Assembly (NCBI GenBank): GCA_965222605.1
Contig: OZ244960.1
Coordinates: 2,240,001 to 2,304,000 of the forward strand
Direction of reading: 5' to 3'
DNA: 64,000 nt
DNA from: Candidatus Latescibacterota bacterium
GTDB lineage: Bacteria; Latescibacterota; UBA2968
Shown here: in pieces, positions 1 through 64,000 of the stretch
Layout of the letters: each line of letters starts with the position of its first letter
How positions within the stretch are numbered: position 1 is the stretch's first letter
Program-made: the position numbers and the translations under genes
The notes under the pieces: model-generated
The model's database searches: none
Told to the model about the DNA's origin: nothing
What the model saw: the letters and a program-made list of their open reading frames with translations, nothing else

Positions 1-143
1 GTATAATTCCATTTTTCTCGCTTCGCAAGTGTTTTTAATATTGAAAATTAGCATGGCTATGATAACTTAATGCAATTGGGTTTACAAAGCCGCAGTTATT
101 GGACATATTCTTTAAAAATAAACCTCTCTGTGAGACCATAGCA

Positions 144-2564
144 ATGAACGCAATATTATGTAGAACCTGGATGCTATTATTCCTCATCATCCCAATGTGT
201 TTTGGGCTTGCCGGGGCAGAGAAAGGCGTGGAAACAGCTCCATCAGACTCGTTGCACGCGCTGGGAGAAGACCAACTGCGCAAAGGCATGCTCGACGGCG
301 CCATCGAAACCTTTGCCCTACTGGTGGAAGCCTACCCTAAAAATGCCGTATTCAGATCCCGCCTGGGCTCCGCGCACCTCGCCCGCGGGGATTTTGACAC
401 GGCACAAACCGCGTTTGAGCACGCCAGACAACTCAACCCGCAATTGCCCGACCCTTATGTGGGCCTTGGCGAAGTCTATGTAAAACGACCTGCAATGGGG
501 ATAAAAGCCTTTTTCAATTTTCGAAAAGCCGTTGGAGAGGCCAGGCGGGCGACCAAAATCGATTCGACCTACGCGCCGGCCTATCGGTTATTAGGCGACC
601 TCTATGAGCGATTCCGAGCAGACCACGAAAAAGCCATTGGCTACTACATGAAATACCTCGAACTGGAGCCAGACAGCCCGGACGAACTCTATTATTTTGG
701 CCTGGCCTGCGTACAGGCCGGACAATACGACCCGCTCAACACCCACCTCGCACCCGCCCTCGAACGACAGCCCAACCAGATCCGCCTGCTTCCCCTTGTC
801 GCACAGGGCTACTCTTACCGGGAACAATACGAAATGGCCCTGTCGCATTTTGAACGCTACCTGCAAAGCCTGAGCGAACGAGAACGCGAGTACTATACGG
901 ACATATCCCTCATCGCTTCGCACAGAGAAATGCAGACATATCAAAGCGAAGAAACCGAGCGCCTGACCTATTTGAAACAATTCTGGCTCAGGCGAGACCC
1001 GGATGTGTTGACCCCAATCAACGAGCGCATTATCGAACACTATCGTCGCGTGTGGTATGCCCGCACCTTCTTCTCTCAAAACACCACCCCCTGGGACCAG
1101 CGCGGAGTGGTTTATATTCGATATGGCGAACCCGATTTTCGCTCTTCATCCGATAAGCCGAACCTGCTGATCAGCCCCGAAGTAGAGGCCGTACGCACCC
1201 GAATGGCCGTGGATATGTACGGCCCGAATGCCGCTTATCTCACATTTACTGGACCTGTTTTTCCAATACGGAAACACAACTTGAACACGGGAGAAAGCAT
1301 TCAGGACTTGAGGACATTGGATCCGGATACAGAGATAGATATTGAAGGCGTGGTAACAGCCGGGGATGTGGTGGATTTAACCGTCCCCATCAGCAAGGAA
1401 AGCGGTGCGGGAAGCGGGCGGGCGCCTTTTGATCAAGCGGGTCGGATCAAATTGCGATTGAATTTTCAGAACTACGCCCCCGTCACAATGGACCGGGAAT
1501 TTGAGACCGTGCCATGGGAGACGTGGACATACACACAACTCCGCGATGGCATCGAAATAACATTTACAGATGAAATGAACAACGGACGTTACGCATTTGC
1601 CCCATTGCCACCCATGCCCACAGGCGAGAATCAGACCCAGCATGCAGCTCGGATGATGGAATACATGCCCGGGGTCCTCTTCCGCAAAGCCACCGCCACC
1701 ACCCCCGATTACTACCGCCCGGGCATTGAACGGGACGCCCTCCATTTTTATTACGACCTCGCGGATTTCCGCGGCGAAGACGGAAAGACCTCTGTGGAAG
1801 TTTACTACGGAGTACCGCCCGGCAAAGTGGAAATCGCAACAGGACAGGATGAATTTTTGATCCAGGTGCAAAGCGCCCTTGCACTGGCAAACGAGGGCCA
1901 CACCGAGATCTTTCGCGCAGCAGAGATATTTTCCTACCAGAACACAACGGGTTTCGACCGACAAAAGGGCGCGTATATCCCGGATATGCTGCGGGTTCAG
2001 GTGCCACCCGGAACGTACGAATTACAGGTACAACTCAAAGATATGGCATCGAGACGCGTGGGCGTTTACAAACAGACCCTGAAAATTCAGGACTACGGCA
2101 CCGATCAGCTTCGGCTAAGTGGCATCCTGCTGGCTTCGTCCATTGGCGAGAGCGGAACCAACGACCGGTTTCAGAAAGGAGATTTGTGGATAGAGCCAAT
2201 GCCATCCCGGGCTTATCAAGAAAACCAGAAAGTCTATGCCTATTTTGAAATCTACAACCTGAAACGCGATACCTTTGGGCAGACGCGCTACCGCATTCAA
2301 TATCGCGTACGTCACCATCCCGGCAATCCAGTCGGCGTTAAAGGCATCGTAGCCGCCGGATTCCGCAACCTGTTCAAACGCCGCAAACCCCAGGTATCCG
2401 TCACCTACGAACAGGTCGGCTCGCAACCGACTGAGAGGGAATACATCGAACTGGACCTGAGCAAAGCCGAGACTGGCGTCAATGTCCTCGAAGTAATCAT
2501 TACCGATCTGGTAACGGGAAATACCGAAACCAGAGAAGTGGCTTTCCTCTACGGCAGGATTTGA
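144..2564 (+). CDS. GWxTD-domain protein with N-terminal signal peptide and TPR repeats
   Basis: Hydrophobic N-terminus and TPR-like helices. FWLRRDPD..INERIIEHYRRVWYAR..PWDQRGVVYIRYGEPD matches the GWxTD domain pattern. Start placed at ATG 144 (MNA, as in the paralog); the ORF track starts at 99. Confidence 0.85.
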   Translation: MNAILCRTWMLLFLIIPMCFGLAGAEKGVETAPSDSLHALGEDQLRKGMLDGAIETFALLVEAYPKNAVFRSRLGSAHLARGDFDTAQTAFEHARQLNPQLPDPYVGLGEVYVKRPAMGIKAFFNFRKAVGEARRATKIDSTYAPAYRLLGDLYERFRADHEKAIGYYMKYLELEPDSPDELYYFGLACVQAGQYDPLNTHLAPALERQPNQIRLLPLVAQGYSYREQYEMALSHFERYLQSLSEREREYYTDISLIASHREMQTYQSEETERLTYLKQFWLRRDPDVLTPINERIIEHYRRVWYARTFFSQNTTPWDQRGVVYIRYGEPDFRSSSDKPNLLISPEVEAVRTRMAVDMYGPNAAYLTFTGPVFPIRKHNLNTGESIQDLRTLDPDTEIDIEGVVTAGDVVDLTVPISKESGAGSGRAPFDQAGRIKLRLNFQNYAPVTMDREFETVPWETWTYTQLRDGIEITFTDEMNNGRYAFAPLPPMPTGENQTQHAARMMEYMPGVLFRKATATTPDYYRPGIERDALHFYYDLADFRGEDGKTSVEVYYGVPPGKVEIATGQDEFLIQVQSALALANEGHTEIFRAAEIFSYQNTTGFDRQKGAYIPDMLRVQVPPGTYELQVQLKDMASRRVGVYKQTLKIQDYGTDQLRLSGILLASSIGESGTNDRFQKGDLWIEPMPSRAYQENQKVYAYFEIYNLKRDTFGQTRYRIQYRVRHHPGNPVGVKGIVAAGFRNLFKRRKPQVSVTYEQVGSQPTEREYIELDLSKAETGVNVLEVIITDLVTGNTETREVAFLYGRI

Positions 2565-2625
2565 GCACTGTTGCAATACTGTGGATTGTCATTATCCATC
2601 CCTCGCCCATTCTCGATTGCAAGCA

Positions 2626-4425
2626 TTACGGCAGATTCAATGGAATTTCTATCTCAGCCTCGGGTTCGCGGTAGGCGCGATAGGTTGCCCAGTAAGTATT
2701 TCCCGAGTAGGCATTGAGTCGGAAGACCTCCGTACCGGTAGCATCGACCTCACTTATCGCTACCGCCCTCTCCTCTATCGCCAGACTTTCGTCGTAACCG
2801 CGATCATTCCGCCATGCAATCAGCCAGTTCCCATTATCGAGCACTGTGACCCCTCCCCACCAGGGCGTATAACCGTATTTTGGATCCAACCGAAACTGAC
2901 GTATAAAACTGGCCTGACCGCTAACGGGATCAATCGCGTATTCCACCACCCGGGAAAACTGCTCCAAGTCACCGCGATTAGGCGATTCACCGATCCGCGC
3001 GCTCAGACAACCGCCACCATTATCAAATAGAACGACGGTACCCCTATCGGTCAGCGTTGGCTGGTGCTGCGCGCAAAACTCTCCCATACCTTCATCATCG
3101 CCCTCTATCGTCAGGAACACGCGGTCATCCGGAAATGATTCTCCTTGATCGGTGCCGCCGAGTTGCCACACGATGCTCGTACCTGGATTATCTTCAGACT
3201 TTGCTGAACGATCAATCCGAAACACCTGCGAACCACCTCTCAACGACACAATAATATCCCCCTCTATCAGTTGTATGGAATTGATATGTGCATAATCCCT
3301 CTTGAAGTCATCCCACAGACAATCGGGATCAATCGTCAGATGGTCAAAGCCGACCCAACGGTAAACCTCCTCGCCCATCGGCGTAACTTCCTGGATAACT
3401 GGATCTGTCGTATTGTGTACACCGTGTTCACCAAAGTCGCGCCGCGCCGGGTTATAAGCCATAAACATAAAATTGCCCTCGTCGGTAATCAGAAAATCGT
3501 GACTGGTGACTTGCGTCACTGGAGGGACGGTTTCTACTGTCTTGATCAACTCGAACGATTCGTCGAACAACTCTACCTCTGACACAAAGGCAAAGGTACG
3601 CGGTTCTGGCACCTGTTTGGCTACTGAATAATGTACCTTTCGCCCATCTATCGTCGGGCCGGTGGTATGACGCTGGAAGTGAGAGCGTCGAGTGGAGAAC
3701 CTGCGGTGGAATCTGGGCACACCATTGTTGTCCATGACAACCATGAAGAAAGGGGGATTGGCACCTTTTATACCTACATTCATGAACATCAAGCCATCCG
3801 ACACGCCAGCTTGCTTCTTCACAACTCTGATCTCCGGAAAATCCGAGGGGATGCAGTGGACAACATAGGTCACAGAATTCTGTCCATCACTCAGTTCAAT
3901 TGCAATGTCGTGGTCGCTATCTACAACGACTGCTTCATCTACATCTCGACCCGACATCTCAATATTGTTCAGCTTTAGTTGCATCTCCTCACCCTTAGCC
4001 CTTGCCTTCACCTGCAACTTCGTGGCATCTTCGCACCGGATAGCATAATGGCGAACATCGGGATCAAAAGTCGGATACATCTCGCCAATGCCGCCGGTTA
4101 CCGCCAGAGAGGTCAGTACCAGATCCACTTCAGGCGGGGCAGATTTTCCAAAGTGATCGACAAAAATCAAGAAATCAGACACCGAAATCTCGCCGTCACC
4201 ATCCAAATCATACTTGGCTTTATACGTCTCATCGCCACGCTTTGCACCGAAATGATCTACAAAAAGTAAAAAGTCGGGAATATCCACAATCCCGTTCCCA
4301 TTAAAATCAGGTAATAACTCTGCCGAGACTTCCAACGCAGTGCTGAGGGTCAATATCACTGCTATCGAGATAGATGTAAAACGCACGCGAAGCAAATTAT
4401 ATCCTCCTGAAGTAAAAATGGCCAT
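2626..4425 (-). CDS. Secreted arylsulfotransferase (ASST)-family protein with N-terminal dockerin/EF-hand-like module
   Basis: Signal peptide; paired DFNGNGIVDIPDFL / DLDGDGEISVSDFL repeats; ASST motifs HDF, DYAHINSI, WQLGG, QH, LFDNG, YRAYR. Alternative TTG start at 4395 behind AGGAGG. Confidence 0.8.
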   Translation of the reverse strand: MAIFTSGGYNLLRVRFTSISIAVILTLSTALEVSAELLPDFNGNGIVDIPDFLLFVDHFGAKRGDETYKAKYDLDGDGEISVSDFLIFVDHFGKSAPPEVDLVLTSLAVTGGIGEMYPTFDPDVRHYAIRCEDATKLQVKARAKGEEMQLKLNNIEMSGRDVDEAVVVDSDHDIAIELSDGQNSVTYVVHCIPSDFPEIRVVKKQAGVSDGLMFMNVGIKGANPPFFMVVMDNNGVPRFHRRFSTRRSHFQRHTTGPTIDGRKVHYSVAKQVPEPRTFAFVSEVELFDESFELIKTVETVPPVTQVTSHDFLITDEGNFMFMAYNPARRDFGEHGVHNTTDPVIQEVTPMGEEVYRWVGFDHLTIDPDCLWDDFKRDYAHINSIQLIEGDIIVSLRGGSQVFRIDRSAKSEDNPGTSIVWQLGGTDQGESFPDDRVFLTIEGDDEGMGEFCAQHQPTLTDRGTVVLFDNGGGCLSARIGESPNRGDLEQFSRVVEYAIDPVSGQASFIRQFRLDPKYGYTPWWGGVTVLDNGNWLIAWRNDRGYDESLAIEERAVAISEVDATGTEVFRLNAYSGNTYWATYRAYREPEAEIEIPLNLP

Positions 4426-4538
4426 CCGTCCTCTAATTACACAGAACTGATGACCATTGTGTACTGCCCTTGCACATCAACCGAACAGTCGTGCCTACTC
4501 CGAAGTCTTGTTATCTGAGGTTGCAAGTTAAACTACAC

Positions 4539-6470
4539 CTAATGACAGCTATAAATATCTGGACTGAACGCTTTTGAATTCACAGGAATCTCTACCCCGA
4601 AGTTCGAAGGCTTGCTATTTGAGATTGTAAGCGGCGTGTTGCGAATCGTTTCCCACTCGGTGCGTAGATTTTTTACCCAGACTGGCAAAGTTCCCAAACG
4701 CAATTCAAGCTGTGCTTCAAAAAGCGATTCCGGTTCAACCGCCTCGCCATTGGATTCCAGAATCTCGAGAGTACTTTCCTCAAAAGTGGCCGGATTGCCG
4801 TGAAAGCCTACAATAATCGGATACAAAAATTTGAGATATCCCTGCCAAAAATCATAGTGAGTAACATCGCCCCCGTGGTTGTAATTCCAGAACACAAGAC
4901 GCCTGAGATGGTGGGGCGGAACACCGCCACCGCTGCTACCAGACAACCTGCCATTATTCACGCAGTCGTACAAATTTGCATAGCAGGGATCGGTCTTATG
5001 GATATCAAGTGGCTGGTTTGGCGCCATATCAAAACGATAGATCACATTGCCCGTTGAGACATGGCTCATACCCGCGCCATGATGTTGGCCTGGAATCGCA
5101 CGGGTGTTTCTCTGAGCATCGATGAGAGGGGCCGTGCTATAAGGAGCCTGGCCTGCAATATCTTCGGACAGCCCAAACCATATCCCGTAACTGCCCTGAC
5201 TGTTAAAAGCAGTATGGCCCTTATTTCCCGCTATTGTAACCTGATAAACCGATGAGGCAGCACTGACAGTAAAACCAAGTGCGCCACTGACATGCATGAA
5301 AGAGACGCGCCGAACCCAGGAATTGACACACCGGTTGAATGAGAGCAACTTCCAGCCCGCATTGTGGATGAAATTCAGGTGATGGACAAATGACTCAAAG
5401 AACGAGCCGTGAAAGCTGATGTCCTCAACGCCGACTTCTTCGAGATGCGGCAAGGACTGCACCCCCCAATTATATGCGTGATTCACACGGGCATGCAGGG
5501 GTGCATTGAGGCGAATGCGATTGCCTTGAATCTCGGCAATGCTGTGTTCTTCCCGTATATCAAGCCCCACTTCGAAAAGTTCCGACAAGCCGGATGGCGA
5601 GCGAGGAGCAAGGAACTCATTAATTGCTTCTTCCTCCTTAGTATTCACAGAGACCCAAATCCACTGACCGACTGAGAGCCTGGAAGCATTATTCACTGTA
5701 ATCCAAAAAGTTTCTCGCTCCGCACGCTCTGTAATGCGCGTTAAGGTAGAACGACTGAAGCTAACAGGCTGGAAAAGGAACATACTGGACACATAACCGG
5801 GTCTATCGGGAAGGGGGGACATATGATTTACCATTCGGATGATGGTGCCACCCATTCGGCTACCGCTACCTCGCAAAACAATATTGCTACTCCTGATGTA
5901 GATAGGCTCATTGTAGCCCTCGTCATTTTTATCCGCATCGGTATTGACGAGAAATTCACCTGGCGGGAAGAACACAACACCACTGCCATTGGCCTCTGCT
6001 GCGGCAATAGCACTTACAATAGCAGGCTGGTCAGATACATTATCGTTAGGGATCGCACCATACGTTGTAACGTCAAAAATGGGATGCGCGACATCGGGAA
6101 CCGGTTTGTTGAAATAGTGATAGCCCGAATAAGAAAAATCGGGTAAAATGGGTTCTGTCCCATACTCTTTTGCCTTCACAAACTGCTGATAGGTGATCGC
6201 GTTCCGCAGAAATTCCACTGTTCTGCCAAAGCTGCTGGCAAAGAGCAGAAAATCGCCAAACCCAATTGCGCCATCGCCATTCAGATCGTACTTTGTATCA
6301 TACCTCTCTTGACCTTCCCGAGCACCAAACGCGCTTACAAATAGCAAAAAGTCGGTAAAATCGACCACACCACTCTCGTCAAAGTCCGGGGAAGGTGCCG
6401 CAGATAACGGTTGGACCAACAGAGCGACGAGTATGATTATAAACGTTTGTAAACGCATGCGAAGCAGCAT
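4539..6470 (-). CDS. Secreted pectate-lyase-3/DUF4955-like beta-helix protein with dockerin/EF-hand-like module
   Basis: Signal peptide and DFDESGVVDFTDFL/DLNGDGAIGFGDFL module. LPDFSYSGY, FDVTTYGAIPND, GVVFFPPGEF and C-terminal PESLFEAQLELRLG are typical of this family. Confidence 0.75.
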   Translation of the reverse strand: MLLRMRLQTFIIILVALLVQPLSAAPSPDFDESGVVDFTDFLLFVSAFGAREGQERYDTKYDLNGDGAIGFGDFLLFASSFGRTVEFLRNAITYQQFVKAKEYGTEPILPDFSYSGYHYFNKPVPDVAHPIFDVTTYGAIPNDNVSDQPAIVSAIAAAEANGSGVVFFPPGEFLVNTDADKNDEGYNEPIYIRSSNIVLRGSGSRMGGTIIRMVNHMSPLPDRPGYVSSMFLFQPVSFSRSTLTRITERAERETFWITVNNASRLSVGQWIWVSVNTKEEEAINEFLAPRSPSGLSELFEVGLDIREEHSIAEIQGNRIRLNAPLHARVNHAYNWGVQSLPHLEEVGVEDISFHGSFFESFVHHLNFIHNAGWKLLSFNRCVNSWVRRVSFMHVSGALGFTVSAASSVYQVTIAGNKGHTAFNSQGSYGIWFGLSEDIAGQAPYSTAPLIDAQRNTRAIPGQHHGAGMSHVSTGNVIYRFDMAPNQPLDIHKTDPCYANLYDCVNNGRLSGSSGGGVPPHHLRRLVFWNYNHGGDVTHYDFWQGYLKFLYPIIVGFHGNPATFEESTLEILESNGEAVEPESLFEAQLELRLGTLPVWVKNLRTEWETIRNTPLTISNSKPSNFGVEIPVNSKAFSPDIYSCH

Positions 6471-6482
6471 ATTAAATTCCTC

Positions 6483-7283
6483 CTACAGGTTCTTTTTTGC
6501 CGCACGGTACGTCGGGAATACCTGCGGATAACATTCGCCGGAAACTGTTTGGCAGGCATCTGCATGGATGAAGGCAATGCTAAAGGCGCGACGGGGCCGA
6601 TCCGTGGTATTCACAAGAGAAGAATGCAGCAGTTTGGTTTTGAAGAGGATGACTTCGCCTTTGTCCATTTCCATGTAAGCCCGCTTTTCTTTCGGGGCAT
6701 ACTTTTGAATGTCATCTTCTCGATCGACCGTATGAATGGGACATTCTTTGTGTGAAGAAGGAATCACGGTCAGGCAGCCGTTTTCCCGTGTCTGCGGATC
6801 GAGGGCGGTATAAATCGTGATTTCTTCGGGAATGCTCAGGTTCCAACTGCGCCCGTCCTGATGCCAGACAAGGGGCACGCCGCCTTCGGCCGGTTTGTTA
6901 AAAAACATGGACCTGAACACGCCGACTTTCTCGCCTATCTTTTTTCGAGTGATGTGCCTGAAAAGTGGATGCTGGATATATTTCAGGAACAAAGGGTCCA
7001 TCTCCAGTTCCTGAATCTTCCGATACTTCAGGGAACTGCCCTTGTGCCTGGCAGAAAAACCGGTCATCCCCTCTGCCTTCGAGGCCGAAGGGCAAAGCTG
7101 CATGCGCATCCCCTCGTAGCGAATTTTGTCCAGCATGATCTCATCGATGCGGTCGCAAAGTCGGTCGATTTCCCCTTCTGGTAATATCACACCCAGCCGA
7201 ACATAACCAATCTCTTCCAGTTCCTGCCATTCGGCTTTGGTCAGTTCAGGGTTCTGTCTGAGGTTTGTATCAGTCATTGCCAT
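6483..7283 (-). CDS. Phytanoyl-CoA dioxygenase (PhyH) family Fe(II)/2OG dioxygenase
   Basis: WHQD...ENGCLTVIPSSH...LLHSS..N motifs; GGAGG upstream of ATG 7283. Confidence 0.85.
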   Translation of the reverse strand: MAMTDTNLRQNPELTKAEWQELEEIGYVRLGVILPEGEIDRLCDRIDEIMLDKIRYEGMRMQLCPSASKAEGMTGFSARHKGSSLKYRKIQELEMDPLFLKYIQHPLFRHITRKKIGEKVGVFRSMFFNKPAEGGVPLVWHQDGRSWNLSIPEEITIYTALDPQTRENGCLTVIPSSHKECPIHTVDREDDIQKYAPKEKRAYMEMDKGEVILFKTKLLHSSLVNTTDRPRRAFSIAFIHADACQTVSGECYPQVFPTYRAAKKNL

Positions 7284-7326
7284 TGGAATATCCTCCCTGC
7301 TCATCAGGACGAGACGACGGCAAACG

Positions 7327-8859
7327 CTACTCATACTCTATCCAGAGTTGTAAGTCGTAGAGGACGAGAGCGTTACCGCCTGGCGCGTTGTGCGCGATCT
7401 CAATTCGGTTCGAGCCCAATTTCACCTTCTGAGGATTCACGGTATAGATCGCCCAAACATCGGTGAGCTTCGTACAGGTAAGAGGGTTACTATTGAAGGT
7501 GATAGACACGTCGCCGGCATCGGTTAATGCTTCAGCTTGAAGGCACAGAGTTGCCCTGGGCCGGAAGCCGCTGGCCCCAGCACTGCCCAGATCATCCCCG
7601 ACCTCCAGGTAGATCTTCAGGAATTCGCCAGCATTCAAAGTATGCGGATCTTCGGGGGAGAAGACCCTCGGGCGCGTGTAGAAGCAATCGCCATCCTTCA
7701 GCCAGTAGCCGGCATCCATGGCCTGTCGCCCCCGGAAAACGGGGCAATAAACCTTGTTCAAATGGGCGAGCGTATCTGGATCGCCCAGGTCGTGGAGAAT
7801 CTGCCAGCGCGTCAAATTGAAGAGATAGACCGAATCGGCCCTCGCGTTCAAAGCGTTGACAGATCGAGCCCGGTACGCTTCCAGCGAATTGCGCACCACA
7901 GAAAAGGGCGGCGTCACCCCGGAAGCGGCGGAGAGTTCGCACGCGAGGTGCTTGGAAATCTCGGTCAGCTGAGGTAAGGGAGTTTGGACGCGACATTCGT
8001 CCAGGGCCGCCCAGACCTGAACGCCGTACCTGTGACCGAGGGCGACACTCTCGGACCATTCCTGCAGGCGGAAGTATCCGCCTGGAATCCAGATGTCGAT
8101 CAAATCCTCGGCCATCCACTTTTCTATCTGGATACCCATCCCGTTGCAGTACCCGACGGAATCCGGGGTGCGAACAGACAGGAGGATGGGTCGGGCGCGC
8201 TCCGCACCGATTTCATCGGTCATCGCTCTGGTCCTGCGCATCAGATCGGTCATACTCTCGCGCTCGGCATCACTGACCTCCTCCCCCCAGGCGGCGCTCT
8301 TGAACAGGAGCGGATGCCGAAAGAAATCGAACATGAACCCGTCGATATCGTAGCGACGAGCCACGTCTTCCCACAGGCGAAAGGCCTGATCGCGAATTTC
8401 GGCCCGCCCATAATTGACCGATGTCCAGCGACCGTGGGGAGGCGGGTTGTCCTGGGTGCCCACCAACCAATCGGGATGTTCCTGTTTGAGCTTGTTGTTG
8501 GCGATTTTCCACCTCGCATCCTCGTAATCGCCAGCATCGTGGGTGTCGTTCATGCGCATGGCCCAGAAGGCCTCGAAGTTATTCTCGCGACAGAACTCGA
8601 GGTAGATCTGAAGCCCATCGCGGCCCTTATTGTCGAGTTTGATTCCTTCTGGCGGCCACTCCTGTCCGACTGTGGTGCGGTACAAACGGGATAGGTTGAA
8701 CTGATGCACCAGTGAATAGGTACACGTATCGACCCGGGTACCCGCCGCATGCGCGAGGATATTCTCTATGGGCTGCCCGTCGGAGTGAAAGACGATCCGG
8801 CGTTTGCGCCCGGCGGCCTCTTTGCGGAGGGCCTTGATTTGCGTATCTGAGAGTGCCAT
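7327..8859 (-). CDS. Glycoside hydrolase-like TIM-barrel protein (GHL10/DUF187-like), no signal peptide
   Basis: MRMNDTHD, HPDWL, RYDIDGFMFDFFRHP motifs plus a C-terminal beta domain; paralog of 18757..20322. Confidence 0.65.
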   Translation of the reverse strand: MALSDTQIKALRKEAAGRKRRIVFHSDGQPIENILAHAAGTRVDTCTYSLVHQFNLSRLYRTTVGQEWPPEGIKLDNKGRDGLQIYLEFCRENNFEAFWAMRMNDTHDAGDYEDARWKIANNKLKQEHPDWLVGTQDNPPPHGRWTSVNYGRAEIRDQAFRLWEDVARRYDIDGFMFDFFRHPLLFKSAAWGEEVSDAERESMTDLMRRTRAMTDEIGAERARPILLSVRTPDSVGYCNGMGIQIEKWMAEDLIDIWIPGGYFRLQEWSESVALGHRYGVQVWAALDECRVQTPLPQLTEISKHLACELSAASGVTPPFSVVRNSLEAYRARSVNALNARADSVYLFNLTRWQILHDLGDPDTLAHLNKVYCPVFRGRQAMDAGYWLKDGDCFYTRPRVFSPEDPHTLNAGEFLKIYLEVGDDLGSAGASGFRPRATLCLQAEALTDAGDVSITFNSNPLTCTKLTDVWAIYTVNPQKVKLGSNRIEIAHNAPGGNALVLYDLQLWIEYE

Positions 8860-8862
8860 CAG

Positions 8863-9015
8863 TTAAAAACTCATTGTTTGCGGAGGGCCGGGGTCCATCG
8901 ATAACACACGGGCGTCAAAGTTTTTTTTCAAAAGCTGCAGTTTCAGATCCCAGTATTCCGGATTCTGCCACAGGTCGGTGCAGTACCAGAGAATATTTGG
9001 CAGACGGTCTGGCAT
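8863..9015 (-). pseudogene. Internally deleted, in-frame 50-aa remnant of the sulfatase gene at 22050..23495
   Basis: About 95% nt identity to both ends of that gene, joined at a GGTCG microhomology. Encodes MPDRLPNILWYCTD+LWQNPEYWDLKLQLLKKNFDARVLSMDPGPPQTMSF and keeps its RBS. Confidence 0.9.
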
Positions 9016-9026
9016 TGTATTTTCTC

Positions 9027-10343
9027 CTATGAGACAACCTCATCGAGGGCGTTTCCGACAGCTAAAATCAAACCGTCGATGTGATCGTCCTGCGTCGGCA
9101 GACTGATCGCACACATATTCAATCCCTGCCCGCAGAAATAGCCCTGATTGAGCAAAGACAGGAACACTACCATTGCCTTGTCCGACCGGGTCAAATCGCG
9201 ATAATTGTGCAACCGGTCAATGCCAAAGTGGATACTGAACACCGATCCCGTCACAACGACCTGCGCCATAACGCCCCGTTCGGCAAACAAGTCTTCCAGA
9301 CCGGCCTTCAACCGGTTCCCCAGACGGTTCAGATGCGCGTAAGCCTCATCCGTCATAGATTCGAGCGTGGCGATCCCCGCAGCCATCGCCACGGCGTGAC
9401 CGCTGTGGGTGCCACTCTGAAAAACAGGCGAAGACCCACTGGAATTATCCACCAGATCCATAATATCCGCTCGCCCGCCAAAGGCTCCGATTGGAAACCC
9501 ACCGCCGATCATCTTGCCAAAACACGTCAAATCGGGCCTGACCCCCACATGACTCTGCAGACCGCCCTTCGCCTGGCGGAATCCGACAATCTCGTCGAGA
9601 ATCAACAAAATGCCGAGTTCCTCGGTAATCGCGCGTACCCTGCGGATAAAATCGTGCCGAATCGGGATAATACCCGCCTTTGGATCGAGAATCACACACG
9701 CCAGTTCGTCTCGGTGGCGCGACAGAAGCCGCTCGACACTCTCCTCGTCGTTATAAGGCAAAACAATCATATCCTCAAGCGCGTGCAACGCCATACCTCC
9801 CGCGCTGGGAACCGCATTGGGGGCAGAGGCTTCGCCCGCGGATTCCAGCGGCGGAGCAGTGCTGATTTCCACGGCATCATGACTGCCGTGGTAGCCGCCT
9901 TCAAACTTCGCGATCTTCGGCCTGCCACTGAAGCATCTCGCCAGCCGGACGGCGTGCAGTGTGGCTTCGGTCCCGGAATTGACAAAACGGATGCGCTCAA
10001 CCGAAGATACGCGCTCGCACATCATCCGTGCCAACCGGGTCTCGACACCCGTCGCAGCGCCAAGCGCAATACCATCAACCAACTGTCTCTCAACGGCTTC
10101 TATAATCGCAGGATGGTTGTGCCCCAAAACCTGTGCAGTGTGGTGATTCGAGAAATCGACATAAGATCTGCCGTCAACATCTTCGAGCACACATCCCTTT
10201 CCCCGCCGCAGCGTGATCGGATACGGCGCAAAAAAATAGGCGCCCTTGGCGGCGCCGGCATTCACCGATCGACCATCCTCAAACATCTGACGGGACATCG
10301 GCGTTAGCTCGCGGTATCTAACTTCAATCGTCTCTTGGGACAT
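9027..10343 (-). CDS. Class III PLP-dependent aminotransferase (GSA aminomutase-like)
   Basis: RFVNSGTEA, KFEGGYHG, LILDEIVGFR, PDLTCFGKMIGGGFPIGAFGG; start set at ATG 10343 behind GAGG. Confidence 0.9.
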   Translation of the reverse strand: MSQETIEVRYRELTPMSRQMFEDGRSVNAGAAKGAYFFAPYPITLRRGKGCVLEDVDGRSYVDFSNHHTAQVLGHNHPAIIEAVERQLVDGIALGAATGVETRLARMMCERVSSVERIRFVNSGTEATLHAVRLARCFSGRPKIAKFEGGYHGSHDAVEISTAPPLESAGEASAPNAVPSAGGMALHALEDMIVLPYNDEESVERLLSRHRDELACVILDPKAGIIPIRHDFIRRVRAITEELGILLILDEIVGFRQAKGGLQSHVGVRPDLTCFGKMIGGGFPIGAFGGRADIMDLVDNSSGSSPVFQSGTHSGHAVAMAAGIATLESMTDEAYAHLNRLGNRLKAGLEDLFAERGVMAQVVVTGSVFSIHFGIDRLHNYRDLTRSDKAMVVFLSLLNQGYFCGQGLNMCAISLPTQDDHIDGLILAVGNALDEVVS

Positions 10344-10386
10344 TGCACAATCCTCAAAAAAAGGATTAAAACCTCTCAGCACCCCG

Positions 10387-11136
10387 TTACAGCCTCAACA
10401 GGCGTTTCGCATTTTCTCCAAGCACCAGGCGCTTTTCGCAATCGCCAATCCTCGCGGTAATAATCTTGCCCAGTTGCGTACGCGGATCCATAAGCGGAAC
10501 ATCCGAACCGAAAACCACGCGATCGGCACCCGCTTCGGCCACCAGTCTTTCGATCACACCGGGCTCGCGGAAAGTGGAACACGTCTCGACATAGACATTC
10601 GAAAATCGCTGCGCCGCCCGGATCGACTGACTTCTGTACGGCTCGGAATTGCCCGCATGCGCGATCACAAAATTCGCATTCGGATAGCACCCGGCGATAT
10701 CCTCAACATAAACGGGCCAACACGTTTCTTCCGCACCCGTGTGCGAAATAATCGCCAGGCCGCGGTCATCTGCGAACTGATAGACCGGGTCCCACACGGG
10801 ATCGTTCAACCGCCAACGGGAATAGGGCGGATAGATCTTGATCGCTAAAAATCCGAGCTTGTCGATCGCCCGTTCCAACTCGAATACCATAAATTCGGAC
10901 ATCAGGGGAGAGACATAGGCGAAGCCGATGAACCTCTCCGGATAGCGATTCACAAAAGCCGCGGTCTGGTCGTTGCCAGTCGTGCCGTCTGGATGAAAGA
11001 TATTGAACATACAACTGCGATCAATTCCCGCGGCATCCATCGCGTAGAGAATCTCGTCGGCGTCATCGTTCATCTCAAAAATATCCCATCGGCCGACGTG
11101 CCCGTGAAAATCGATGATTTCCCGACCGTCAATCAT
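10387..11136 (-). CDS. Amidohydrolase_2 family metal-dependent hydrolase
   Basis: IIDFHGHVG, ISHTG, IAHAG, VVFGSDVP motifs. Confidence 0.85.
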   Translation of the reverse strand: MIDGREIIDFHGHVGRWDIFEMNDDADEILYAMDAAGIDRSCMFNIFHPDGTTGNDQTAAFVNRYPERFIGFAYVSPLMSEFMVFELERAIDKLGFLAIKIYPPYSRWRLNDPVWDPVYQFADDRGLAIISHTGAEETCWPVYVEDIAGCYPNANFVIAHAGNSEPYRSQSIRAAQRFSNVYVETCSTFREPGVIERLVAEAGADRVVFGSDVPLMDPRTQLGKIITARIGDCEKRLVLGENAKRLLRL

Positions 11137-11875
11137 AAAGAACCCGCTCCAGATTCGCAGCACAGATCAACGAGAGATCCCCCTCTGATATCTCCAGATG
11201 ATGGAGCGCGAACAGCATCGGTCCCATTGCATATCGCGGGAAAAACGACCCGTACAGCAGGCGTTCTGCGCCAAACTCCCGAACGAGCTTTTCGATCCCA
11301 CAGATATTCTCATAACGGCTGAGCTCGAGAAACGCGGTGGGCAACACCCGCATCATCGGACGGATCATCATCGAATGCGTATAGTGCGCGCCGACCAACA
11401 CGACAGCCAGGTTCGGATACCCACCCAACGTATCGACGATCTCGGCCGGAGGTGTATCCGCCAGCGAGACCCAAAGGGGAATGCCCTCAGCACTCAGCCA
11501 GGCGAGCAAATCACCGTAAAGCCACGAGACAAATGGCAGACGGCATTCCGCGGTATTGTGCAGCCGAACGCTCGAAACGAGACCATCCCGGTGGAGATCG
11601 CACAACTGCCTCAACGATCCGGAATCGCACCCGGCGACGAACTGAGGAACGAGCGCGTCATTCCGATCCGTCAACGCGGCGAGCGAGTCATTGCCCTGCG
11701 TCGGACTAATCCATTCGCCTTGAACGGAATAGACAAGCGCGCGACCGACCCCGTGGCGCGACATCTCTTCGAGCAATTGACCGGGCGAATCGAATGGGGA
11801 TCGCCGGTCGTGGCGATTGCCGATCCCGACGTTGGCATCGAACACGGAAACGCGAGATCTGAAAGACAAAGACAT
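11129..11875 (-). CDS. Amidohydrolase-fold protein with degenerate metal ligands
   Basis: FDANVGIG in place of DxHxH; GAERLLYGSFFP lacks the catalytic Asp; overlaps the start of the intact paralog. Confidence 0.75.
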   Translation of the reverse strand: MSLSFRSRVSVFDANVGIGNRHDRRSPFDSPGQLLEEMSRHGVGRALVYSVQGEWISPTQGNDSLAALTDRNDALVPQFVAGCDSGSLRQLCDLHRDGLVSSVRLHNTAECRLPFVSWLYGDLLAWLSAEGIPLWVSLADTPPAEIVDTLGGYPNLAVVLVGAHYTHSMMIRPMMRVLPTAFLELSRYENICGIEKLVREFGAERLLYGSFFPRYAMGPMLFALHHLEISEGDLSLICAANLERVLYD

Positions 11876-11881
11876 GTCGGG

Positions 11882-12307
11882 TTAATTCCTCGCTCTCGGG
11901 GTCACCCGCAGCACGCCCTCATCGGCATCTACCACCACGTGGTCTCCCGTAGCGATCATCTCAAACGGATCCTGTTCCAGCTCTGTCATCATCGGAATCT
12001 CATTGACAATACATCCGAGTGCGGCCAGTCCATCCACCTCCACATTGACAAAAGCCGCCGGCGCGTTGCCCTCAAGCTGTGCCAGATTTAAAACCATAGG
12101 CGTACCCGAAGAACCTTTGGTCGAGCGGATAACCAGCACGCGCCCCCCCAGAGAAATCCCCTCCAGGGGATGCCCCACGCCGATCACCTTGCCCGTAATT
12201 GCATCCACCTCGCCCCAAAACGACAGGGTCGTATCAGCCACCAGCGCCTCTCCCTCGGCATATCCCTTGACCACGCCGTGTCCTCTAATATCAATTGTAT
12301 CAGCCAT
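11882..12307 (-). CDS. Aconitase X small (swiveling) subunit, DUF126
   Basis: G.AEGEALV, LSFWGEVD, HPLEG.S..GRVLV, KGSS motifs. Confidence 0.88.
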   Translation of the reverse strand: MADTIDIRGHGVVKGYAEGEALVADTTLSFWGEVDAITGKVIGVGHPLEGISLGGRVLVIRSTKGSSGTPMVLNLAQLEGNAPAAFVNVEVDGLAALGCIVNEIPMMTELEQDPFEMIATGDHVVVDADEGVLRVTPRARN

Positions 12308-13550
12308 CTCCAAGCCACCTCCCGGCAACTGCCGCGCGTATGCAGGCGTCCGTCTTGGCAATAATCACTTCCGCCCCCACCATCCCCCGCGCATAGTGCG
12401 CCTGCTTAAAACCGTGAGTCACAATGCGTTTGGCCGGAATCCGCATATTTGTCGGACAGGTATCGCAAAGAATGCGCCCGCCAGCCGCCTCAATAATCTC
12501 CGTATAGCCCATCCTGTCCGCATTGCCCTTGGTGCCCCGCGCCGTATCGATCCACAGGCGCACACCTTCCGCCACCTTTTTCCCCTTCAAAAGAGCGGCA
12601 ATCTTCGACAGTTCATTAATAGACGCATGCGGGCAACCCAGAATTACGGAATCGATATCATCTCCCGTGTGCACCCTCAGTGACTCATAAGTCTCCTTCA
12701 ACGTCTCTGCATCAAAAGTCAGATAATCCTCGGGAACATCCCCATGAAACGCTGCATTTAGAGTGGGTGCTTCTGGCGTAACCCCGGCGATATGGCACAT
12801 CGTAACCCCCCCCGAAGTCGCCAGCGCCGCACACAGTTGCTTGGCCTCGTCCTGAGAGGGTCGTCGTATGCCATTGAACACCGGAATGCCCAGACCCGCT
12901 GCTTTCCCGGTAAAATACCCCAGAGCACCCCAATCGGGCGGATCCTCCAAATCAGTCGTCACCTCTATCCGAAGTGTACCCTTGCGATTCTCATCCAGCA
13001 ACACGCCAAACTCCGGGACCAGACCCAGAAGCGAAGCCGCAATCGCGCTCTCGGTACCGTGCCGCGTAGTCCGCGCACCCAAGATAGAATTGGCATAAAC
13101 CACTGCAGACGACTCTGTCCACGCCAGAATCTCCCCCTTGAGCGGCACATTGCCCACCAGGTACGGAGCGCAGGTAAAAGTGGGGATAAACCCCGCATCC
13201 GCAGCCAGAACCGCCAGATCCTTCTGCATCTGCACCTGTTCGGGATCATTCTCGGGCACATCCACATCGTCCAGAGTCACAAACGCGGCATGCACCGTAC
13301 AGGTACATCCGGGATGCGTCCCATGGGAACATGCCTCCACGAGATCGGCCATGTATTGGTCCATTGTCTCTTTGGACGCCCCCCGCGCCATCAAATTGGG
13401 CACTGGCAACAGGGCGTGTGTATTATCTACTTTAATTAGTCGTTTTGCCCCCATCACCTCACCCCACTCAACCAGCCAGCGCATGCACTTGGCCAGATAG
13501 TCTCCCCGCGACCCATCCAGAACGGCCTGCTGTTCTCCTGTCAGTTCCAT
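12300..13550 (-). CDS. Aconitase X large (catalytic) subunit, DUF521
   Basis: MELT.EQ..LDG, FTCAPY, AWTESSAVVYANSILGART, ILGCPHAS, CDTCP. Confidence 0.9.
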   Translation of the reverse strand: MELTGEQQAVLDGSRGDYLAKCMRWLVEWGEVMGAKRLIKVDNTHALLPVPNLMARGASKETMDQYMADLVEACSHGTHPGCTCTVHAAFVTLDDVDVPENDPEQVQMQKDLAVLAADAGFIPTFTCAPYLVGNVPLKGEILAWTESSAVVYANSILGARTTRHGTESAIAASLLGLVPEFGVLLDENRKGTLRIEVTTDLEDPPDWGALGYFTGKAAGLGIPVFNGIRRPSQDEAKQLCAALATSGGVTMCHIAGVTPEAPTLNAAFHGDVPEDYLTFDAETLKETYESLRVHTGDDIDSVILGCPHASINELSKIAALLKGKKVAEGVRLWIDTARGTKGNADRMGYTEIIEAAGGRILCDTCPTNMRIPAKRIVTHGFKQAHYARGMVGAEVIIAKTDACIRAAVAGRWLGDG

Positions 13551-13572
13551 AAAACACTCCTCCTAAATACCC

Positions 13573-14448
13573 TCAATTACCGATCGGATCGATACCCGCC
13601 ACCTCATAATTCCGAAGCCAATCGCGATGGGACCGGGCCACACGCTCCGGATTAACCTGACTTCGAGCGATAAAACCCGGCACATTCTCACGGCCCGTCG
13701 GAAGCCCAATGCGGCTATAGCGAACATCCAGACTCCACCTGACCGAATTTGTCGTATGCGGAGTTGATCGATGCAGAACGCGCTCCATAGTCATCAACAC
13801 ATCACCCACATCTACCTCGCAAGTCACAACCTCAAAATCTGGAAGATCGCTTTCGAAGATCCCTTTGAAGTGAGGCGTTCGATAATTATGTGGCAAGAGA
13901 CCAATCCGATGAGAGCCACGAAGCACCTGCAAACAGCCGTTTTCAGCTGTCGCCTTAACCAGAGGGATCCAGAAATTGACAAATAGCGTCTCTCCCGCAT
14001 CCTCCGGTATGAGATAAGCCAGGTCCTGATGCCACGGCACAACCGTCGCCTCCAGATCTGGCAATTTGGCGCGCAGGTTGGATTGCGGATGAGCAAAAAT
14101 TTCAGGACCAATCAGAGACTCCGTAGCGTCCAGTATAGCGGGATGCGTCCTGAGCTCGAACATCCCGGGCGTCTTATATCTCTTACCCTGAAAATACTTC
14201 CATATCCGCTCTGGCTCCGAACAGGCATTCGACACCAGAGCCAATCGGGTCTCAAAAGGCGCGTCGGGAAACGTATCCCCCGGATTGAGCAGCCCCTCAC
14301 GCACCGCCTCGCTCACCACCTCATCAACCCCGACTACGAGTTCATCAATAAATGGCTGGTACGCTTCTTTTGGAAGCAGATCCCGAACAATCAAAAAACC
14401 ATCGTCGTGGAACTGCGCCACCTGTTGCACGCTCAGTCCATATTTCAT
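13573..14448 (-). CDS. PhyH family dioxygenase
   Basis: PWHQD, FWIPL..AT.ENGCLQV..GSH, VLHRS, RWSLDVRY. Confidence 0.88.
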   Translation of the reverse strand: MKYGLSVQQVAQFHDDGFLIVRDLLPKEAYQPFIDELVVGVDEVVSEAVREGLLNPGDTFPDAPFETRLALVSNACSEPERIWKYFQGKRYKTPGMFELRTHPAILDATESLIGPEIFAHPQSNLRAKLPDLEATVVPWHQDLAYLIPEDAGETLFVNFWIPLVKATAENGCLQVLRGSHRIGLLPHNYRTPHFKGIFESDLPDFEVVTCEVDVGDVLMTMERVLHRSTPHTTNSVRWSLDVRYSRIGLPTGRENVPGFIARSQVNPERVARSHRDWLRNYEVAGIDPIGN

Positions 14449-14477
14449 AGGGAATCCTCCAATCTACGAAAATTTAC

Positions 14478-14912
14478 TCAATCCGCACACTGCGCCCTTG
14501 CCCCTTCGGGAAGGGGCGGGACATCCACCCCCGCCCTGGGTAGCGTCCCTTCCAGTTCCTGATGCGGGTGGGCAACTTCCCCACCCGAATAGCAGTAGAT
14601 CATTTTCAATGGTTCATCGCCGATATTCGTGAGCTGATGGTAAACACCCGGCGGGATGTACACGGCCTGGCCCGATGTCAGAACCTGTCGTTCTTCGCCC
14701 AGACACATTTCTCCCTTACCCTCCAGAATCAGATAAATCTCTTCCTGTTCTTGATTGTGCCACGGCACCTGACCCCCGTTCGGTTCGAAGGTGACATAGC
14801 CCATCGCGAAACTCTCCGCTAAAATGGGAGCGTTGCCGCCCACAAAGGGTTGCGTCCTGCGCCTTGCGGGAAAGACCCGCCCTTCAATATGCTGCAGGTC
14901 CGAAATAATCAT
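14478..14912 (-). CDS. Cupin-domain protein
   Basis: PWHNQEQEEIY...GQAVYIPPGVYHQLTN cupin motifs; AAGGAG upstream of ATG 14912. Confidence 0.85.
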   Translation of the reverse strand: MIISDLQHIEGRVFPARRRTQPFVGGNAPILAESFAMGYVTFEPNGGQVPWHNQEQEEIYLILEGKGEMCLGEERQVLTSGQAVYIPPGVYHQLTNIGDEPLKMIYCYSGGEVAHPHQELEGTLPRAGVDVPPLPEGARAQCAD

Positions 14913-14934
14913 GCTGATATCTCCTTTACTCAAC

Positions 14935-15018
14935 ACTTTGTTTCACGAAGACCGTGATGGTTCCACCGATCCTGCACGGGCTGGTCGTCTCTACTTGATA
15001 TAACTTGTGAAACAGAGT
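14935..15018. repeat. 84-bp intergenic segment bounded by ~15-bp imperfect inverted repeats
   Basis: ACTTTGTTTCACGAAG (14935-14950) versus CTTGTGAAACAGAGT (15004-15018; reverse complement ACTCTGTTTCACAAG). Confidence 0.4.
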
Positions 15019-15034
15019 ATTTGGCAAAATCTAC

Positions 15035-17548
15035 CTATCCCGGTGTACCTCCGTAGTAAAAAACAACCTCTCGCACCCTGGCCTCACCGCTGACCAGATC
15101 TTCAACAGTAATCTCCAATATATTCACGCCAGCTTTTGCCCTCCTCAGATCGAGTTCGACATATTCGTACTCAGACCGCTCCGTCCCCACCTGCTCGTAG
15201 GTCACCGACACCTGGGGTTTTCTCCGCTTGAAGAGCGAACGGAGCCCGGTCGTAATCACCCCGGCAATTCCCACAGTAGCTTCGGGCGTGAACCGCACCA
15301 GGTATTTCACCTTGTAACGGGTCTGACCGTAGTCATTCCGTTTCAGGTTATAGATCTCGAAATAGGCATAGACCTTCTGCTCCTTCGTGTATGTCCTGGA
15401 AGGCACCGGAATCACCCAGAGTTCGCCCTTCCGAAATCGGTCGTTCGTCCCTTCATCGCCAATTGAAGAAGCGAGCTGGATGCCGCTGACATGGAGGCCA
15501 TCCGATGCATAGTCCGAGACCTCTACAGATTGCTTATAGATCCCGGTGCGTCCCGAGGCCATGTCCTTGAGCTGAACCTGTAGCTCGTATTTCCCGGGAG
15601 GCACCTGAACCTGAAGCTGGTCGGGCACAAACACCCCCCTCGCCTGACTGAAACCCTTGCTATTCTGGTAAAAAAAATCATCTGTAGCACGGTAAATATG
15701 GGTGTAATCCTCGTTCATCAGGGCCATGGAGCTCTGCACCCGGATCATGAAGTCCTCGTCTCCCTTGACGATCTCCACCTCGCGGGGGGGAATACCGTAA
15801 TAGATCTCGAAATTGGTCTGCCCCTCGGAACCACGAAAATCGGCCAGATCGTAATAGAAATGCAACGCGGCACCTCGTATGCTCGGGCGATAATAATCGG
15901 GGGTTTGTGCAATAGTCCTCTGGAAGACCGTCTCGGGAGCATATTCGAGCATTCGCGCGGCATTTGCGAGCTTATTCTCTCCAGTGGAAATGGGAGGAAC
16001 CTGGGCAAACTCGTAGTCGCCGCTACCGAACTCATCGGTAAAGGTAAACTCCACACCTCCCTGGAGCTGGGTGTAGGTCCACGTCTCCCAGGGCACGGTT
16101 TCAGCGCTGCGTTCGACCGTCACAGGAGCGTAGTTTTCGAATGTGAGGCGGAGGTTTGGATTTCCCAACTCGTCCAACATACTCGTGGGATTCAGGCCGA
16201 GCATGTCGGCGTTGGCATCTCCTTCCGCTTCCGCCGGATCCGGACCCACGGTCTCTTCCAACTCCCCGGGCGCGTCGAAGGACTCCGTTGCGATATCGAA
16301 CCCTATATCGGGGCGACGAGGGCTGGATCGGATGGGAAAGACCGGCCCGGTAAAGGTTAAATACGTGGCGGCAGGACCATACAAGTCCACGGCCATCCGG
16401 GTACGCACCGCCTCGACCTCACGGCTCACGCTCAACTGCCTCTTACTGGAACGGTGGTCTGGCTCTCCGTAGCGAATGTAGACCTCTCCCCGCTTGTCCC
16501 ATGGGAATACCTTTTTGGAAAAAAAGGTGCGTGCGTACCAGACCCGGCGGTAATGTTCAATGATGCGCTCGTTGATCCGCGTCAGGATATCGGAATCCCG
16601 CCGCAGCCAGAATTTTTCCAGGTAGTCCAGACGCTCGGTACTGTCAGAGATCGCTTGATAGGCGTGAAATTCCCTCTCAGACGCAACGAGCGAGATGTCG
16701 GTATAGTGCTGGCGCTCCTGATCATCTACCTTCTGCAGATAGCGCTCGAACTGTTCTAAGGCGGTTTCATAGCGCTCTAAAAAGAAGTAGCCCTGGGCTA
16801 TTAAGGGAATCAGCCGGGTCTCTATGAGATGCGGTTTCAGGTGAGGCGTGAGGTATGTGTTGATCTTGCCGTACTGTTCGCCCTGCACACAGGCGAGCCC
16901 GAAGTAGTAAAGCCCATCCACATTGTCGGGCTCCAGCGCTACGTACTTTTCATAGTAGTGGACGGCTTTCTCGTGGTCCTGCCAGAAGCGCTCATAGAGT
17001 TCGCCCAAAAGCCGGTACGCCGGGGCATAAGTAGAATCAATCCTGATCGCCCGCCTGGCCTCGCCTCGAGCGCGCCTGGAGTTAAAGAAGGCATTGAGTC
17101 CCCTACCAGGGCCCTCCACATAAACCAGTCCGAGACCTACATAGGCATCGGGACGGTTTACATCCAGCTTTTTGGCCGTTTTGAAGGTCTTTTCGGCCGC
17201 CTTGAAGTCCCGATTTTTGAGGTAGGCGTAGCCAAGCCGAGAGCGAAGGGCGGCATCCTCCGGATAGGCCTCAACCAGCCGGGTGTAGGTGACGACCGCA
17301 TCGCCGGGCGCGCCTTCGAGCATCTGTTGCTCTCCCCAGGCAAGCAGAGTGTCCTTCTCGGCTTTGGAAAGCACCACCTTCTGCGTCGCTTCGGAAGGCT
17401 CCTGTTGTTCTGTTTCAGGCGTACCTTCTTCCCGGGCAGAAACGGAAGATACAAGGATCGTAATCCCTACCAAAAGGATCCAATTGCAGGGGGATTTGTT
17501 CCAGTTTCCCCAGTCTCGTAATCGACTCAATCCGGTCAAAGCATTCAT
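15035..17548 (-). CDS. GWxTD-domain TPR protein, paralog of 144..2564
   Basis: Aligns along its length with the first copy (FWLRRD..INERIIEHYRRVWYARTFFS..PWDKRGEVYIRYGEPD). Start set at ATG 17548 to avoid overlap with phyH. Confidence 0.85.
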   Translation of the reverse strand: MNALTGLSRLRDWGNWNKSPCNWILLVGITILVSSVSAREEGTPETEQQEPSEATQKVVLSKAEKDTLLAWGEQQMLEGAPGDAVVTYTRLVEAYPEDAALRSRLGYAYLKNRDFKAAEKTFKTAKKLDVNRPDAYVGLGLVYVEGPGRGLNAFFNSRRARGEARRAIRIDSTYAPAYRLLGELYERFWQDHEKAVHYYEKYVALEPDNVDGLYYFGLACVQGEQYGKINTYLTPHLKPHLIETRLIPLIAQGYFFLERYETALEQFERYLQKVDDQERQHYTDISLVASEREFHAYQAISDSTERLDYLEKFWLRRDSDILTRINERIIEHYRRVWYARTFFSKKVFPWDKRGEVYIRYGEPDHRSSKRQLSVSREVEAVRTRMAVDLYGPAATYLTFTGPVFPIRSSPRRPDIGFDIATESFDAPGELEETVGPDPAEAEGDANADMLGLNPTSMLDELGNPNLRLTFENYAPVTVERSAETVPWETWTYTQLQGGVEFTFTDEFGSGDYEFAQVPPISTGENKLANAARMLEYAPETVFQRTIAQTPDYYRPSIRGAALHFYYDLADFRGSEGQTNFEIYYGIPPREVEIVKGDEDFMIRVQSSMALMNEDYTHIYRATDDFFYQNSKGFSQARGVFVPDQLQVQVPPGKYELQVQLKDMASGRTGIYKQSVEVSDYASDGLHVSGIQLASSIGDEGTNDRFRKGELWVIPVPSRTYTKEQKVYAYFEIYNLKRNDYGQTRYKVKYLVRFTPEATVGIAGVITTGLRSLFKRRKPQVSVTYEQVGTERSEYEYVELDLRRAKAGVNILEITVEDLVSGEARVREVVFYYGGTPG

Positions 17549-17604
17549 CGCACCCTTCTCCTTCGCGAATGACCTGGAGGCGCCCAGTACATCCAAATTC
17601 CGCT

Positions 17605-18528
17605 CTACTTTGCTTTTGAGGTGAGGCCCCATTCTTTGCGAAGTTCCCAAATGGATTTTCGATCTTCCAGAGGGGACTTGGGAATGACGTCGCCCGCGTC
17701 CTCTCCCATATGGCGATCGTCAATCGCTTCGGATGCGAGTTGATAACGGGTATCGCTGCTAAAGCGAAAATAATTGGACGTGTTTTTAAGCGAGGCGTGC
17801 ATGAAATACATGCCGAAGATGACGACATCACCCGCGTTAAAAGGGGTGGACGCCCAGCGGACACCCAGAGTTTTCATAACGTCATCGGGATCGGTGGAAA
17901 ACGCGCCCCCATCCAGATCTTGATGCGCGTCCATCGCGCCGTAAGTATTTTTGAGATGCTGGATCTTGTGGGAGCCTAAACAGAGGGCAAGCGGGCCCAT
18001 GTCCAGAGATATATCGCCGAGCGCGGTCCACATCGTGTAGAGGTTTTTGGTGCCAGCACCCATATAGACCACATCGTAATGCGCCCCCGCATTCTGACCT
18101 CGGCAGATCACGCGGAGCCATTTGTGGTCAAATGAAAGAACGGGGCCGCCCATGAAGCGTTCGAAGAAGTCCAGGGTATTTTTGCCTTCAACGATTTCGA
18201 GAAATCCCGACCATTGTTTCACAAGTCGATCCGGAAAGCGGGGACGGCGATTTTCGCCAATCACTGCCTTGTCCAGAGGCGTGTCCGGGGCAAGGAGATT
18301 CTGGGCGGCCATGTTTTCCAGAATTTCTCGCCGGGCATTTTGAATTTGCTGCCGCGTATGAAAGTTGCGAATGATGAGATAGCCGTCTTCTTCGATGCGC
18401 TGGTGGAGAGCCTCGGTATCGTCGAGCAGATGGGTGGCTTCCCTGGGGGTGAAAATAGTTTCGCCAAAGACGAGTTCGCGCCCAGACATCGAAACCCGGG
18501 TGCCGTCGGGAATGTTAAAAGTGGACAT
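17605..18528 (-). CDS. PhyH family dioxygenase
   Basis: GAHYDVVYMG, WTALGD, GSH, FMHAS..N, SSDTRYQ; AAGGAGG RBS. Confidence 0.88.
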   Translation of the reverse strand: MSTFNIPDGTRVSMSGRELVFGETIFTPREATHLLDDTEALHQRIEEDGYLIIRNFHTRQQIQNARREILENMAAQNLLAPDTPLDKAVIGENRRPRFPDRLVKQWSGFLEIVEGKNTLDFFERFMGGPVLSFDHKWLRVICRGQNAGAHYDVVYMGAGTKNLYTMWTALGDISLDMGPLALCLGSHKIQHLKNTYGAMDAHQDLDGGAFSTDPDDVMKTLGVRWASTPFNAGDVVIFGMYFMHASLKNTSNYFRFSSDTRYQLASEAIDDRHMGEDAGDVIPKSPLEDRKSIWELRKEWGLTSKAK

Positions 18529-18605
18529 GAGTGTCCTCCTTAGAGATTATAGAGAGTTCCTGAGGATCATTGATTCTTCTTCGACTAACATCACATCAAC
18601 CGGGC

Positions 18606-18748
18606 GGACGAGACGACGGCAAACACTAATCATACTCTATCCAGAGCTGTAAGTCGCAAAGGATGAGCGCGTCACCGCCTGGCGGCCGCTTTGCGAAGGG
18701 CCTTGATTTGCGCATCTGAGAGTGCCATCAGTTCGATCTCTTTCTTTT
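18606..18748 (-). pseudogene. Internally deleted remnant of the GH-like gene 7327..8859 (5' end fused to 3' end)
   Basis: 18606-18684 matches 7307-7385 (about 8 mismatches in 79). 18681-18733 matches the MALSD.. 5' end of both GH-like genes. The junction at GGCG is out of frame. Confidence 0.88.
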
Positions 18749-18756
18749 GACTCTAC

Positions 18757-20322
18757 CTATTGGAGGTAGCGAACCCATACCCGCAGGTCGTTTAGAGTCA
18801 GACGTGAAGAGGCTGCGCCCGAGATGCGGATGCGATTCAGCCCCCACGCAACGAGTTCCAAAGGAATATCGCACAGCAGCCACTGCCCGGGACACGGCAT
18901 GGCGACGACCTTTCCCATCTGGTCGTAAAAGTCGGGCCCCTCTCCCGATTCTGCGGCCAGTGCGCCGTCTGCCATCAGAACGTCGTTAAAGGCCAGATCG
19001 ACGTCAGAGACCCTCTTTATGCCGCCCAGATGGAGACCCAGCCTGACGGATGGGACAGGTCCTCCCTCAGCGGGCGCACGGAGATCGTCGTCGATGCGCA
19101 ATTCTACCGTGCGGGAGGCGCCGCGTTCCAGCACCACAGGACTTTTGGGCGAAAACCCACCCGGTCGGGAAAAGTGTCTGTCTCCCCCCTTCAACCAGTA
19201 TCCGGCCGCGTCGTACTCGCAGGTTGGGTTTGGAACATACATCTTGTCCTTTCCCGCAAGCCCTTCGGGGCCGTGAAGATCGCGCAGGATATCGAACGAG
19301 AGTGTACCTGGTGTGTACATGAAGTTGAACAGGAAGATACCGTCTGCGCCGGACGACCACGCGGTAAGGACTCGGGCGCGCCAGGCCTCCACTGAGTTGT
19401 AGCCCCCATTTTCGGTCGCGCGGGATTCGTCCAGTCCGGCCCAGAACTGACACCCATATCGGTGGGCGATCTCCACGGCCTCCTCCCAGTCTCGAAGGAC
19501 AAAGTATCCACCCCCAATCCAGATGTCGATCAGGTCCTGGCGCATCCACTCCGCCACGTCCAGACCGAGCGCACGCGAGTAGGCCGTCGAATCCGGGGTT
19601 CGGGCGGCGAACAGGATCGGGCGGCCCCGTTCGCGTCCGACCGATTCGGTCATCTCCCGGATGCGGCGGAAAAGTCCGGTCATCATTTCCCGCTCCTCGT
19701 CGGTCGCCTCCCCTCCCCAGGCAGTGGATCGAAAACAAGTCGGGTGCCGGAAAAAGTCGAGCTTGATGCCGTCCAGGTCGTAGCGACAGCAGACTTCCTC
19801 GAGAATCCGAAACACCTGTTCTCGAACCTCGTCGAACGAAAAGTCCAGAGCGCTCCAGCGCCCATGGGGCGACTCTTCCCGACGTGTTCCGACCAGAAAT
19901 GCCGTGCGCTCCTGTTTCCAGGGGTTGCTGTTCCAGCGCTTCCAGCCGTGTTCGGTGTCCATCGCGTCGTGGGTGTCGTTCATGCGCATGGCCCAGAACG
20001 CCTCGAAGCCATTCTTGCGGCAAAAATCGATGTAGACCTCGAGTCCGTCGGGGCCGTCGCCGTAGACTTCCGCTATGTGACCGCGCGGCCATTCCTGGGC
20101 GACCTGAGAGCGGTAGAGCCTGGCCACGTTGAACTGATGCACCAGGGAGTAAGTCAGGGTATCAACCGGCATGCCGGTAAGGTAGGGAAAGATGCACTCA
20201 TACGTTTCGATCACACCTCCGTCCTTGCCCATGTGCATGCCGTCTGAATGCACGACGAGGCGTCGCTTGCGCCCGGCGGCCCCTTTGCGGAGAGCCTTGA
20301 TTTGCGCATCTGAGAGTGCCAT
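18757..20322 (-). CDS. Glycoside hydrolase-like TIM-barrel protein (GHL10/DUF187-like), no signal peptide
   Basis: MRMNDTHD, RYDLDGIKLDFFRHP, GADGIFLFNF; start ATG 20322 behind GAGGT. Confidence 0.65.
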   Translation of the reverse strand: MALSDAQIKALRKGAAGRKRRLVVHSDGMHMGKDGGVIETYECIFPYLTGMPVDTLTYSLVHQFNVARLYRSQVAQEWPRGHIAEVYGDGPDGLEVYIDFCRKNGFEAFWAMRMNDTHDAMDTEHGWKRWNSNPWKQERTAFLVGTRREESPHGRWSALDFSFDEVREQVFRILEEVCCRYDLDGIKLDFFRHPTCFRSTAWGGEATDEEREMMTGLFRRIREMTESVGRERGRPILFAARTPDSTAYSRALGLDVAEWMRQDLIDIWIGGGYFVLRDWEEAVEIAHRYGCQFWAGLDESRATENGGYNSVEAWRARVLTAWSSGADGIFLFNFMYTPGTLSFDILRDLHGPEGLAGKDKMYVPNPTCEYDAAGYWLKGGDRHFSRPGGFSPKSPVVLERGASRTVELRIDDDLRAPAEGGPVPSVRLGLHLGGIKRVSDVDLAFNDVLMADGALAAESGEGPDFYDQMGKVVAMPCPGQWLLCDIPLELVAWGLNRIRISGAASSRLTLNDLRVWVRYLQ

Positions 20323-20358
20323 CAGTTCGACCTCGTTTCTTTTCAAAGACTACCTTCA

Positions 20359-20387
20359 AAAGTATTCGGAGACCGGGGGAAAGTCAA
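20359..20387 (-). promoter_or_regulatory. Sigma70-like promoter for the GH-like gene
   Basis: Minus strand TTGACT-N17-TACTTT. Confidence 0.55.
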
Positions 20388-20471
20388 CTCTAACCTGAGC
20401 CGATTCCCGAGTAAACGACCATCCGCGCAGCATTATCGTTTTCCGTGAGCGGTCACCGCCACCGCGAATAA

Positions 20472-22037
20472 TCACCCCGCACAATGCCTTTCCCAGGCAT
20501 CATACATCTCGGCCATCTCTTTCACCAGGTCCGGGTATTGATCCGCAAGGTCATTCACCTCTGTTCGATCAACCTCCATATCGTAAAGCTCCCAAAGCGA
20601 ATTCGGGTCCGGCTGCGCTTTTTGTTCTGACCTTGCCTCTCTTTCAGGACGCCAGGGATTGTAATCTCTCCAATAATCAGGAGAGACGAGTTTCCATTTT
20701 CCCATTCTCACGGCACGCCAGAGGGCGATCTCACTATACTGATTCCAGTACAGCGCCCTGTGGCCCTCGCGCTGTTCGCCCCTGAAGACCGGCAGCAGGC
20801 TCTTGCCTTCAAGGGGCAGGACGCCTTTGCGGGAGGACGGGTATTCCGCTCCTGCAATATCTGTACAGGTGGCCATAACATCGATGAGGTGGCCGATCTG
20901 ATGGGTGATCTCGCCCCCGTTTTGAATCACGCGCGGCCAGTGTGCGATGAGCGGTGTAGAGATGCCACCCTCGTGATTCCACCGCTTGAATTTGCGAAAA
21001 GGCGTATTGCTGAGATTGGCCCAGGGCAGATCCACCGTACGGTACGACGCCACGGGACCGGGTGGAATATCGGGCGTGCTGGTCCTGTCTTCATCGCTGG
21101 CACCGTTGTCGGACAGAAACAGCACGAGGGTGTTTTCCTCTATACCGAGTTCGCGGAGTTTGGCCTGAAGGCGCCCGACGTTCTGGTCCACGCGGTCAAT
21201 CATGGCCGCGTAAACGGCCATCTTCAGATCCCAGGCATCTCGATCCTCAATCCCCTCCCACGACAGCGAGTCCGGATCGCGCGCCGAGAGGGCCCACCGC
21301 TCGTCAATCAGACCCATCTCGACCATGCGTTCGAGGCGCTGCTCCCTCAGTCTATCCCAACCGGCTTTGTATTTGCCCTTATACTTTGCGATATCCCTCG
21401 GCCAGGCGTGCAGGGGGTAGTGCGGCGCAGTATAGGCCACGTACAGGAAGAAAGGTCTGTCTTCTCGCCCGTACTCGTCCAGGTATCCAAGGGCGTAATC
21501 GGTGAACGCGTCGGTGGTGTAGAAGTCCTTATCTTCGGGTGTGTAGGGCTGGATGACCCTGCCGTCGATGGCAAATGCGGGATTGTCATCCAGAAATTTT
21601 TCACCGGGCTGTTCTTCACCGGGTCGTTGCAGACCCGGGTTAAAGAAGTTGCAGCATCCGTCAACGAGGCCGTAATAGCGGTCGAAACCCCGTTCGACGG
21701 GTAATCCAGAAAAGAGCCCGGACAGATGCCATTTTCCCGCCATGAGGGTGCGGTAGCCGGCAGCCTTGAGTACCTCGGCGATAGTGACACAGCCCTTCGG
21801 CCCTCCCTTGCTGACTTGCTGGGAGTAAAGCCCGGTCAGCAGAGACGCCCGCGTGGGTGCGCACAGGGCATTGTTGTAAAACTGGGTAAAGCGAAGGCCG
21901 TTTGAGGCAAGCCGGTCGAGGTTGGGAGTGCGGATCTCGCCGCCATAGCATCCCAGGTCGGAAAAGCCCATGTCATCGACCATAATCAAGAGAATATTCG
22001 GTCTTGAGCTATTTTCCATCGATCTACTCGAGTTCAT
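20472..22037 (-). CDS. Arylsulfatase (formylglycine-dependent, AtsA-like), no signal peptide
   Basis: PNILLIMVDDMGFSDLG, CAPTRASLLTG, GKWHL, APHYPLHA, SDNG. Confidence 0.92.
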   Translation of the reverse strand: MNSSRSMENSSRPNILLIMVDDMGFSDLGCYGGEIRTPNLDRLASNGLRFTQFYNNALCAPTRASLLTGLYSQQVSKGGPKGCVTIAEVLKAAGYRTLMAGKWHLSGLFSGLPVERGFDRYYGLVDGCCNFFNPGLQRPGEEQPGEKFLDDNPAFAIDGRVIQPYTPEDKDFYTTDAFTDYALGYLDEYGREDRPFFLYVAYTAPHYPLHAWPRDIAKYKGKYKAGWDRLREQRLERMVEMGLIDERWALSARDPDSLSWEGIEDRDAWDLKMAVYAAMIDRVDQNVGRLQAKLRELGIEENTLVLFLSDNGASDEDRTSTPDIPPGPVASYRTVDLPWANLSNTPFRKFKRWNHEGGISTPLIAHWPRVIQNGGEITHQIGHLIDVMATCTDIAGAEYPSSRKGVLPLEGKSLLPVFRGEQREGHRALYWNQYSEIALWRAVRMGKWKLVSPDYWRDYNPWRPEREARSEQKAQPDPNSLWELYDMEVDRTEVNDLADQYPDLVKEMAEMYDAWERHCAG

Positions 22038-22049
22038 CAGGTATCTCCT

Positions 22050-23495
22050 TTAAAAACTCATTGTTTGCGGAGGGCCGGGGTCCATCGCCAACACACGGGC
22101 GTCAAAGTTTTTTTTCAAAAGCTGCAGCTTCAGGTCCCGGTATTCCGGATTCTGCCACAGGTCGATAAATTCCCAGGGGTCGTTTTCCAGATCGTAGAGT
22201 TCGCCCAGGTCGTCGTGATCAGCACTGTGGTAGGCCACGATCTTCCACCGGTCATCCCGGTACATCGTCGCGTGTACGGGGCTGGATGGCCTGTGGTCGA
22301 AGTATTCAGACCGCACAAATTCCCGGTGCTTATCCGGTTCTGCACGCCCGGTCAGAATGGGCAGCAACGACTTTCCCTGCGTGCGCTCGGGAATCGGCAG
22401 TCCAGCAAGGTCCAGCAAGGTGGGCGCGATGTCAATGAGTTCGACCAGGGCCGAGCTGCGCATACCGCACCGGAAGTGTTCGGGCCACGACCAGATGAGG
22501 GGGACGTGTACTCCGCCTTCGTAGAAGCGGCAACCCTTCAGGACCAGGCCGTGGTCCCCGAGCATTTCACCGTGGTCGCTGGTGAAGAGCACGACCGTGT
22601 TTTCGCGCTGTGCGGTTTCGTCCAGAAAGCTCAGGATGCGTCCGAACTGGTCATCTACCAGCGCGACCATGGCGCAGTATGCAGCATACAGGGCCCGGGC
22701 GTTTCTCTCATCGGGGGGAAGAGAGCGAGTCTGGAAACGCACGCCCGCCTCCGCCAGCCCGTCCTGGTGGGCGATATCGCTTTCGCGGAAGTGTGGGAAG
22801 GGCATGGCGGCGGGATCGAACCGACGATAGTATTCCCAGGGCGGGTTAAAGGGTTTGTGGGGGTAGAAGACATTCACGCACAGCATCCAGGGAGCCTGTG
22901 CCTGGCCGATAAACTCAAGGGCTTTCTCCGTACACCAGGTAGTCTGGTGCAGGTCGGGTGGTACGTTGTCGCGTTCGGGTGTTGGGGCCATGACGCGGTC
23001 CATCTTCCGGTGCGGGAGCCTGACGACTTCGGCGGGATCCAGACCTTTTTTACTCAGCCAATCGGCGTAGTCATCCTGGTCGGGCGACAGTGGGTTAACT
23101 GAAGTGTGGTTCCACTTGAAGTACCTGAACCCGTCGTCGGCGCGGGATTCGCGCCTGTTCTTGCTCCCCGCCAGATGCAGTTTTCCAACCAGCCCGCAAT
23201 CGTATCCAGCCTCCGCCAGCAAGCGGCTCACGAGCGTGGCCTCGGCTTCTTTGGGAAAGTAGTCGTTGCCGTTGTAATTGACGTGTACTGCACTGGGATA
23301 TCGCCCGGTCATAAAGCTGGCACGGCTCGGGGCGCAAATAGGATGCTGGCAGTAGGCGCGCGTGAAGGCCACGCCATCGGATACCAGCCGGTCGAGTGCT
23401 GGGGTGCGAGCGTGGGGATTGCCCAGCACGCCGATGGTGTCGAAGCGCTGTTGGTCGGTGCAGTACCACAGGATATTTGGCAGACGGTCTGGCAT
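22050..23495 (-). CDS. Sulfatase-like hydrolase, no signal peptide
   Basis: PNILWYCTDQQR, CAPSRASFMTG, GKLHL, SDHGEMLGDHG. Confidence 0.92.
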   Translation of the reverse strand: MPDRLPNILWYCTDQQRFDTIGVLGNPHARTPALDRLVSDGVAFTRAYCQHPICAPSRASFMTGRYPSAVHVNYNGNDYFPKEAEATLVSRLLAEAGYDCGLVGKLHLAGSKNRRESRADDGFRYFKWNHTSVNPLSPDQDDYADWLSKKGLDPAEVVRLPHRKMDRVMAPTPERDNVPPDLHQTTWCTEKALEFIGQAQAPWMLCVNVFYPHKPFNPPWEYYRRFDPAAMPFPHFRESDIAHQDGLAEAGVRFQTRSLPPDERNARALYAAYCAMVALVDDQFGRILSFLDETAQRENTVVLFTSDHGEMLGDHGLVLKGCRFYEGGVHVPLIWSWPEHFRCGMRSSALVELIDIAPTLLDLAGLPIPERTQGKSLLPILTGRAEPDKHREFVRSEYFDHRPSSPVHATMYRDDRWKIVAYHSADHDDLGELYDLENDPWEFIDLWQNPEYRDLKLQLLKKNFDARVLAMDPGPPQTMSF

Positions 23496-23521
23496 TGTGT
23501 TTTCTCCTATTAATCGGAAGC

Positions 23522-24511
23522 TCAGTCGATATCCATCTCGCTAGCCCGCAAAATGGCTTCGTGGACGGCGAGGTCGTGGGCCGAGTTCCAACGGAGTTCC
23601 TTTTCGCCCTGAATGACTTTCGCCAGGTCAAAAAAGTCCCCGTGATAACGCCCGTCCAGCATTTCTAATTCCACTGTCTGGTAGCCTTCACGAAATTCAC
23701 CGAGGGGTTTATCCAGGGAAAATTGAAGTTTCGGCGGTTCGAGTGGATCGATTACCACAGCGCCATTCTCGCCAATGACCTCGAACTTCCGGCGTCCGTG
23801 TGGGTCGATATGGTTGCTTCGGATGGTAGCGGCTGCCGTCGGATACCGGAACACGGCAAGCTGGTTGTCTGCCAGGCTGTCCTTGTCCGGACGTGAGCGA
23901 TAGGTGAATGTTTCGACCCCTTGCGGCGGGCCCAGAACGGTAACCATCTGATCGATGATATGGCAGCCGAGCTCGAACATGCCGCCGCCCGGGAACTGCC
24001 CTATTTCGATGCGCGCGGAATCGCTCGCGAGTTTTCCGATCATGCCGTTGAGCTCGGTAATGGATCCGAGCCAACCGTTATCGACCGCTTTGAAGAGAAA
24101 CTCGAAGCCGGGGTTATACCGAAACATATATCCCATCTGGATCGTCAACCCGGCTTTATCGGCGGTGGCGTGTAACCGGCGGAGGGCGCTCATGGAAGGG
24201 CCAGCCGGTTTGTCCAGGTGGACGTGCAGGCCTGCCTCGAGGCAGCGCTGGGCGGTAGAAACGAGTTCGCCTACGTCGGTTTCAACGGCGACGACTTTGA
24301 GGCCCTCGGTACTGAGCAACTGGTCCTCCGTCAGCCAGTTTGCTTCCTCATAGGCAGGGTGCGCTGCCATTTCATTCTGCCTCTTTTCGTCCGCTTCGAC
24401 GATGCCGGCTACTTCGTAAAGTTGGTTCAGTTCCCGCATTGTTTGGAACTTACCGGTGGCATGAGCGTGTTTTGTGCCGATTTGACCGATGCGTATTCTG
24501 TTCGTGTCCAT
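23522..24511 (-). CDS. Gfo/Idh/MocA family oxidoreductase
   Basis: N-terminal Rossmann region, HVHLDKPAG, GGMFELGCHIID. Confidence 0.88.
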   Translation of the reverse strand: MDTNRIRIGQIGTKHAHATGKFQTMRELNQLYEVAGIVEADEKRQNEMAAHPAYEEANWLTEDQLLSTEGLKVVAVETDVGELVSTAQRCLEAGLHVHLDKPAGPSMSALRRLHATADKAGLTIQMGYMFRYNPGFEFLFKAVDNGWLGSITELNGMIGKLASDSARIEIGQFPGGGMFELGCHIIDQMVTVLGPPQGVETFTYRSRPDKDSLADNQLAVFRYPTAAATIRSNHIDPHGRRKFEVIGENGAVVIDPLEPPKLQFSLDKPLGEFREGYQTVELEMLDGRYHGDFFDLAKVIQGEKELRWNSAHDLAVHEAILRASEMDID

Positions 24512-24588
24512 GATGCTGAATACCTCCTCTGGTGCATTAATTTCCCAGGATTGCTTATCCGACGAACGATAAGCTGTTTCCTTTCTCT

Positions 24589-25659
24589 CTACGGCTGCAG
24601 CAAGACCTTTCCGATCGAAAGCCGTTCCTCAATCAGCCGGTGCGCTGAAGATGCGTCTTCAAAGGGGTATACGTGGCGGACCACCGGCCGGAGCCTGTCG
24701 GCCTGGGCCAGGTCAATCAACGCTTCCATAATCTCGGGTGCGCGCGCCTCCGCATTGCTGGTACCCCCCCACCCGATCAACTTCAGATTTTTCACCCAGA
24801 ACGGCCAGAAGTCGACCTGACCTGTACCGGTGAAAGTGTTGGAACCAAAACTGACCATCCGGCCGCCTTCAGCCATGCAGTCCAGACTTCGGGTGAAGAC
24901 TTCGCCACCTACCGACTCCCACACCACGTCTACGCCGCGCCCTGCGGTGGCTTCCAGCACCGCAGCCACGAAGTCGTCGGTCCGATAGTTGATTGCCAGG
25001 TCAGCGCCGAGTTCGCGTGTCAGCTCGAGTTTTTCCGGGCTGCCAGCGGTGACCAACACCCGCGCCCCGAAGAATTTGGCAAGCTGGATGGCCAGGACTC
25101 CCGTGCCGCCTGCGGCGGCGTGGAGAAGCACAGTCTCACCTGCCTTCAAACCCGCTGCGATTTTCAAAGTGTGATACGCCACCGGCGCATAACCGAATGC
25201 GGCCACCTGCTCGGGCGTAAACGACGGGGGACAGGCCGTTGTACCCGGCCTTCCGTCGGGCCTGGGCTGCAAAGCCTTCGCATCCACCATACCCCACTCC
25301 ACGCACGAGCCTGGTCGCAGGCCTCCAACCAGATGGCGAGAACCGGGTTCAACACCTTCGACCTTCGTCCCCGGCACCACAACTTCCACGCAGGCTGTGC
25401 CACCGGGAAAATAGGGAGGACCCGCGATACCGTAACTCGATTCTCGTGCCGATCCGATGCGGCTGCTACCGCCGCGCCTGATGTGGAGCTGAATGTAGTC
25501 GATGGCAACGGCCAGAACCTTGACCAGAACCTCGTCGGGACCCGGCTGTGGCGTGGCTACCTCCTCACAGTGCAGGACCTCCGGCCCGCCAAATTCGCGG
25601 TATACTACGGCTTTCATCGTGTCGGGAAATCGGACGGGATTAATATCTCTTCCGGACAT
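24589..25659 (-). CDS. MDR-family (quinone oxidoreductase-like) NAD(P)H oxidoreductase
   Basis: MKAVVY..FGGPEVL, LLHAAAGGTG, GVDVVWESVGG, GKVLL. Confidence 0.88.
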   Translation of the reverse strand: MSGRDINPVRFPDTMKAVVYREFGGPEVLHCEEVATPQPGPDEVLVKVLAVAIDYIQLHIRRGGSSRIGSARESSYGIAGPPYFPGGTACVEVVVPGTKVEGVEPGSRHLVGGLRPGSCVEWGMVDAKALQPRPDGRPGTTACPPSFTPEQVAAFGYAPVAYHTLKIAAGLKAGETVLLHAAAGGTGVLAIQLAKFFGARVLVTAGSPEKLELTRELGADLAINYRTDDFVAAVLEATAGRGVDVVWESVGGEVFTRSLDCMAEGGRMVSFGSNTFTGTGQVDFWPFWVKNLKLIGWGGTSNAEARAPEIMEALIDLAQADRLRPVVRHVYPFEDASSAHRLIEERLSIGKVLLQP

Positions 25660-25689
25660 ATCTGATGTGACCTCTCTGTAATGCGTCGG

Positions 25690-25739
25690 ACCCTGGCCTC
25701 ACCACTGACCAGTTCCTCAACGGTAATCTCCAATACATT
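25690..25739 (-). pseudogene. 50-bp remnant of the 3' end of a GWxTD gene
   Basis: 5 mismatches in 50 versus 15075-15124; encodes NVLEITVEELVSGEARV versus NILEITVEDLVSGEARV. Confidence 0.75.
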
Positions 25740-25825
25740 GGAGGGAACAGATGTCTGTAAGGCTCCGGCGGTCTCATCTCCCAGACCGGCCTCGCTTCCC
25801 CACCAGCGCTGCTTCCCTGCCGACA

Positions 25826-27322
25826 TCATCCGTCGCCCCGCGCAACGACCTCCGACCAGGGGACGCCCGAATGGATGTCCTCGTGCGCTTGAGACCAGGT
25901 CTCAGTTTCATAACCGGGGACATTTGCCGGAGTCAATCCCTCTGGAAGCGAGCCGTGCAGAAGCGGCGGACAGGAGCGGAAACGCAGCAGATCGATCAGC
26001 AGCTTTTCCCGGATCTCGCGGTAGTCGGGATCATCCCACCGGTTGATGAGTTCGCCCGGGTCAACGCGATGGTCGTAAAGTTCGCTCTCATCCCCCGTAA
26101 TATCGAGCGTAATCCGAAATTCCTCCGTACGCATCGACATATGGTGATATGACTTGACGTGTTCGCAGAGCACGGCCTGCTTATTCCAGGTATCTCTCCC
26201 CTGAAGAGCGGGAATCAGGCTTCTGCCCTGAACAGTATTGGGCGCCTCAATACCCAGAAGATCGGTCAAGGTGGGATAGAGATCGACGGATTCCACAAAG
26301 CTATCGAAAACCTCCCCCTGCGGCAACGCCGCGGGATAGCGCAGAATAAACGGCACCCGATGGATGCACTCGTAAAATCCGAGATTTTTCCAGATCAGGC
26401 CGTGTTCGCCGGCAAAATCGCCGTGGTCTGCCGAATAAATGACGATGGTCTCCTCGAGAATGCCCTGGGATTCCAATTCTTCGAGAATGCGTCCAATCTG
26501 CTCATCAATCAGGGAGACCAGTCCGTAATAGTGGGCGATGCACTTTTGTAGATGTGCCCTATCCCTGGGCCTGAAGGGATAGGGAAATTCTCCCCGTTTG
26601 GCCTGTTGCTGGCGTTCGGACTTGCCCTCAAACTCATCCGCAGCATTGGCCGGCACCGTAACCTCCTCGGGATCGTACATGCGATCAAAGGGCACGGGCA
26701 CGGTAAGCGGATCGTGTGGTCTTGAAAAAGAGATACATGCGAAGAAGGGTTTGCCCTTATCGCGATCCCGAAGATATTTGACAGACTCATTCCCACACCA
26801 GACCTCGACCGAATGCGCCAGTGGCAGGGGCGAAGTCACCGCACATTCGGGGTGCTTTGTCCACTTTTTGTTCAGATCAAAATCATCTGCCACCCCGGCT
26901 TCTACCAGACTGCGAAAATAGTCGCAACTCAACGGGTCGTCGGGCAGGGCGTCGGTCATGTGGTCGAAACGGTGATAATCGAACTCGCGGCGGGACCAGT
27001 GGACTCCAATATGCCCCTTGCCGATGATAGCTGTTTGATACCCCACCCGCTTCAATGTAGATGTGATCGGATTCAGGTGATCGGGCGGTTCGTCAGTGTT
27101 GCTGTGCCGCCGGTGAAAATGCTCGTACATCCCCGTCATGTAGGAAATCCGGGATGGACCACAGTGCGCGCTATTGCCATACGCCCGCGAAAACCGCACC
27201 CCCTCGTGCGCCAGGCGATCCATGTTGGGCGTCCGAAGCAGGGGTTCCCCAGCGCAGGACATCGTGCGCGCATTGTGCTGGTCGGTCAAAATCCAGAGGA
27301 TGTTGGGTTGTTCAGTTGCCAT
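25826..27322 (-). CDS. Sulfatase-like hydrolase, no signal peptide
   Basis: PNILWILTDQH, CGPSRISYMTG, IGKGH, PHDP, ADHGDFAGEHG. Confidence 0.9.
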   Translation of the reverse strand: MATEQPNILWILTDQHNARTMSCAGEPLLRTPNMDRLAHEGVRFSRAYGNSAHCGPSRISYMTGMYEHFHRRHSNTDEPPDHLNPITSTLKRVGYQTAIIGKGHIGVHWSRREFDYHRFDHMTDALPDDPLSCDYFRSLVEAGVADDFDLNKKWTKHPECAVTSPLPLAHSVEVWCGNESVKYLRDRDKGKPFFACISFSRPHDPLTVPVPFDRMYDPEEVTVPANAADEFEGKSERQQQAKRGEFPYPFRPRDRAHLQKCIAHYYGLVSLIDEQIGRILEELESQGILEETIVIYSADHGDFAGEHGLIWKNLGFYECIHRVPFILRYPAALPQGEVFDSFVESVDLYPTLTDLLGIEAPNTVQGRSLIPALQGRDTWNKQAVLCEHVKSYHHMSMRTEEFRITLDITGDESELYDHRVDPGELINRWDDPDYREIREKLLIDLLRFRSCPPLLHGSLPEGLTPANVPGYETETWSQAHEDIHSGVPWSEVVARGDG

Positions 27323-27352
27323 GGTGGGTTATCTCCTTTTGAAAATTCCAAA

Positions 27353-29365
27353 TTACCAGCCGTGAACATAATGACCGTCTCCAAGAGGGAACCAGATGTA
27401 GTCAACAAGGGAGGAAAGGAAGACCCCCGCGACGTAGCCTATCGGGAGACCGATGAAGAAAGGAGTCGCACGGCGATACAGACCAATGCCCCCGATGCGC
27501 ATAATCAGGCTCTTGGCGGCCCAGGTCAGGAAGATGGAGAAGGCGTAGATCCGGGGACCCGTGGTATTCTGAAAGGCCAGACCGAGGGGATGGAGGGGCC
27601 ACCAGGGCAGGCGGTTGCGCAACAATATCATGAGCAGAACCTCCAGGGCGCCGAAAAGACAAACGCCCACCTTGGCGGGGTCGAAGACGGTGAGATCGCT
27701 CTCCAGGACTTTCGCCGCCAGTCTGTTGTACGGAGCGACCAGTGCTCCCGCCGGGTTAAAAGGTCCTTTGTGCAGGTTCTGCCCACCGTAGATGTAGGGC
27801 AGGTAAATCACGAAGAAGAAGGAGGCAAACAGGCCCGCGAGAAACGCCAGCAGAACGAGCCAGACGACGAGCGTTCGCCTGCGGGTGAGGCTGCTGAGGA
27901 GCTTGAAGTGATGGGGCAGCGCCGGCCAGGCCGGGATGCGGAGGTTACCGAAGAAAACTCCCGTGTTGACCATGCCGATGCCGACGAGGTCCCCCCGGGA
28001 AAGGTTCGCGGTGCCGACCAGGGTCTCCAGCATAGGTCCCCCTTTTACGGCCACCGGAAAAAGGTGGGTAAATCCGCTGGCGGCCGTGAACTTGGCAACG
28101 GTCAGGTAGGCGATGTAGAGCATTAGAGTGTGGGCGATGGCCATTGGGAGCGATATGCCGAAGGCGTGCATCAAGCCGACGATGAAGACGGTAGAGATCC
28201 CGAACCCGAGCAGGGCAATCCGATAGGACACAGTCCCCTCGTCCTTCGGAGCACCCACGCCCCCGAGTGCAGTGCGCCAGACCCGCTGCAGATGGCTCCG
28301 CGCGACCCAGACCGACCAGAGCGCCAACAGGACCATTGCGCCGTAGCCCTCCAGGTCGAGGATTCCAGTGGGAGGAGCCTGCTGCCCGGATAGTCCAATA
28401 CCGAAGCCAGTGCGGTTCATGATCCCCAGTTTGAAGATCGCCAGCAGGCGGAACACCCAGAGGCTGAGCAGGATATCCAGGGTGCAGAAGTAGGTAAGCC
28501 CGATCACCGTAGGCAGGACCCGGAGATAGACCGGAGGGAAGTCCCTGCTTACATACACCGCCTTGGTCAGGTAGAATCCAAAAACGGTGATTTCAGGCAA
28601 TACGACCGCGAAGTAACCTACGATATTCCAGAGAAAGATACCAAATACCAGAAAAAAGCCCACCCAGAAGACGCCATCTCGGAAGAGGCGGGGTACCCGC
28701 CCCGGCTCGTCGAATCCCGACGTCAACTCCACGGCAAATTGTGCAAGCGGATAGGTCAATCGCTCGGCATCCTCCCACTGGCGCTGGAGGATGATAAACG
28801 CGCAGATGCCGGCTGTGAGCACGGCGATGGGGATCGCCGTACCCCAGAAGAGGGGCCTGACCCACCCGATCCAGGGCACGGGTGTCTCGGGCGCAAGGCC
28901 GTCGTAATAGGGTCGGATAACGGCCGGAGACGCATCGGGCATATACCACCAGGGCAGGGCGTCGAAGAACGCCTCTTCCCACCGGTTCTCGGGGGAGGCG
29001 AAGTAGGTGGGTGCGGCCAGGGTACTCGCCCAGTAGCCGGTAAAACCCTCGAAGGGGATGTTTCCGGCGATCCAGGACATGCTGTAGATCACCAGGAGTT
29101 CAGTGCCGCTCAACGCCGCCCGGGGGAGGAAGGCCTTCAGACCCAGGTTGGCGAAGAGCCAGAGGCCAAACGGGATCAGCATCGCCATCGGAAACTGGGA
29201 CTTGTTCAAGGAAAAGGAGCCCATGACCATGCCGGCATAGTCGGCGTAGATGTTGAGAATTACGACAGTGGCCGCGCCCAGGAGAACGGAGCGGAGGGTG
29301 ATGCGGGCGGGCGCCTTCTCGGGAGCCTGGCTGGCGTTGGTGCCAAGAGCTGAAGAATCTTGCAT
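27353..29365 (-). CDS. Polytopic inner-membrane protein, DUF6785/DUF6784-like, putative transporter
   Basis: Many TM segments; ITLRSVLLG, YFASPENRW, QWEDAERLTYPLA, WWPLHPLG, RIGGIGLYRR..PFFIGL, C-terminal GH.VHGW. Family name is from recall. Confidence 0.75.
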   Translation of the reverse strand: MQDSSALGTNASQAPEKAPARITLRSVLLGAATVVILNIYADYAGMVMGSFSLNKSQFPMAMLIPFGLWLFANLGLKAFLPRAALSGTELLVIYSMSWIAGNIPFEGFTGYWASTLAAPTYFASPENRWEEAFFDALPWWYMPDASPAVIRPYYDGLAPETPVPWIGWVRPLFWGTAIPIAVLTAGICAFIILQRQWEDAERLTYPLAQFAVELTSGFDEPGRVPRLFRDGVFWVGFFLVFGIFLWNIVGYFAVVLPEITVFGFYLTKAVYVSRDFPPVYLRVLPTVIGLTYFCTLDILLSLWVFRLLAIFKLGIMNRTGFGIGLSGQQAPPTGILDLEGYGAMVLLALWSVWVARSHLQRVWRTALGGVGAPKDEGTVSYRIALLGFGISTVFIVGLMHAFGISLPMAIAHTLMLYIAYLTVAKFTAASGFTHLFPVAVKGGPMLETLVGTANLSRGDLVGIGMVNTGVFFGNLRIPAWPALPHHFKLLSSLTRRRTLVVWLVLLAFLAGLFASFFFVIYLPYIYGGQNLHKGPFNPAGALVAPYNRLAAKVLESDLTVFDPAKVGVCLFGALEVLLMILLRNRLPWWPLHPLGLAFQNTTGPRIYAFSIFLTWAAKSLIMRIGGIGLYRRATPFFIGLPIGYVAGVFLSSLVDYIWFPLGDGHYVHGW

Positions 29366-29450
29366 GGGATCTGTTAAAAAAATATCGCAATGGCGCAAAA
29401 GCCACCCATTCAAACCAAAAGGTTCCAGGTGGGTAAGCTTTGTACCTGAG

Positions 29451-29488
29451 ATCCCCTCGGCTCCGTCTAAAAGGGAAGCCGAGGGGAT
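29451..29488. terminator. Strong GC hairpin downstream of the porV-like gene (terminator or mRNA-stabilising stem)
   Basis: ATCCCCTCGGCT ... AGCCGAGGGGAT, a 12-bp perfect stem; no U-tract on the minus strand. Confidence 0.5.
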
Positions 29489-29509
29489 TTCGCGTTTTCA
29501 GCCCGGCGG

Positions 29510-30493
29510 TTACAGCGAGCCGGAAAAGCTCAGACGGATCGGGGCATCGAAATATTTGCCGAAGTTGGAGTAGGCGATGTCCAGCCGAATATTTCGACCT
29601 GAGAAGGTGCCCTTCAGCCCTGCGCCGACAGTCCACGATTCTGCATCGTAGTCAAACTTATAGCCAGCGCGCAGCGCGACGATATTCTTCAACCACAACT
29701 CGCCGCCCAGATTATAGCGCTGGTCGCGGTCGGTGAAGTAAGCCCCCTCGAAGGAGGCGGTTAGCGACACTGGGTCGCCCAACTCGCCGATGAACTCCAT
29801 CGAGGTGCCCAGATTGAACACCACCGGGAATTCCGCGGGGTCGCTGTGGATCTTCATCTCGTTGCCCAGGTTGTTGATGCCCATGCCGATGCGGAGGCTG
29901 CGGTAGCCAGTGTGCAGCAGCGTGTAGAGGCTCAGCGAGGTCCCCCCCAGCTTTTCCGGGCCAAGATTGGACTGGACGAATGAGAACTTGGCGGCCGCAG
30001 AGAGCTTGTCGGTCAACTGACGGGCAAAAATCACACCCAAGGCGTAGTCGCCTACATCCAGCATTTCTCCTGTGCCATCGGGCTCCAGGATGGTGGTCCG
30101 TTCGATCTCTGGAGGTTGGTGGCTAACCACGGAAATGCCCAGCATAGCGTTCCACCCGACATTGAGGGCAACAGCGCCAGAGTAGAACTCGGAGTCCACC
30201 AGCCACTGCGCGTATCCAAAGGAATAACCCAACCGCCGCACCGAGGTGATACCGGCCGGATTCAAATAGATCGCATCCATGCCCTCAGCAACAGAGGTAT
30301 AGGCGTCGCCCATCGCCGCAATACGGGCACTTGGTGTGACCTTCAGGAAGGCGAGCGTGCTCGGTCCTTGCTTTTCAAAAGCTCCGGTAACCTTGTCATT
30401 AAACAGGTGCGGCACATCCAGATCTTGCTGTGCCTCCGCTCCCAGCGTGCCGCAGACGGCAATCGCGATCGCAAAGAAGAGAATTCTTTTCAT
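29510..30493 (-). CDS. PorV/PorQ (UPF0164) family outer-membrane beta-barrel
   Basis: Signal peptide; AFLKVTPSARIAAMGDAY..A...AIYLNPAG signature; LRAGY; alternating beta strands. Confidence 0.85.
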   Translation of the reverse strand: MKRILFFAIAIAVCGTLGAEAQQDLDVPHLFNDKVTGAFEKQGPSTLAFLKVTPSARIAAMGDAYTSVAEGMDAIYLNPAGITSVRRLGYSFGYAQWLVDSEFYSGAVALNVGWNAMLGISVVSHQPPEIERTTILEPDGTGEMLDVGDYALGVIFARQLTDKLSAAAKFSFVQSNLGPEKLGGTSLSLYTLLHTGYRSLRIGMGINNLGNEMKIHSDPAEFPVVFNLGTSMEFIGELGDPVSLTASFEGAYFTDRDQRYNLGGELWLKNIVALRAGYKFDYDAESWTVGAGLKGTFSGRNIRLDIAYSNFGKYFDAPIRLSFSGSL

Positions 30494-30521
30494 AGTTGAA
30501 ACCATCCTTTATTTAAAACAG

Positions 30522-32882
30522 CTACTTGTGCAGGATAAAGGCTCCTCGAGACAGCTTGCCCATGCTCTCCTGTACTTCGGATTCCACGACAAAATAGTAC
30601 AGTCCGGAAATGACTTCTCCACTGAGGAACCGGTCCTTTAACTCCCAATTGGTCTCGCCGAGAAGCGGGTTGTCGTGTTTGATTATCGCTACCATATCGC
30701 CCGATACCGAAAAGATGCGGATCGTACACTTGTGGGGTAATCCCACAAACCGCAGGCTCTCGGCGCCCTGGTAACTCTGGCCGTCCAGAGTTACACTGAA
30801 CGGGTTGGGCACCACTCGCACCTGCCGCTCCAGGTTGTCGCTCATTATGCTACTGGCCATCTTCGGGCGCAGCGGCACATTGACCTTTGTCTCTGGCGCG
30901 GAGTAGCCGCCCTCCAGTCCGCTCACGGTGAGGTGTTCCCGGACTTTCGGAGGCAGATCGGCCAGCGTCACTGACCCTTCGCTCCAGTCCTGCTTGGGAG
31001 AAGCAACGGCGCGGACGTTGTAGATGTAGCGGAAGCCCGCCAGGGAATTGGTATCTACATACCTATACGTTCCAGCACCTGTGGCCGGGACCTCTTCCAC
31101 CAGGTCCCAAGGGCCGTATTCCTGGAAGGTAGATCGGTAGATCCGGTAGGCCACAATGTCGGCCTCCCCATATTCGGGGTTGATTACCTTTTCCGCGGCG
31201 TCGGTCCACGAGAGCTCGATGTTGGCATCTCGGTTATTCCCCGCCTGGAAGTCCACGTCCGGTGGGGCGTTGGGGATGCGTAAGCCACTGTCGTATGCGA
31301 ACTGGGCGTGCGATAGGTTTTGCAGGAGGGCCTTTTCACCCTGGGCGAGCACCTGCTTGCGGGCATCGTCATTCAGACCCCTTTCCCCCACCCCGAATGC
31401 CCAGCTCATCTGGTCCCTTGCAAAACCGGTCCTGGAATCGACGTTGCTCTCTTCTATGTCCCCTGCGTGGCCAAAGACGTAGGTGACCACGATCTTGGCC
31501 TTATCTCCGGGCGCCAGGTCGTAAGGACCGTAGATCTGGTCGGACCAGACGACCCCCTCTGCAGGAGGATCGGCCATTGAGGGAGCCGTGTAAATGTCGT
31601 AGAGTTCGGCCATACCTACGCCCTTGCCGATGGGGTCGTCGATATTATCAAGCCCGTGTGCCCTGAACCAATGCCCCAGAACCTGGTCGCTCCTCGGCTC
31701 CACATAGCCTTGCGCCAGATCGTTCGCGTTAAAGACGTGGCTGGGGCCGGAATTGCGAAACGCCAGGGGGGCAAATCCGGCGTATTCCGGCGCGATCGGT
31801 GTGCCCTTTGGCCGGTCTCCGCTGGCTGGGAAGGAACCACCGGGATTTTCAAGGTCGGGATCAAATGGATCTCCTGTGTCATCCTCAAAGCTATTGGTGG
31901 TATTCCCATCATATACATAGGTGATGTATTTGCCGGAAAAGTCCGCAGCGGTCAGGCCGCTGAGAGAATTGGGCTGAAAGCCGGGAGAGCCCGAGAAACG
32001 GAAGAAATCGTCTAGCCCACCCGACCTGTTGTATCGGATCATCCCCCCTTCGTGCCCCCATCGGTAGGAGGTACCAGTGGAGTTGACGTAGAGGGTGTTG
32101 TTGAAGCCGAAGTAGGTGTCGTTGAGCTGTTTGTCGCCCCGGTTTTCGAACTCGATATCCACGATAATGAAGTCGTCGAAGTCCTGGTGGCTCCAGGCGT
32201 ATATCTTGCGCGTCATCACGATGTTGTGCTTGAACCGCGTCTGCGTGATGTGAATCTCCTCAGGCGCGTCCTGCACGGGTGGATAGATATGGAAGTCGTA
32301 ATTGTGAATCTCGTAGGGGTCGGCAGCCGTGGCATCGCCCGACTTGGGCGTTGCGCCGGGATACCAGTTGGACATGCCCAGGCCGACCTTGATCCCCCTG
32401 GGGGGTACGACCGTGCGGATGCCCCAATTGGCCTCCGGGCCGTTCAGGATGTCGTAGATCATCGGGAACACATCCTCCGAGGGGTGGCGCGGACCGGTCC
32501 ATGAGACGTGCTTCTCTCCATCCACGTTCGTGAGCACCAGCACCCCATTGCCGGATGAGTGCATGGTGCCTTCGGACTTGTTCGCACCGTCGGACCAGGC
32601 CTTGTCACCCCAGTATTCCATGTAATCGGTAGGGTTCATCAGGGTGTAAAACCCCATCATCATGCCGGGGTAGATCAGACGGAATGCAGCCCGGCCCGCG
32701 CTGTCGGCATAGTGCATGCCGGAAAACCCGTAGTTGTGAAAGGTCTCCCAGACAAGCGAGCGGGTCATCATGCGGCTGGCGTAGTAATCGAGCTGGGCCG
32801 AAGCGGTCAGGGCGCCCGACAGCAGCAACGCCAGCGCCAGCAGGCCCACCCCAAGCCATTTCTTTATTAGAGATACAGACAT
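30522..32882 (-). CDS. Secreted protein with FN3-like domain and T9SS type-A-like/FlgD-Ig C-terminal domain
   Basis: Signal peptide; ELSW..YRIYRS..Y.YVD FN3 pattern; C-terminal VRVVPNPF..LRFVGLP..CTIRIFSVSGDMV..W...SGLYYFVVE. Confidence 0.78.
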   Translation of the reverse strand: MSVSLIKKWLGVGLLALALLLSGALTASAQLDYYASRMMTRSLVWETFHNYGFSGMHYADSAGRAAFRLIYPGMMMGFYTLMNPTDYMEYWGDKAWSDGANKSEGTMHSSGNGVLVLTNVDGEKHVSWTGPRHPSEDVFPMIYDILNGPEANWGIRTVVPPRGIKVGLGMSNWYPGATPKSGDATAADPYEIHNYDFHIYPPVQDAPEEIHITQTRFKHNIVMTRKIYAWSHQDFDDFIIVDIEFENRGDKQLNDTYFGFNNTLYVNSTGTSYRWGHEGGMIRYNRSGGLDDFFRFSGSPGFQPNSLSGLTAADFSGKYITYVYDGNTTNSFEDDTGDPFDPDLENPGGSFPASGDRPKGTPIAPEYAGFAPLAFRNSGPSHVFNANDLAQGYVEPRSDQVLGHWFRAHGLDNIDDPIGKGVGMAELYDIYTAPSMADPPAEGVVWSDQIYGPYDLAPGDKAKIVVTYVFGHAGDIEESNVDSRTGFARDQMSWAFGVGERGLNDDARKQVLAQGEKALLQNLSHAQFAYDSGLRIPNAPPDVDFQAGNNRDANIELSWTDAAEKVINPEYGEADIVAYRIYRSTFQEYGPWDLVEEVPATGAGTYRYVDTNSLAGFRYIYNVRAVASPKQDWSEGSVTLADLPPKVREHLTVSGLEGGYSAPETKVNVPLRPKMASSIMSDNLERQVRVVPNPFSVTLDGQSYQGAESLRFVGLPHKCTIRIFSVSGDMVAIIKHDNPLLGETNWELKDRFLSGEVISGLYYFVVESEVQESMGKLSRGAFILHK

Positions 32883-32909
32883 TGAAATTCCTCCAGTGTA
32901 TGTTCAAGG

Positions 32910-35900
32910 TCAAAACTTCAGGCGTGCGCCGACCACCCAGTTGCGGGGATATCGCCCCAGTCCCCGGTCGTAACGGTCTATATCGCCATCCCCATCCTTC
33001 AAGTAGGTGCCGTTGTCCGGGTCTGGCATCTGCTTCCCCCACTGTATCCAATCGAAACCGGTAGTCATGTCGGCCTTGTCGTTCCAGAGGTTGCGGATCT
33101 CCAGGAAAGCGGTGGCTGTCATAGCGCCGCCAATGTAGAATTCCCTCTCCAGGTTGATATCGCTGACCAGAGAGATCGGCCCGGTCCGTCGCTCCCGGGG
33201 ACCTGTGGGAGGCGTATAATTGAAGGGAATGCCGGTATGGAGCCGATAGAGCAACGATATCCGGAGACTGGCCAGAGGCGCAATGTGAAAGTCAGAGGGA
33301 CTGGAGAAGAGAAATTGCCCGCTGAGGATATTGCGCCGGTCGATACCGCTCTGCAGTGTCGGCGTATTGTATCGGCCAATGGTATAGGCATAAATTCCGG
33401 GCTCGAGTATCTCCACCGGGGCATTCCAGTAGCCATCGGACAGAGGCTCGCCGATTCGGCTATCGTAATCCTTGAGTTGTGCCCTGGCCCTTTCGGCCAG
33501 TTGCACCCGCTCCTCCTGGGTAGGCGCATGGGGGACCTCCTGTCCGTCCGCCCGCGCATCCACACCCACGAAGTATTCGTCACTCATGACGTATGAGGGA
33601 CCGACCACGTGGTAGGCTCGCCAATTGCGGAAGCCGGAGTTATTCATATTTTTCGTCCACGCGAGGTTGTACGCTACGTTGAACGTGACCATGTTGCTGA
33701 ACTGCTTCCGCAGAGAGACCTCGAACCCCCGGGACCACTTCCGACCCCGGTTGCCGGATCCTCTCGAAGAGACGCCGTCGTACCCGAAAGCCGGTTCCTC
33801 CAGGCGCCAGGAGGTGGAGCCGTTGGTGATAATCCCCATCTGATCCCTGTAAAAGGCGGTGACGCTGGCAACGTATTCGCCGGCGAAGTTCCAGTCAAAC
33901 CCGGCCTCGAAACTGGTTGATTTTTCCGGCTCGATGTCGGACATCCCGGAGACCCCGTGGTGGATCTGCTTCAGGCTATTGTACTTCTCCATCTGATCGA
34001 TCTGTCCGTTCCCGTTCACGTCCCTGTCCTCTCCGGTCCCGCCGAATTCCCGCTGGTAAAAATTCTGGATATCGGGAAATTGTCGGAAGACACCCGTGAA
34101 GAACCGGATGGTGGAGCGATCAGTGATGGGATGAGAGACCCCGATCCGTGGACTCCAGGCGTGCAAAATCGGAAGGTCTTCGGTTACGGGCATGTTTCGA
34201 AAGCGCGTCAGGGATTCGTAGTGTCTGAACATCCAGAGGGTGGCGATGTTGCGCCAGCCCTTTACCGGGTCCATCGCGTCGAACCGGATACCGGCGTTGA
34301 TCACCAGGCCCTCAAACTCCATCTTGTCCTGGATATAGACCCCGTACTGGATGGGATGAGCCCGTTCCATGCCGATAATCGGGTCGCCCGAACCGCCGGC
34401 AAGGCGGATTGTAAAAGCGCGGGCCTGGCGGGAGCCCTCCTCGTGGTGGTAGAGGCCGTAGCGAGTGATCTCAAACCCGGTTTTGACGAAGTGCCCCTTG
34501 GTGACCTGGCTGCTCAGATCGGCTTTGAGGCGCACCCGCTTGTTATCCATATACTTAAAGGAATAGATGTCCCTCGGCAGGAAGTACCCCTTGCTATCGC
34601 GCCGCACGCCTTCGGTCGCAGAAGGCACGCCACTGGTGTCGGTCAGAGTTTGCTGCCAGTTGAGGCGCACTTCATAGAAGGTCGTGGGGGATAGGGTGTG
34701 GGTAAAGAGGAGATACGCCATCCTTTCGCTGAAGTTCTGTTTGCCCGCTGCGGAGTAACCCTCGGGCAGGAAGAGGTTGCGCCCACCCCTGGTGATACCC
34801 CGCACGCCCCCGTCGGTATCTCGCTGCTGCCCGGCGAAGGGATCATCGGGATCGATCCTCGTGTTGGACCCTCCAATTCGCCTGCTGCCCCTGGTCCCGG
34901 GGTCAAAGCCCTCGTAGTAGGCGAACACCCCGCCCAACTTCACCTTGAAGTTGGGGGACGGCCGGGCGACGAAGTTGCCGAAGGTCTGGATGTTAAATGG
35001 CTCTCGGTTGAGCGCGCTGGGATAGATGGGGGCCTTGCGACTGTGGGCCGCATTCATAAAGAAGGAGACATCCCTGGCGATCGGTCCAGAGGCCGAACCC
35101 TCCAAATAGTGTCCGAACACACCCGTGTAGTCGGTGCGTTCATGCACCTTGCGCCCGGTCTCGGGATCGGTCTCGTTCGCAAAGGCAGGGTCATTCCAAT
35201 CCACCTTGCCTGCGTGAAAGGGGTGATCGTAGATGTTCGGTCCCCAGTGCCTCTTGGCCGGCAGGTCCAGGCGGTACTCCCCAAAACCCGTATAGGCGTC
35301 CCGGCCCTCTTTGGTGACCAGGCTGATCACGCCGGCCTGGGCGTTGCCGTACTCGGCCTCCATCCCACCGGTGACCACCTGCACCTCCTGCAGGGCGCTT
35401 TTGTTGATGCCCATCCAGTTGGGGGCAACAAATCCGTCGTTGTTGACGAGCCGAACCCCGTCAATCTCCACAAAGGTATCGTTTGAGCCAGCCATAGACG
35501 CATTGTTGCTGCCCCGGATGCGGAGGTTGCCGTCCAGCGACACGCCCGGCTGTAGCGCGATCACCTCATTGAGGGTGCGCGCAAGAGGCACGTTCTCGAG
35601 GTCCTCGGCATCGACGACATAACGGCTGAAGGTCCGATCCGGCTCCACTGGTGGTCGCTCGGCAATCACCACCAGCTCTTCGGCCTGTAGCGCGGCCTCC
35701 GCCAGGTTAAAATCGACGGTGGTGGTGAAGTCTGCCCGCACGGCCACATCCTGTTTGGTCGCCGCGGTATAACCGACCATCGAGGCTTCCAGTTTATACC
35801 TGCCAGGTTCGACCGACAGGATGAGAAAATAGCCTTCTGCATCGGTCGTAGCACCCCTGCGGGTGCCCTGGATCACCACGTTGGCCCCGGGCAACGGCGC

Positions 35901-36020
35901 ACCTGAGGCGTCGGCCACAACACCGTTGAGTTTGCCGACTATCCCGGCCGGTACATCTGTGGGCGAGAAGGCGACCAGCACCCCGACCAGCAACAGGCAA
36001 AAATTATAAAGGTATTTCAT
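32910..36020 (-). CDS. TonB-dependent receptor-like outer-membrane protein with carboxypeptidase-regulatory-like N-domain
   Basis: Signal peptide; PLPGANVVI..T..GATTDAEG; plug LQPGV..IRG..TGGMEAEYGNAQAGVISLVTKEG; YIQDKMEFEGLVINAGIRFD; SPRIGVSHPI; C-terminal Phe. Confidence 0.9.
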   Translation of the reverse strand: MKYLYNFCLLLVGVLVAFSPTDVPAGIVGKLNGVVADASGAPLPGANVVIQGTRRGATTDAEGYFLILSVEPGRYKLEASMVGYTAATKQDVAVRADFTTTVDFNLAEAALQAEELVVIAERPPVEPDRTFSRYVVDAEDLENVPLARTLNEVIALQPGVSLDGNLRIRGSNNASMAGSNDTFVEIDGVRLVNNDGFVAPNWMGINKSALQEVQVVTGGMEAEYGNAQAGVISLVTKEGRDAYTGFGEYRLDLPAKRHWGPNIYDHPFHAGKVDWNDPAFANETDPETGRKVHERTDYTGVFGHYLEGSASGPIARDVSFFMNAAHSRKAPIYPSALNREPFNIQTFGNFVARPSPNFKVKLGGVFAYYEGFDPGTRGSRRIGGSNTRIDPDDPFAGQQRDTDGGVRGITRGGRNLFLPEGYSAAGKQNFSERMAYLLFTHTLSPTTFYEVRLNWQQTLTDTSGVPSATEGVRRDSKGYFLPRDIYSFKYMDNKRVRLKADLSSQVTKGHFVKTGFEITRYGLYHHEEGSRQARAFTIRLAGGSGDPIIGMERAHPIQYGVYIQDKMEFEGLVINAGIRFDAMDPVKGWRNIATLWMFRHYESLTRFRNMPVTEDLPILHAWSPRIGVSHPITDRSTIRFFTGVFRQFPDIQNFYQREFGGTGEDRDVNGNGQIDQMEKYNSLKQIHHGVSGMSDIEPEKSTSFEAGFDWNFAGEYVASVTAFYRDQMGIITNGSTSWRLEEPAFGYDGVSSRGSGNRGRKWSRGFEVSLRKQFSNMVTFNVAYNLAWTKNMNNSGFRNWRAYHVVGPSYVMSDEYFVGVDARADGQEVPHAPTQEERVQLAERARAQLKDYDSRIGEPLSDGYWNAPVEILEPGIYAYTIGRYNTPTLQSGIDRRNILSGQFLFSSPSDFHIAPLASLRISLLYRLHTGIPFNYTPPTGPRERRTGPISLVSDINLEREFYIGGAMTATAFLEIRNLWNDKADMTTGFDWIQWGKQMPDPDNGTYLKDGDGDIDRYDRGLGRYPRNWVVGARLKF

Positions 36021-36079
36021 AGAAAAACCTCCTTATCGCGTAAAGTCAAAATCTGAAATGAGACATTGCCAGATACGGG

Positions 36080-36793
36080 CTACTGCTGGGTATAGAACTT
36101 AAACCGCACACCGACGTTGAGCTTCTGGAAGGGGAAGACCTCTTCCATTCCCCAGGCCTCCAGCGGACGCACACTGCCCAACACAATGTTATACTGCCCT
36201 CTCAAGTCGATGGCCAGAGATTGGGAGGTGAAAAACTGCACGCCCAACCCTACATTGAGCCCCAGTGTCATGTGCTGGTCGGCCGTAGGTTCCAGCAGCA
36301 GATTCTCGTTCAGAGGCGGCGCGGGCTGACCGGGCCAGATCAAGCCACTGACCTCGTTCTTATACCGAAAAGACCCCGTGCCCACCACCAGATAGGGCGC
36401 CCTCCCCCCGCCTTTTGACAGCTTCCCACCCCCCTGATTGAAATGATACAGCCAGCTAATCGTCCCGCCCGTCCAGGTCATCTTCGAACTGGCCTGGGGG
36501 CTGGCATACTCCTGCTTGTCGATCGACCAGAGAAATCTCCGGTTCTCCAGTTCCCCGCCGCTGTATTTGACGTAATGTCCCTCCACTTCGGCGGTCCACC
36601 GCTCGTTGAGGACGTAGAGCACCGTCCCACCGAGATTGATACCACCGGAGGGAAACCATTCGTTTAATTTGAAGGTCGGCAGATCGTAGCTGGCAGCGAC
36701 GCCAAAGCCCCACGTCCCACCAACTTGCGCAGCGGCACCAAAGGGCCAGGCCAGCAGCAAGACCCCCACTAAGAGCAACATCCTATATCTCAT
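36080..36793 (-). CDS. Outer-membrane beta-barrel protein (OmpW/OmpA-membrane-like)
   Basis: Signal peptide MRYRMLLLVGVLLLAWPFGAAA behind AAGGAGG; amphipathic strands PYLVVGTG, GLNVGLGVQFF, NVGVRFKF. Confidence 0.78.
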   Translation of the reverse strand: MRYRMLLLVGVLLLAWPFGAAAQVGGTWGFGVAASYDLPTFKLNEWFPSGGINLGGTVLYVLNERWTAEVEGHYVKYSGGELENRRFLWSIDKQEYASPQASSKMTWTGGTISWLYHFNQGGGKLSKGGGRAPYLVVGTGSFRYKNEVSGLIWPGQPAPPLNENLLLEPTADQHMTLGLNVGLGVQFFTSQSLAIDLRGQYNIVLGSVRPLEAWGMEEVFPFQKLNVGVRFKFYTQQ

Positions 36794-36922
36794 AGTTCCT
36801 CCTTTTTTGAGACCTTCAATCCCCTCGAAAACCACCCAAAATACTATTAGATCTTCCCGCGCTTTACCTCCTTTCAACAGGCATAACAGTTTACCAAATA
36901 GCACTTTAATAAGAGATTTAGT

Positions 36923-36952
36923 TTGACAATAAAAAACAACCCGTTTTACTTT
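36923..36952 (+). promoter_or_regulatory. Sigma70-like promoter firing antisense to the TBDR operon leader
   Basis: TTGACA(36923-28)-N18-TACTTT(36947-52). Confidence 0.55.
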
Positions 36953-36957
36953 TTGGC

Positions 36958-37053
36958 TTGGATATGCGAGGAGGTGACAACGCCTCTTTATATATCTCCG
37001 AAGCCGTTAGCTCCAGTCTCGCCAAAGGTCGGTAGCTAACGGCTCTTTTTTTT
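36958..37053 (+). ncRNA. Candidate ~95-nt cis-antisense small RNA
   Basis: Lies between a plus-strand promoter and a plus-strand intrinsic terminator. It has two predicted stem-loops, the first containing AGGAGGTG, and no convincing ORF. Confidence 0.5.
37002..37053 (+). terminator. Rho-independent terminator on the plus strand
   Basis: AGCCGTTAGCT / AGCTAACGGCT 11-bp perfect stem followed by C and T8. Confidence 0.75.
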
Positions 37054-37122
37054 GGCCAGCTTGAACTCTCCCCATACACCGATCTGATGGTGCCCAGCAG
37101 TTCATCAGAACGATCTTGAGAA

Positions 37123-37151
37123 AAGATAAACCGTAAAAATTCCTGTGTCAA
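37123..37151 (-). promoter_or_regulatory. Sigma70-like promoter of the barrel-TBDR-CTD-PorV operon
   Basis: Minus strand TTGACA-N17-TATCTT. Confidence 0.6.
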
Positions 37152-37198
37152 GTTATTAGTCCAAGTAAACATGCCCTTCGTCAATATAGAGTGCATAT

Positions 37199-39190
37199 TC
37201 ACCAACTATGCACGCCATGTCCTTGTCCGGGGAACCAGACCGCGTCTATGAGGAAACACCAGACGACCCCAAACGTGTAGCCGATCAGCAGACCCAAAAA
37301 CAGGGGCATGGCCCGGCGGTAAAGGGCCACACCTCCAACGCGCATCAGGATCGCCTTGCAGACCCAGGCGAAGAAGACCGGGATGACGATGGACTTAGAG
37401 TTGTCCGAGGCGGATATGGCCAGACCGATGGGATGGATCGACCACCAGGCGAACCGATACCTCAGGAAGGTGAGCAGACCCATCAGAGCCGCGCCAATGC
37501 CAAAGAAGATCATCCGGTCCAGGGCCATTGGCTTGGGTGTCCTCATATGCGACAAGGTAGAGGAGAAGACATTCTTGGGGTTCCCTTTGTAGTAGAACGC
37601 AAAGTTGTAGGCCCCGTGGATATATCCCAGATAAAGCGTAAGCCAGACCGAGGCGACAAGCCCGACCAATGCACCGACCACTACCCAGAACACCAGCATG
37701 CGTCGGTTTCTACGAACCAGGTCGCCCAGCTTGACGGCCTGCGCCAGCCCCGGAGCGAACAGGCCCCGGATATAGTCGATCAACGAATAGGAAAGGAGCA
37801 TAGAGGTGAGGGTGGACCCTGTCATCACGTCGGTCCCCCGCATGTCCATCGCAAAGGCCTGTGCGGTGATGGGGGCCTGCGTGGTGACCAAGCCGGTCTC
37901 GGAGACGATTCGGGCCATCCCGATGTAAATGATTCCCGTGCTGGCCAGGAAAACCAGCGCCGTGAGGAGGTCCATGCCGGATTGATGGATCAGAAACAGG
38001 ATATACAACAGGCTCAGAAACAGGCCCAAAACCGATGTGCGGTAAGAGAGGATCTCCTGGCGGTCGTCGGCTGGATAACGGGAATTGAGAGCCTTCAAAA
38101 AGACATCCCTCAGGTGGTGCCGGGCCACCCAAAGCCGCCAGAGAACCAGGCTGGCCATCGCGCCAAAACACTGCCAGGACTGAATCGCCTGATCGGCGGT
38201 GAAGGAATCCGAGGGTTGTTCGAGTTGCAAACCCATGCGGTTGATGATGTGCCCTTCCACCACGTGAATCAGGAAGAAGAACCAGACGCTGAAGAGGACC
38301 TCCAGGTTGGCGAAGTAGGCAAAGCCGAGCGTGTAGAACTGCAAAGGGCGGATCCGCAGAGACGGCGAGTAGCGCGTAAATTGGAAGTAGCCCCCGGAAG
38401 GGATGAGGGCGATATCGGGGACGGCGGGGAAAAACCAGGAGAGGGATTTCCAGAAGAAGAGTCCAAACGCCAGAAGGGCCGCAACCCAGAAGAGCTTGCT
38501 CCGCATCAAGGTCGGCCAGAGGCGCTCCGAATCGGCGTCCCGGGCCAATTCAGTGGGTATGGAGACCAGTGGGTACACGAGTTTCTCGTGCTCGACCCAC
38601 TGCTTTCGAAGGATGACCATCACACACGCCGTCCCGACCAGGATAGCCGCGATGAGGCTGCCCCACCACACCAGCGGGACCAGCCAGACCCTCCAGGGAG
38701 CCTGTGCGCCCGCAGGCAACCCCTCGTAGAACATCCTCAGGGCCTCGCGGTCAGTGGGCACCATCCAGGCGCTGAGGTGGGGGTGATAGAATTCGGCCCA
38801 CTGGTTTTCGGGGGTGGCAAAGTAGAACGGGGAGGTGATGATGCCCAGGAAAAAGCCGGTAATGCCGGAGCCAGGAACAACCGACCCGACAATGCCGATG
38901 GCCACGACTGTCAAAAGCTCCGAGGGGGAAAAGGCAAGCCGCTGCCGACAGAGCTTGAGCAGAGGATTGAGGAACCCCACCAGGAGGAAGAAGAGGGCCA
39001 GGAGCGGAAGCTGAAAGTAGGCCAGATTGAGCCGGGTGGACTTGACGACCGCTTCGGCATAAGTCACCCAGAGGTTGGTGAAGATCACAATGGAGAGTCC
39101 CAGAGCGACTGCCCGGAATGTGACCCCACGCTCCGAGGATGGACTGGCCCGCGTTTCGGGCCGTGGAGTGGCAATTACATTCTCAGACAC
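37199..39190 (-). CDS. DUF6785/DUF6784-like polytopic membrane protein (paralog 2)
   Basis: GVTFRAVALG, YFATPENQW, RKQWVEHEKLVYPLV, WWSIHPIG, GGVALYRRAMPLFLGL, GHGVHSW; AAGGAGG RBS with GTG start. Confidence 0.78.
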   Translation of the reverse strand: MSENVIATPRPETRASPSSERGVTFRAVALGLSIVIFTNLWVTYAEAVVKSTRLNLAYFQLPLLALFFLLVGFLNPLLKLCRQRLAFSPSELLTVVAIGIVGSVVPGSGITGFFLGIITSPFYFATPENQWAEFYHPHLSAWMVPTDREALRMFYEGLPAGAQAPWRVWLVPLVWWGSLIAAILVGTACVMVILRKQWVEHEKLVYPLVSIPTELARDADSERLWPTLMRSKLFWVAALLAFGLFFWKSLSWFFPAVPDIALIPSGGYFQFTRYSPSLRIRPLQFYTLGFAYFANLEVLFSVWFFFLIHVVEGHIINRMGLQLEQPSDSFTADQAIQSWQCFGAMASLVLWRLWVARHHLRDVFLKALNSRYPADDRQEILSYRTSVLGLFLSLLYILFLIHQSGMDLLTALVFLASTGIIYIGMARIVSETGLVTTQAPITAQAFAMDMRGTDVMTGSTLTSMLLSYSLIDYIRGLFAPGLAQAVKLGDLVRRNRRMLVFWVVVGALVGLVASVWLTLYLGYIHGAYNFAFYYKGNPKNVFSSTLSHMRTPKPMALDRMIFFGIGAALMGLLTFLRYRFAWWSIHPIGLAISASDNSKSIVIPVFFAWVCKAILMRVGGVALYRRAMPLFLGLLIGYTFGVVWCFLIDAVWFPGQGHGVHSW

Positions 39191-39220
39191 TATTCCTCCT
39201 TTGAGCTGGAAGTGAGTCGT

Positions 39221-41677
39221 TTACCCACGCATCGCCTTGTAATCAACCGTCGCAAACGCGCCCTCCCACTCCTTTCCAAAAGCAATCACATCTTCCTCGC
39301 CCTCTTTCAGCGATACCCCGACCACATTCGGCGCCACCTTTCGCACACATGGCTTTGTCTCACCTTCTCGATGCGACACAATAACCGCGAGAAATCTGGC
39401 CTCGCGGCGCGGTTCGGTAGAAAACCAGAGATTATTGTGTACGCGAGGAGCACCAGCCCAGATATCGTCCTCTTTGGATGCATTCACCTGAGCCTCAATT
39501 TCACTGTACAGATCCTCTCCCGTAATTGGATTCCGATACCCTTTCTCCCCACACATATTTTCCACCTTCAAAGGACCAGTCTCCCCCAGGTGATGCACCT
39601 GCACCTGCACCTCATCAATCGCATAATCGAAAGCCTCTCCAGATATCGCCACCGGCACATCCGGTTGAATGTGATACAGCCAGGAAAACACCGCTGCATC
39701 CGACGCAAGAGCCAAATCGTCAAATACCACAAAATAGCGATCTCTCACAAATAGGAAATGGCGGTAAAACCGCGCCAGATTGGGATGCTCGGTATAGGCA
39801 TTCCGCACATCCCCACACACATAGACCATCTGCGGCGTCTCCTTCCATGCCACAATGCGCCCCGCGTTTGGCAACCCGGCTGAACCGCGTACCTCGCCCT
39901 GTCCTGTACCGTCAATCAACACCGTATTGTGCGACTGGCTCGACCGCGCCACCGCATCCCGATTGCTCTTCTTGCCCCCGCCCGTAGCAATCGTCTTTCC
40001 ATAGGCAAACAACTCAAAACCGCCATTGCTCCTGTGACTGTGGCTATAACCCCCGCGCGGTCGGCAAGTGAACACAAACCCCACACCCTTGCGAAAAGAC
40101 TCGAGCTTCTCCGGAGACTCTGAATACCCCATCGCCCAACCGGCAACCGGCAAGAGGTGCGTACGCGGGTATTTGGTCTCCGCCTTTGGTTCGGCAAAAA
40201 AATGCTTCAACGCATATTCGATCCAGGGCCGGGGATAATCCGTGACCTCAGTAATACCGGGTTCCCCCAGATTCAGGGGCTTCACCTCGCCCGTCGCCAA
40301 TACCCGTTTCCACTCCCTCCACGCCTCCAGCACGCGCCCATCCCCCGTCAAATAAGCCAACTTTCTGCGGTAAGCGTGCTGCCCGCGTTCGTAATAGCGA
40401 TACTGAAAAGCTATATCCCCCCACGCGGGTCTCAAAACCCCGACAGGCGCCAGATTTAAAAGAAAGTTTCCCATACCCCGGTAAAACGGATTGCGTTCCA
40501 GATGAAGTTCGGGATGCATCATCGCGGCATAAAGAGATGTCGCCACCAGAGAACCGAACTTCCAGCTACTATAGGAAACACCTTCGTTCCATCCCTCATC
40601 CGGACCAAACCCGGTGCCCACGCCCGTGATATAGTGCAAACCGAGCTCTGCAAATTGCCGCGCCGCCTCCGAATGCTCGGCAACGGCCAGAGCACCCGTC
40701 AGCGTCCACGTAATATTCTCCCAGGGATGGGAAGCCGGCGCCACGGCAATGCCATCGGCGCGAATCTCGCCCTCATGCCGCCAGGAATATTCATTCAGCG
40801 TATGCTCAATTCGCCAATCCAGCGAGTGAATAATCGTCTCGCGCTCAGCTTCGGAAAGAATCGGGTACAACCAGTCAAAGCAGACCCCCATAAACTCCGT
40901 AATTTTAGTACAGAATTTTTCCCCATTCCCAAGTCCCTCCGGCGAAGAATATCCGCCGGGCTGGTAACGCGCCATAGTCGATAGCCGATCTTTCATCGCC
41001 AGGTACTTTTCATCCCCCGTCAGCATATACGCAAACGCCATATTCGTGAGAAACTGTGCGTATTCGGGATAAATAAAGGGGAACGCAAAAGGTCCTATAT
41101 CCGCATCCGTCTCTGGAAAATTCACAAACCAGTCCGCCTTCAACGTCTCATCCGCCAAGCGAATCGCCTGCCGCGCAATCTCCCCACATTCCAAATCCTT
41201 ATCCTGAAGTTCTCTCAGATCCTGCAAATTCTCAGGCGTAAAAATAATCCTCGGATGCCCATGCACCATCTGCTCAATCGCCGTGCGATCCCACGCAACC
41301 GCATCGTGCGAAAGCTCAAAGCTCCTCACCTCGCTCTCGCGCTCATAAGGCGTTCCCGCATCGTACGTCACCCGCCAGAACCACTTGCGAGCACCTGTCA
41401 AAACCGGAAGCGCATTGTAAAAATTATACGGCGTCTGTTTAACATCGACCACCGGATCCTTCAAATCGGGTGTGCGCCCAATCCGAAGCCTGAACCTCCG
41501 CTCTATCGGCAGCGGTCCCTGCGGAATAATCGCCGGATCAAACGGCCAGCTAAACCTGGGCGGATTCACATCGCACACCTGACCATCTGCCGGGCGAAAC
41601 CCCATATACCGGGGATAAATATGCCGCTCGTCCATCGCCAACGAGTCTTCGCAACCGACGTCTATTGATTTATCCAT
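39221..41677 (-). CDS. DUF4962 / heparinase II/III-like polysaccharide lyase, no signal peptide
   Basis: NPPRFSWP, HPRIIFT, GWNEGVSY, SHSHRSNGGF.L.AYG, SHNTVLIDG.GQ, RHFLF..RYFVVFDDL; start set behind GGAGG. Confidence 0.72.
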   Translation of the reverse strand: MDKSIDVGCEDSLAMDERHIYPRYMGFRPADGQVCDVNPPRFSWPFDPAIIPQGPLPIERRFRLRIGRTPDLKDPVVDVKQTPYNFYNALPVLTGARKWFWRVTYDAGTPYERESEVRSFELSHDAVAWDRTAIEQMVHGHPRIIFTPENLQDLRELQDKDLECGEIARQAIRLADETLKADWFVNFPETDADIGPFAFPFIYPEYAQFLTNMAFAYMLTGDEKYLAMKDRLSTMARYQPGGYSSPEGLGNGEKFCTKITEFMGVCFDWLYPILSEAERETIIHSLDWRIEHTLNEYSWRHEGEIRADGIAVAPASHPWENITWTLTGALAVAEHSEAARQFAELGLHYITGVGTGFGPDEGWNEGVSYSSWKFGSLVATSLYAAMMHPELHLERNPFYRGMGNFLLNLAPVGVLRPAWGDIAFQYRYYERGQHAYRRKLAYLTGDGRVLEAWREWKRVLATGEVKPLNLGEPGITEVTDYPRPWIEYALKHFFAEPKAETKYPRTHLLPVAGWAMGYSESPEKLESFRKGVGFVFTCRPRGGYSHSHRSNGGFELFAYGKTIATGGGKKSNRDAVARSSQSHNTVLIDGTGQGEVRGSAGLPNAGRIVAWKETPQMVYVCGDVRNAYTEHPNLARFYRHFLFVRDRYFVVFDDLALASDAAVFSWLYHIQPDVPVAISGEAFDYAIDEVQVQVHHLGETGPLKVENMCGEKGYRNPITGEDLYSEIEAQVNASKEDDIWAGAPRVHNNLWFSTEPRREARFLAVIVSHREGETKPCVRKVAPNVVGVSLKEGEEDVIAFGKEWEGAFATVDYKAMRG

Positions 41678-41714
41678 GACCATCCTCCTATACAACAAAA
41701 TAAAAGTTTCACCT

Positions 41715-43163
41715 TCACAACACCGCCAATATTTTCTCCACCTTATCCTCAAAAATCATCTGCCACTCAGGCGCCAGCATACAGTCGCTATCTTCTTGCG
41801 CACCGCCCCGATTTTTGAGTTGCTCTGCCGTTGGCGTATAATATATATATCCATTTGTAACACCCGCGACAAAAGTAAACTTATGCGGAGACCCTTTCTT
41901 AATATTGAGACCAATCTGAACAGACAACTCTCCCGGAAATGTAACCAGAACAAATTCCCCAACTCTCAAACCCATCATCTCAACTTCGATAGTTTTTGTT
42001 CCAGCAGCTACATTCCGCGCCTGATGTTTTTTTAGCAAATTCAAATTTATCTGGATCCTCGTCAATTGCTCCATCGCGTAAATATTCTCAATATATCGGT
42101 CCATATTCTCTCTATTTTCAGCATCCAGCTTACTCAGACCATCTCGCCCCATCATCTTCTCATGCAAATAACGATGAGAATAATAAGACGAAAAATCGCG
42201 TGAGAGATTGTATTTCACATACAGTGGAATAAATGTCTTCAGATTGAGACTCGTCCCCTTCAGAGCCTGAAGCAATTGTACCTGTTCGGCCTGTAGTGAT
42301 TCGATACGCGCTGCGAGATCGGCCCTTGGTAGTTCAATGGTCTCATGGACAATCTTCAACTCTCCACCTTCACTACTGCGGATCTTTTTCAAAGCCTGCA
42401 AAGTACTGAGACCCAGCATATTTCCCAGAACCTCGGCATCTCGAGGATTATTGACATCCTTGTACAAAATCGGATTGACATCGCCCCCGCATCCCTGCAA
42501 AAACAGGGCAATAGTATCCTCGCTCAAATTATCTTCAATCACTTTTGACGCAAACCCGGAAATATCCGCCGTATTCTCTCTGCTCGGCACCTCCAGAATC
42601 GGATGACACGCAAAATTGTAAACAACCGCCAGCGTCTCTCCATCTTCCCGATCCAGCCGAAGAATGCCGATTTCCGGATCGACAGGCCCGACCGAAGCGA
42701 CTTCTTCATCGGGCGGAAGCGAGTACGCATGACGAACATCGGCCTCCTTCCCATTCTTCAACTTAAGCCTGCGATTTTCCATAATCCTGTCCTCGCAGCC
42801 AGTGCCAGTACCGATACTTACGGGGACCATATTTTGCCACGCCTCCACGACCGCCTGAACAGTTCGCGCTTCCACATCTGCACAGACCTTGCCGTGACAA
42901 TGGCTGGCATTGATCAGAATATGCGCGGGATCGAGATTTAATTCTCTGTTCAATTGCGAACGCACATTGCTCAGATACTCATTTTTAATAGAACCGATCT
43001 CTGCTATAGCTACCGCATCTGCAGTCACAATAACAGCGGTTTCAGCACCAGACCTCAGAACCAGAGCTTTGACATAAAGTGGATCATTGGCCGGTCCCGC
43101 ATCTGGATCGGTTATAACCACCTTTGCAACGCCTGCCCGGAGATTTCTCGAAATCATTTCCAT
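41715..43163 (-). CDS. Neutral/alkaline ceramidase-like hydrolase
   Basis: LRAGVAKVVIT, DPLYVKALVL, INASHCH, NFACHP, FLQGCGGDVNP, TFPGE, YTPT. Confidence 0.7.
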   Translation of the reverse strand: MEMISRNLRAGVAKVVITDPDAGPANDPLYVKALVLRSGAETAVIVTADAVAIAEIGSIKNEYLSNVRSQLNRELNLDPAHILINASHCHGKVCADVEARTVQAVVEAWQNMVPVSIGTGTGCEDRIMENRRLKLKNGKEADVRHAYSLPPDEEVASVGPVDPEIGILRLDREDGETLAVVYNFACHPILEVPSRENTADISGFASKVIEDNLSEDTIALFLQGCGGDVNPILYKDVNNPRDAEVLGNMLGLSTLQALKKIRSSEGGELKIVHETIELPRADLAARIESLQAEQVQLLQALKGTSLNLKTFIPLYVKYNLSRDFSSYYSHRYLHEKMMGRDGLSKLDAENRENMDRYIENIYAMEQLTRIQINLNLLKKHQARNVAAGTKTIEVEMMGLRVGEFVLVTFPGELSVQIGLNIKKGSPHKFTFVAGVTNGYIYYTPTAEQLKNRGGAQEDSDCMLAPEWQMIFEDKVEKILAVL

Positions 43164-43169
43164 ACCTTA

Positions 43170-43204
43170 CTCAAAGCCCCAGATCTCTCTGATTGTAATT
43201 TTTC
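43170..43204. repeat. 35-bp direct repeat of the 3' end of phyH (44030..44064)
   Basis: CTCAAAGCCCCAGATCTCTC[T/A]GATTGTAATTTTTC with one mismatch; the two copies flank the TA module. Confidence 0.85.
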
Positions 43205-43243
43205 TTCATACATCTGTTCCTGATTAGGAGACGACAAAAACCA

Positions 43244-43319
43244 CTGGATCGCGGCTCAACACCATGCCGCGATGACACCTGTTGCTCGTAACGCCTGCAT
43301 GTTTTAAGCAGGCGTCCAG
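43244..43319. repeat. Pair of inverted REP-like palindromes
   Basis: CTGGATCGCGGC-N10-GCCGCGATGAC and GTAACGCCTGC-N9-GCAGGCGTCCAG: two hairpins in opposite orientation sharing GTCAT-like/TCCAG ends. Confidence 0.6.
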
Positions 43320-43439
43320 AGGATTAAAACGAGAAACTTATTTGACAGATCACTCATGCAAGAGCTGTCTCGAACGCCATTAGATTGCGGATCTCCCGAC
43401 TGAACTCTATTAAAGCCATGAAGCATTCAGAGTACTGTG

Positions 43440-43652
43440 TCAGATAGAAACATCGCTTTTCTCATCTACCAGGACGATGAGTTGGCGCACGATAGGTACC
43501 AATTTTCGGGGAACCTGCATAGCGGTGTAACCTTGCTCAAAGGCGGTCTCATCTTCAGCGATGGTCTCTTCTTCCGTCCGGGATTCGACATGTTCGATGA
43601 CCTCCTGGACGCGCTTCTGATTCCACCCCTTGGGATATTTATTTTCGTCCAT
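43440..43652 (-). CDS. Putative antitoxin (small acidic protein)
   Basis: KYPKGWNQKRVQEVIEH..E.TEEETIAEDE..MQVPRKLVPIVRQLI; AGGAGG RBS; directly downstream of a BrnT-like gene. Confidence 0.65.
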   Translation of the reverse strand: MDENKYPKGWNQKRVQEVIEHVESRTEEETIAEDETAFEQGYTAMQVPRKLVPIVRQLIVLVDEKSDVSI

Positions 43653-43653
43653 C

Positions 43654-43938
43654 TTATCGCCTCCTGCGTTGGCGACGGCGGAGAGCCCGCAATTCGTTGC
43701 CACGCATCTCAATAGCAGTTATGATGAAAAAGCTTTCAGTGGGATAATCGTCGCGCACATAAACGATGCGCAAATATCGGCCGCCTCGGGTCTGACCCAG
43801 GGCTTCGCGAGTGCCATTGCGACCAGCGCGATCTTCCAGTGCATTTTGCATTACGTCTTCCACTTCGTACTCTTCGACGCCGTGGTTGTAAATGTGGAAC
43901 TGATTAGTATCTGGATCAATGTAAAAGCGAAAATGCAT
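43654..43938 (-). CDS. BrnT/DUF4258-like toxin
   Basis: HIYNHGVEEYEVEDV, ALGQTRGGRYLRIVY, FIITA.EM, basic C-terminus. Confidence 0.7.
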   Translation of the reverse strand: MHFRFYIDPDTNQFHIYNHGVEEYEVEDVMQNALEDRAGRNGTREALGQTRGGRYLRIVYVRDDYPTESFFIITAIEMRGNELRALRRRQRRRR

Positions 43939-43944
43939 ATTTTT

Positions 43945-43986
43945 TTACCTGTGCAGACGGGGAAGCGCGATCGTAATAGTTCGCAT
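43945..43986 (-). pseudogene. 13-aa ORF MRTITIALPRLHR with strong RBS, possibly a truncated RHH-type antitoxin gene
   Basis: GAGGAG upstream of ATG 43986; TITIALP resembles the first beta strand of RHH proteins (inference). Confidence 0.35.
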
Positions 43987-44030
43987 AGATAGCTCTCCTC
44001 GTTTTATCGGTGTTATTATTTGTCCCCGCC

Positions 44031-45164
44031 TCAAAGCCCCAGATCTCTCAGATTGTAATTTTTCAAAACACTCTCCCGCGTTTCTTCATTCCAGCGGTTG
44101 GCGTCCTCCTCTCCAATCAAAGGCTGATAAACATAGCGAGATTCATCCGGAAAGCGCTGCTGCCGCGCATCAATCCCCAGAGCGATCAAACGAGAACGCT
44201 CGTAGATACGCGCCTCGTCGTAAACCACCTCCTCATCCCCACGCCTCACCCGCGCATTCAGAACAGAAGATTGACGGTGAAATCCAAAATTGATCGTCAC
44301 CCGCTTATCCGGCGACGTATTTGCGAAAGAGCCGTGCAGAGCCTGGCGATTGGACATAACCACATCGCCGGGTTCACACACCATAGGAACCGCCCTCGGC
44401 AAACGGTCAGAACCACCGTTATCCTCAATCATCTCTTTAATATCCAGCTTGCCCTGCCTGTGCGACCCGGGAACCACCCACACCCCATTGGCCGCTGTAC
44501 TTCCGAAAAGCTGCGCCATAAAATTAAACCCGTGCGTACCCTCATCCCAATCGGGTCTATCCCACTGTGTGGTGCCATCCTGATGCCAGGCTACCGATGC
44601 ACCTAACCCCCGCTGCTTGACAATGACAGACTCTGTGAATGGCGTAAAATCCGGCCCATTGATCTGCTCAGCAATAGACAGCAGTTGGGGATGTCCATAA
44701 AGCCGCAAACAAGAATCCATAATCTGCAAAGGGGCAGCGATACTGGAAATCACATAGTCCGGCGCATCGGCGGGAGGCTCTGGCTCCGTCATCTTAGCCG
44801 GATGACGCCCATTATTGCTCGACGTACCCCCCACGGGATCGCTCAGCGGTCTGACAAAGCGAAACGGCTGCCGCGCCAAATCTGCCCCGAGTGCTCTGCG
44901 GCCCTTGGCATCGACCACCGCGTCTTTAGTATGCGGTGCCCGCTCAAACGCATGCGCCAAATCCGCCTGCAAATCCTCGAGCTCCTCATCGCCCAGCGCA
45001 CCCTCAAACACATAGAACCCCACGCGCCAATACGCCTCTACAATATCCTCATCCAGCGTACCGTCCGCATTAAATTTGATAGCACCGCGATTCCCAAGCG
45101 CGAACGCCATCTCCTCTCCCTCGCGGACATAAGCATCCATAGCATCCTCTGTAGTGGTCTTCAT
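44031..45164 (-). CDS. PhyH family dioxygenase
   Basis: VAWHQDG, ANGVWVVPGSH, ALHGSFANTS..RVT; AAGGAG RBS. Confidence 0.88.
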   Translation of the reverse strand: MKTTTEDAMDAYVREGEEMAFALGNRGAIKFNADGTLDEDIVEAYWRVGFYVFEGALGDEELEDLQADLAHAFERAPHTKDAVVDAKGRRALGADLARQPFRFVRPLSDPVGGTSSNNGRHPAKMTEPEPPADAPDYVISSIAAPLQIMDSCLRLYGHPQLLSIAEQINGPDFTPFTESVIVKQRGLGASVAWHQDGTTQWDRPDWDEGTHGFNFMAQLFGSTAANGVWVVPGSHRQGKLDIKEMIEDNGGSDRLPRAVPMVCEPGDVVMSNRQALHGSFANTSPDKRVTINFGFHRQSSVLNARVRRGDEEVVYDEARIYERSRLIALGIDARQQRFPDESRYVYQPLIGEEDANRWNEETRESVLKNYNLRDLGL

Positions 45165-45185
45165 TTTATTCTCCTTTTTGAGCTT

Positions 45186-47180
45186 CTACCACCCATGCGT
45201 CCAGTGCGGCGTTGACGGAAACCAGATATAATCCACAAGCGAAGAAAGCGCGCAACCCGTCACATATCCAACAACGAGACCAAAGAAAAACGGACGCACG
45301 CGATTGTAAAGCGGGATACCGCCAAACCGCAGAATCATATGCTTGGCCGACCAGGTCAGAAACATACTGAAAGCATAAGTCCTCGATCCCTGGCTAATCT
45401 GAAAAGCCAGCCCCATCGGATGCAGCGGCCACCAGGGCACGCGATTTCGCAAAAACGTAAGCAAACCTGCAAAAAGCACACCCAGAACCCACACAGACGC
45501 CTTGGCCGGATCGAACACAGTCTTATCTGCGCGCACAATAATCGAAACCATGCGATTATAAAGATTTTTATTACCACCCTGAAATCCGCCCAACCCCAAA
45601 TTTTGAGCCGCATTGTCATAGCCGAGATAAATCGTATAGAGCATAGACGCGAAAAAACACGTCGAAAAAGCCAGAAAAATCGTCCAAACAACCCGCTTCC
45701 GTCTCTCTTCAGACGAAAAAAATTTCAGGTGATGGGGCAACGAGGGCCAAACCGGAATGCGGTAATTCCCAAAAAACATATTGGAATTGACAAGACCCAG
45801 ACCGACGACCTCCCTGCGCGTGAACGTCGAATACCCAATCAGACTTTCAATAATTGGTCCGCCCCTATTCGCCACCGGAAACAAATAGGAAAATCCGCTG
45901 GCCGCCGTGTATTTCGCAATGGTAAAATAGGCAATATAGAGAAGCACCACCTGAAGAATCGCAAGGGGCAGCGAAAGCCCCATATACGTGACAAACCCCA
46001 CCACAAAAACCGTAGAGAGTCCCAAACCCACAAGCGCGAAACGGTAAGGGATAAGACCATCGTCTTTTGGAGACCGACAGCCTTCCATCGCCGCCTGAAA
46101 CACCCTGCGCAAATGCCCCCGAGCAATCCAGACTGACCAAAGCGCGAGAAAGACAAAAGCCCCGTGAGATTCCAGCAGCAAAATCTCATAGGCATTTGCC
46201 TGCTGACCCGTATAGCCCACCGTATATCCAACGCGGTTGATAAATCCTTCTTTCAAAATGGCAAAAAGTCGAAACGCCCAAAAAGAAAGAAGAATATCGA
46301 GATTGCACAGATAAGTCAGCCCAATAACGGGCGGCATAATACGCAGCCTCAGAGGAGGAAAATGTTCTGCAAGAATAACATCCTTATCCGCGATACGCAC
46401 CGAATCGTAAATCTCAATATGGGGCAGATTGGGCGCAAAATACGTGACAATATTATACACATAAACGAGCAGCACAACCAGGACGCCCGCCCAGAATATG
46501 CCGTCTTTAAACATCGCGGGAATGCGCTCTTTACCATCAAAACCTTCGGTCAGCACAATGGGAAAAGTCGCCAGAGGAAAAGTCAACTTTTCGGCATCTT
46601 CCCACTGCCTCTGAAAAATAACCGAAACACAAAGCGCGGCCACCACAAGCGCGATAGACAAGCTGAACCACCAGCCAAGCGCGCCTATCCAACTGACCCA
46701 CGGAATGCTCTCGCCCGGCGGCAGACCCTCGTAAAAAGTCGTTATAGACCCCTCCGATGCCTGAGGCAATACCCACCAGGGCATAACATCAAAAAGAAAC
46801 TCCTCCCATCGGTTTTCCGGCGAAGCATAATAAGTCGGAGAACTGATAATACCACCCCAGTAAGTCGCCCATCCCGCAACCGGAATCGTCCCCACAATCC
46901 ACGACATACTGTAAATCAGAACAAGTTCAGAACTGGAAAGCGCAATGCGGGGCCAAAAAAATCTGAGAACGAGATTAACGCCAATCCAGCCCACAAAAGG
47001 CAGCAACACAGACATCGGAAGTTGCGACTTGACCAGCGCGCTATTGACGAGCACCATCCCCGTGTAATTGGTATAAGTATTGAGCAAGACCCCCGTAGCC
47101 ACGCCCAATACGACCGCCCGCACGGTAATAAGGGGACGTTTTTGTCCGGATACATCTCGTAAAGTTTGAGAGTATGCCAT
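45186..47180 (-). CDS. DUF6785/DUF6784-like polytopic membrane protein (paralog 3)
   Basis: ITVRAVVLG, YYASPENRW, QRQWEDAEKLTFPLA, WWPLHPMG, FGGIPLY..RPFFFGL, HWTHGW. Confidence 0.78.
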   Translation of the reverse strand: MAYSQTLRDVSGQKRPLITVRAVVLGVATGVLLNTYTNYTGMVLVNSALVKSQLPMSVLLPFVGWIGVNLVLRFFWPRIALSSSELVLIYSMSWIVGTIPVAGWATYWGGIISSPTYYASPENRWEEFLFDVMPWWVLPQASEGSITTFYEGLPPGESIPWVSWIGALGWWFSLSIALVVAALCVSVIFQRQWEDAEKLTFPLATFPIVLTEGFDGKERIPAMFKDGIFWAGVLVVLLVYVYNIVTYFAPNLPHIEIYDSVRIADKDVILAEHFPPLRLRIMPPVIGLTYLCNLDILLSFWAFRLFAILKEGFINRVGYTVGYTGQQANAYEILLLESHGAFVFLALWSVWIARGHLRRVFQAAMEGCRSPKDDGLIPYRFALVGLGLSTVFVVGFVTYMGLSLPLAILQVVLLYIAYFTIAKYTAASGFSYLFPVANRGGPIIESLIGYSTFTRREVVGLGLVNSNMFFGNYRIPVWPSLPHHLKFFSSEERRKRVVWTIFLAFSTCFFASMLYTIYLGYDNAAQNLGLGGFQGGNKNLYNRMVSIIVRADKTVFDPAKASVWVLGVLFAGLLTFLRNRVPWWPLHPMGLAFQISQGSRTYAFSMFLTWSAKHMILRFGGIPLYNRVRPFFFGLVVGYVTGCALSSLVDYIWFPSTPHWTHGW

Positions 47181-47188
47181 AACGTCCC

Positions 47189-47566
47189 TTAGTCTTCATA
47201 AGTGACGACAACATCATCGCCATCGATTTCTACCGCGTAGGTCTTGACATACACCTCGGGATCGACCAGACAGCGTCCTGTTGAGATTTCAAAAGACCAC
47301 TGATGCCACGGGCAGTGCAGAATTTCGCCATCGCCATCAATGGAAATCGCGCCCTCTCGCGTGGAAGGCGGTGCCTGAGTCGTCACCCTACCACCGAGAG
47401 TACCCGTACATAGCGGGCCATTCTTATGCGGACAAATATTGCGAACCGCGTAAAACGAACCTCGAACATTAAAAATGCCAATACCGGCGCGACCGCGAAA
47501 CGGCACCACAATTTTGCGCTGTCCGGGCGGTATCTCCGAGACCTTGGCAATCGCAATACGCGCCAT
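47189..47566 (-). CDS. Rieske [2Fe-2S] ferredoxin
   Basis: CPH...CPWH ligands. Confidence 0.92.
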   Translation of the reverse strand: MARIAIAKVSEIPPGQRKIVVPFRGRAGIGIFNVRGSFYAVRNICPHKNGPLCTGTLGGRVTTQAPPSTREGAISIDGDGEILHCPWHQWSFEISTGRCLVDPEVYVKTYAVEIDGDDVVVTYED

Positions 47567-48712
47567 TTACACAACCTCCATACGCAGCATATCCAGAGCA
47601 TTATCGGCAAAAATGCGCTGGTGCAAACCCTCCGCCAGCCTGGGAAATGTCGTCACGGGATCGTTCCAATCAAAATGGGGAAAATCCGAACAATAAATAA
47701 GGGTATCCTCGGCGTGTAACATATCCAGCATCTGGTGTATTTGCTCGGGACGCTCAGGCTCGTGCAAAGGCTGTGAGCCAACCCGAATATGGTCGCGGAA
47801 ATACTCGCTCGGCAAACGCTTGAGCCACGGCGTCTGGTCGCGCAATGCCTTCCAATCCGAATCCATGTGCCACATCAGCGGAACAGCCCAAAACTGCTGT
47901 GCTTCAATGAGGGCAAACTTCAAATCTGGAAACTTCTCAAAAACACCCTCGCAGATCAATGACGCCGCATGGGTACTCGCCATATACGGACGGCTCATCC
48001 TGGACTCCATGTAATACGTGGGAAAACCCACAGGAGTCGGAACAGTCCGCGTTGCCCCACCACCGCCACCCACATGAGAAACCACCGGCAACCCGTGATC
48101 CTCACACGCCTCCCATATCGGATGGTAAAAGCGATTGCCAAAAGGCATCATCACGCCCATCGGCACCATCACCGCAACCGTATCTTTGCGATGCGCCAGC
48201 CTGTTGATTTCATCGACCGCCTGAGAGGGATCGGTAGGCGAAACCAGAATGGCATTGACGAGACGATCGTCTCGACTGAGCCAGTGCTCAATCGTCCAAT
48301 CGTTAAACGCGCGACACAGCGCAGCCGCCCAATCCGGATCGGGCAAACCCGAATACCCATAAAAAGGCGGTGGCCCCGTCAACAGCGCGTAGTCAATATG
48401 CCAGCGATCGAGATGCTCTTTCTGCAAAAACTCAATAGAAAAATTGAAATCCCGCTCTTTGAGATCGGGATCCTTCAAATCTGGCCGGTTGGCGCGGAAG
48501 GGCATATTGGGGTATCCACCGCCGGGCAGATGGAGACCCTGATCGTAGAGATGCTCCTGATAAAATTTGGAAAGATGCGGCAACAAATCTTCCGGACGGC
48601 GAAAATTTTGATGTACATCGCAATCGACAATCGCAACACCTTCTTTGGGCTTCGCGGTCCAGCCCGGTGCCGTGACGGGTGCAGAACCCATTTTTCCACC
48701 TATATTGCTCAT
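47567..48712 (-). CDS. Amidohydrolase_2-fold protein, probable dinuclear metallo-oxygenase type
   Basis: VDCDVH, AFNDW, HPIWEAC..HGLPV..H, LICEGVFEKFP.LK, YCSDFPHFD; abuts the Rieske gene. Confidence 0.8.
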   Translation of the reverse strand: MSNIGGKMGSAPVTAPGWTAKPKEGVAIVDCDVHQNFRRPEDLLPHLSKFYQEHLYDQGLHLPGGGYPNMPFRANRPDLKDPDLKERDFNFSIEFLQKEHLDRWHIDYALLTGPPPFYGYSGLPDPDWAAALCRAFNDWTIEHWLSRDDRLVNAILVSPTDPSQAVDEINRLAHRKDTVAVMVPMGVMMPFGNRFYHPIWEACEDHGLPVVSHVGGGGGATRTVPTPVGFPTYYMESRMSRPYMASTHAASLICEGVFEKFPDLKFALIEAQQFWAVPLMWHMDSDWKALRDQTPWLKRLPSEYFRDHIRVGSQPLHEPERPEQIHQMLDMLHAEDTLIYCSDFPHFDWNDPVTTFPRLAEGLHQRIFADNALDMLRMEVV

Positions 48713-48761
48713 TTAATCCTCCGTATCCACTTTATGGGTGTTTCAATACCTGTTAAAAGCA

Positions 48762-48791
48762 AAAGTACTGACACATCTGAGCACTTGTCAA
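48762..48791 (-). promoter_or_regulatory. Sigma70-like promoter at the head of the minus-strand array
   Basis: Minus strand TTGACA-N18-TACTTT. Confidence 0.55.
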
Positions 48792-48903
48792 GACAGAACA
48801 TCAAAGAAGATCGAGCGGCGATGGGCTATTTTTGTTGACGTATTGAGATTGGCGAGTATTTTCTTATCTCTAAAATCATGTTCAAGAATCAAAGGAGCGT
48901 ATT

Positions 48904-49905
48904 ATGTCAAACAAAATTCGGGTAGCGGTAATCGGCACAGGACAGCGCGGACCATCGCATGCACGCGAGCTATTGGGATGCGATGAAGCCGAACTCGCAC
49001 TCGTGTGCGACCTGGATGAAGAACGCGCCAAAAATGCGGCTGAAAATTTTAACGTAAAATACGAACTCGACCATCGGGAAGTCATCGCACGGGACGACAT
49101 TGACGCCCTGGCAATTGCAACACACACCCGACACCACGCAGGAGTCATGCGCGATGCCGCCGCGGCAGGCAAACCATTTCTGGTCGAAAAGCCATACTGC
49201 GACAGCATTGAATCGGGAAAAGAAATTTGTGAACTGGCAGAACAAAATAACGTAGTGGCAATGGTGGGATATCAATCTCGCTTTACGGCTTTTGCCCAGG
49301 AAATGAAAGCTCTTGCCGCGCAGATCGACTTGGTACAAACCAACGTATCGCTCCAGCGCGGATTCTTTAATCCGCAGTATTTCTTCCCCGAACATTACAG
49401 CGGCATTCTCGACGCACTATCGCATACCATGGACCTGGCTTTGTGGTGGACCGGCGCTTTGCCCGTGGAAGTCATGGGACACGAGCGCTGCGGCCTATTT
49501 AAACCCGACAAAGACGCCGTGGAATTCGTCAACATCACAACCCGGTGTGAAGGCGGGCAAATTGTGTGTATGACGGGAAGTATGGCGGGACTCCAGATGC
49601 AGAACATTTTTCAAATGGTGGGCTTGAGGGGAAATATCTCGGCGATAGAGCGCAATCGGATCCGATACGTGACACATGGCGGATTTAATGAAGACAAAAC
49701 GCCTATTGATTTGAAATCCGGGGAATGGACGGGATCGGGAAAACCGACGACGGACATGTGGACGCATTTCGCGCAATGCGTGAAAGAAGGGCGAACAGGT
49801 GTATCACCCGGAGCGAGCCTGCGAGAGGGACTCGCACAAGTGGCGGTAAGCGAAGGCGCGTATTTCTCTTCCCGCGAGGGAAAAGCCATCACAGTCGCAC
49901 TTTAG
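48904..49905 (+). CDS. Gfo/Idh/MocA family oxidoreductase
   Basis: IRVAVIGTG..G, LVEKP, MVGYQSRF, D..SH..D. Confidence 0.9.
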   Translation: MSNKIRVAVIGTGQRGPSHARELLGCDEAELALVCDLDEERAKNAAENFNVKYELDHREVIARDDIDALAIATHTRHHAGVMRDAAAAGKPFLVEKPYCDSIESGKEICELAEQNNVVAMVGYQSRFTAFAQEMKALAAQIDLVQTNVSLQRGFFNPQYFFPEHYSGILDALSHTMDLALWWTGALPVEVMGHERCGLFKPDKDAVEFVNITTRCEGGQIVCMTGSMAGLQMQNIFQMVGLRGNISAIERNRIRYVTHGGFNEDKTPIDLKSGEWTGSGKPTTDMWTHFAQCVKEGRTGVSPGASLREGLAQVAVSEGAYFSSREGKAITVAL

Positions 49906-49920
49906 CCAGAGGAAAAGATT

Positions 49921-50442
49921 ATGGAATTCATCCAAAAAGACGCACAAATAACACCGCATTATTTTCAAGACGACGGAAAGGTACCAAATAGTATATTCCC
50001 TCTCCTGATCTATCAAGCTGCCCTATCACTGCCCGAAGACGACCCTGCGCGGGCATTTGAACAGGTATTTGCAGCCAATCGCTGGTCGCGTTCATGGCGC
50101 AATGGCATCTATCCCTTTCACCACTATCACGCCACAGCACACGAAGTACTGGGCATCGCAAAGGGAAGTGCCAGAGTGTGCATGGGCGGTGAACAGGGCA
50201 TGCGCTTGACAATCGGACCGGGCGATGTCATGGTTGTTCCCGCGGGCGTGGGACACAAAAATCTGGGCGCGAGTTCAGACTTATTGGTCGTAGGCGCGTA
50301 TCCCGATGGACAGCACCCGGACTTGTGTCGAGAAAGTGCCCATGAACACAGACACGCGCTGGAAAATATTCCCAAAGTACCAATGCCCGCTTCCGATCCA
50401 GTCTTTGGAATAAATGGTGCTGTAATGAATTTATGGAAATAG
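49921..50442 (+). CDS. Cupin-domain protein (YjlB-like)
   Basis: DDG.VPNS.FPLLIY, WRNGIYPFHHYH..AHEVLG, VVPAGVGH, LVVGAYP. Confidence 0.88.
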   Translation: MEFIQKDAQITPHYFQDDGKVPNSIFPLLIYQAALSLPEDDPARAFEQVFAANRWSRSWRNGIYPFHHYHATAHEVLGIAKGSARVCMGGEQGMRLTIGPGDVMVVPAGVGHKNLGASSDLLVVGAYPDGQHPDLCRESAHEHRHALENIPKVPMPASDPVFGINGAVMNLWK

Positions 50443-50471
50443 TAATAGGCGGCGTGACTCCACCACTTAAC

Positions 50472-50498
50472 GGGCGGGCACAGGGGCACCGCCCCTAC
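50472..50498 (-). repeat. GTAG-type REP-like palindrome
   Basis: Minus strand GTAGGGGCGGTGCCCCTGTGCCCGCCC: GTAG foot plus GC hairpin. Confidence 0.6.
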
Positions 50499-50540
50499 TG
50501 CTATCGCTGATTTAACATTCCACCCTTCTATGAGGTTTTT

Positions 50541-51998
50541 ATGCAATCGACAAACATGCTGTACATCATTTCCGATCAACACAATCGCAATCTGCTCGGA
50601 TGTTATGGTCACCCCACAGTGCAAACGCCCAACCTGGATCGGCTATCCGAACAGGGCACGCGGTTTACCAATGCCTACACCAACTGTCCAATTTGCGTAC
50701 CAGCGCGCGCATCTCTGGCCACCGGACGCTACGTGCATCAGATTGGCAACTGGGATAATGGACATCCATACACCGGAAACACGTCAAGCTGGCACCACCG
50801 CTTGCGCGAGCAGGGTTTTAACGCCACGTCAATTGGCAAATTGCACTTTAAGGGCCAGGGCACGGATCACGGATTCACTGAAGAAATCGAGCCATTAAAC
50901 GTCGTAGATGGCATAGGCGATGTACTGGGCAGTATCCGGGAACAGCCGCCCTTTCGCAACAAACGACCGGGTATCCGAGAGGCGGGACCTGGCGACTCGA
51001 CGTATTTGCAATACGACCAGCGCAATGCAGACCACGCAATAAAGTGGTTACAAGAACATCAGCACGAAGAAAAACCCTGGTGTCTGTTCTTGTCATTTGT
51101 ATGCCCACACCCGCCGTATATTTCGCCGCCAGACTCATACGACATCTACGACCCGGACGAATTGCCCATGCCGCCGCAATGGCGAACCGAGGATTGGCCC
51201 GATCATCCCGCCATGGACTATTTCAGGCGACTTTTCACATTTGATCCCCAATTTCCCGAAGCCATCGTGCGGCAACTAAACGCGGCGTATTACGGCGTAT
51301 GTACGTATCTGGACCAACAAATTGGTCGGGTGCTAAATACACTGGACGAATTGGAATTGACCGATACAACGCGCATAATCTATACAACAGATCACGGTGA
51401 ACACCTGGGCGGACGCGGTATTTACGGCAAATTTACGATGTATGAAGAATCCGCCGCCGTACCATTTTTAATGGCAGGTCCCGATGTTCCCGTCGGCAAA
51501 GTCGTGGAAACACCCGTATCGCTCGTCGATAGCTTTCAGACAATTTTGGAAGCAGTGGGCGCGCAACAAACCGAAGCAGACGAGGATTTGCCGGGCGAGT
51601 CACTGTGGAACATCGCACAGGAAGAAGACCGCGACCGCACGGTATTTAGCGAATACCACGCGATAGGCGCACAGAACGGGGCGTATATGTTGCGAAATCG
51701 ACAATACAAATACATATATTACGTCAATAATCCGCCGCAACTATTCGATACAATGGACGACCCCGAAGAGTGCCACGACCTCGCGCAGTCGCCCGATCAT
51801 CAAGATGTCCTGGAAATCTTCGAACGCGAATTGCGCGACCTCATCGATCCCGAAGCGGTGGATACCCAGGCCAAAACCTCGCAAAAAGCAATGATTGATT
51901 CCCTGGGTGGTGAAGATGCTATAATTCATCGAGGCGCATTTGACAACTCGCCCGTACCCGGAGAAACACCAAAATTCCGACAACACGGAACGGAGTGA
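50541..51998 (+). CDS. Sulfatase-like hydrolase (choline-sulfatase-like)
   Basis: IISDQH, CPICVPARASLATG, IGKLH, CPHPP, TDHGE. Confidence 0.9.
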   Translation: MQSTNMLYIISDQHNRNLLGCYGHPTVQTPNLDRLSEQGTRFTNAYTNCPICVPARASLATGRYVHQIGNWDNGHPYTGNTSSWHHRLREQGFNATSIGKLHFKGQGTDHGFTEEIEPLNVVDGIGDVLGSIREQPPFRNKRPGIREAGPGDSTYLQYDQRNADHAIKWLQEHQHEEKPWCLFLSFVCPHPPYISPPDSYDIYDPDELPMPPQWRTEDWPDHPAMDYFRRLFTFDPQFPEAIVRQLNAAYYGVCTYLDQQIGRVLNTLDELELTDTTRIIYTTDHGEHLGGRGIYGKFTMYEESAAVPFLMAGPDVPVGKVVETPVSLVDSFQTILEAVGAQQTEADEDLPGESLWNIAQEEDRDRTVFSEYHAIGAQNGAYMLRNRQYKYIYYVNNPPQLFDTMDDPEECHDLAQSPDHQDVLEIFERELRDLIDPEAVDTQAKTSQKAMIDSLGGEDAIIHRGAFDNSPVPGETPKFRQHGTE

Positions 51999-52013
51999 GC
52001 ACAGGAGATAATC

Positions 52014-53489
52014 ATGGCTGAGACAGTCAAATTATTGCTCAATGGCGAATGGGTAACATCAGAAGCAACAGAAACAGTACCGGTTTACAACCCATCGGAT
52101 GGAATGGAGATTGCAGCCACACCCTTATGTGATGCCTCAGAGATAGATCGCGTGGTACAATCAGCCGCAGACGCATTTCCCGAATGGGCACAGACACCGG
52201 CAGTTGACCGCGCGCGCGTGATGTTTCGGCTTGTAGCACTCATGGAAACCCATTTCGAAGAACTGGCCCAAATCGTAACCCGCGAAAATGGCAAAACAAT
52301 AGAGGATTCACGGGGTGAAATTCGACGCGGAATCGAAGTCGCAGAATTTGCCTGCGGTGCGCCCGCGCTCTTAATGGGCGACTCGCTGGAAAATATCTCA
52401 CGAGGAATTGATTGCGACACCATCCGGCAACCCCTGGGCGTATCGGTAGGTATTACGCCTTTCAACTTTCCATCTATGGTACCAATGTGGACATTGCCCA
52501 TTGCCCTAATATGTGGCAACACCTATATATTAAAGCCATCGGAGCGCGTACCCTTAAGCGCGATTCGGATTGGCGAATTATTGGCCGAAGCCGGCCTACC
52601 GCCCGGCGTATTCAACATCGCACACGGTGGAAAAGACGCGGTAAATGCCCTCCTCGCCCATCCCGAAGTGAAAACCATTTCATTTGTCGGTTCAACACCC
52701 GTGGCGCGCCATGTCTATGAAACAGCCACGCGCAATGGCAAACGCGTACAATCGGCCGGTGGCGCGAAGAATTACTTAATCGTATTGCCCGACGCCGACC
52801 TGGATTCAACAGTAGCTGCCGTAATGGGATCTGCCTACGGCTGCGCGGGCGAACGGTGCATGGCCGGCAGTGTACTCGTCTGTGCCGAAGGTGCGGGCGA
52901 TCGTTTCCTGGAACCCCTCAGTGAAACCGCACGCGCATTTCGGGTGGGACCAACCGACCGCGATCCCGGTGTGGATATGGGACCGGTAGTGACCAAAACG
53001 CATCTGGACCGCATCCATCAACATATTGAAAATGGGCTGCGAGAAGGCGCAGAACTGATCGTGGATGGACGCGATGTACAGGTCGAAGAAACGCCGCATG
53101 GCTTCTACCTGGGCGCGACAATTTTTGATCAAGTGAACCCCCAGATGTCCATTGCGCGAGAAGAAATTTTTGGACCGGTACTATCGACCATGCACGCGGA
53201 CGACCTGAGCGAAGCCATTGCGCAGTGCAATGCCAGTGGATACGGCAATGCAGCCGTACTATTCACATCGAGTGGCGGAGCCGCGCGCAAGTTTCGCCAC
53301 GAAGTAAACGCCGGCATGGTCGGCATCAATATCGGCGTACCCGCGCCCATGGCATTCTTCCCATTTTCCGGGTGGAACAATTCCTTCTTCGGCGATTTAC
53401 ATGTACAGGGCACCGAAGGCATTTCGTTTTTCACCCGACAAAAAGTAACAATCAGCCGGTGGATTGATACAAAACGACAATTTTTTTAG
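52014..53489 (+). CDS. mmsA: CoA-acylating methylmalonate-semialdehyde dehydrogenase
   Basis: GITPFNFP.MVPMW, KPSERVP, SFVGSTP, AYGCAGERCMA, EEIFGPVL, GMVGINIGVPAP.AFFPFSGW. Confidence 0.92.
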   Translation: MAETVKLLLNGEWVTSEATETVPVYNPSDGMEIAATPLCDASEIDRVVQSAADAFPEWAQTPAVDRARVMFRLVALMETHFEELAQIVTRENGKTIEDSRGEIRRGIEVAEFACGAPALLMGDSLENISRGIDCDTIRQPLGVSVGITPFNFPSMVPMWTLPIALICGNTYILKPSERVPLSAIRIGELLAEAGLPPGVFNIAHGGKDAVNALLAHPEVKTISFVGSTPVARHVYETATRNGKRVQSAGGAKNYLIVLPDADLDSTVAAVMGSAYGCAGERCMAGSVLVCAEGAGDRFLEPLSETARAFRVGPTDRDPGVDMGPVVTKTHLDRIHQHIENGLREGAELIVDGRDVQVEETPHGFYLGATIFDQVNPQMSIAREEIFGPVLSTMHADDLSEAIAQCNASGYGNAAVLFTSSGGAARKFRHEVNAGMVGINIGVPAPMAFFPFSGWNNSFFGDLHVQGTEGISFFTRQKVTISRWIDTKRQFF

Positions 53490-53522
53490 TTGGAAATTCT
53501 TTCAAAACTGGTATAAAAAAAC

Positions 53523-53981
53523 ATGGCAAGCCGGCACGCAGATTGGTTTAGACAGGGACAACGCGACCTGGAACACGCTCGCAGAGCAACAGAGCATGGC
53601 GATTATGAATGGGCCTGCTTTGCCGCTCAGCAAGGTGCTGAGAAAGCTGTTAAGGCGGTCTTTCAAAAAGTTGGCGGTGTGGCCTGGGGGCATTCTGTTG
53701 CAGCACTATTAGAGGCTTTGCCCGATATTTCGCTGCCTGACTCCGCACTGTTAGATGCGGCAAAAGAGTTGGACAAGCATTATATCCCAGCGCGGTATCC
53801 CAATTCGCATCCTCAGGGCGCGCCATTTGAATCCTATACACAAGGAGAGGCGGATCGTGCTGTTTCAAACGCCAAAAAAATCATCACCTTCTGTTCGGGT
53901 TTTCTATTTGAACCGCCCAAAGACGATCCAACGGATTCGGAAGGCGATGAAAATACTGAAGACCCAGCATCCCGAGATTGA
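53523..53981 (+). CDS. HEPN-domain protein
   Basis: DW..Q..RDLE.A, YEWACFAAQQGAEKAVKA, GHS, LDKHYIPARYP. Confidence 0.9.
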   Translation: MASRHADWFRQGQRDLEHARRATEHGDYEWACFAAQQGAEKAVKAVFQKVGGVAWGHSVAALLEALPDISLPDSALLDAAKELDKHYIPARYPNSHPQGAPFESYTQGEADRAVSNAKKIITFCSGFLFEPPKDDPTDSEGDENTEDPASRD

Positions 53982-54225
53982 GCGCGTAGTTCTATTTGGT
54001 TCTTTGTGCCGTGGTGATGCTGTTCCCGGAAGTGATGCCGATGTGTTGCTGGTGCTTCGAGAAAGTGCGCTATCTTTTCGAGAACGTAGTGCCTATTATA
54101 TTCCCAAAAATGTCGGAATCGGCGTAGATATTTTTGCGTACACACGTTCTGAACTGGAAGCGATGCACACATCTAAAAATGCGTTTGTTCTTCAAGCACT
54201 AAAGGAAGGAATGGATCTGATTTGA
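53857..54225 (+). CDS. Minimal nucleotidyltransferase (MNT) domain protein
   Basis: VVLFGSLCRGDA..GSDADVL, GVDIFAYT..E; GTG 53857 behind AGGAGAGG. Confidence 0.85.
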   Translation: MLFQTPKKSSPSVRVFYLNRPKTIQRIRKAMKILKTQHPEIERVVLFGSLCRGDAVPGSDADVLLVLRESALSFRERSAYYIPKNVGIGVDIFAYTRSELEAMHTSKNAFVLQALKEGMDLI

Positions 54226-54290
54226 AAACCTATTCGTCATGCGATAAAACCTTTTTTAAAGCCCAAAGCAAGAACTAATCAGGAGGAAAC

Positions 54291-55628
54291 ATGGCAGATG
54301 ATATCAAAGCTGCGGCAAAAACTGCGCGGCAGGCCGCACTGGCATTGAGTCAGACCACGGAAAAACAGCGCAATGCCGCGCTTGAGGCCATAGCACAGGC
54401 ATTAAGTGCAAATCGGGATCTAATTTTAGACGCCAACAAACGCGACCTAACAGCAGCAGAAAAGATGCTGGCACAGGGGAAAATCACTCCTCCACTGATC
54501 AAACGCCTGAAAGTAGATCGTGAAAAACTGGACAGTGAAATTGTAGTTGGCGTTCGCAGTGTCGCAGCCCAGGAAGACCCCATTGGCAAAACACAGGCCG
54601 CGACCGAATTGGACGAAGGCCTGAACCTCTATCGCGTAACCGTCCCAATCGGCGTAATAGGCGTGGTCTTTGAATCGCGCCCCGACGCACTGGTACAAAT
54701 CGCGACCTTATGTCTAAAATCGGGCAACGCCGTCATGCTCAAAGGTGGCAGCGAAACATTTCATACCAATCGCGCATTGGCCCAGGTAATGGTCGCTGCA
54801 ACTGCTGACCTGGACGGCATCCCCGAAGGATGGATGCACCTTATGGAAGCGCGAGAAGAAGTCGCGGGCATTCTCGAATTACACGACCTCATCGATCTGA
54901 TTATTCCGCGCGGCGGCAATGAACTCGTGCAACATATCATGAACAATACCAAAATCCCCGTCATGGGACATGCCGACGGCATCTGCCATGTGTACGTAGA
55001 TAAAGACGCCGACCTGAAAAAAGCGGTGCGTATCACCATCGATTCCAAGACGCAGTACGCAGCCGTCTGCAACGCCGCCGAAACCCTGCTCGTACACGCC
55101 GGAATCGCCAAAAGCTTCTTCGCCACAGCGATTCAACAACTCACCGACCAGGGCGTTCTGATCCGCGGCGACGCCCGCACCCTGGCCCTCGCCGCCAGCG
55201 CAGATGCCCTGACCCCGGCCAGCGACACCGACTGGTCAACCGAATACCTCGACTACGTCCTATCGGTCAAAGTCGTGGACTCAGTCGAAGAAGCAATCGC
55301 CCACATCAACGAATACGGCAGCCACCACACCGACTCGATTGTAACCGAAGACCAGCAAGCCGCGAAGAGATTTTTGCAAGCCGTGGATTCGGCATCGGTC
55401 ATACACAATGCTTCCACGCGGTTTGCCGATGGATTTCGCTATGGCCTCGGCGCCGAGGTGGGCATCAGCACCAACCGCCTGCACAGCCGCGGTCCCGTAG
55501 GTCTCGAAGGCCTCGTCATCTACAAATATGTAGTGATAGGTGAAGGACATATTGCGGACGATTACATCGGCGAAAATGGAAAAACATTTACACATCGCAA
55601 ACTGGATGCGGTCTGGTGTCCGGAGTAA
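54291..55628 (+). CDS. proA: Gamma-glutamyl phosphate reductase
   Basis: PIGVIGVVFESRP, LKSGNAVMLKGG, DLIIPRGG, CNAAETLL, HNASTRFADG..YGLGAEVGIST..H.RGPVGLEGL. Confidence 0.96.
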   Translation: MADDIKAAAKTARQAALALSQTTEKQRNAALEAIAQALSANRDLILDANKRDLTAAEKMLAQGKITPPLIKRLKVDREKLDSEIVVGVRSVAAQEDPIGKTQAATELDEGLNLYRVTVPIGVIGVVFESRPDALVQIATLCLKSGNAVMLKGGSETFHTNRALAQVMVAATADLDGIPEGWMHLMEAREEVAGILELHDLIDLIIPRGGNELVQHIMNNTKIPVMGHADGICHVYVDKDADLKKAVRITIDSKTQYAAVCNAAETLLVHAGIAKSFFATAIQQLTDQGVLIRGDARTLALAASADALTPASDTDWSTEYLDYVLSVKVVDSVEEAIAHINEYGSHHTDSIVTEDQQAAKRFLQAVDSASVIHNASTRFADGFRYGLGAEVGISTNRLHSRGPVGLEGLVIYKYVVIGEGHIADDYIGENGKTFTHRKLDAVWCPE

Positions 55629-55658
55629 CAAACACCGACTCAAATAGAAAGGAATCTC

Positions 55659-58523
55659 ATGATCGGGAACTACTTTATTCTACTTTGCTGTGCGGGTATC
55701 ATAACCTCGTGTGCAACAACACAGACAGAAGTTGAAACACCTCAACCACAAGTCCCAGAAACACCTCCGCCACCAGCCCCAAAAATATTACCCATTGATC
55801 CGGCTGTGCGAACGGGCAAACTGGCAAATGGGCTTCGCTACGTCATTCGAGAAAATAAACGACCGGAGAACCGCGCCGAATTGCGCCTCGTAGTCAATGC
55901 GGGATCCATTCTGGAAGATCGAGACCAACAGGGACTGGCGCATTTTGCCGAACACATGGCATTTAATGGCACGGCCAACTTTCCCAAACTGGAAATAATC
56001 AATTTCCTCGAAAGTATTGGCATGCGCTTTGGCGCGCACTTAAATGCCTACACGAGTTTTGACGAGACCGTCTATATGCTTCGCGTGCCCACCGACAGTA
56101 CCGAAGTAATAGAAAAGGCATTTCGCATTTTGGGCGACTGGGCGCATCGGGTAAAATTTGACTCCGAAGAAATCGAAAAAGAAAGAGGCGTGGTCATTGA
56201 AGAATGGCGCTCGGGACGCGGTGCCAGAGCGCGCATGCGCGACAAGCAATTGCCGGTCTTGCTCAAAGACTCGCGTTATGCCGATCGTCTGCCCATCGGT
56301 CAAAAAGCATTGCTCGACACATTTAAGCACGAATCCCTCACGCGTTTTTATCGCGACTGGTATCGCCCCGACCTCATGGCTGTCATTGCAGTAGGAGATT
56401 TTCAAACAGACGCGATTGAAACCCTGATCAAAAAGACCTTTGAACCAATACCAAAAGCAGAGAACTCGCGTGCGCGAACCGCCTATACGGTTCCCGATCA
56501 CGAAGAGACCCTGTTTGCGATCACAACCGATCCAGAAAATTCCCGGTCTTCCATCTCCATTTATTTCATGCAAGAAGTCGCGCCCGAAGGTACAGTAGAA
56601 GACTATCGCAGCACGCTCATTCGCAGCATGTTTAACAGCATGCTCAATCAGCGATTTAGCGAACTGACCAAAGAGCCAGACCCGCCATTTTTGGGCGCGG
56701 GATCCAGCCGAGGGAACCTCGTCAGAACCAAAGCGGCATACATCCTGGGTGCAGCCGTCAAAGAAGGGGGTATTGAACGCGGTCTGGACGCCGTCTTAAC
56801 AGAAGCCATTCGCGTCCAACGCCATGGATTTACACAACCCGAAGTAGATCGCTTAAAAACCAATATGTTGCGCGGCATCGAACAATCTTATCGCGAACGC
56901 GACAGACGCCGTTCGCGCGGTTTCGCATCGGAATACATCCGTCACATTTTGACAGGCGAACCCATTCCGGGCATTGAAATCGAACGCGATTTATTTCAAG
57001 AATTACTCCCGAGTATTCAGGTCGAGGAAATCAACCGCCTCGTCGGCGAATGGATTACCGACAAAAACCGCGTCATCGTAGTCAGCGCGCCCGAGAAGGA
57101 TGGCCTATCTGTACCTTCCGAAGCTGACCTGCTAACCATAATCAACGAGGTACAACAAAAAGACGTGGAACCCTATGTAGAAGATGTATCCGACGACCCC
57201 CTCATCGCGCATATCCCAACGCCGGGAAAGGTCGTGCGCGAAACCACCATCGATACATTTGGCGTCACCGAGTGGACATTGAGCAATGGGGTAAAAGTGG
57301 TCATGAAACCCACGGACTTCAAAAACGATGAAATCTTGTTCACATCCTTCAGCCCGGGCGGTCATTCTCTATCAAGCGATGAAAATTACATGGCGGCATC
57401 CACGGCGACTTCAGCCATAATGGAAAGTGGCCTGGGCAAATTCAATCAAATTGAACTTGGGAAAAAATTGGCCGGCAAGGTCGTGCGCGTATCGCCCCGC
57501 ATCTCAAGCCTCAGCGAGGGCGTATCGGGTAGCGCATCTCCCGAAGATATCGAAACCATGTTCCAACTCATTTATCTCATCTTTACAGAACCGCGTGCAG
57601 ACTCTCTGGCATTTCAAGCACTACTGGACCGCTATCGAGGCTCCTTGCAAAACCGAGATATGAGACCAACCACAGCTTATTACGACACGATTCAAGTTAC
57701 CATGTCTCAATACCACGTCAGATCGCGCCCGCTATCAAACGAAATACTGGGCGAAATGGACCTGCAAAAATCGCTGGCATTTTACAAAGACCGATTTGCC
57801 GATGCCAGTGACTTCACATTTGTATTTGTCGGCAACTTTGAACCAGAAAAAATCAAACCGCTGGTAGAAGTCTATCTCGGTGGATTACCCGCGCTCAACC
57901 GCGGAGAAACCTGGCGCAACACAGGCGTCAAAGCACCAAAAGGCGTCATTGAAAAAACAGTGAGACGGGGGCAAGAACCCAAAAGCCAGACGCGTTTGAT
58001 TTTCACCGGACCTTTTGATTACAACGATCAATTTAAGCGGTATGTCTATGATTCCATAGGCGAAGTCTTGCAGATAAAACTTCGGGAATTACTCCGAGAA
58101 GATGAGGGCGGCACGTACGGCGTTGGCGTGCGCACATCTCTCTCGCGTTGGCCCGAAGGCCGATACAGCATCTCGATCAGCTTTGGATGCGATCCCGAAC
58201 GGTTGGAAGAACTGACGCAACTCGTCTTTGTCCAAATCGATAGCATGAGGCAAAAACCCGTCGATCAATCCTACATCGACAAAGTGACCGAGATGGACCT
58301 GCGGAGTCGGGAGACCAACAAAAAAGAAAACGGTTACTGGCGCAGTACGTTGAGCCGGTATTACCAGAATGAGATGGACTTGATGGCGTGGCTAACGTAT
58401 GAAGACGAAGTCATCAAAAAACTCGCAGCAGAACACGTACAGAAAGCAACACAGCAATATTTCAATATGGAAAACTACGCGCGATTCGTGTTGTTGCCAG
58501 AAGAAGGAATGGCGGAAAAATGA
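55659..58523 (+). CDS. M16-family zinc peptidase (PqqL-like), probable lipoprotein
   Basis: GLAHFAEHMAFNGT (HxxEH), NAYTSFDETVY, ERGVVIEEWR; lipobox-like ITSC. Confidence 0.92.
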   Translation: MIGNYFILLCCAGIITSCATTQTEVETPQPQVPETPPPPAPKILPIDPAVRTGKLANGLRYVIRENKRPENRAELRLVVNAGSILEDRDQQGLAHFAEHMAFNGTANFPKLEIINFLESIGMRFGAHLNAYTSFDETVYMLRVPTDSTEVIEKAFRILGDWAHRVKFDSEEIEKERGVVIEEWRSGRGARARMRDKQLPVLLKDSRYADRLPIGQKALLDTFKHESLTRFYRDWYRPDLMAVIAVGDFQTDAIETLIKKTFEPIPKAENSRARTAYTVPDHEETLFAITTDPENSRSSISIYFMQEVAPEGTVEDYRSTLIRSMFNSMLNQRFSELTKEPDPPFLGAGSSRGNLVRTKAAYILGAAVKEGGIERGLDAVLTEAIRVQRHGFTQPEVDRLKTNMLRGIEQSYRERDRRRSRGFASEYIRHILTGEPIPGIEIERDLFQELLPSIQVEEINRLVGEWITDKNRVIVVSAPEKDGLSVPSEADLLTIINEVQQKDVEPYVEDVSDDPLIAHIPTPGKVVRETTIDTFGVTEWTLSNGVKVVMKPTDFKNDEILFTSFSPGGHSLSSDENYMAASTATSAIMESGLGKFNQIELGKKLAGKVVRVSPRISSLSEGVSGSASPEDIETMFQLIYLIFTEPRADSLAFQALLDRYRGSLQNRDMRPTTAYYDTIQVTMSQYHVRSRPLSNEILGEMDLQKSLAFYKDRFADASDFTFVFVGNFEPEKIKPLVEVYLGGLPALNRGETWRNTGVKAPKGVIEKTVRRGQEPKSQTRLIFTGPFDYNDQFKRYVYDSIGEVLQIKLRELLREDEGGTYGVGVRTSLSRWPEGRYSISISFGCDPERLEELTQLVFVQIDSMRQKPVDQSYIDKVTEMDLRSRETNKKENGYWRSTLSRYYQNEMDLMAWLTYEDEVIKKLAAEHVQKATQQYFNMENYARFVLLPEEGMAEK

Positions 58524-59227
58524 CCATAGATGCTGACATGAACCGCTTAAAAAACGCCACCTATCCCGGTCGGGGTATAGTAATAGGACAAACCCCGGAT
58601 AGCGCGCATATCGTTCAAATCTACTGGATCATGGGACGCAGCCCGAGCAGTCGCAACCGCGTATTTGTGCGAAAAGGCGATGCAGTTAAAACCGACACCG
58701 TGGATAAATCGCAGGATGTAGATCCACTAACCCTGTACTATCCCATCAAAGTATTGGGCAACGCACATATTGTCACAAACGGCGATCAGACCGACACAAT
58801 TATCCATGCCCTGCAAAATGGCGGCTCGTTCGAATCCGCCCTGAAAACGCGCACTTATGAACCCGACGCCCCCAATTTTACACCGCGTATCTCTGGCCTT
58901 GTCGATTTGGGCGATTCCTGGGCCTATAGACTATCAATATTGAAAACCGTTGGCGGCGATGCGCGCTATTGTTCGCGCCAATTTTTCGACTATGAAACCG
59001 CGATCCCCGGCACGGGCCACTGTATCACAACATACATAGACGACGGCAACCCCTTGCCCTCATTCAAAGGAGAACCTTATGCCGTCGAATTATTCGACGA
59101 CATACAACAAACCGCCGATGTATTTTGGAACCTGTTAGATGCGGACAATCGCATCTCACTACTCGTAAAATTCATCCATCCCGAGACCTCTGATCTGGTA
59201 ATCGTGAACAAATACGGATCAGGATGA
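58520..59227 (+). CDS. IMP cyclohydrolase-like protein (PurO-type fold)
   Basis: YPGRGIVIG, YWIMGRS.SSRNR, VTNGDQTD, YEPDAPNFTPRISG. Confidence 0.82.
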   Translation: MTIDADMNRLKNATYPGRGIVIGQTPDSAHIVQIYWIMGRSPSSRNRVFVRKGDAVKTDTVDKSQDVDPLTLYYPIKVLGNAHIVTNGDQTDTIIHALQNGGSFESALKTRTYEPDAPNFTPRISGLVDLGDSWAYRLSILKTVGGDARYCSRQFFDYETAIPGTGHCITTYIDDGNPLPSFKGEPYAVELFDDIQQTADVFWNLLDADNRISLLVKFIHPETSDLVIVNKYGSG

Positions 59228-59253
59228 AAGGATGAAAGGATTTTCAGGATTAA
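59220..59253 (+). repeat. Short imperfect tandem repeat (AGGATGAA / AGGATTTTC units)
   Basis: CAGGATGAAAGGATGAAAGGATTTTCAGGATTAA. Confidence 0.5.
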
Positions 59254-59318
59254 AACCCGTAGGATCGCTGATGTCTCAGAGGGCATGACGATTCAGAAAG
59301 ACGACAAGGAGCATCTCT

Positions 59319-60416
59319 ATGGAGCCAATCAAATACGGTATGTTCATCATGCCCTTCCACGCCGCGGACAAGCCATTGGGTCAGGGATTTGACGAGGATT
59401 TGGAACTCGTTGTCAAAGCCGAGGAACTGGGCTTTGATGAATTTTGGATCGGCGAGCACCATACCATGAAATACGAAACCATTGTCGTGCCCGAAATTTT
59501 CATCGGTCGCGCCCTCGGCGAGACCCAGCGCATCCGCCTGGGGCCGGCACCGGTCTGTTTGAACCTGCACCACCCTGCCTATGTGGCCAGTCGTCTGGCT
59601 TTTTTGGATCATTTGGCCGGTGGCCGACTCAATCTGTGCTTTGGGCCCGGCAGTGTCACGTCAGACCAGGAACTGTACGGGCTGGATCCCAGGGCGGGTG
59701 GCGCAATGACTGAGGAAGCTATTGACGCCATCCTCAATTTGTGGACTTCGGATCCACCCTACGAGCACCGGGGAAAATACTGGCAATTTCAGCTCAAAGA
59801 CAATATTGACGAAGAGACACTAATCGGTTTCATCCACAAACCCCTGCAACAGCCCCACCCGCCCATCGCTATGCCGGGGATGAGCCGCAATTCACACAGC
59901 ATGCAAATAGCGGGCGAGCGAGGCTTCCAGCCCTTTTCCGCCTGCCTGGTGTCGGGCAATGTGGTGGCCGACAACTGGCAGATCTATGAGCAAAGTGCCC
60001 TGCAGGCGGGACGACAACCGCAGCGGACCGACTGGAAAATCGCCCGTTCAATCTTTCTGGCCGACACCACAGCCGAGGCCGTAAAAAAGGCGCGGAACAA
60101 TTCCCTGGCAAAAAATTACGAGTACATCGGGCGTTTATTCGACAAGGGCCTGGGGCGCCGCGTGTACAAGCGCGATCTGGACATGCCCGACTCCGAGTGC
60201 AATTTGGACTATTTGATGACCGAACAGATTATCGCTGGCGACGTCGATGAAGCATTGCGTCGCTTGCTTGCTCTAATCGAGGAAACCGGTCCCTTTGGTA
60301 CTCTGGTACTGATGGGCTACGACTGGGACGACAAAGATAGTTGGGTGTACAGCATGGAATTGTTCGCCCGTGAATTAATGCCGGCTTTGAACAAGGCAGT
60401 GGGCGCGGTAACGTAG
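59319..60416 (+). CDS. LLM-class flavin-dependent oxidoreductase
   Basis: GMFIMPFH, AEELGFDEFWIGEHH, RLAFLDHL..GRL, PLQQPHPPI. Confidence 0.9.
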   Translation: MEPIKYGMFIMPFHAADKPLGQGFDEDLELVVKAEELGFDEFWIGEHHTMKYETIVVPEIFIGRALGETQRIRLGPAPVCLNLHHPAYVASRLAFLDHLAGGRLNLCFGPGSVTSDQELYGLDPRAGGAMTEEAIDAILNLWTSDPPYEHRGKYWQFQLKDNIDEETLIGFIHKPLQQPHPPIAMPGMSRNSHSMQIAGERGFQPFSACLVSGNVVADNWQIYEQSALQAGRQPQRTDWKIARSIFLADTTAEAVKKARNNSLAKNYEYIGRLFDKGLGRRVYKRDLDMPDSECNLDYLMTEQIIAGDVDEALRRLLALIEETGPFGTLVLMGYDWDDKDSWVYSMELFARELMPALNKAVGAVT

Positions 60417-60426
60417 AGAATAAAAA

Positions 60427-61134
60427 ATGACAATTAAAGCATTGACATTTGATGTATTCGGCACAGTAGTCGATTGGCGCAGTTCTGTCATCCGCGACGG
60501 CAAGCGTCTGGGCGAGCGCATGGGATTGGACATAGATTGGGCCGCGTTTGCCGATGCGTGGCGCGGGGGCTATGGCCCGTCAATGAACCGCGTGCGCACA
60601 GGCGACTTGCCCTGGACAAAAATCGACGACTTGCACCGCATGATCCTGAATGAACTACTGGAAAAGTTCGGCATATCGGGATTATCCGAAGAAGAAATCG
60701 AGGACTTCAATCGCGTCTGGCATCGCCTCGACCCCTGGCCCGATGCCCCAGGTGGCTTATGGCGATTAAAATCGCGGTACCTGATCGCCACACTCTCCAA
60801 CGGCAATGTATCGCTACTCGCCAACATGGCAAAATACGGCGGACTGCCCTGGGATTGTATCTTATCCGCCGAATTGGCCGGGCATTACAAACCCGATGCC
60901 GAGACCTATTTGAAAGCCATCGAATTGCTCAGTTGTGAACCCCGGGAAGTTATGATGGTCGCAGCCCATCAAGGCGACTTGCACCATGCAGCGCGTGTCG
61001 GCATGAAAACGGCATTCGTATTTCGACCCTTCGAGCGGGGACCCAACGCAAAAAAAGATCTACCTCCCGATTTAGACTTCGACATCATAGCACATGATTT
61101 TCACGACCTCGCCGATCAACTGGGGTGTTTTTAA
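60427..61134 (+). CDS. Haloacid dehalogenase type II
   Basis: FDVFGTVVDW, TLSNG, YKPD, MMVAAH..DL. Confidence 0.9.
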   Translation: MTIKALTFDVFGTVVDWRSSVIRDGKRLGERMGLDIDWAAFADAWRGGYGPSMNRVRTGDLPWTKIDDLHRMILNELLEKFGISGLSEEEIEDFNRVWHRLDPWPDAPGGLWRLKSRYLIATLSNGNVSLLANMAKYGGLPWDCILSAELAGHYKPDAETYLKAIELLSCEPREVMMVAAHQGDLHHAARVGMKTAFVFRPFERGPNAKKDLPPDLDFDIIAHDFHDLADQLGCF

Positions 61135-61139
61135 AAAAC

Positions 61140-61874
61140 ATGAAACTCACTGATTTCAAAGTCCTGACATTCGATTGCTATGGCACGCTTATCGATTGGG
61201 AATCCGGGATGATAAAAGGGCTTGAGCCGCTTCTATCAAAGGTCGAACGAGAATTGTCGCGCAATGAAATTCTTCAAGCGCACGCGCGACACGAATCAAC
61301 GCAACAAACCTGGACGCCGGGCATGCGCTATTCCAGGATCCTCGCCATCGTATATAAACGCCTCGCTGAAGAATGGGGCGTCGCCGTCACGCCTGATGAG
61401 TGCGCCGCATACGGTCAATCAATAAAACAATGGCCGGCGTTTTCCGATTCCGCCGATGCGCTACAATATCTTAAAAAACACTATAGGCTCGTGATCCTAT
61501 CAAACGTCGATAACGACAGCTTTAAATGCAGCAATGACCGTCTTGGTGTTGAGTTTGACGCAATATATACGGCTGAAGACATTGGATCGTACAAACCTGC
61601 GGATCGAAACTTCAAATACATGCTGGAACACCTGCAGTCGCTCGGCATTGAAAAATCGGAAATTTTACATACCGCAGAAAGCTTATTCCACGATCATGTT
61701 CCGGCAAACAAAAACGGACTTGCCTCCTGCTGGATCTACAGACGCTCCAATGATGAAGGCTTCGGCGCGACGATAGATCCAGGCGAAATGCCAAACTATA
61801 ATTTTCAATTTAATAGCATGGCCGATCTCGTAAAGGCGCACCAGGAGGCTTTTTCTCACGGAGACATACCATGA
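61140..61874 (+). CDS. Haloacid dehalogenase type II
   Basis: FDCYGTLIDWE, ILSNVD, SYKP, LHTAESLFHDH.PA. Confidence 0.9.
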   Translation: MKLTDFKVLTFDCYGTLIDWESGMIKGLEPLLSKVERELSRNEILQAHARHESTQQTWTPGMRYSRILAIVYKRLAEEWGVAVTPDECAAYGQSIKQWPAFSDSADALQYLKKHYRLVILSNVDNDSFKCSNDRLGVEFDAIYTAEDIGSYKPADRNFKYMLEHLQSLGIEKSEILHTAESLFHDHVPANKNGLASCWIYRRSNDEGFGATIDPGEMPNYNFQFNSMADLVKAHQEAFSHGDIP

Positions 61875-63142
61875 TCCAAAGCGGCGTTGTAAGTGGAGAC
61901 ATCACGCCAGAACCTGGCCCTGTGCTTCAGGGGCATTGGAACACCAACCCATCGCATTCCGTACTATATCCCCTGGAAGTGCGGGCGGTTGTATTTGCCG
62001 ACGGAGACATGCGAATAGCCATCGCCACACTCGACGTCATCGGCATAACCAAAGCCACCACCGACCGAATCCGATCGCAGGTAGCAAATATCATTCCGGG
62101 AGACGGCGTAATGGTCGCGTGCAGCCACACGCACTGCGCGCCCGCCACACTGCCGTGTTTGGGCATGACTCCCGATCCCGAATTTATGGATCGCATTGTC
62201 GAAACCACCGCCGCGTGCATAGCCGAAGCAGCCGCAAATCTCCAGCCCGTAACCCTTGGCCTGGGATGCGGATCCGCGCATTTTAACATCAACCGCCGCC
62301 CACTGCCCGGAGCCTCGAGCAGGACCTTGAACTACGGCGGCATTGTAGATCGCCGCGTGCGGGTCTTACAAATAACAGGAGAAAACGGCACACCCCTCGC
62401 CGCATTATTCCACTACTCCTGTCACCCGACCACATTGAGCGGCTCCAACGGCATCATCTCGCCCGATTACCCGGGCATTGCCCGCAGCCGAATAGAACAA
62501 ACCCCCGGTTGCAAAGCACTCTTTTTACCCGGATGCTTTGGCAATATCCGTCCCGCAATATTGAACAAAACCGGGGGATTTGCATCCGCGACCAGAGAAC
62601 AATTGGACGCGTGTGGTCACGAACTCGGCGATGAGGTATGCCGCGTAGCTACAGGACTGAACACCCAACGCGCAGAAGGCATATCTGCCCGCCGCACCGA
62701 CATCGCAATACCATTCGGCGACCTGATGCCCAAAGAAAAATTAAAAAAGATGGCAGCAGACGAAAGCGAACGCGGACAATTATTGACAGGCCCCTGGGCA
62801 AAACAGGTACTGGAAATGGCTGCATCAGACACCATCCCATTCGAAAAACCCACCGAAATGCAACTATTACAGGTAGGACCACTAACGCTGGTCACCATAC
62901 CGGGCGAACCAGTACAGGAAATTGGGCATGCAATAGAAAAAAGGCTGCGGAATATCAGCGCGGACCTGTGGCCCGTGGGCTATGCCAATGACGAGGTGGG
63001 ATATTTGTGTACAGAACGACAATACGAAGAAGGCGGTTACGAACCCAATGCCTATCCGTATTACGGAGAACCCGCGCCATTTCAGGGCGAAGAAAATATC
63101 ATCCTGCAAACAGCAGATGCTTTAGTACGGAGACAAAAATGA
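61871..63142 (+). CDS. Neutral/alkaline ceramidase-like hydrolase
   Basis: DITP, CSHTHCAP, FNINRR, HYSCHPT, ISPDYPG, IPGEP, GYAN..GY, GGYE. Confidence 0.72.
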   Translation: MIQSGVVSGDITPEPGPVLQGHWNTNPSHSVLYPLEVRAVVFADGDMRIAIATLDVIGITKATTDRIRSQVANIIPGDGVMVACSHTHCAPATLPCLGMTPDPEFMDRIVETTAACIAEAAANLQPVTLGLGCGSAHFNINRRPLPGASSRTLNYGGIVDRRVRVLQITGENGTPLAALFHYSCHPTTLSGSNGIISPDYPGIARSRIEQTPGCKALFLPGCFGNIRPAILNKTGGFASATREQLDACGHELGDEVCRVATGLNTQRAEGISARRTDIAIPFGDLMPKEKLKKMAADESERGQLLTGPWAKQVLEMAASDTIPFEKPTEMQLLQVGPLTLVTIPGEPVQEIGHAIEKRLRNISADLWPVGYANDEVGYLCTERQYEEGGYEPNAYPYYGEPAPFQGEENIILQTADALVRRQK

Positions 63143-64000
63143 GACAAATTGATGTACCTTATGGCCGAGGAGCCGTATCTGTCCAAACCGATCCCAAACT
63201 GGCGCACTGGGATGTAATTCGCCCCTCATTTGAACCTGCACTTGAAGACCCCAAACGGCTATTTCACGAAGCCGTGCGCGATCCCATCGGAACAAAACCT
63301 CTCAAAGAAATTGTCACGCCCTCCGACCGCGTGGTAATCGCAACATCCGACGGCACTCGCCCTGTGCCCAACAAACAACTGATCCCCTATCTGCTCGAAG
63401 AATTGCCCGTATCCCCCGATCGCGTAACCGTATTGATCGGCACGGGCACGCACAGGCCAAATACAGAACGCGAAATTATCGAAATGTTTGGCGAAGATCT
63501 GGTTCGCCGCGTTCGCATAGTCAATCACGATGCCTTTAACGAAACGCAAAACGAACAGGTAGGCAAAACTGCGAATGGGACAAAGGTATTTTTGAACCAG
63601 GAATACATCAATGCAGACATACGCATCGCCCTCGGATTTATCGAACCCCACTTCTTTGCGGGTTTTTCAGGCGGACCAAAAGCCGTCGCGCCCGGTGTGG
63701 CGGGTATTGAAACCATTTTCCGACTACATCGCGCCGAACTGATCGCCGACCCAAATAGCACCTGGGGCGTACTTCATGAAAATCCACTACACCGGGAGAT
63801 TCGCGAATGCGTCGCCCTATATCCGCCGGATTTTTTGCTCAACGTGACACTCAATGCGGAAAAGAAAATTTCGGGATATTACGCTGGCGACCTCTCCACA
63901 GCCCATGCAAAGGGATGTGCCGATGTAAAAGCCTCGGCAATGGTACCCGTCGAAACACCCTTCCCGCTGGTCGTAACATCCAATAGCGGCTTTCCCCTGG
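63139..64000 (+). CDS. larA: Nickel-pincer-dependent lactate racemase (LarA) family protein, truncated by window end
   Basis: Manual translation from ATG 63139: MRQIDVPYG..SDGTRPVPN..IGTGTHR..VNHDA..FIEPHFFAGFSGGPKAVAPG; absent from the ORF track. Confidence 0.88.
   Translation, partial: MRQIDVPYGRGAVSVQTDPKLAHWDVIRPSFEPALEDPKRLFHEAVRDPIGTKPLKEIVTPSDRVVIATSDGTRPVPNKQLIPYLLEELPVSPDRVTVLIGTGTHRPNTEREIIEMFGEDLVRRVRIVNHDAFNETQNEQVGKTANGTKVFLNQEYINADIRIALGFIEPHFFAGFSGGPKAVAPGVAGIETIFRLHRAELIADPNSTWGVLHENPLHREIRECVALYPPDFLLNVTLNAEKKISGYYAGDLSTAHAKGCADVKASAMVPVETPFPLVVTSNSGFPL

Follow-up and report, generated by a model that had tools for sequence, protein, structure and literature searches.

Gene content of the locus

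The window, a stretch of 64,000 nt from the 6.3-Mb genome of an uncultured Latescibacterota, holds a four-gene cassette on its minus strand (29510-36904) in the order small barrel, TonB-dependent receptor (TBDR), 786-aa partner, PorV-like barrel, with 59, 27 and 16 nt between successive genes. A DUF6785+DUF6784 gene lies on each side. The genes, all on the minus strand, are placed as an earlier note on this DNA had said, and the signal peptides that it assigned to the cassette genes were recognized by eye as hydrophobic N-termini. The features are as follows:

20472..27322, minus: tightly spaced downstream array of sulfatase, Zn-dehydrogenase, GFO/IDH/MocA oxidoreductase, sulfatase and sulfatase
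27353..29413, minus: DUF6785+DUF6784 polytopic membrane protein, 686 aa (fold modelled on the paralog 37199-39190)
29510..30505, minus: PorV/PorQ-family outer-membrane barrel (NF033709)
30522..32882, minus: secreted partner, 786 aa (AF2 model; no Pfam family)
30525..30845, minus: C-terminal domain (CTD) of the partner, residues 680-786 (hhalign)
32910..36020, minus: TBDR, 1036 aa (CarboxypepD_reg and Plug, Pfam)
36080..36904, minus: small OmpA-type outer-membrane beta-barrel (PF13505 in its family)
37123..37151, minus: sigma-70-like promoter match (TTGACA, 17 nt, TATCTT; consensus)
37199..39190, minus: DUF6785+DUF6784 polytopic membrane protein, 663 aa (AF2, Foldseek, VIA)
39221..41752, minus: DUF4962 and heparinase II/III-like protein, lyase-like (domain matches)
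45186-47180: third DUF6785+DUF6784 copy in the window

The small barrel probably starts at an ATG at position 36796 and is then 238 aa long. Its match to Pfam OMP_b-brl (E 3.4e-5) is under the gathering threshold, and 17 of 19 members of its family match the same model (PF13505; best 6.4e-9). The TBDR has a SusC-like N-terminal layout of CarboxypepD_reg (PF13620, E 1e-21) and Plug (PF07715, E 2.5e-9); the intervening ELVVIAE, read by eye, is presumably a TonB-box-like motif. Against TIGR04056 (SusC/RagA) the receptor scores 83.8 bits, with a cut-off of 368, over the N-terminal 207 positions only. The PorV-like barrel exceeds the NF033709 cut-off of 90, which 34 places in the genome pass, with 145.4 bits, and stays under the equivalog cut-offs for PorV (48.8 of 250) and PorQ (59.8 of 220). 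A profile search with this barrel retrieved the solved F. johnsoniae PorV (6h3i_F, E 1.1e-17).

A promoter had been proposed ahead of the cassette. The 294-nt gap upstream does contain a site (37151-37123) that agrees with the consensus at 10 of 12 positions, but the number of such sites in the region does not exceed that in shuffled sequence (4 vs 5.0 expected), and it is thus a consensus match only. The cassette is present in 13 RNA runs from 4 studies, in contigs that span gene junctions (e.g. X5, 26940-36837), although RNA-library contigs do not prove transcription. Coverage by the contigs from X1, X5 and X13 drops upstream of ∼ 36.7-37.0 kb, which weakly suggests a transcript 5′ end in that area.

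The unit recurs and its components co-diverge

The TBDR-partner-PorV order occurs 26 times in this genome, 22 of them with the small barrel, which exceeds chance. Every one of the 26 partner paralogs detected by phmmer belongs to such a cassette, and each of the 22 paralogs of the small barrel is immediately upstream of a cassette TBDR. We also surveyed 80 related loci, with the testable ones as denominators. The TBDR is directly upstream of the partner in 73/74, the PorV-like gene directly downstream in 76/77, and the small barrel upstream of the TBDR in 68/70. One related locus (L107) carries two partner-family genes with no TBDR and no PorV gene next to them; additional partner-family genes that have no barrel of their own are found in L105, L106, L107, L113, L114 and L116.

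The four outer-membrane components co-diverge (Mantel r 0.80-0.87), and none of 999 permutations gave a value as high. We found no published description of the TBDR-partner-PorV unit in the literature. SusD models gave one match in the genome for PF07980 and none for PF14322.

The partner combines a supersandwich with a T9SS-type CTD

No Pfam family was matched by the 786-aa partner. After the putative signal peptide, its AF2 model (pLDDT 87.5, pTM 0.88) predicts a beta-supersandwich (residues ∼ 28-535), a helical linker, an FN3-like sandwich (∼ 540-635) and the CTD. The supersandwich is of the galactose-mutarotase/glucoamylase-N type in this model. Its top VIA match is the glucoamylase N-domain 1lf6_A (Z 17.6, 237 aligned, rmsd 3.1), with the N-domains of GH94, GH116 and GH65 ranking just behind, and the GH174 fucanase 9k1g_B (Z 13.7) and mutarotases (Z 12-13.5) are further neighbours. 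The model also matches FN3 and PorZ, with a Foldseek alignment of 126 columns to PorZ 5m11. Many polar positions in the supersandwich do not vary among the paralogs, which would be unexpected of a binding protein that has 26 specificities; an enzymatic or structural site is possible.

The CTD of the window's partner gave no match to TIGR04183 (NCBIfam) at E ≤ 1. Compared by hhalign with the genome's 14 type-A CTDs, it aligned over 67 columns (probability 97.3%, E 2.5e-11). The label 'T9SS type-A-like' given to it earlier is therefore backed by profile-profile comparison, and by this sequence criterion the domain is a divergent T9SS CTD homologous to the type-A CTDs of its genome. Among 38 family members, 12 match CHU_C, one matches Por_Secre_tail, and the tails of nine weakly match the PorZ C-terminus.

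A check of the genome for sprA and porKLMN, as the earlier note had suggested, gave a divided answer. SprA is above cut-off (492+134 bits), a PorU-like gene is present, and the 14 ordinary type-A CTD matches are above cut-off as well, whereas PorK matches span the FGE-type domain only. PorL, PorM and PorN were undetected with Bacteroidota-trained models. The nulls for PorL, PorN and TIGR03517 (GldM) are uninformative, because the controls for these models matched in no genome, and the PF12081 (GldM) control matched in three genomes, each time under cut-off.

The CTD is predicted to dock on the PorV-like barrel

A complex model of the CTD with the PorV-like barrel gave an interface with ipSAE 0.92 in three runs, compared with 0.01 for the best of three controls. 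The runs share at least 93% of contacts and the partner has a pLDDT of at least 76. The mark applied to such models is reached by 116/157 solved complexes vs 2/215 mismatched pairs, but the pass may only reflect likeness, because solved PorV-substrate complexes exist (6h3i, 8gl6 and others). The predicted interface is built from family-invariant residues: VVPNP 690-694 and G728 of the CTD, F53 and W101 of the barrel. The model supports docking of the CTD on the barrel. The conservation of this interface across the paralogs leaves a private barrel for each partner unexplained. Genomic position supports the earlier suggestion that the CTD protein has a dedicated PorV paralog: 26/26 partner paralogs are flanked by a TBDR on one side and a PorV-family gene on the other.

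Flanking putative permeases and neighbouring genes

The downstream DUF6785+DUF6784 gene begins 96 nt after the PorV-like gene. For the upstream paralog (37199-39190) the AF2 model (pLDDT 84.4, pTM 0.87) matched the barley transporter HvYS1 in VIA (7wsr_A, Z 22.6, 547 aligned, rmsd 4.1; next best Z 5.8), and Foldseek returned 7wst_A (E 1.2e-8, TM 0.61/0.67). On this modelled structure DUF6785/DUF6784 has the OPT/Yellow-Stripe secondary-transporter fold. At the sequence level none of 24 members matched OPT families at E ≤ 10, and a PDB sequence search with the protein gave no match. The genome has 56 copies, often adjoining glycan-type loci. As to the proposal that DUF6785 provides the inner-membrane step of an importer, the transporter fold and the presence of such a gene within 3 kb after the PorV gene in 57/72 testable related loci favour it. 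Membership of the core unit did not hold: a downstream copy on the same strand and no more than 3.5 kb away accompanies only 11/26 cassettes, and the divergence of DUF6785 correlates weakly with that of the cassette (r 0.26-0.36). DUF6785 is thus outside the core unit, a looser partner than the four outer-membrane genes.

Sulfatases were said to lie nearby and do so (25826-27322, 22050-23495, 20472-22037 and 50541-51998), as do lyase-like genes: the heparinase II/III-like gene, 30 nt upstream of the DUF6785+DUF6784 gene at 37199..39190, and a DUF4955 gene with a pectate-lyase-like part (4539-6470). The 'GH-like' neighbours did not materialize, no glycoside-hydrolase Pfam family being seen in the window. 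Spacing for the downstream array is 30, 166, 77, 26 and 12 nt. Genome-wide, neither sulfatase nor PhyH genes show enrichment around cassettes (8-10% of these genes fall within 8 kb, vs 8.8% of the genome), and the flanks of 20 other cassettes show mixed gene content rather than dense CAZyme loci.

A model for the cassette

We favour, with a probability of roughly 0.55, the view that the cassette is one of 26 paralogous four-protein outer-membrane nutrient-capture modules, standing in the place that SusC/SusD occupies in Bacteroidota. Sec and, after it, the type IX translocon (SprA) would export the partner. Its divergent CTD would stay uncleaved and dock on the outward-facing loops of the PorV/PorQ-type barrel encoded with it, much as PorZ does on PorQ, so that the carbohydrate-binding-type supersandwich would remain on the cell surface beside the TBDR. 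There it may capture substrate or present it to the receptor, perhaps as the substrate-binding lid suggested earlier, and the receptor would take the substrate in with TonB energy; the substrate at this locus is probably a sulfated glycan fragment. The OPT-fold DUF6785/6784 permease would move products over the inner membrane, and the small OmpA-type barrel would be the fourth, fixed component.

A tentative alternative, which we think rather unlikely, is that the genes are co-regulated and form no complex. The PorV-like barrel would serve its own partner only as a T9SS shuttle or anchor, in the manner of PorP/SprF with type-B cargo (such as SprB). The 786-aa protein would be an enzyme or adhesin, released or on the surface, independent of a receptor that merely imports products. 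The CHU_C (type-B CTD) matches fit this, as does the gene order, type-B cargo genes being known to precede their cognate PorP/SprF genes (PMC10202324). So do the invariant polar residues, the catalytic beta-sandwich neighbours (the fucanase and mutarotases) and the six loci with barrel-less extra partner-family genes. Set against it are the unbroken placement of the partner between TBDR and barrel, the co-divergence of TBDR and partner (r 0.87), as tight as that of the barrel, and the top fold matches, which are non-catalytic N-domains of GH15, GH94 and GH116 enzymes.

It is very improbable that the cassette is a BAM-accessory-like or envelope-assembly module, its FadL-type barrel gripping a surface protein by loops for biogenesis or display and not uptake. 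PMC12578637 describes such a pair in the Bacteroidota BAM complex, where the 14-stranded FadL-type BamG binds surface BamH via extracellular loops, and the small OmpA-type barrel has no obvious uptake role. The cassette lacks a BamA-like gene, exists in 26 diverged copies, each with a TBDR that bears an intact Plug, and is part of an array of genes on one strand that also includes lyase-like, sulfatase and transporter-fold genes, all of which argue against this.

In the T9SS, barrels of the PorV family bind and shuttle CTDs and are not known to act as translocons for folded proteins. The earlier alternative of a minimal secretion system, in which export of the 786-aa protein would be the work of the barrels, found no support and is barely credible: it could draw on the undetected PorL, PorM and PorN, an absence left unproven by the failed controls, while the genome holds SprA, the PorU-like gene and ordinary type-A cargo to whose CTDs that of the partner is homologous.

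Comparison with known systems

Bacteroidota polysaccharide utilisation loci are built around SusC/SusD (RagA/RagB) pairs. Like these pairs, the cassette has a large TBDR with a carboxypeptidase-regulatory-like domain and plug, directly followed by the gene for a secreted partner, and it is multiplied into many diverged copies, here beside same-strand lyase-like and sulfatase genes. Unlike SusD, the partner belongs to no SusD Pfam family, is predicted to be an all-beta supersandwich instead of a helical TPR-like fold, and has a T9SS-type CTD and no lipobox; the cassette also adds two barrels, and its receptor misses the SusC/RagA cut-off.

The PorZ-PorQ/PorU-PorV attachment complex of the P. 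gingivalis T9SS offers a precedent for a T9SS-exported protein that retains its CTD and is anchored at the surface by a PorV/PorQ-family barrel (PMC10202324). The weakly PorZ-like tails, the Foldseek match to 5m11 and the modelled CTD-barrel docking point in this direction. The cassette differs in that its barrel is under both equivalog cut-offs and exists in 26 private copies, and in its coupling to a TBDR with no LPS-attachment link; CTD retention would be a further, putative likeness. With type-B cargo and PorP/SprF (SprB/SprF) the cassette shares a cargo gene followed by its own dedicated barrel gene, and CHU_C in part of the family. Its barrel, by contrast, is of the PorV/PorQ family, with no PorP-family match among those listed at E ≤ 1, and the CTD of the window's partner aligns with type-A CTDs. 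Finally, DUF6785+DUF6784 departs from HvYS1 and other OPT proteins in sequence and in its number of copies in one genome, but its predicted fold follows that of the barley OPT/Yellow-Stripe transporter (7wsr, 7wst) over 547 residues.

Organization of the cassette

Annotation of open reading frames and families in the window bore out the cassette and gene array that had been read from the sequence alone.

Genes of the minus-strand array, from high to low coordinate
39221-41752, minus: DUF4962/heparinase II/III-like protein
37199-39190, minus: DUF6785+DUF6784 membrane protein, first copy, followed by a 294-nt gap
36080-36904, minus: small barrel ORF; likely start ATG 36796, just ahead of a hydrophobic signal-like N-terminus
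32910-36020, minus: TonB-dependent receptor (TBDR), 1036 aa; PF13620/PF13715 at residues 31-118, Plug at 130-230
30522-32882, minus: partner, 786 aa, without a Pfam family
29510-30505, minus: PorV/PorQ-family barrel; NF033709 145.4 bits vs cut-off 90
27353-29413, minus: DUF6785+DUF6784 membrane protein, second copy
down to 20472, minus: sulfatase, two oxidoreductases and two further sulfatases

The array is tightly spaced throughout, and the intergenic gaps of its four-gene core (small barrel, TBDR, partner, PorV-like barrel) are 59, 27 and 16 nt. Taken alone, the small barrel matches PF13505 weakly (E 3.4e-5); 17 of the 19 members of its family match the same model. Its profile found one designed protein among PDB sequences (E 1.4e-4), with zero passing stretches. 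The promoter that the earlier note placed ahead of the core is present as a site (10/12 positions), but such sites occur at chance frequency (4 seen vs 5.0 in shuffles).

The leader in front of the small-barrel gene (36905-37198) contains a 10-bp inverted repeat, GCCGTTAGCT ... AGCTAACGGC, found by eye at ~37018-37062, and, at 37027-37044 of the plus strand, a terminator-like site. RNA-library contigs from related strains carry indels in the leader, and in them 59 nt at 36837-36897 are swapped for 164 letters. Rfam gave nothing at gathering score in the whole window, leader included. A gene elsewhere in the window (2626-4425, minus) encodes a member of the arylsulfotransferase (ASST) family that carries a dockerin type I domain at its N-terminus.

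Repetition of the cassette in the host genome

The host genome is a single contig of 6.34 Mb, from which ORFs of at least 100 aa (n = 13,152) were called and searched by phmmer with the window proteins. Matches numbered 26 for the partner, 34 for the PorV-like barrel, 22 for the small barrel, 35 for the TBDR and 56 for DUF6785. A six-frame search with the PorV_fam model gave 40 matches, 34 places lying above cut-off (window copy 144.8 bits), and the partner search returned about two dozen paralogous genes, each adjoining one of these above-cut-off places. A scripted search for the same-strand order TBDR-partner-PorV identified 26 cassettes, the same number as there are partner paralogs; every partner paralog therefore sits in a cassette. 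The small barrel is directly upstream in 22/26. Distance matrices of the four components, compared over the 22 full cassettes, correlate with r 0.80-0.87, a value somewhat inflated by a near-identical duplicate pair, and 0/999 permutations were as high. We conclude that the cassette duplicated and diverged as a block.

Two cassettes (552733-560160 and 4049305-4056687 of the host contig) are near-identical, with partner and PorV identities of up to 1.00, suggesting that a segment was duplicated recently. Several cassettes (loci L118, L124, L128, L129, L131 and L136) have transposase genes at their flanks. At two further places, 2123632-2130385 and 3512268-3518760, a TBDR and a PorV-like gene enclose a middle gene that phmmer did not assign to the partner family; the former gave a weak six-frame partner match (E 1.2e-12), and both may be divergent cassette types. 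A fusion search, which is weak evidence, showed no PorV-like domain fused into a longer protein at E ≤ 1e-5.

Fold of the partner

All named relatives of the partner are annotated 'hypothetical protein'. The family alignment comprised the query and 37 of 47 matches, after removal of one 96% duplicate, four near-duplicates, one fragment and four weak or partial sequences. An AlphaFold2 model of the partner (pLDDT 87.5, pTM 0.88) was submitted to a structure search independent of Foldseek, which recognized residues ~28-590 as the N-terminal β-supersandwich of carbohydrate enzymes. The matches were a bacterial glucoamylase (1lf6_A; Z 17.6, 237 residues aligned, rmsd 3.1), GH94 (2cqs_A; Z 17.6), GH116 (7w2t_A; Z 17.5) and galactose mutarotase-like proteins (Z 12-13.5). 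Foldseek returned FN3 domains and 126 columns of PorZ (5m11), and the partner profile run against PDB sequences gave a chance-level match alone (E 0.065). By these matches, the signal peptide of the partner is followed by a supersandwich of carbohydrate-binding type, then by a helical linker, an FN3-like sandwich and lastly the C-terminal domain (CTD). The supersandwich displays polar and aromatic residues, many of them invariant in the family (e.g. D137, N194, Y200, D236/D237, Y322, D325 and D335), and the invariant ones may serve in metal binding, in an interface or in catalysis.

The partner tail and its translocon

The tail had been described in the earlier note as a type-A-like CTD. Single-sequence searches gave an ambiguous picture: PF18962 and TIGR04183 each matched 1/38, CHU_C (type-B CTD, PF13585) matched 12/38 at E ≤ 0.1 (best E 1.6e-5; no match for the window copy) and a model of the PorZ C-terminus matched 9/38 (best E 2.5e-4). 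The window partner gave no match to TIGR04183 at E ≤ 1, and the sole single-sequence match of its tail was the PorZ tail (E 0.018). When the C-terminal 107 residues from 23 partners (A6) were compared by hhalign with 14 TIGR04183-positive tails of the same genome (A5), homology was assigned with a probability of 97.3% (E 2.5e-11, 67 columns), and both groups share the motif order PNPF, I.IY..G..V, W, SGIYF. These two results place the partner tail, at the extreme C-terminus, in the T9SS CTD superfamily. The type-A likeness thus stands at the level of homology but not at that of the window copy's own match, and the partner tail is a distinct, longer CTD subclass.

The host genome was also checked for sprA and porKLMN. 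SprA scores above cut-off (492.5 + 133.7 bits in one 2086-aa frame), a PorU-like gene reaches 237+72 bits, below its 420-bit cut-off, and 14 type-A tails are above cut-off; together these indicate that a translocon for the partner exists. Matches to the GldK model span the FGE-type domain alone, and by ORF layout alone no porLMN-like operon follows the best GldK-like place (2640203-2641102). The GldL, GldN and TIGR03517 (GldM) models had zero matches in the host, with control searches also silent in every genome, and PF12081 (GldM_1st) had zero matches in the host, its control ringing in three genomes, all under cut-off. To such searches the T9SS motor and ring of the host are unseen, and both may nonetheless be present.

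Predicted docking of the tail to the private barrel

Although the barrel is a PorV/PorQ-family protein by NF033709, it stays below the equivalog cut-offs of both PorV proper (NF033710, 48.8 vs 250 bits) and PorQ proper (NF033711, 59.8 vs 220 bits). We modelled barrel residues 26-331 together with tail residues 672-786, using alignments of 23 rows each from the same loci. An interface was predicted with an ipSAE of 0.92 in all three runs (best of three controls, 0.01); at least 93% of contacts were common to the runs and the partner pLDDT was at least 76. In the benchmark, 116/157 solved complexes and 2/215 mismatched pairs reach the ipSAE mark, counts that are rough for user-built alignments. 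The barrel profile matches solved Flavobacterium johnsoniae PorV (6h3i and 8gl6 series; E 1.1e-17); resemblance to PorV-substrate complexes already known may thus be the reason for the pass. The model supports, short of demonstrating, that the tail binds the private barrel, putatively on its outward loops. The predicted interface consists of family-invariant residues on both sides, which fits generic docking and leaves the one-to-one pairing of the genes unexplained.

Passages of PMC10202324 state that PorZ retains its CTD, which binds PorQ, and speculate that cognate PorV-like barrels shield CTDs against cleavage. PMC12578637 describes BamG as a barrel of FadL type to which BamH, a surface protein, is bound.

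Taken together, linkage, co-divergence, homology and the complex model give good support to the view that the TBDR partner, T9SS-tailed and of carbohydrate-binding type, has a private anchor of PorV type. This is the part of the earlier note's proposal, a PUL-like importer built from T9SS parts, that the data carry, in part through modelling. We infer the rest, including retention of the partner at the cell surface, its action as a lid of the receptor and the substrate.

The DUF6785 membrane proteins

A model of the DUF6785+DUF6784 protein built from a 24-row alignment (A2) had a pLDDT of 84.4 and a pTM of 0.87, and matches a single solved fold, that of Yellow Stripe 1, an OPT-family transporter from barley (Foldseek E 1.2e-8, TM 0.61/0.67). 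VIA against 7wsr_A gave Z 22.6 with 547/600 residues aligned and an rmsd of 4.1; the next chain scored Z 5.8. The OPT/YSL fold (PF03169, TC 2.A.67) is thus shared across the whole membrane domain. At the sequence level, OPT families matched 0/24 DUF6785 proteins at E ≤ 10, and the DUF6785 profile found none among PDB sequences. Charged residues invariant in the alignment are E91, E128, E202, R318, R357, H359, R579, K612, D649 and H658.

Of the 56 copies in the host genome, 15 are within 3.5 kb of a cassette; 14/26 cassettes have one, and in 11 a same-strand copy lies downstream of the PorV gene. The divergence of DUF6785 follows that of the cassette weakly (r 0.26-0.36; 15 to 54/999 permutations as high). 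The suggestion that DUF6785 provides the inner-membrane step gains from the modelled transporter fold, but the weak correlation speaks against membership of the core. We read DUF6785 as a frequent yet exchangeable inner-membrane partner, outside the core unit.

Distribution beyond the host genome

Scanning one genome per species with a pattern yielded 213 confirmed partner relatives, and the best 80 loci were used for synteny. By record title 68 are Latescibacterota and 12 are other: Neomarinimicrobiota, KSB1, 'Gemmatimonas'/Gemmatimonadetes MAGs, unnamed bacteria and one Poseidoniales record. Neighbours were scored with HMMs made from the host genome's own paralogs, taking in each locus the highest-scoring partner gene as reference; such HMMs may overlook divergent genes outside the phylum. 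The order of the triad is kept in nearly all testable loci of this set: the TBDR is directly upstream of the partner in 73/74 testable loci and the PorV-like gene directly downstream in 76/77. The small barrel is upstream of the TBDR in 68/70, and a DUF6785 gene is within 3 kb downstream in 57/72. About two dozen genomes, themselves related, supplied the loci, which are not independent. One exception, L107 (Neomarinimicrobiota), has two tandem partner-family genes beside hydrolases, without receptor or barrel; loci L105, L106, L113, L114 and L116 hold additional partner-family genes that lack their own barrel. Within the phylum, the partner family was found in 32/61 sampled genomes (best 17 candidates scored per genome), comprising 16/16 genomes of the window's family and 0/13 of another.

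The Poseidoniales record (L108, an archaeon by title) is a 3.85-kb MAG contig with a TBDR and a partner-family gene, and is probably a mis-binned bacterial contig.

Substrate, genomic surroundings and expression

In the window a heparinase II/III-like protein and three sulfatases are encoded on the strand of the cassette, within one array. This combination points to a sulfated glycan, the presumed substrate of the locus. Sulfatases are unenriched near either element across the genome: 18 of 163 paralogs are within 5 kb of a DUF6785 gene (9.6% expected by genome fraction) and 13 within 8 kb of a cassette (8.8% expected). The same is true of PhyH proteins (17 and 18 of 184 paralogs, respectively). 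We surveyed 94 of 131 flanking ORFs, belonging to 20 of the 26 cassettes; outside the survey were four window ORFs, annotated separately, and 33 ORFs of loci L138-L142. No dense CAZyme locus was seen in the flanks of these 20 other cassettes. Their 94 ORFs encode PhyH dioxygenases, TPR/GWxTD proteins, transposases and housekeeping functions, with some sulfatase, FGE, GH4, β-helix, heparinase-like and sugar-acid genes and many ORFs without a family. Some cassettes may serve peptide or glycopeptide substrates.

Several other families are prominent. TPR proteins of ~820-870 aa with a GWxTD domain, together with shorter GWxTD-only proteins, amount to 46 paralogs in the host, two of them in the window (99-2564, plus; 15035-17650, minus). 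Sixteen of the 46 are within 8 kb of a cassette, against about 4 expected from the 8.8% fraction, and 14/26 cassettes have one; the family may be a regulator or a fifth component. The window holds four PhyH-type Fe/2-oxoglutarate dioxygenase genes (6483-7334, 13573-14448, 17605-18528 and 44031-45164), and the 184 host paralogs represent an unusually large dioxygenase expansion. GFO/IDH/MocA oxidoreductases number 107 in the genome. Ceramidase-like proteins (neutral/alkaline, with the N-terminal part matched alone) are encoded at 41715-43163 and 61871-63142 of the window, with 14 paralogs in the host. They are also present in the Neomarinimicrobiota locus L107 (2-1357 and 6599-8194), and adjoin partner-family genes in both genomes.

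Between 52 and 73% of the cassette's sampled words occur in 13 RNA-library runs from four studies, labelled as sponge metagenome or coded organisms. Contigs from these libraries cover the cassette and bridge its junctions (run X5 record 18, 26940-36837; run X9 record 23, 26000-36837 and beyond; run X1, 28320-30742 and 35116-36706). Cover is about zero at 37022-38023 in X1, X5 and X13, in contigs that cannot reveal transcript ends. The pattern hints weakly, in libraries that may contain DNA, at expression of the cassette and of the permease downstream of it, with a start that would lie past the promoter-like site and ahead of the small-barrel gene.

A proposed glycan-capture module from T9SS parts

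The SusC/SusD pair is the textbook account of Bacteroidota glycan-foraging success. The question addressed here is how polymers are captured without SusD in uncultured relatives such as Latescibacterota, KSB1 and Marinimicrobia. We propose, at a probability of about 0.4, that SusD-less relatives of the Bacteroidota build glycan-capture machines from T9SS parts. The machine would be a four-protein particle of a receptor, a T9SS-exported β-sandwich binder whose uncleaved tail is plugged into a private PorV-like barrel, and an OmpA-type small barrel. It would have been duplicated en bloc into 26 substrate-specific versions in a sponge-associated Latescibacterota genome, and would feed a family of 56 permeases of OPT fold whose imported substrates would be oligosaccharides, not peptides or metal chelates.

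Supplements aside, we found no description of the module in the literature. Papers that join PorV with TonB-dependent uptake, polysaccharide utilization and SusD concern, by title, Bacteroidota alone, and the module is absent from them. No paper was found on DUF6785, none containing the word GWxTD and none linking the OPT family with polysaccharide utilization. A 2015 Latescibacteria analysis (PMC4454575) assigned Plug-domain proteins to vitamin B12 and iron uptake.

A fixed receptor-partner-anchor module in dozens of copies per genome is a concrete, testable answer to the question of SusD-less capture. If true, it would widen the role of PorV-family barrels from secretion to the permanent anchoring of uptake components. 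The module also supplies a rule for locating utilisation loci in phyla to which SusD-based PUL predictors are blind. With the OPT-fold assignment, two Pfam 'domains of unknown function' acquire a transporter identity, and a new substrate class is suggested for the superfamily.

The sole SusD_RagB (PF07980) match in the host genome (33 bits; 3841329-3845574) immediately follows a 970-aa TBDR, and a TAG lies within the matched frame; the two genes may be a decaying SusC/SusD pair. SusD-like_3 (PF14322) has zero matches in this genome.

Like SusC/RagA, the TBDR of the cassette has an N-terminal carboxypeptidase-regulatory-like domain followed by the plug. Against TIGR04056 (SusC/RagA) it scores 83.8 bits, under the cut-off of 368.25, over model positions 2-207 only. 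Unlike in the Bacteroidota susC/susD pair, the gene after the TBDR belongs to no SusD family and its product is all-β, so that the partner differs from SusD in both sequence and fold. The module probably works like SusC/SusD yet stands outside that family.

Follow-up and report, generated by a model that had tools for sequence, protein, structure and literature searches.

Does the spacer at the head of this outer-membrane transporter operon encode a regulatory RNA on the strand opposite to the operon, and if so, how might such an RNA act? The window that we analyzed is a stretch of 64,000 nucleotides on contig OZ244960.1 of an uncultured, sponge-associated Latescibacterota bacterium. In it, the spacer is bounded on the upstream side by a gene for a DUF6785/DUF6784 membrane protein (37199..39190, minus strand; E 3.5e-119). 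On the downstream side lies a two-gene cassette, also on the minus strand, whose first gene codes for an outer-membrane protein (OMP) beta-barrel of 237 aa (36080..36793; Pfam OMP_b-brl at E 2e-05, below the curated cut-off) and whose second gene codes for a TonB-dependent-receptor (TBDR)-like protein of 1036 aa with CarboxypepD_reg plus Plug domains (32910..36020). The initial annotation had spoken of a TBDR operon; the operon stands, but it is led by the OMP gene, with the TBDR-like gene coming second.

Set between these minus-strand genes, positions 36959-37053 of the plus strand hold a genuine predicted small RNA gene with its own promoter and two hairpins, of which the 5' one is variable and the terminator one conserved. 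The RNA would be about 95 nt long, its 5' end being placed from the -10 element and its 3' end being the T8 run. The sigma70-like promoter (36923..36952, plus strand), recognized from the sequence, the orthologs and the family copies described below, consists of TTGACA (36923-36928) and TACTTT (36947-36952) separated by an 18-nt spacer. Hairpin 1 (36960..36997, plus strand), seen both in the single-sequence fold and with RNAalifold, pairs GAGGAGG with CCUCUU and is particular to this paralog type; the motif AGGAGGTG is located at 36969-36976. Hairpin 2 (37002..37053, plus strand) is an intrinsic terminator and the signature of the family: its perfect 11-bp stem is formed by AGCCGTTAGCT (37002-37012) and AGCTAACGGCT (37034-37044), is lengthened by a 2-bp extension and is followed by T8 at 37046-37053. 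The loop carries the conserved motif CUCGCCAAAG (37018..37027, plus strand), for which the family consensus reads yCyCGCC(A)AAGkU. The promoters, terminator, motif and AAGGAGG sites listed in the initial annotation were all found where it had placed them.

Simple scans do not by themselves lift this locus above chance, as 1.3 promoter-like and 3.9 terminator-like sites would be expected and 2 of each were found. The plus-strand promoter was missed by the promoter scan because its -10 matches at only 3/6 positions; this weak element is also variable among the orthologs and reads TTTTTT in one of them, with TTGACA being invariant in 7/7. What raises the RNA gene above chance is its fold, conservation and covariation. 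The plus-strand RNA has a minimum free energy of -39.4 kcal/mol (z -5.58), and none of 200 shuffled sequences folds as well. The whole spacer is kept in 6 genomes of the same genus, and RNAalifold on 6 orthologs predicts 32 pairs. Thus, the proposal of a plus-strand small RNA with its own promoter and terminator in this spacer is borne out: the promoter, stems and terminator are all conserved, and upstream of the orthologous operons, where their conservation had been suggested as a check, both promoter and stems are kept. The sponge RNA libraries X6 and X7 have no contig over 36959-37053, which is uninformative, since contigs are not expected from so short an RNA.

We found this gene to be a member of a multi-copy RNA family, previously undescribed and confined to one class of Latescibacterota. 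In its own genome the terminator hairpin was detected six times at E <= 2e-6, the best remaining match having E 0.03, and the hairpin is present in 34/151 Latescibacterota genomes searched. The loop motif CUCGCCAAAG is common to paralogs whose 5' hairpins are mutually unrelated, and the AGGAGG element occurs only in this paralog type, none of the other five copies having it. This membership in a family tied to OMP-TBDR cassettes was overlooked in the initial annotation. An Rfam search, which it had proposed, matched no known family: with Rfam 15 the window gives 0 matches at the gathering threshold, the best sub-threshold scores around the site (19.1 bits where 60 are required and 13 where 88.5 are required) are at chance level, and nine paralog loci give 0 matches at E <= 0.1. 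A tRNA and tmRNA search of the window likewise found none. We rejected a REP or MITE-like repeat as the identity of the hairpin: the copies number only 6, every one comes with its own promoter and a cassette, and terminal repeats are absent.

The substitutions in this family identify the plus strand as the functional RNA, a conclusion based on covariation, G-U excess, the T-run and fixed-distance promoters. Covariation among homologs, suggested earlier as a check, is indeed evident as compensatory changes in the terminator stem and in the type B RNA, one of the paralog types. In the terminator stem, 97.9% of cells are paired across 29 sequences and 8/10 pairs have changed on both sides, a level reached by 0/500 shuffles, and slid controls are 10-56% paired. 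The type B RNA has 29 pairs in 12 sequences, of which 8 have changed on both sides (0/500 shuffles match this), and its 5' hairpin shows compensatory changes in 6/13 pairs. The alternative that the functional element lies on the mRNA strand, with the complement of hairpin 2 forming a leader stem-loop that acts as a stabilizer or a regulator-binding site and the plus-strand signals arising as by-products, must be weighed here. Read on the minus strand, the region retains a stable fold (-31.7 kcal/mol, z -3.31), and at the type B loci an ECF-like motif beyond the terminator, GGAACATT-N16-GTCAAAT, would start the mRNA right at the hairpin. However, the terminator hairpin alignment has 23 G-U against 4 A-C on the plus strand, and the 23 G-U are therefore 23 mismatches on the minus strand. 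In the same way, several plus-strand G-U pairs of hairpin 1 would be A-C mismatches on the other strand, where most of the pairing in hairpin 1 of this copy is lost. Moreover, the T-run is found on the plus strand only, there being no U-run after the hairpin on the minus strand, and 19/29 family copies have a promoter match of at least 9/12 at a fixed distance upstream of the hairpin, as compared with 3/29, 1/29 and 0/29 in three control windows; the conservation of these TTGACA promoters and of the T-run on the plus strand makes a function of the mRNA strand very unlikely.

The family is closely linked to transporter cassettes. There are 22 OMP paralogs in the genome, and all six of its RNA copies lie upstream of, and opposite to, an OMP paralog of an OMP-TBDR cassette. 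Across genomes, 27/38 hairpin matches are upstream of an OMP paralog, and of the further matches, all five tested (5/5) are directly upstream of a TBDR gene with CarboxypepD_reg plus Plug. The OMPs of the RNA-bearing paralogous cassettes are only 35-56% identical. The neighbor beyond the terminator varies (xylose-isomerase-like, GntR/FCD, LacI or DUF6785); therefore, the RNA travels with the cassette. The unit is always flanked by the cassette on one side and by an upstream same-strand gene on the other. Often it lies 0-70 nt past the stop codon of that gene, and the gene itself lacks a terminator acting in its direction of transcription. Such an arrangement could point to an insulator that works by transcription only, in which the promoter-terminator unit and the hairpin as a road-block would stop read-through from the far-side gene, often a regulator gene, or compete with the cassette promoter, and the RNA product would have no job. 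We consider this improbable: mere interference needs neither the compensatory changes in the type B 5' hairpin nor the conserved loop sequence, and an ordinary bidirectional terminator would insulate more simply.

The family also bears on whether the locus might encode a small protein or the antitoxin RNA of a type I toxin-antitoxin system. The latter idea came from an impression of the loop in the initial annotation, to which can be added a 23-codon ATG frame starting at 36965. This frame has no Shine-Dalgarno (SD) sequence and is shifted by a 1-nt indel in the loop of the orthologs. A 95-aa ORF on the minus strand (36918-37205) has no Pfam match and is crossed by ortholog deletions of 74 nt and 9-10 nt, and the other five RNA copies share no ORF. 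Thus, no ORF is conserved on either strand, the only candidate frames are crossed by indels that are not multiples of three, and a search for an overlapping or adjacent small hydrophobic toxin ORF found none. Both versions are scarcely credible.

How the RNA might act depends on where transcription of the operon begins. A sigma70-like promoter on the minus strand, TTGACA-N17-TATCTT (37123..37151), matches at 10/12 positions in the scan and probably drives the operon. Starting near 37116, as predicted, the mRNA would have a 5' leader of about 322 nt (36794..37116, minus strand), antisense through the whole RNA gene. The minus-strand promoter (37151-37123) is invariant in 7/7 orthologous spacers, and the adjacent segment 37054-37115 is deleted in one ortholog (G020) and partly deleted in two others (G004 and G015). 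Since the promoter is invariant and the DNA beside it deletable, the overlapping leader of about 320 nt drawn in the initial annotation is plausible for this copy. Elsewhere in the family the picture is mixed: all four type A loci tested (4/4) have a far-side minus-strand promoter, and over all loci a sigma70-like minus-strand promoter occurs within 250 nt beyond the terminator in only 8/28. Most other copies have only 0-70 nt between the hairpin and the end of the far-side gene, so that an overlap would need read-through, a promoter inside the far-side gene or a non-sigma70 promoter. Thus, as judged from sequence, the invariant promoter makes the overlap plausible in this copy, and in most other copies it is only possible.

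Other candidate starts fare less well. Minus-strand promoters between the RNA gene and the OMP start were seen at 6/25 loci, in scattered positions with none consistent. A nearer operon promoter, TGGTAAACT at about 36895-36903, is not favored, being altered in G014 and G011 and deleted in G020, and a promoter on the other strand overlapping the RNA promoter was rejected, as its would-be -10 is not conserved among type B loci. The contigs from the RNA libraries, being assemblies, give no information on strand or ends and may include DNA; in 2/4 runs, such contigs connect the OMP gene with the RNA region. One 14,096-nt contig over the operon (X5) ends at 37100, near the predicted start, which is weak evidence for it; another (X1) continues into the upstream gene to 38326, and two more end before reaching the RNA gene, at 36941 and 36793.

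We favor, with about even confidence, the reading that the small RNA regulates the operon leader in cis as an antisense RNA, in the manner of the DonS RNAs of Bacteroides polysaccharide-utilization loci (PULs). Operon transcription from the promoter at 37151-37123 would produce, in this copy, a leader of about 320 nt crossing the whole RNA gene, and the small RNA would therefore be fully complementary to that leader. The RNA would then be a brake on the cassette by two routes. In one, polymerases from the face-to-face promoters would collide; in the other, pairing of RNA and leader, begun loop against loop, would lead to cleavage or destabilization of the leader upstream of a stabilizing SD-like element. 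The cassette would be kept low unless the operon promoter were strongly induced, and the family members would probably tune the amount of each transporter made. Transcription of both strands, their overlap and a repressive effect are what we infer for this locus, and the direction of regulation is a guess by analogy. A search of the genome, which is 98.68% complete, found no Hfq, ProQ or RRM_1 (PF00076) protein; this fits a regulator relying on long perfect complementarity.

The SD-like element at issue is GAAAGGAGG in the leader (36867..36875, minus strand; CCTCCTT on the plus strand at 36867-36873), which is followed by no start codon and is complementary to the 16S 3' end GGAUCACCUCCUUUCU. 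The real ribosome-binding site of the OMP gene is AAGGAGG at 36804-36798, with the ATG at 36793-36791 (36791..36804 together, minus strand). Of 21 OMP paralog genes, 14 have a comparable second SD-like element at a distance of 79-157 nt upstream. The stabilizing SD (STAB-SD) sequence of the cry3A leader of Bacillus thuringiensis, which we take to read GAAAGGAGG, is the same as that at 36867-36875; this likeness concerns the leader element rather than the RNA, and the stabilizing role is only putative here, no protein of the genome scoring over the family cut-off for RNase J. The initial annotation had envisaged a switch in which the small RNA releases a fold that sequesters the SD. This idea did not hold up: in the predicted fold of a 347-nt leader, CACCUCCUC pairs with GAGGGGA near 36825-36831 and not with the real SD, and shuffled sequences are about as stable as the whole leader (z -0.48). 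The absence of the AGGAGG element from the other five copies weakens it further. An 8-nt match of UAUAUCUC in hairpin 1 to OMP codons 2-4 was set aside as chance; by eye it is not kept in the orthologs.

One aspect of the family sits less easily with a purely cis-antisense RNA, which needs no shared partner: the conservation of loop and stem among divergent paralogs points to a shared partner in trans. The copies might accordingly be read as trans-acting siblings, in which the shared loop CUCGCCAAAG and stem form a seed or protein-binding site; in a possible variant, the RNA of each cassette cross-represses the other OMP-TBDR cassettes, as FopS does with SusC mRNAs and MicF with ompF. The position beside a cassette would then only couple expression of the RNA to that cassette. 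Loop and stem have kept their sequence even though the 5' hairpins are unrelated and the OMPs are so divergent, many loops are C/U-rich, 20/28 copies have no predicted operon promoter beyond the terminator, and a precedent exists in FopS (PMC11697453). Furthermore, the type F loop is predicted to form a duplex of -32.6 kcal/mol with the part of the cassette E TBDR gene that codes for the signal peptide, and the 8-bp core of this duplex is kept in G019 despite amino-acid changes.

Genome-wide target searches, which used crude duplex energies on crude gene calls and could miss a real target, gave this reading little further encouragement: the loop is predicted to pair no better with the start regions of 21 OMP genes than with 1500 other crude gene starts, and for 21 TBDR starts against 500 gene starts the Mann-Whitney p values for the six loops range from 0.03 to 0.66, none robust. 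A shift of the TBDR-start pairing relative to random genomic windows is gone when the comparison is with the 500 gene-start windows. The genome has 26 sites for the 10-mer complement CTTTGGCGAG, 9 on one strand and 17 on the other; three of these sites are the opposite strands of the RNA genes themselves (copies A, B and C), and the other 23, judged by eye and not from gene calls, appear to lie inside ORFs and not at gene starts. Likewise, 7-mers of the loop complement are not enriched around OMP starts, where they have 6 non-self matches, the background mean being 5.3. It would be unusual for a seed to be placed in the loop of a terminator, and the chaperone search described above is a further point against action in trans. 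We thus regard trans-acting siblings as a possible but unlikely account of the family. Equally tentative, as a proposal of its own, is a network in which loop and stem serve as a shared handle, the site of an unknown RNA-binding protein or a common seed, to rank about 21 nutrient-uptake cassettes against each other through cross-regulation: each RNA would serve both as an antisense RNA to its own leader and as a trans regulator of the others, making up a PUL-priority circuit without Hfq, ProQ or RRM proteins in a phylum that is still uncultured.

If the cis-antisense reading is true, gut Bacteroides are not alone in having antisense RNA control at the heads of SusC-type transporter operons; this mode of control would extend more widely across the FCB superphylum, the present case coming from sponge-associated glycan degraders. 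A full-text literature search for Latescibacter together with sRNA found no paper on regulatory RNAs of Latescibacterota. The family signature, a 45-nt hairpin with 6 copies per genome and clear orthologs, offers a compact and testable handle, which can be used to find RNA-controlled transporter cassettes in metagenomes and to ask how about 21 parallel uptake cassettes are prioritized in a genome in which Hfq, ProQ and RRM_1 were not found.

Three known systems invite comparison. MicF of enterobacteria adjoins ompC without overlapping it, pairs imperfectly with the ompF mRNA and needs Hfq. The likeness lies in the layout, as a small RNA gene adjoins an outer-membrane protein gene and is transcribed away from it; the differences are that neither Hfq nor a trans target was found here. 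The FopS/GibS RNAs of Bacteroides thetaiotaomicron are likewise multi-copy paralogs with a shared conserved segment, and they control SusC-like transporter operons; FopS uses a 5' seed, acts in trans on start regions and is bound by the RRM protein RbpB (PMC11697453). The conserved segment in the present family is the 3' terminator loop instead of a 5' seed, the 5' parts are unrelated, RRM_1 (PF00076) has 0 matches and pairing with start regions is not enriched.

The closest resemblance in size and layout is to the DonS family of Bacteroides fragilis and B. thetaiotaomicron, members of a genus that falls in the same FCB superphylum as the Latescibacteria (PMC4454575). DonS-type RNAs are 78-128 nt long, are encoded divergently or antisense to susC homologs at the head of operons opened by such a transporter gene, repress PULs and occur in several copies per genome, one per locus, each repressing its own locus (PMC7366714, PMC13750123). 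The present RNA, with a predicted length of about 95 nt and its own promoter and terminator, lies within the size class of roughly 80-130 nt, precedes on the opposite strand an operon that contains a SusC-type TBDR gene and has 6 copies in its genome; the comparison, drawn from the published description of DonS, is one of size and layout, to which overlap and repression here would be added only by inference. The present family differs in belonging to another phylum, in its sigma70-type promoters and in that the cassette usually starts with a small OMP and not with the TBDR; it is further distinguished by the conserved terminator hairpin and loop that its copies share.

The spacer at 36794-37198 is flanked by two minus-strand genes, one coding for a DUF6785/DUF6784 membrane protein (37199-39190; Pfam E-value 3.5e-119) and the other for a 237-aa OMP beta-barrel protein (36080-36793). 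The latter is followed on the same strand by a TBDR-like gene (32910-36020; 1036 aa, with CarboxypepD_reg and Plug domains) and two further genes with no Pfam match (30522-32882 and 29510-30505), with gaps of 16-59 nt separating the OMP gene and the three genes after it. All the elements described in the initial annotation were recovered in this spacer: a plus-strand promoter (TTGACA at 36923-36928, an 18-nt spacer and TACTTT at 36947-36952), AGGAGGTG on the same strand (36969-36976), a perfect 11-bp stem (37002-37012 with 37034-37044) followed by T8 (37046-37053), two minus-strand AAGGAGG sites before the OMP gene, and the minus-strand promoter TTGACA-N17-TATCTT (37151-37123). In the minus-strand reading, A8 precedes the hairpin and no U-run follows it; hence, the hairpin is predicted to be a one-way terminator for the plus strand. 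The candidate RNA (36959-37053, its 5' end placed from the position of the -10) is predicted to form two hairpins (-39.4 kcal/mol, z -5.58; none of 200 shuffles as stable), and its minus-strand version folds more weakly (-31.7 kcal/mol, z -3.31). Simple promoter and terminator scans, taken alone, gave counts not above chance.

Besides this site, the hairpin part matched one further locus in the same genome and, in many relatives, a conserved locus. These type B loci, as distinct from the type A copy described here, have an OMP paralog of 230 aa on the other strand and a TTGACA-N17-TAAAGT promoter; their 5' hairpin differs from that of type A and their terminator hairpin is the same, with the loop CUCGCCAAAG and a T-run. 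A covariance model built on this hairpin, R1, detected six copies in the genome (A-F; E <= 2e-6, 39-76 bits), the next match scoring 23.9 bits among the 150 of 3771 candidates scored. Across the phylum, 34 of 151 genomes had matches, distributed over four families (24/29, 3/19, 5/64 and 1/2 genomes), and the ten further families that were sampled had none; this search used strict filters, and copy numbers in the other genomes are therefore lower bounds. The Rfam search proposed in the initial annotation matched the RNA to no family. Two loci of another genus (L065 1501-1548, L067 1501-1545) carry the family loop (CCCCGCCAAAG) on a covarying stem; there the hairpin forms the end of a protein-coding gene, not of a small RNA. 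Upstream of several OMP paralogs that lack an R1-type RNA, 215-335 nt from the OMP start, are terminator-like hairpins in plus orientation; these hairpins might represent diverged RNAs. Two paralogs (upstream of G000:C1:3490499 and 3502525) share a block, catgttaata..caaattaaggcgggtcaatcaaaaacg, before a weak hairpin with a T-run; this may represent another small RNA, or else an operator.

Covariation, which the initial annotation had suggested examining, was evident in both sets of sequences examined. Among 12 type B sequences, 94.5% of cells in the 29 predicted pairs were paired, with two-sided, compensatory changes at 8 pairs versus 2.2 in shuffles; in 29 diverse copies of the terminator stem the corresponding values were 97.9% and 8 of 10 pairs. 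In neither case did any of 500 shuffles have as many, a count that overstates significance since the sequences are related; slid controls of the terminator stem, which are unaffected by this, were 10-56% paired. Over 33 distinct sequences the plus-strand stem has 329 Watson-Crick, 23 G-U and 4 A-C pairs, and the 23 G-U pairs would therefore be mismatches on the minus strand. A sigma70-like promoter (at least 9 of 12 matches, with 38-55 nt between the end of the -10 and the model start) precedes 19 of 29 copies, versus 3, 1 and 0 of 29 in three control windows. No conserved ORF was found in the RNA region. Together, these sequence features make it very likely that a plus-strand RNA of ~95 nt is made.

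The genome encodes 22 OMP paralogs, 21 of which are followed within ~1.2 kb by a Plug-domain gene; one paralog lies at G000:C1:2239239-2239913, and positions 1-400 of the window are its upstream region. Each of the six RNA copies is found upstream of an OMP paralog that is followed by a Plug gene, on the strand opposite to the paralog (in copy D a GFO/IDH/MocA oxidoreductase gene intervenes between RNA and paralog), and only these six of the ~21 OMP-plus-TBDR pairs have an R1-type RNA. Across genomes we counted 38 forward matches from 39 loci, having dropped 11 of 49 matches (seven weak opposite-strand echoes, two weak second matches in L056 and two on the palindrome of L064). An OMP paralog occupies the upstream-opposite position in 27 of the 38, at 186-336 nt from hairpin to OMP N-terminus in 24 and ~1.4 kb in three; because many of the 38 matches are orthologs the counts are interdependent, and the kinds that can be told apart are A-F and about eight from other genera. 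As for the other 11 matches, all five tested lie directly upstream of a CarboxypepD_reg and Plug gene, and L058 is by eye an ortholog of one of these; L056, L063 and L066 adjoin other genes, L065 and L067 are the coding-gene terminators and L061 sits at the end of a contig. Beyond the terminator, the neighboring gene differs between loci (DUF6785, xylose-isomerase-like TIM barrel, GntR/FCD, LacI or GntR-like fragments only), which argues that the RNA belongs to the cassette. Beyond copies C (G000:C1 ~6044440-6044760) and F (~2170710-2170880) there are only broken or short GntR-like fragments, and in copy D this place is taken by an intact GntR/FCD regulator gene.

Among 20 same-genus genomes (41 genomes searched overall), six retain the whole spacer, at 81-91% identity. 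In an alignment of seven spacers, almost no variation is seen in the RNA gene or in the region of the minus-strand promoter. The segment between them (37054-37115) is absent in one relative, G020, and partly absent in G004 and G015; in the leader, 59 nt at 36837-36897 are replaced by ~100 nt of other sequence in G019 and by 163 nt in contigs of two RNA libraries (joint 36837 to 36897). An inverted repeat, GATCTGATG...CATCAGAaCGATC (37078-37115), forms the 5'-terminal hairpin of the leader fold at the predicted leader start; one arm is lost in G004 and G015 and the entire repeat in G020.

The operon mRNA probably overlaps the RNA gene in this copy, judging from the promoter layout. The minus-strand promoter at 37151-37123 is invariant in all seven orthologs though the adjoining DNA is deletable, and such a promoter lies beyond the terminator in 4 of 4 type A loci tested. 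A nearer candidate operon promoter (TGGTAAACT, ~36895) is altered or absent in three orthologs and is not favored. Among contigs from RNA libraries (partly labelled sponge metagenome), X5 (14,096 nt) covers the operon and ends at 37100, X1 continues to 38326, X7 stops at 36941 and X6 at 36793; because such contigs reveal neither the strand nor where transcripts really end, and may include DNA, they offer a weak hint of overlap. Across the family, the 250 nt past the terminator contain a sigma70-like minus-strand promoter at only 8 of 28 loci, versus 2 of 28 on the control strand, and one lies between RNA gene and cassette at only 6 of 25, at scattered positions. Type B loci retain a minus-strand GGAACATT-N16-GTCAAAT directly past the terminator (L002 1553-1585 and orthologs), also found in the diverged L016 with a different spacer and neighbor gene; it would start the leader at the hairpin. 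We take it to resemble an ECF-sigma promoter.

The leader also contains a second long SD-like element, GAAAGGAGG(U) (36867-36875, minus strand), which is not followed by a start codon. Complementary to the 16S 3' end GGAUCACCUCCUUUCU, it recurs upstream of 14 of 21 OMP paralog genes in the genome, at distances of 79-157 nt; in types B and F, and in two further genera, it directly adjoins the RNA's -35 on the other strand. Type B leaders (L002 ~1325-1345 and orthologs) keep a mini-ORF between this element and the real start, comprising an SD, ~5 nt and ATG-NNN-TGA (M-I/T/L-stop). The SD-like element resembles the STAB-SD mRNA stabilizer of the cry3A leader.

We consider the chances about even that the RNA is a cis-antisense brake on the OMP-TBDR operon: transcription from the two promoters would run face to face, lowering operon output, and the RNA would pair with the operon leader. 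The release of a sequestered SD, suggested earlier, is not borne out: CACCUCCUC pairs elsewhere in the predicted leader fold, the leader taken whole shows no unusual stability (z -0.48) and the AGGAGG hairpin occurs only in type A. The main fact that the cis reading leaves unexplained is the conservation of loop and stem sequence across old paralogs, which would not be required of an antisense RNA acting purely in cis; we therefore keep in view a trans role, with loop and stem as a shared seed or protein handle, while regarding it as unlikely. Crude target searches, with gene starts from crude ORF calls as background, gave the seed no support. One lead is a predicted 22-bp duplex (-32.6 kcal/mol) between the loop and upper stem of RNA F (G000:C1:2170907-2170957) and the TBDR signal-peptide region of cassette E, ~101-125 nt past the OMP stop codon (620088); its 8-bp core is kept in G019 despite a differing peptide, and the predicted pairing may be due to chance. 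No Hfq, ProQ or RRM_1 was found in the genome; RNase E/G is present and nothing scored above the cut-off for RNase J.

A full-text search on sRNAs in Latescibacter gave a single paper on an unrelated subject, and a broader search yielded nothing relevant among the 10 records listed. The family shares its multi-copy nature with the FopS sRNAs of Bacteroides and departs from their defining 5' seed and RRM partner. It cannot be filed under either DonS or FopS: the FopS-defining features are lacking, and the likeness to DonS is one of proposed function. In that respect it is most like the DonS-type PUL antisense RNAs, and the DonS family of Bacteroides is the nearest precedent for a cis-antisense brake of this kind.
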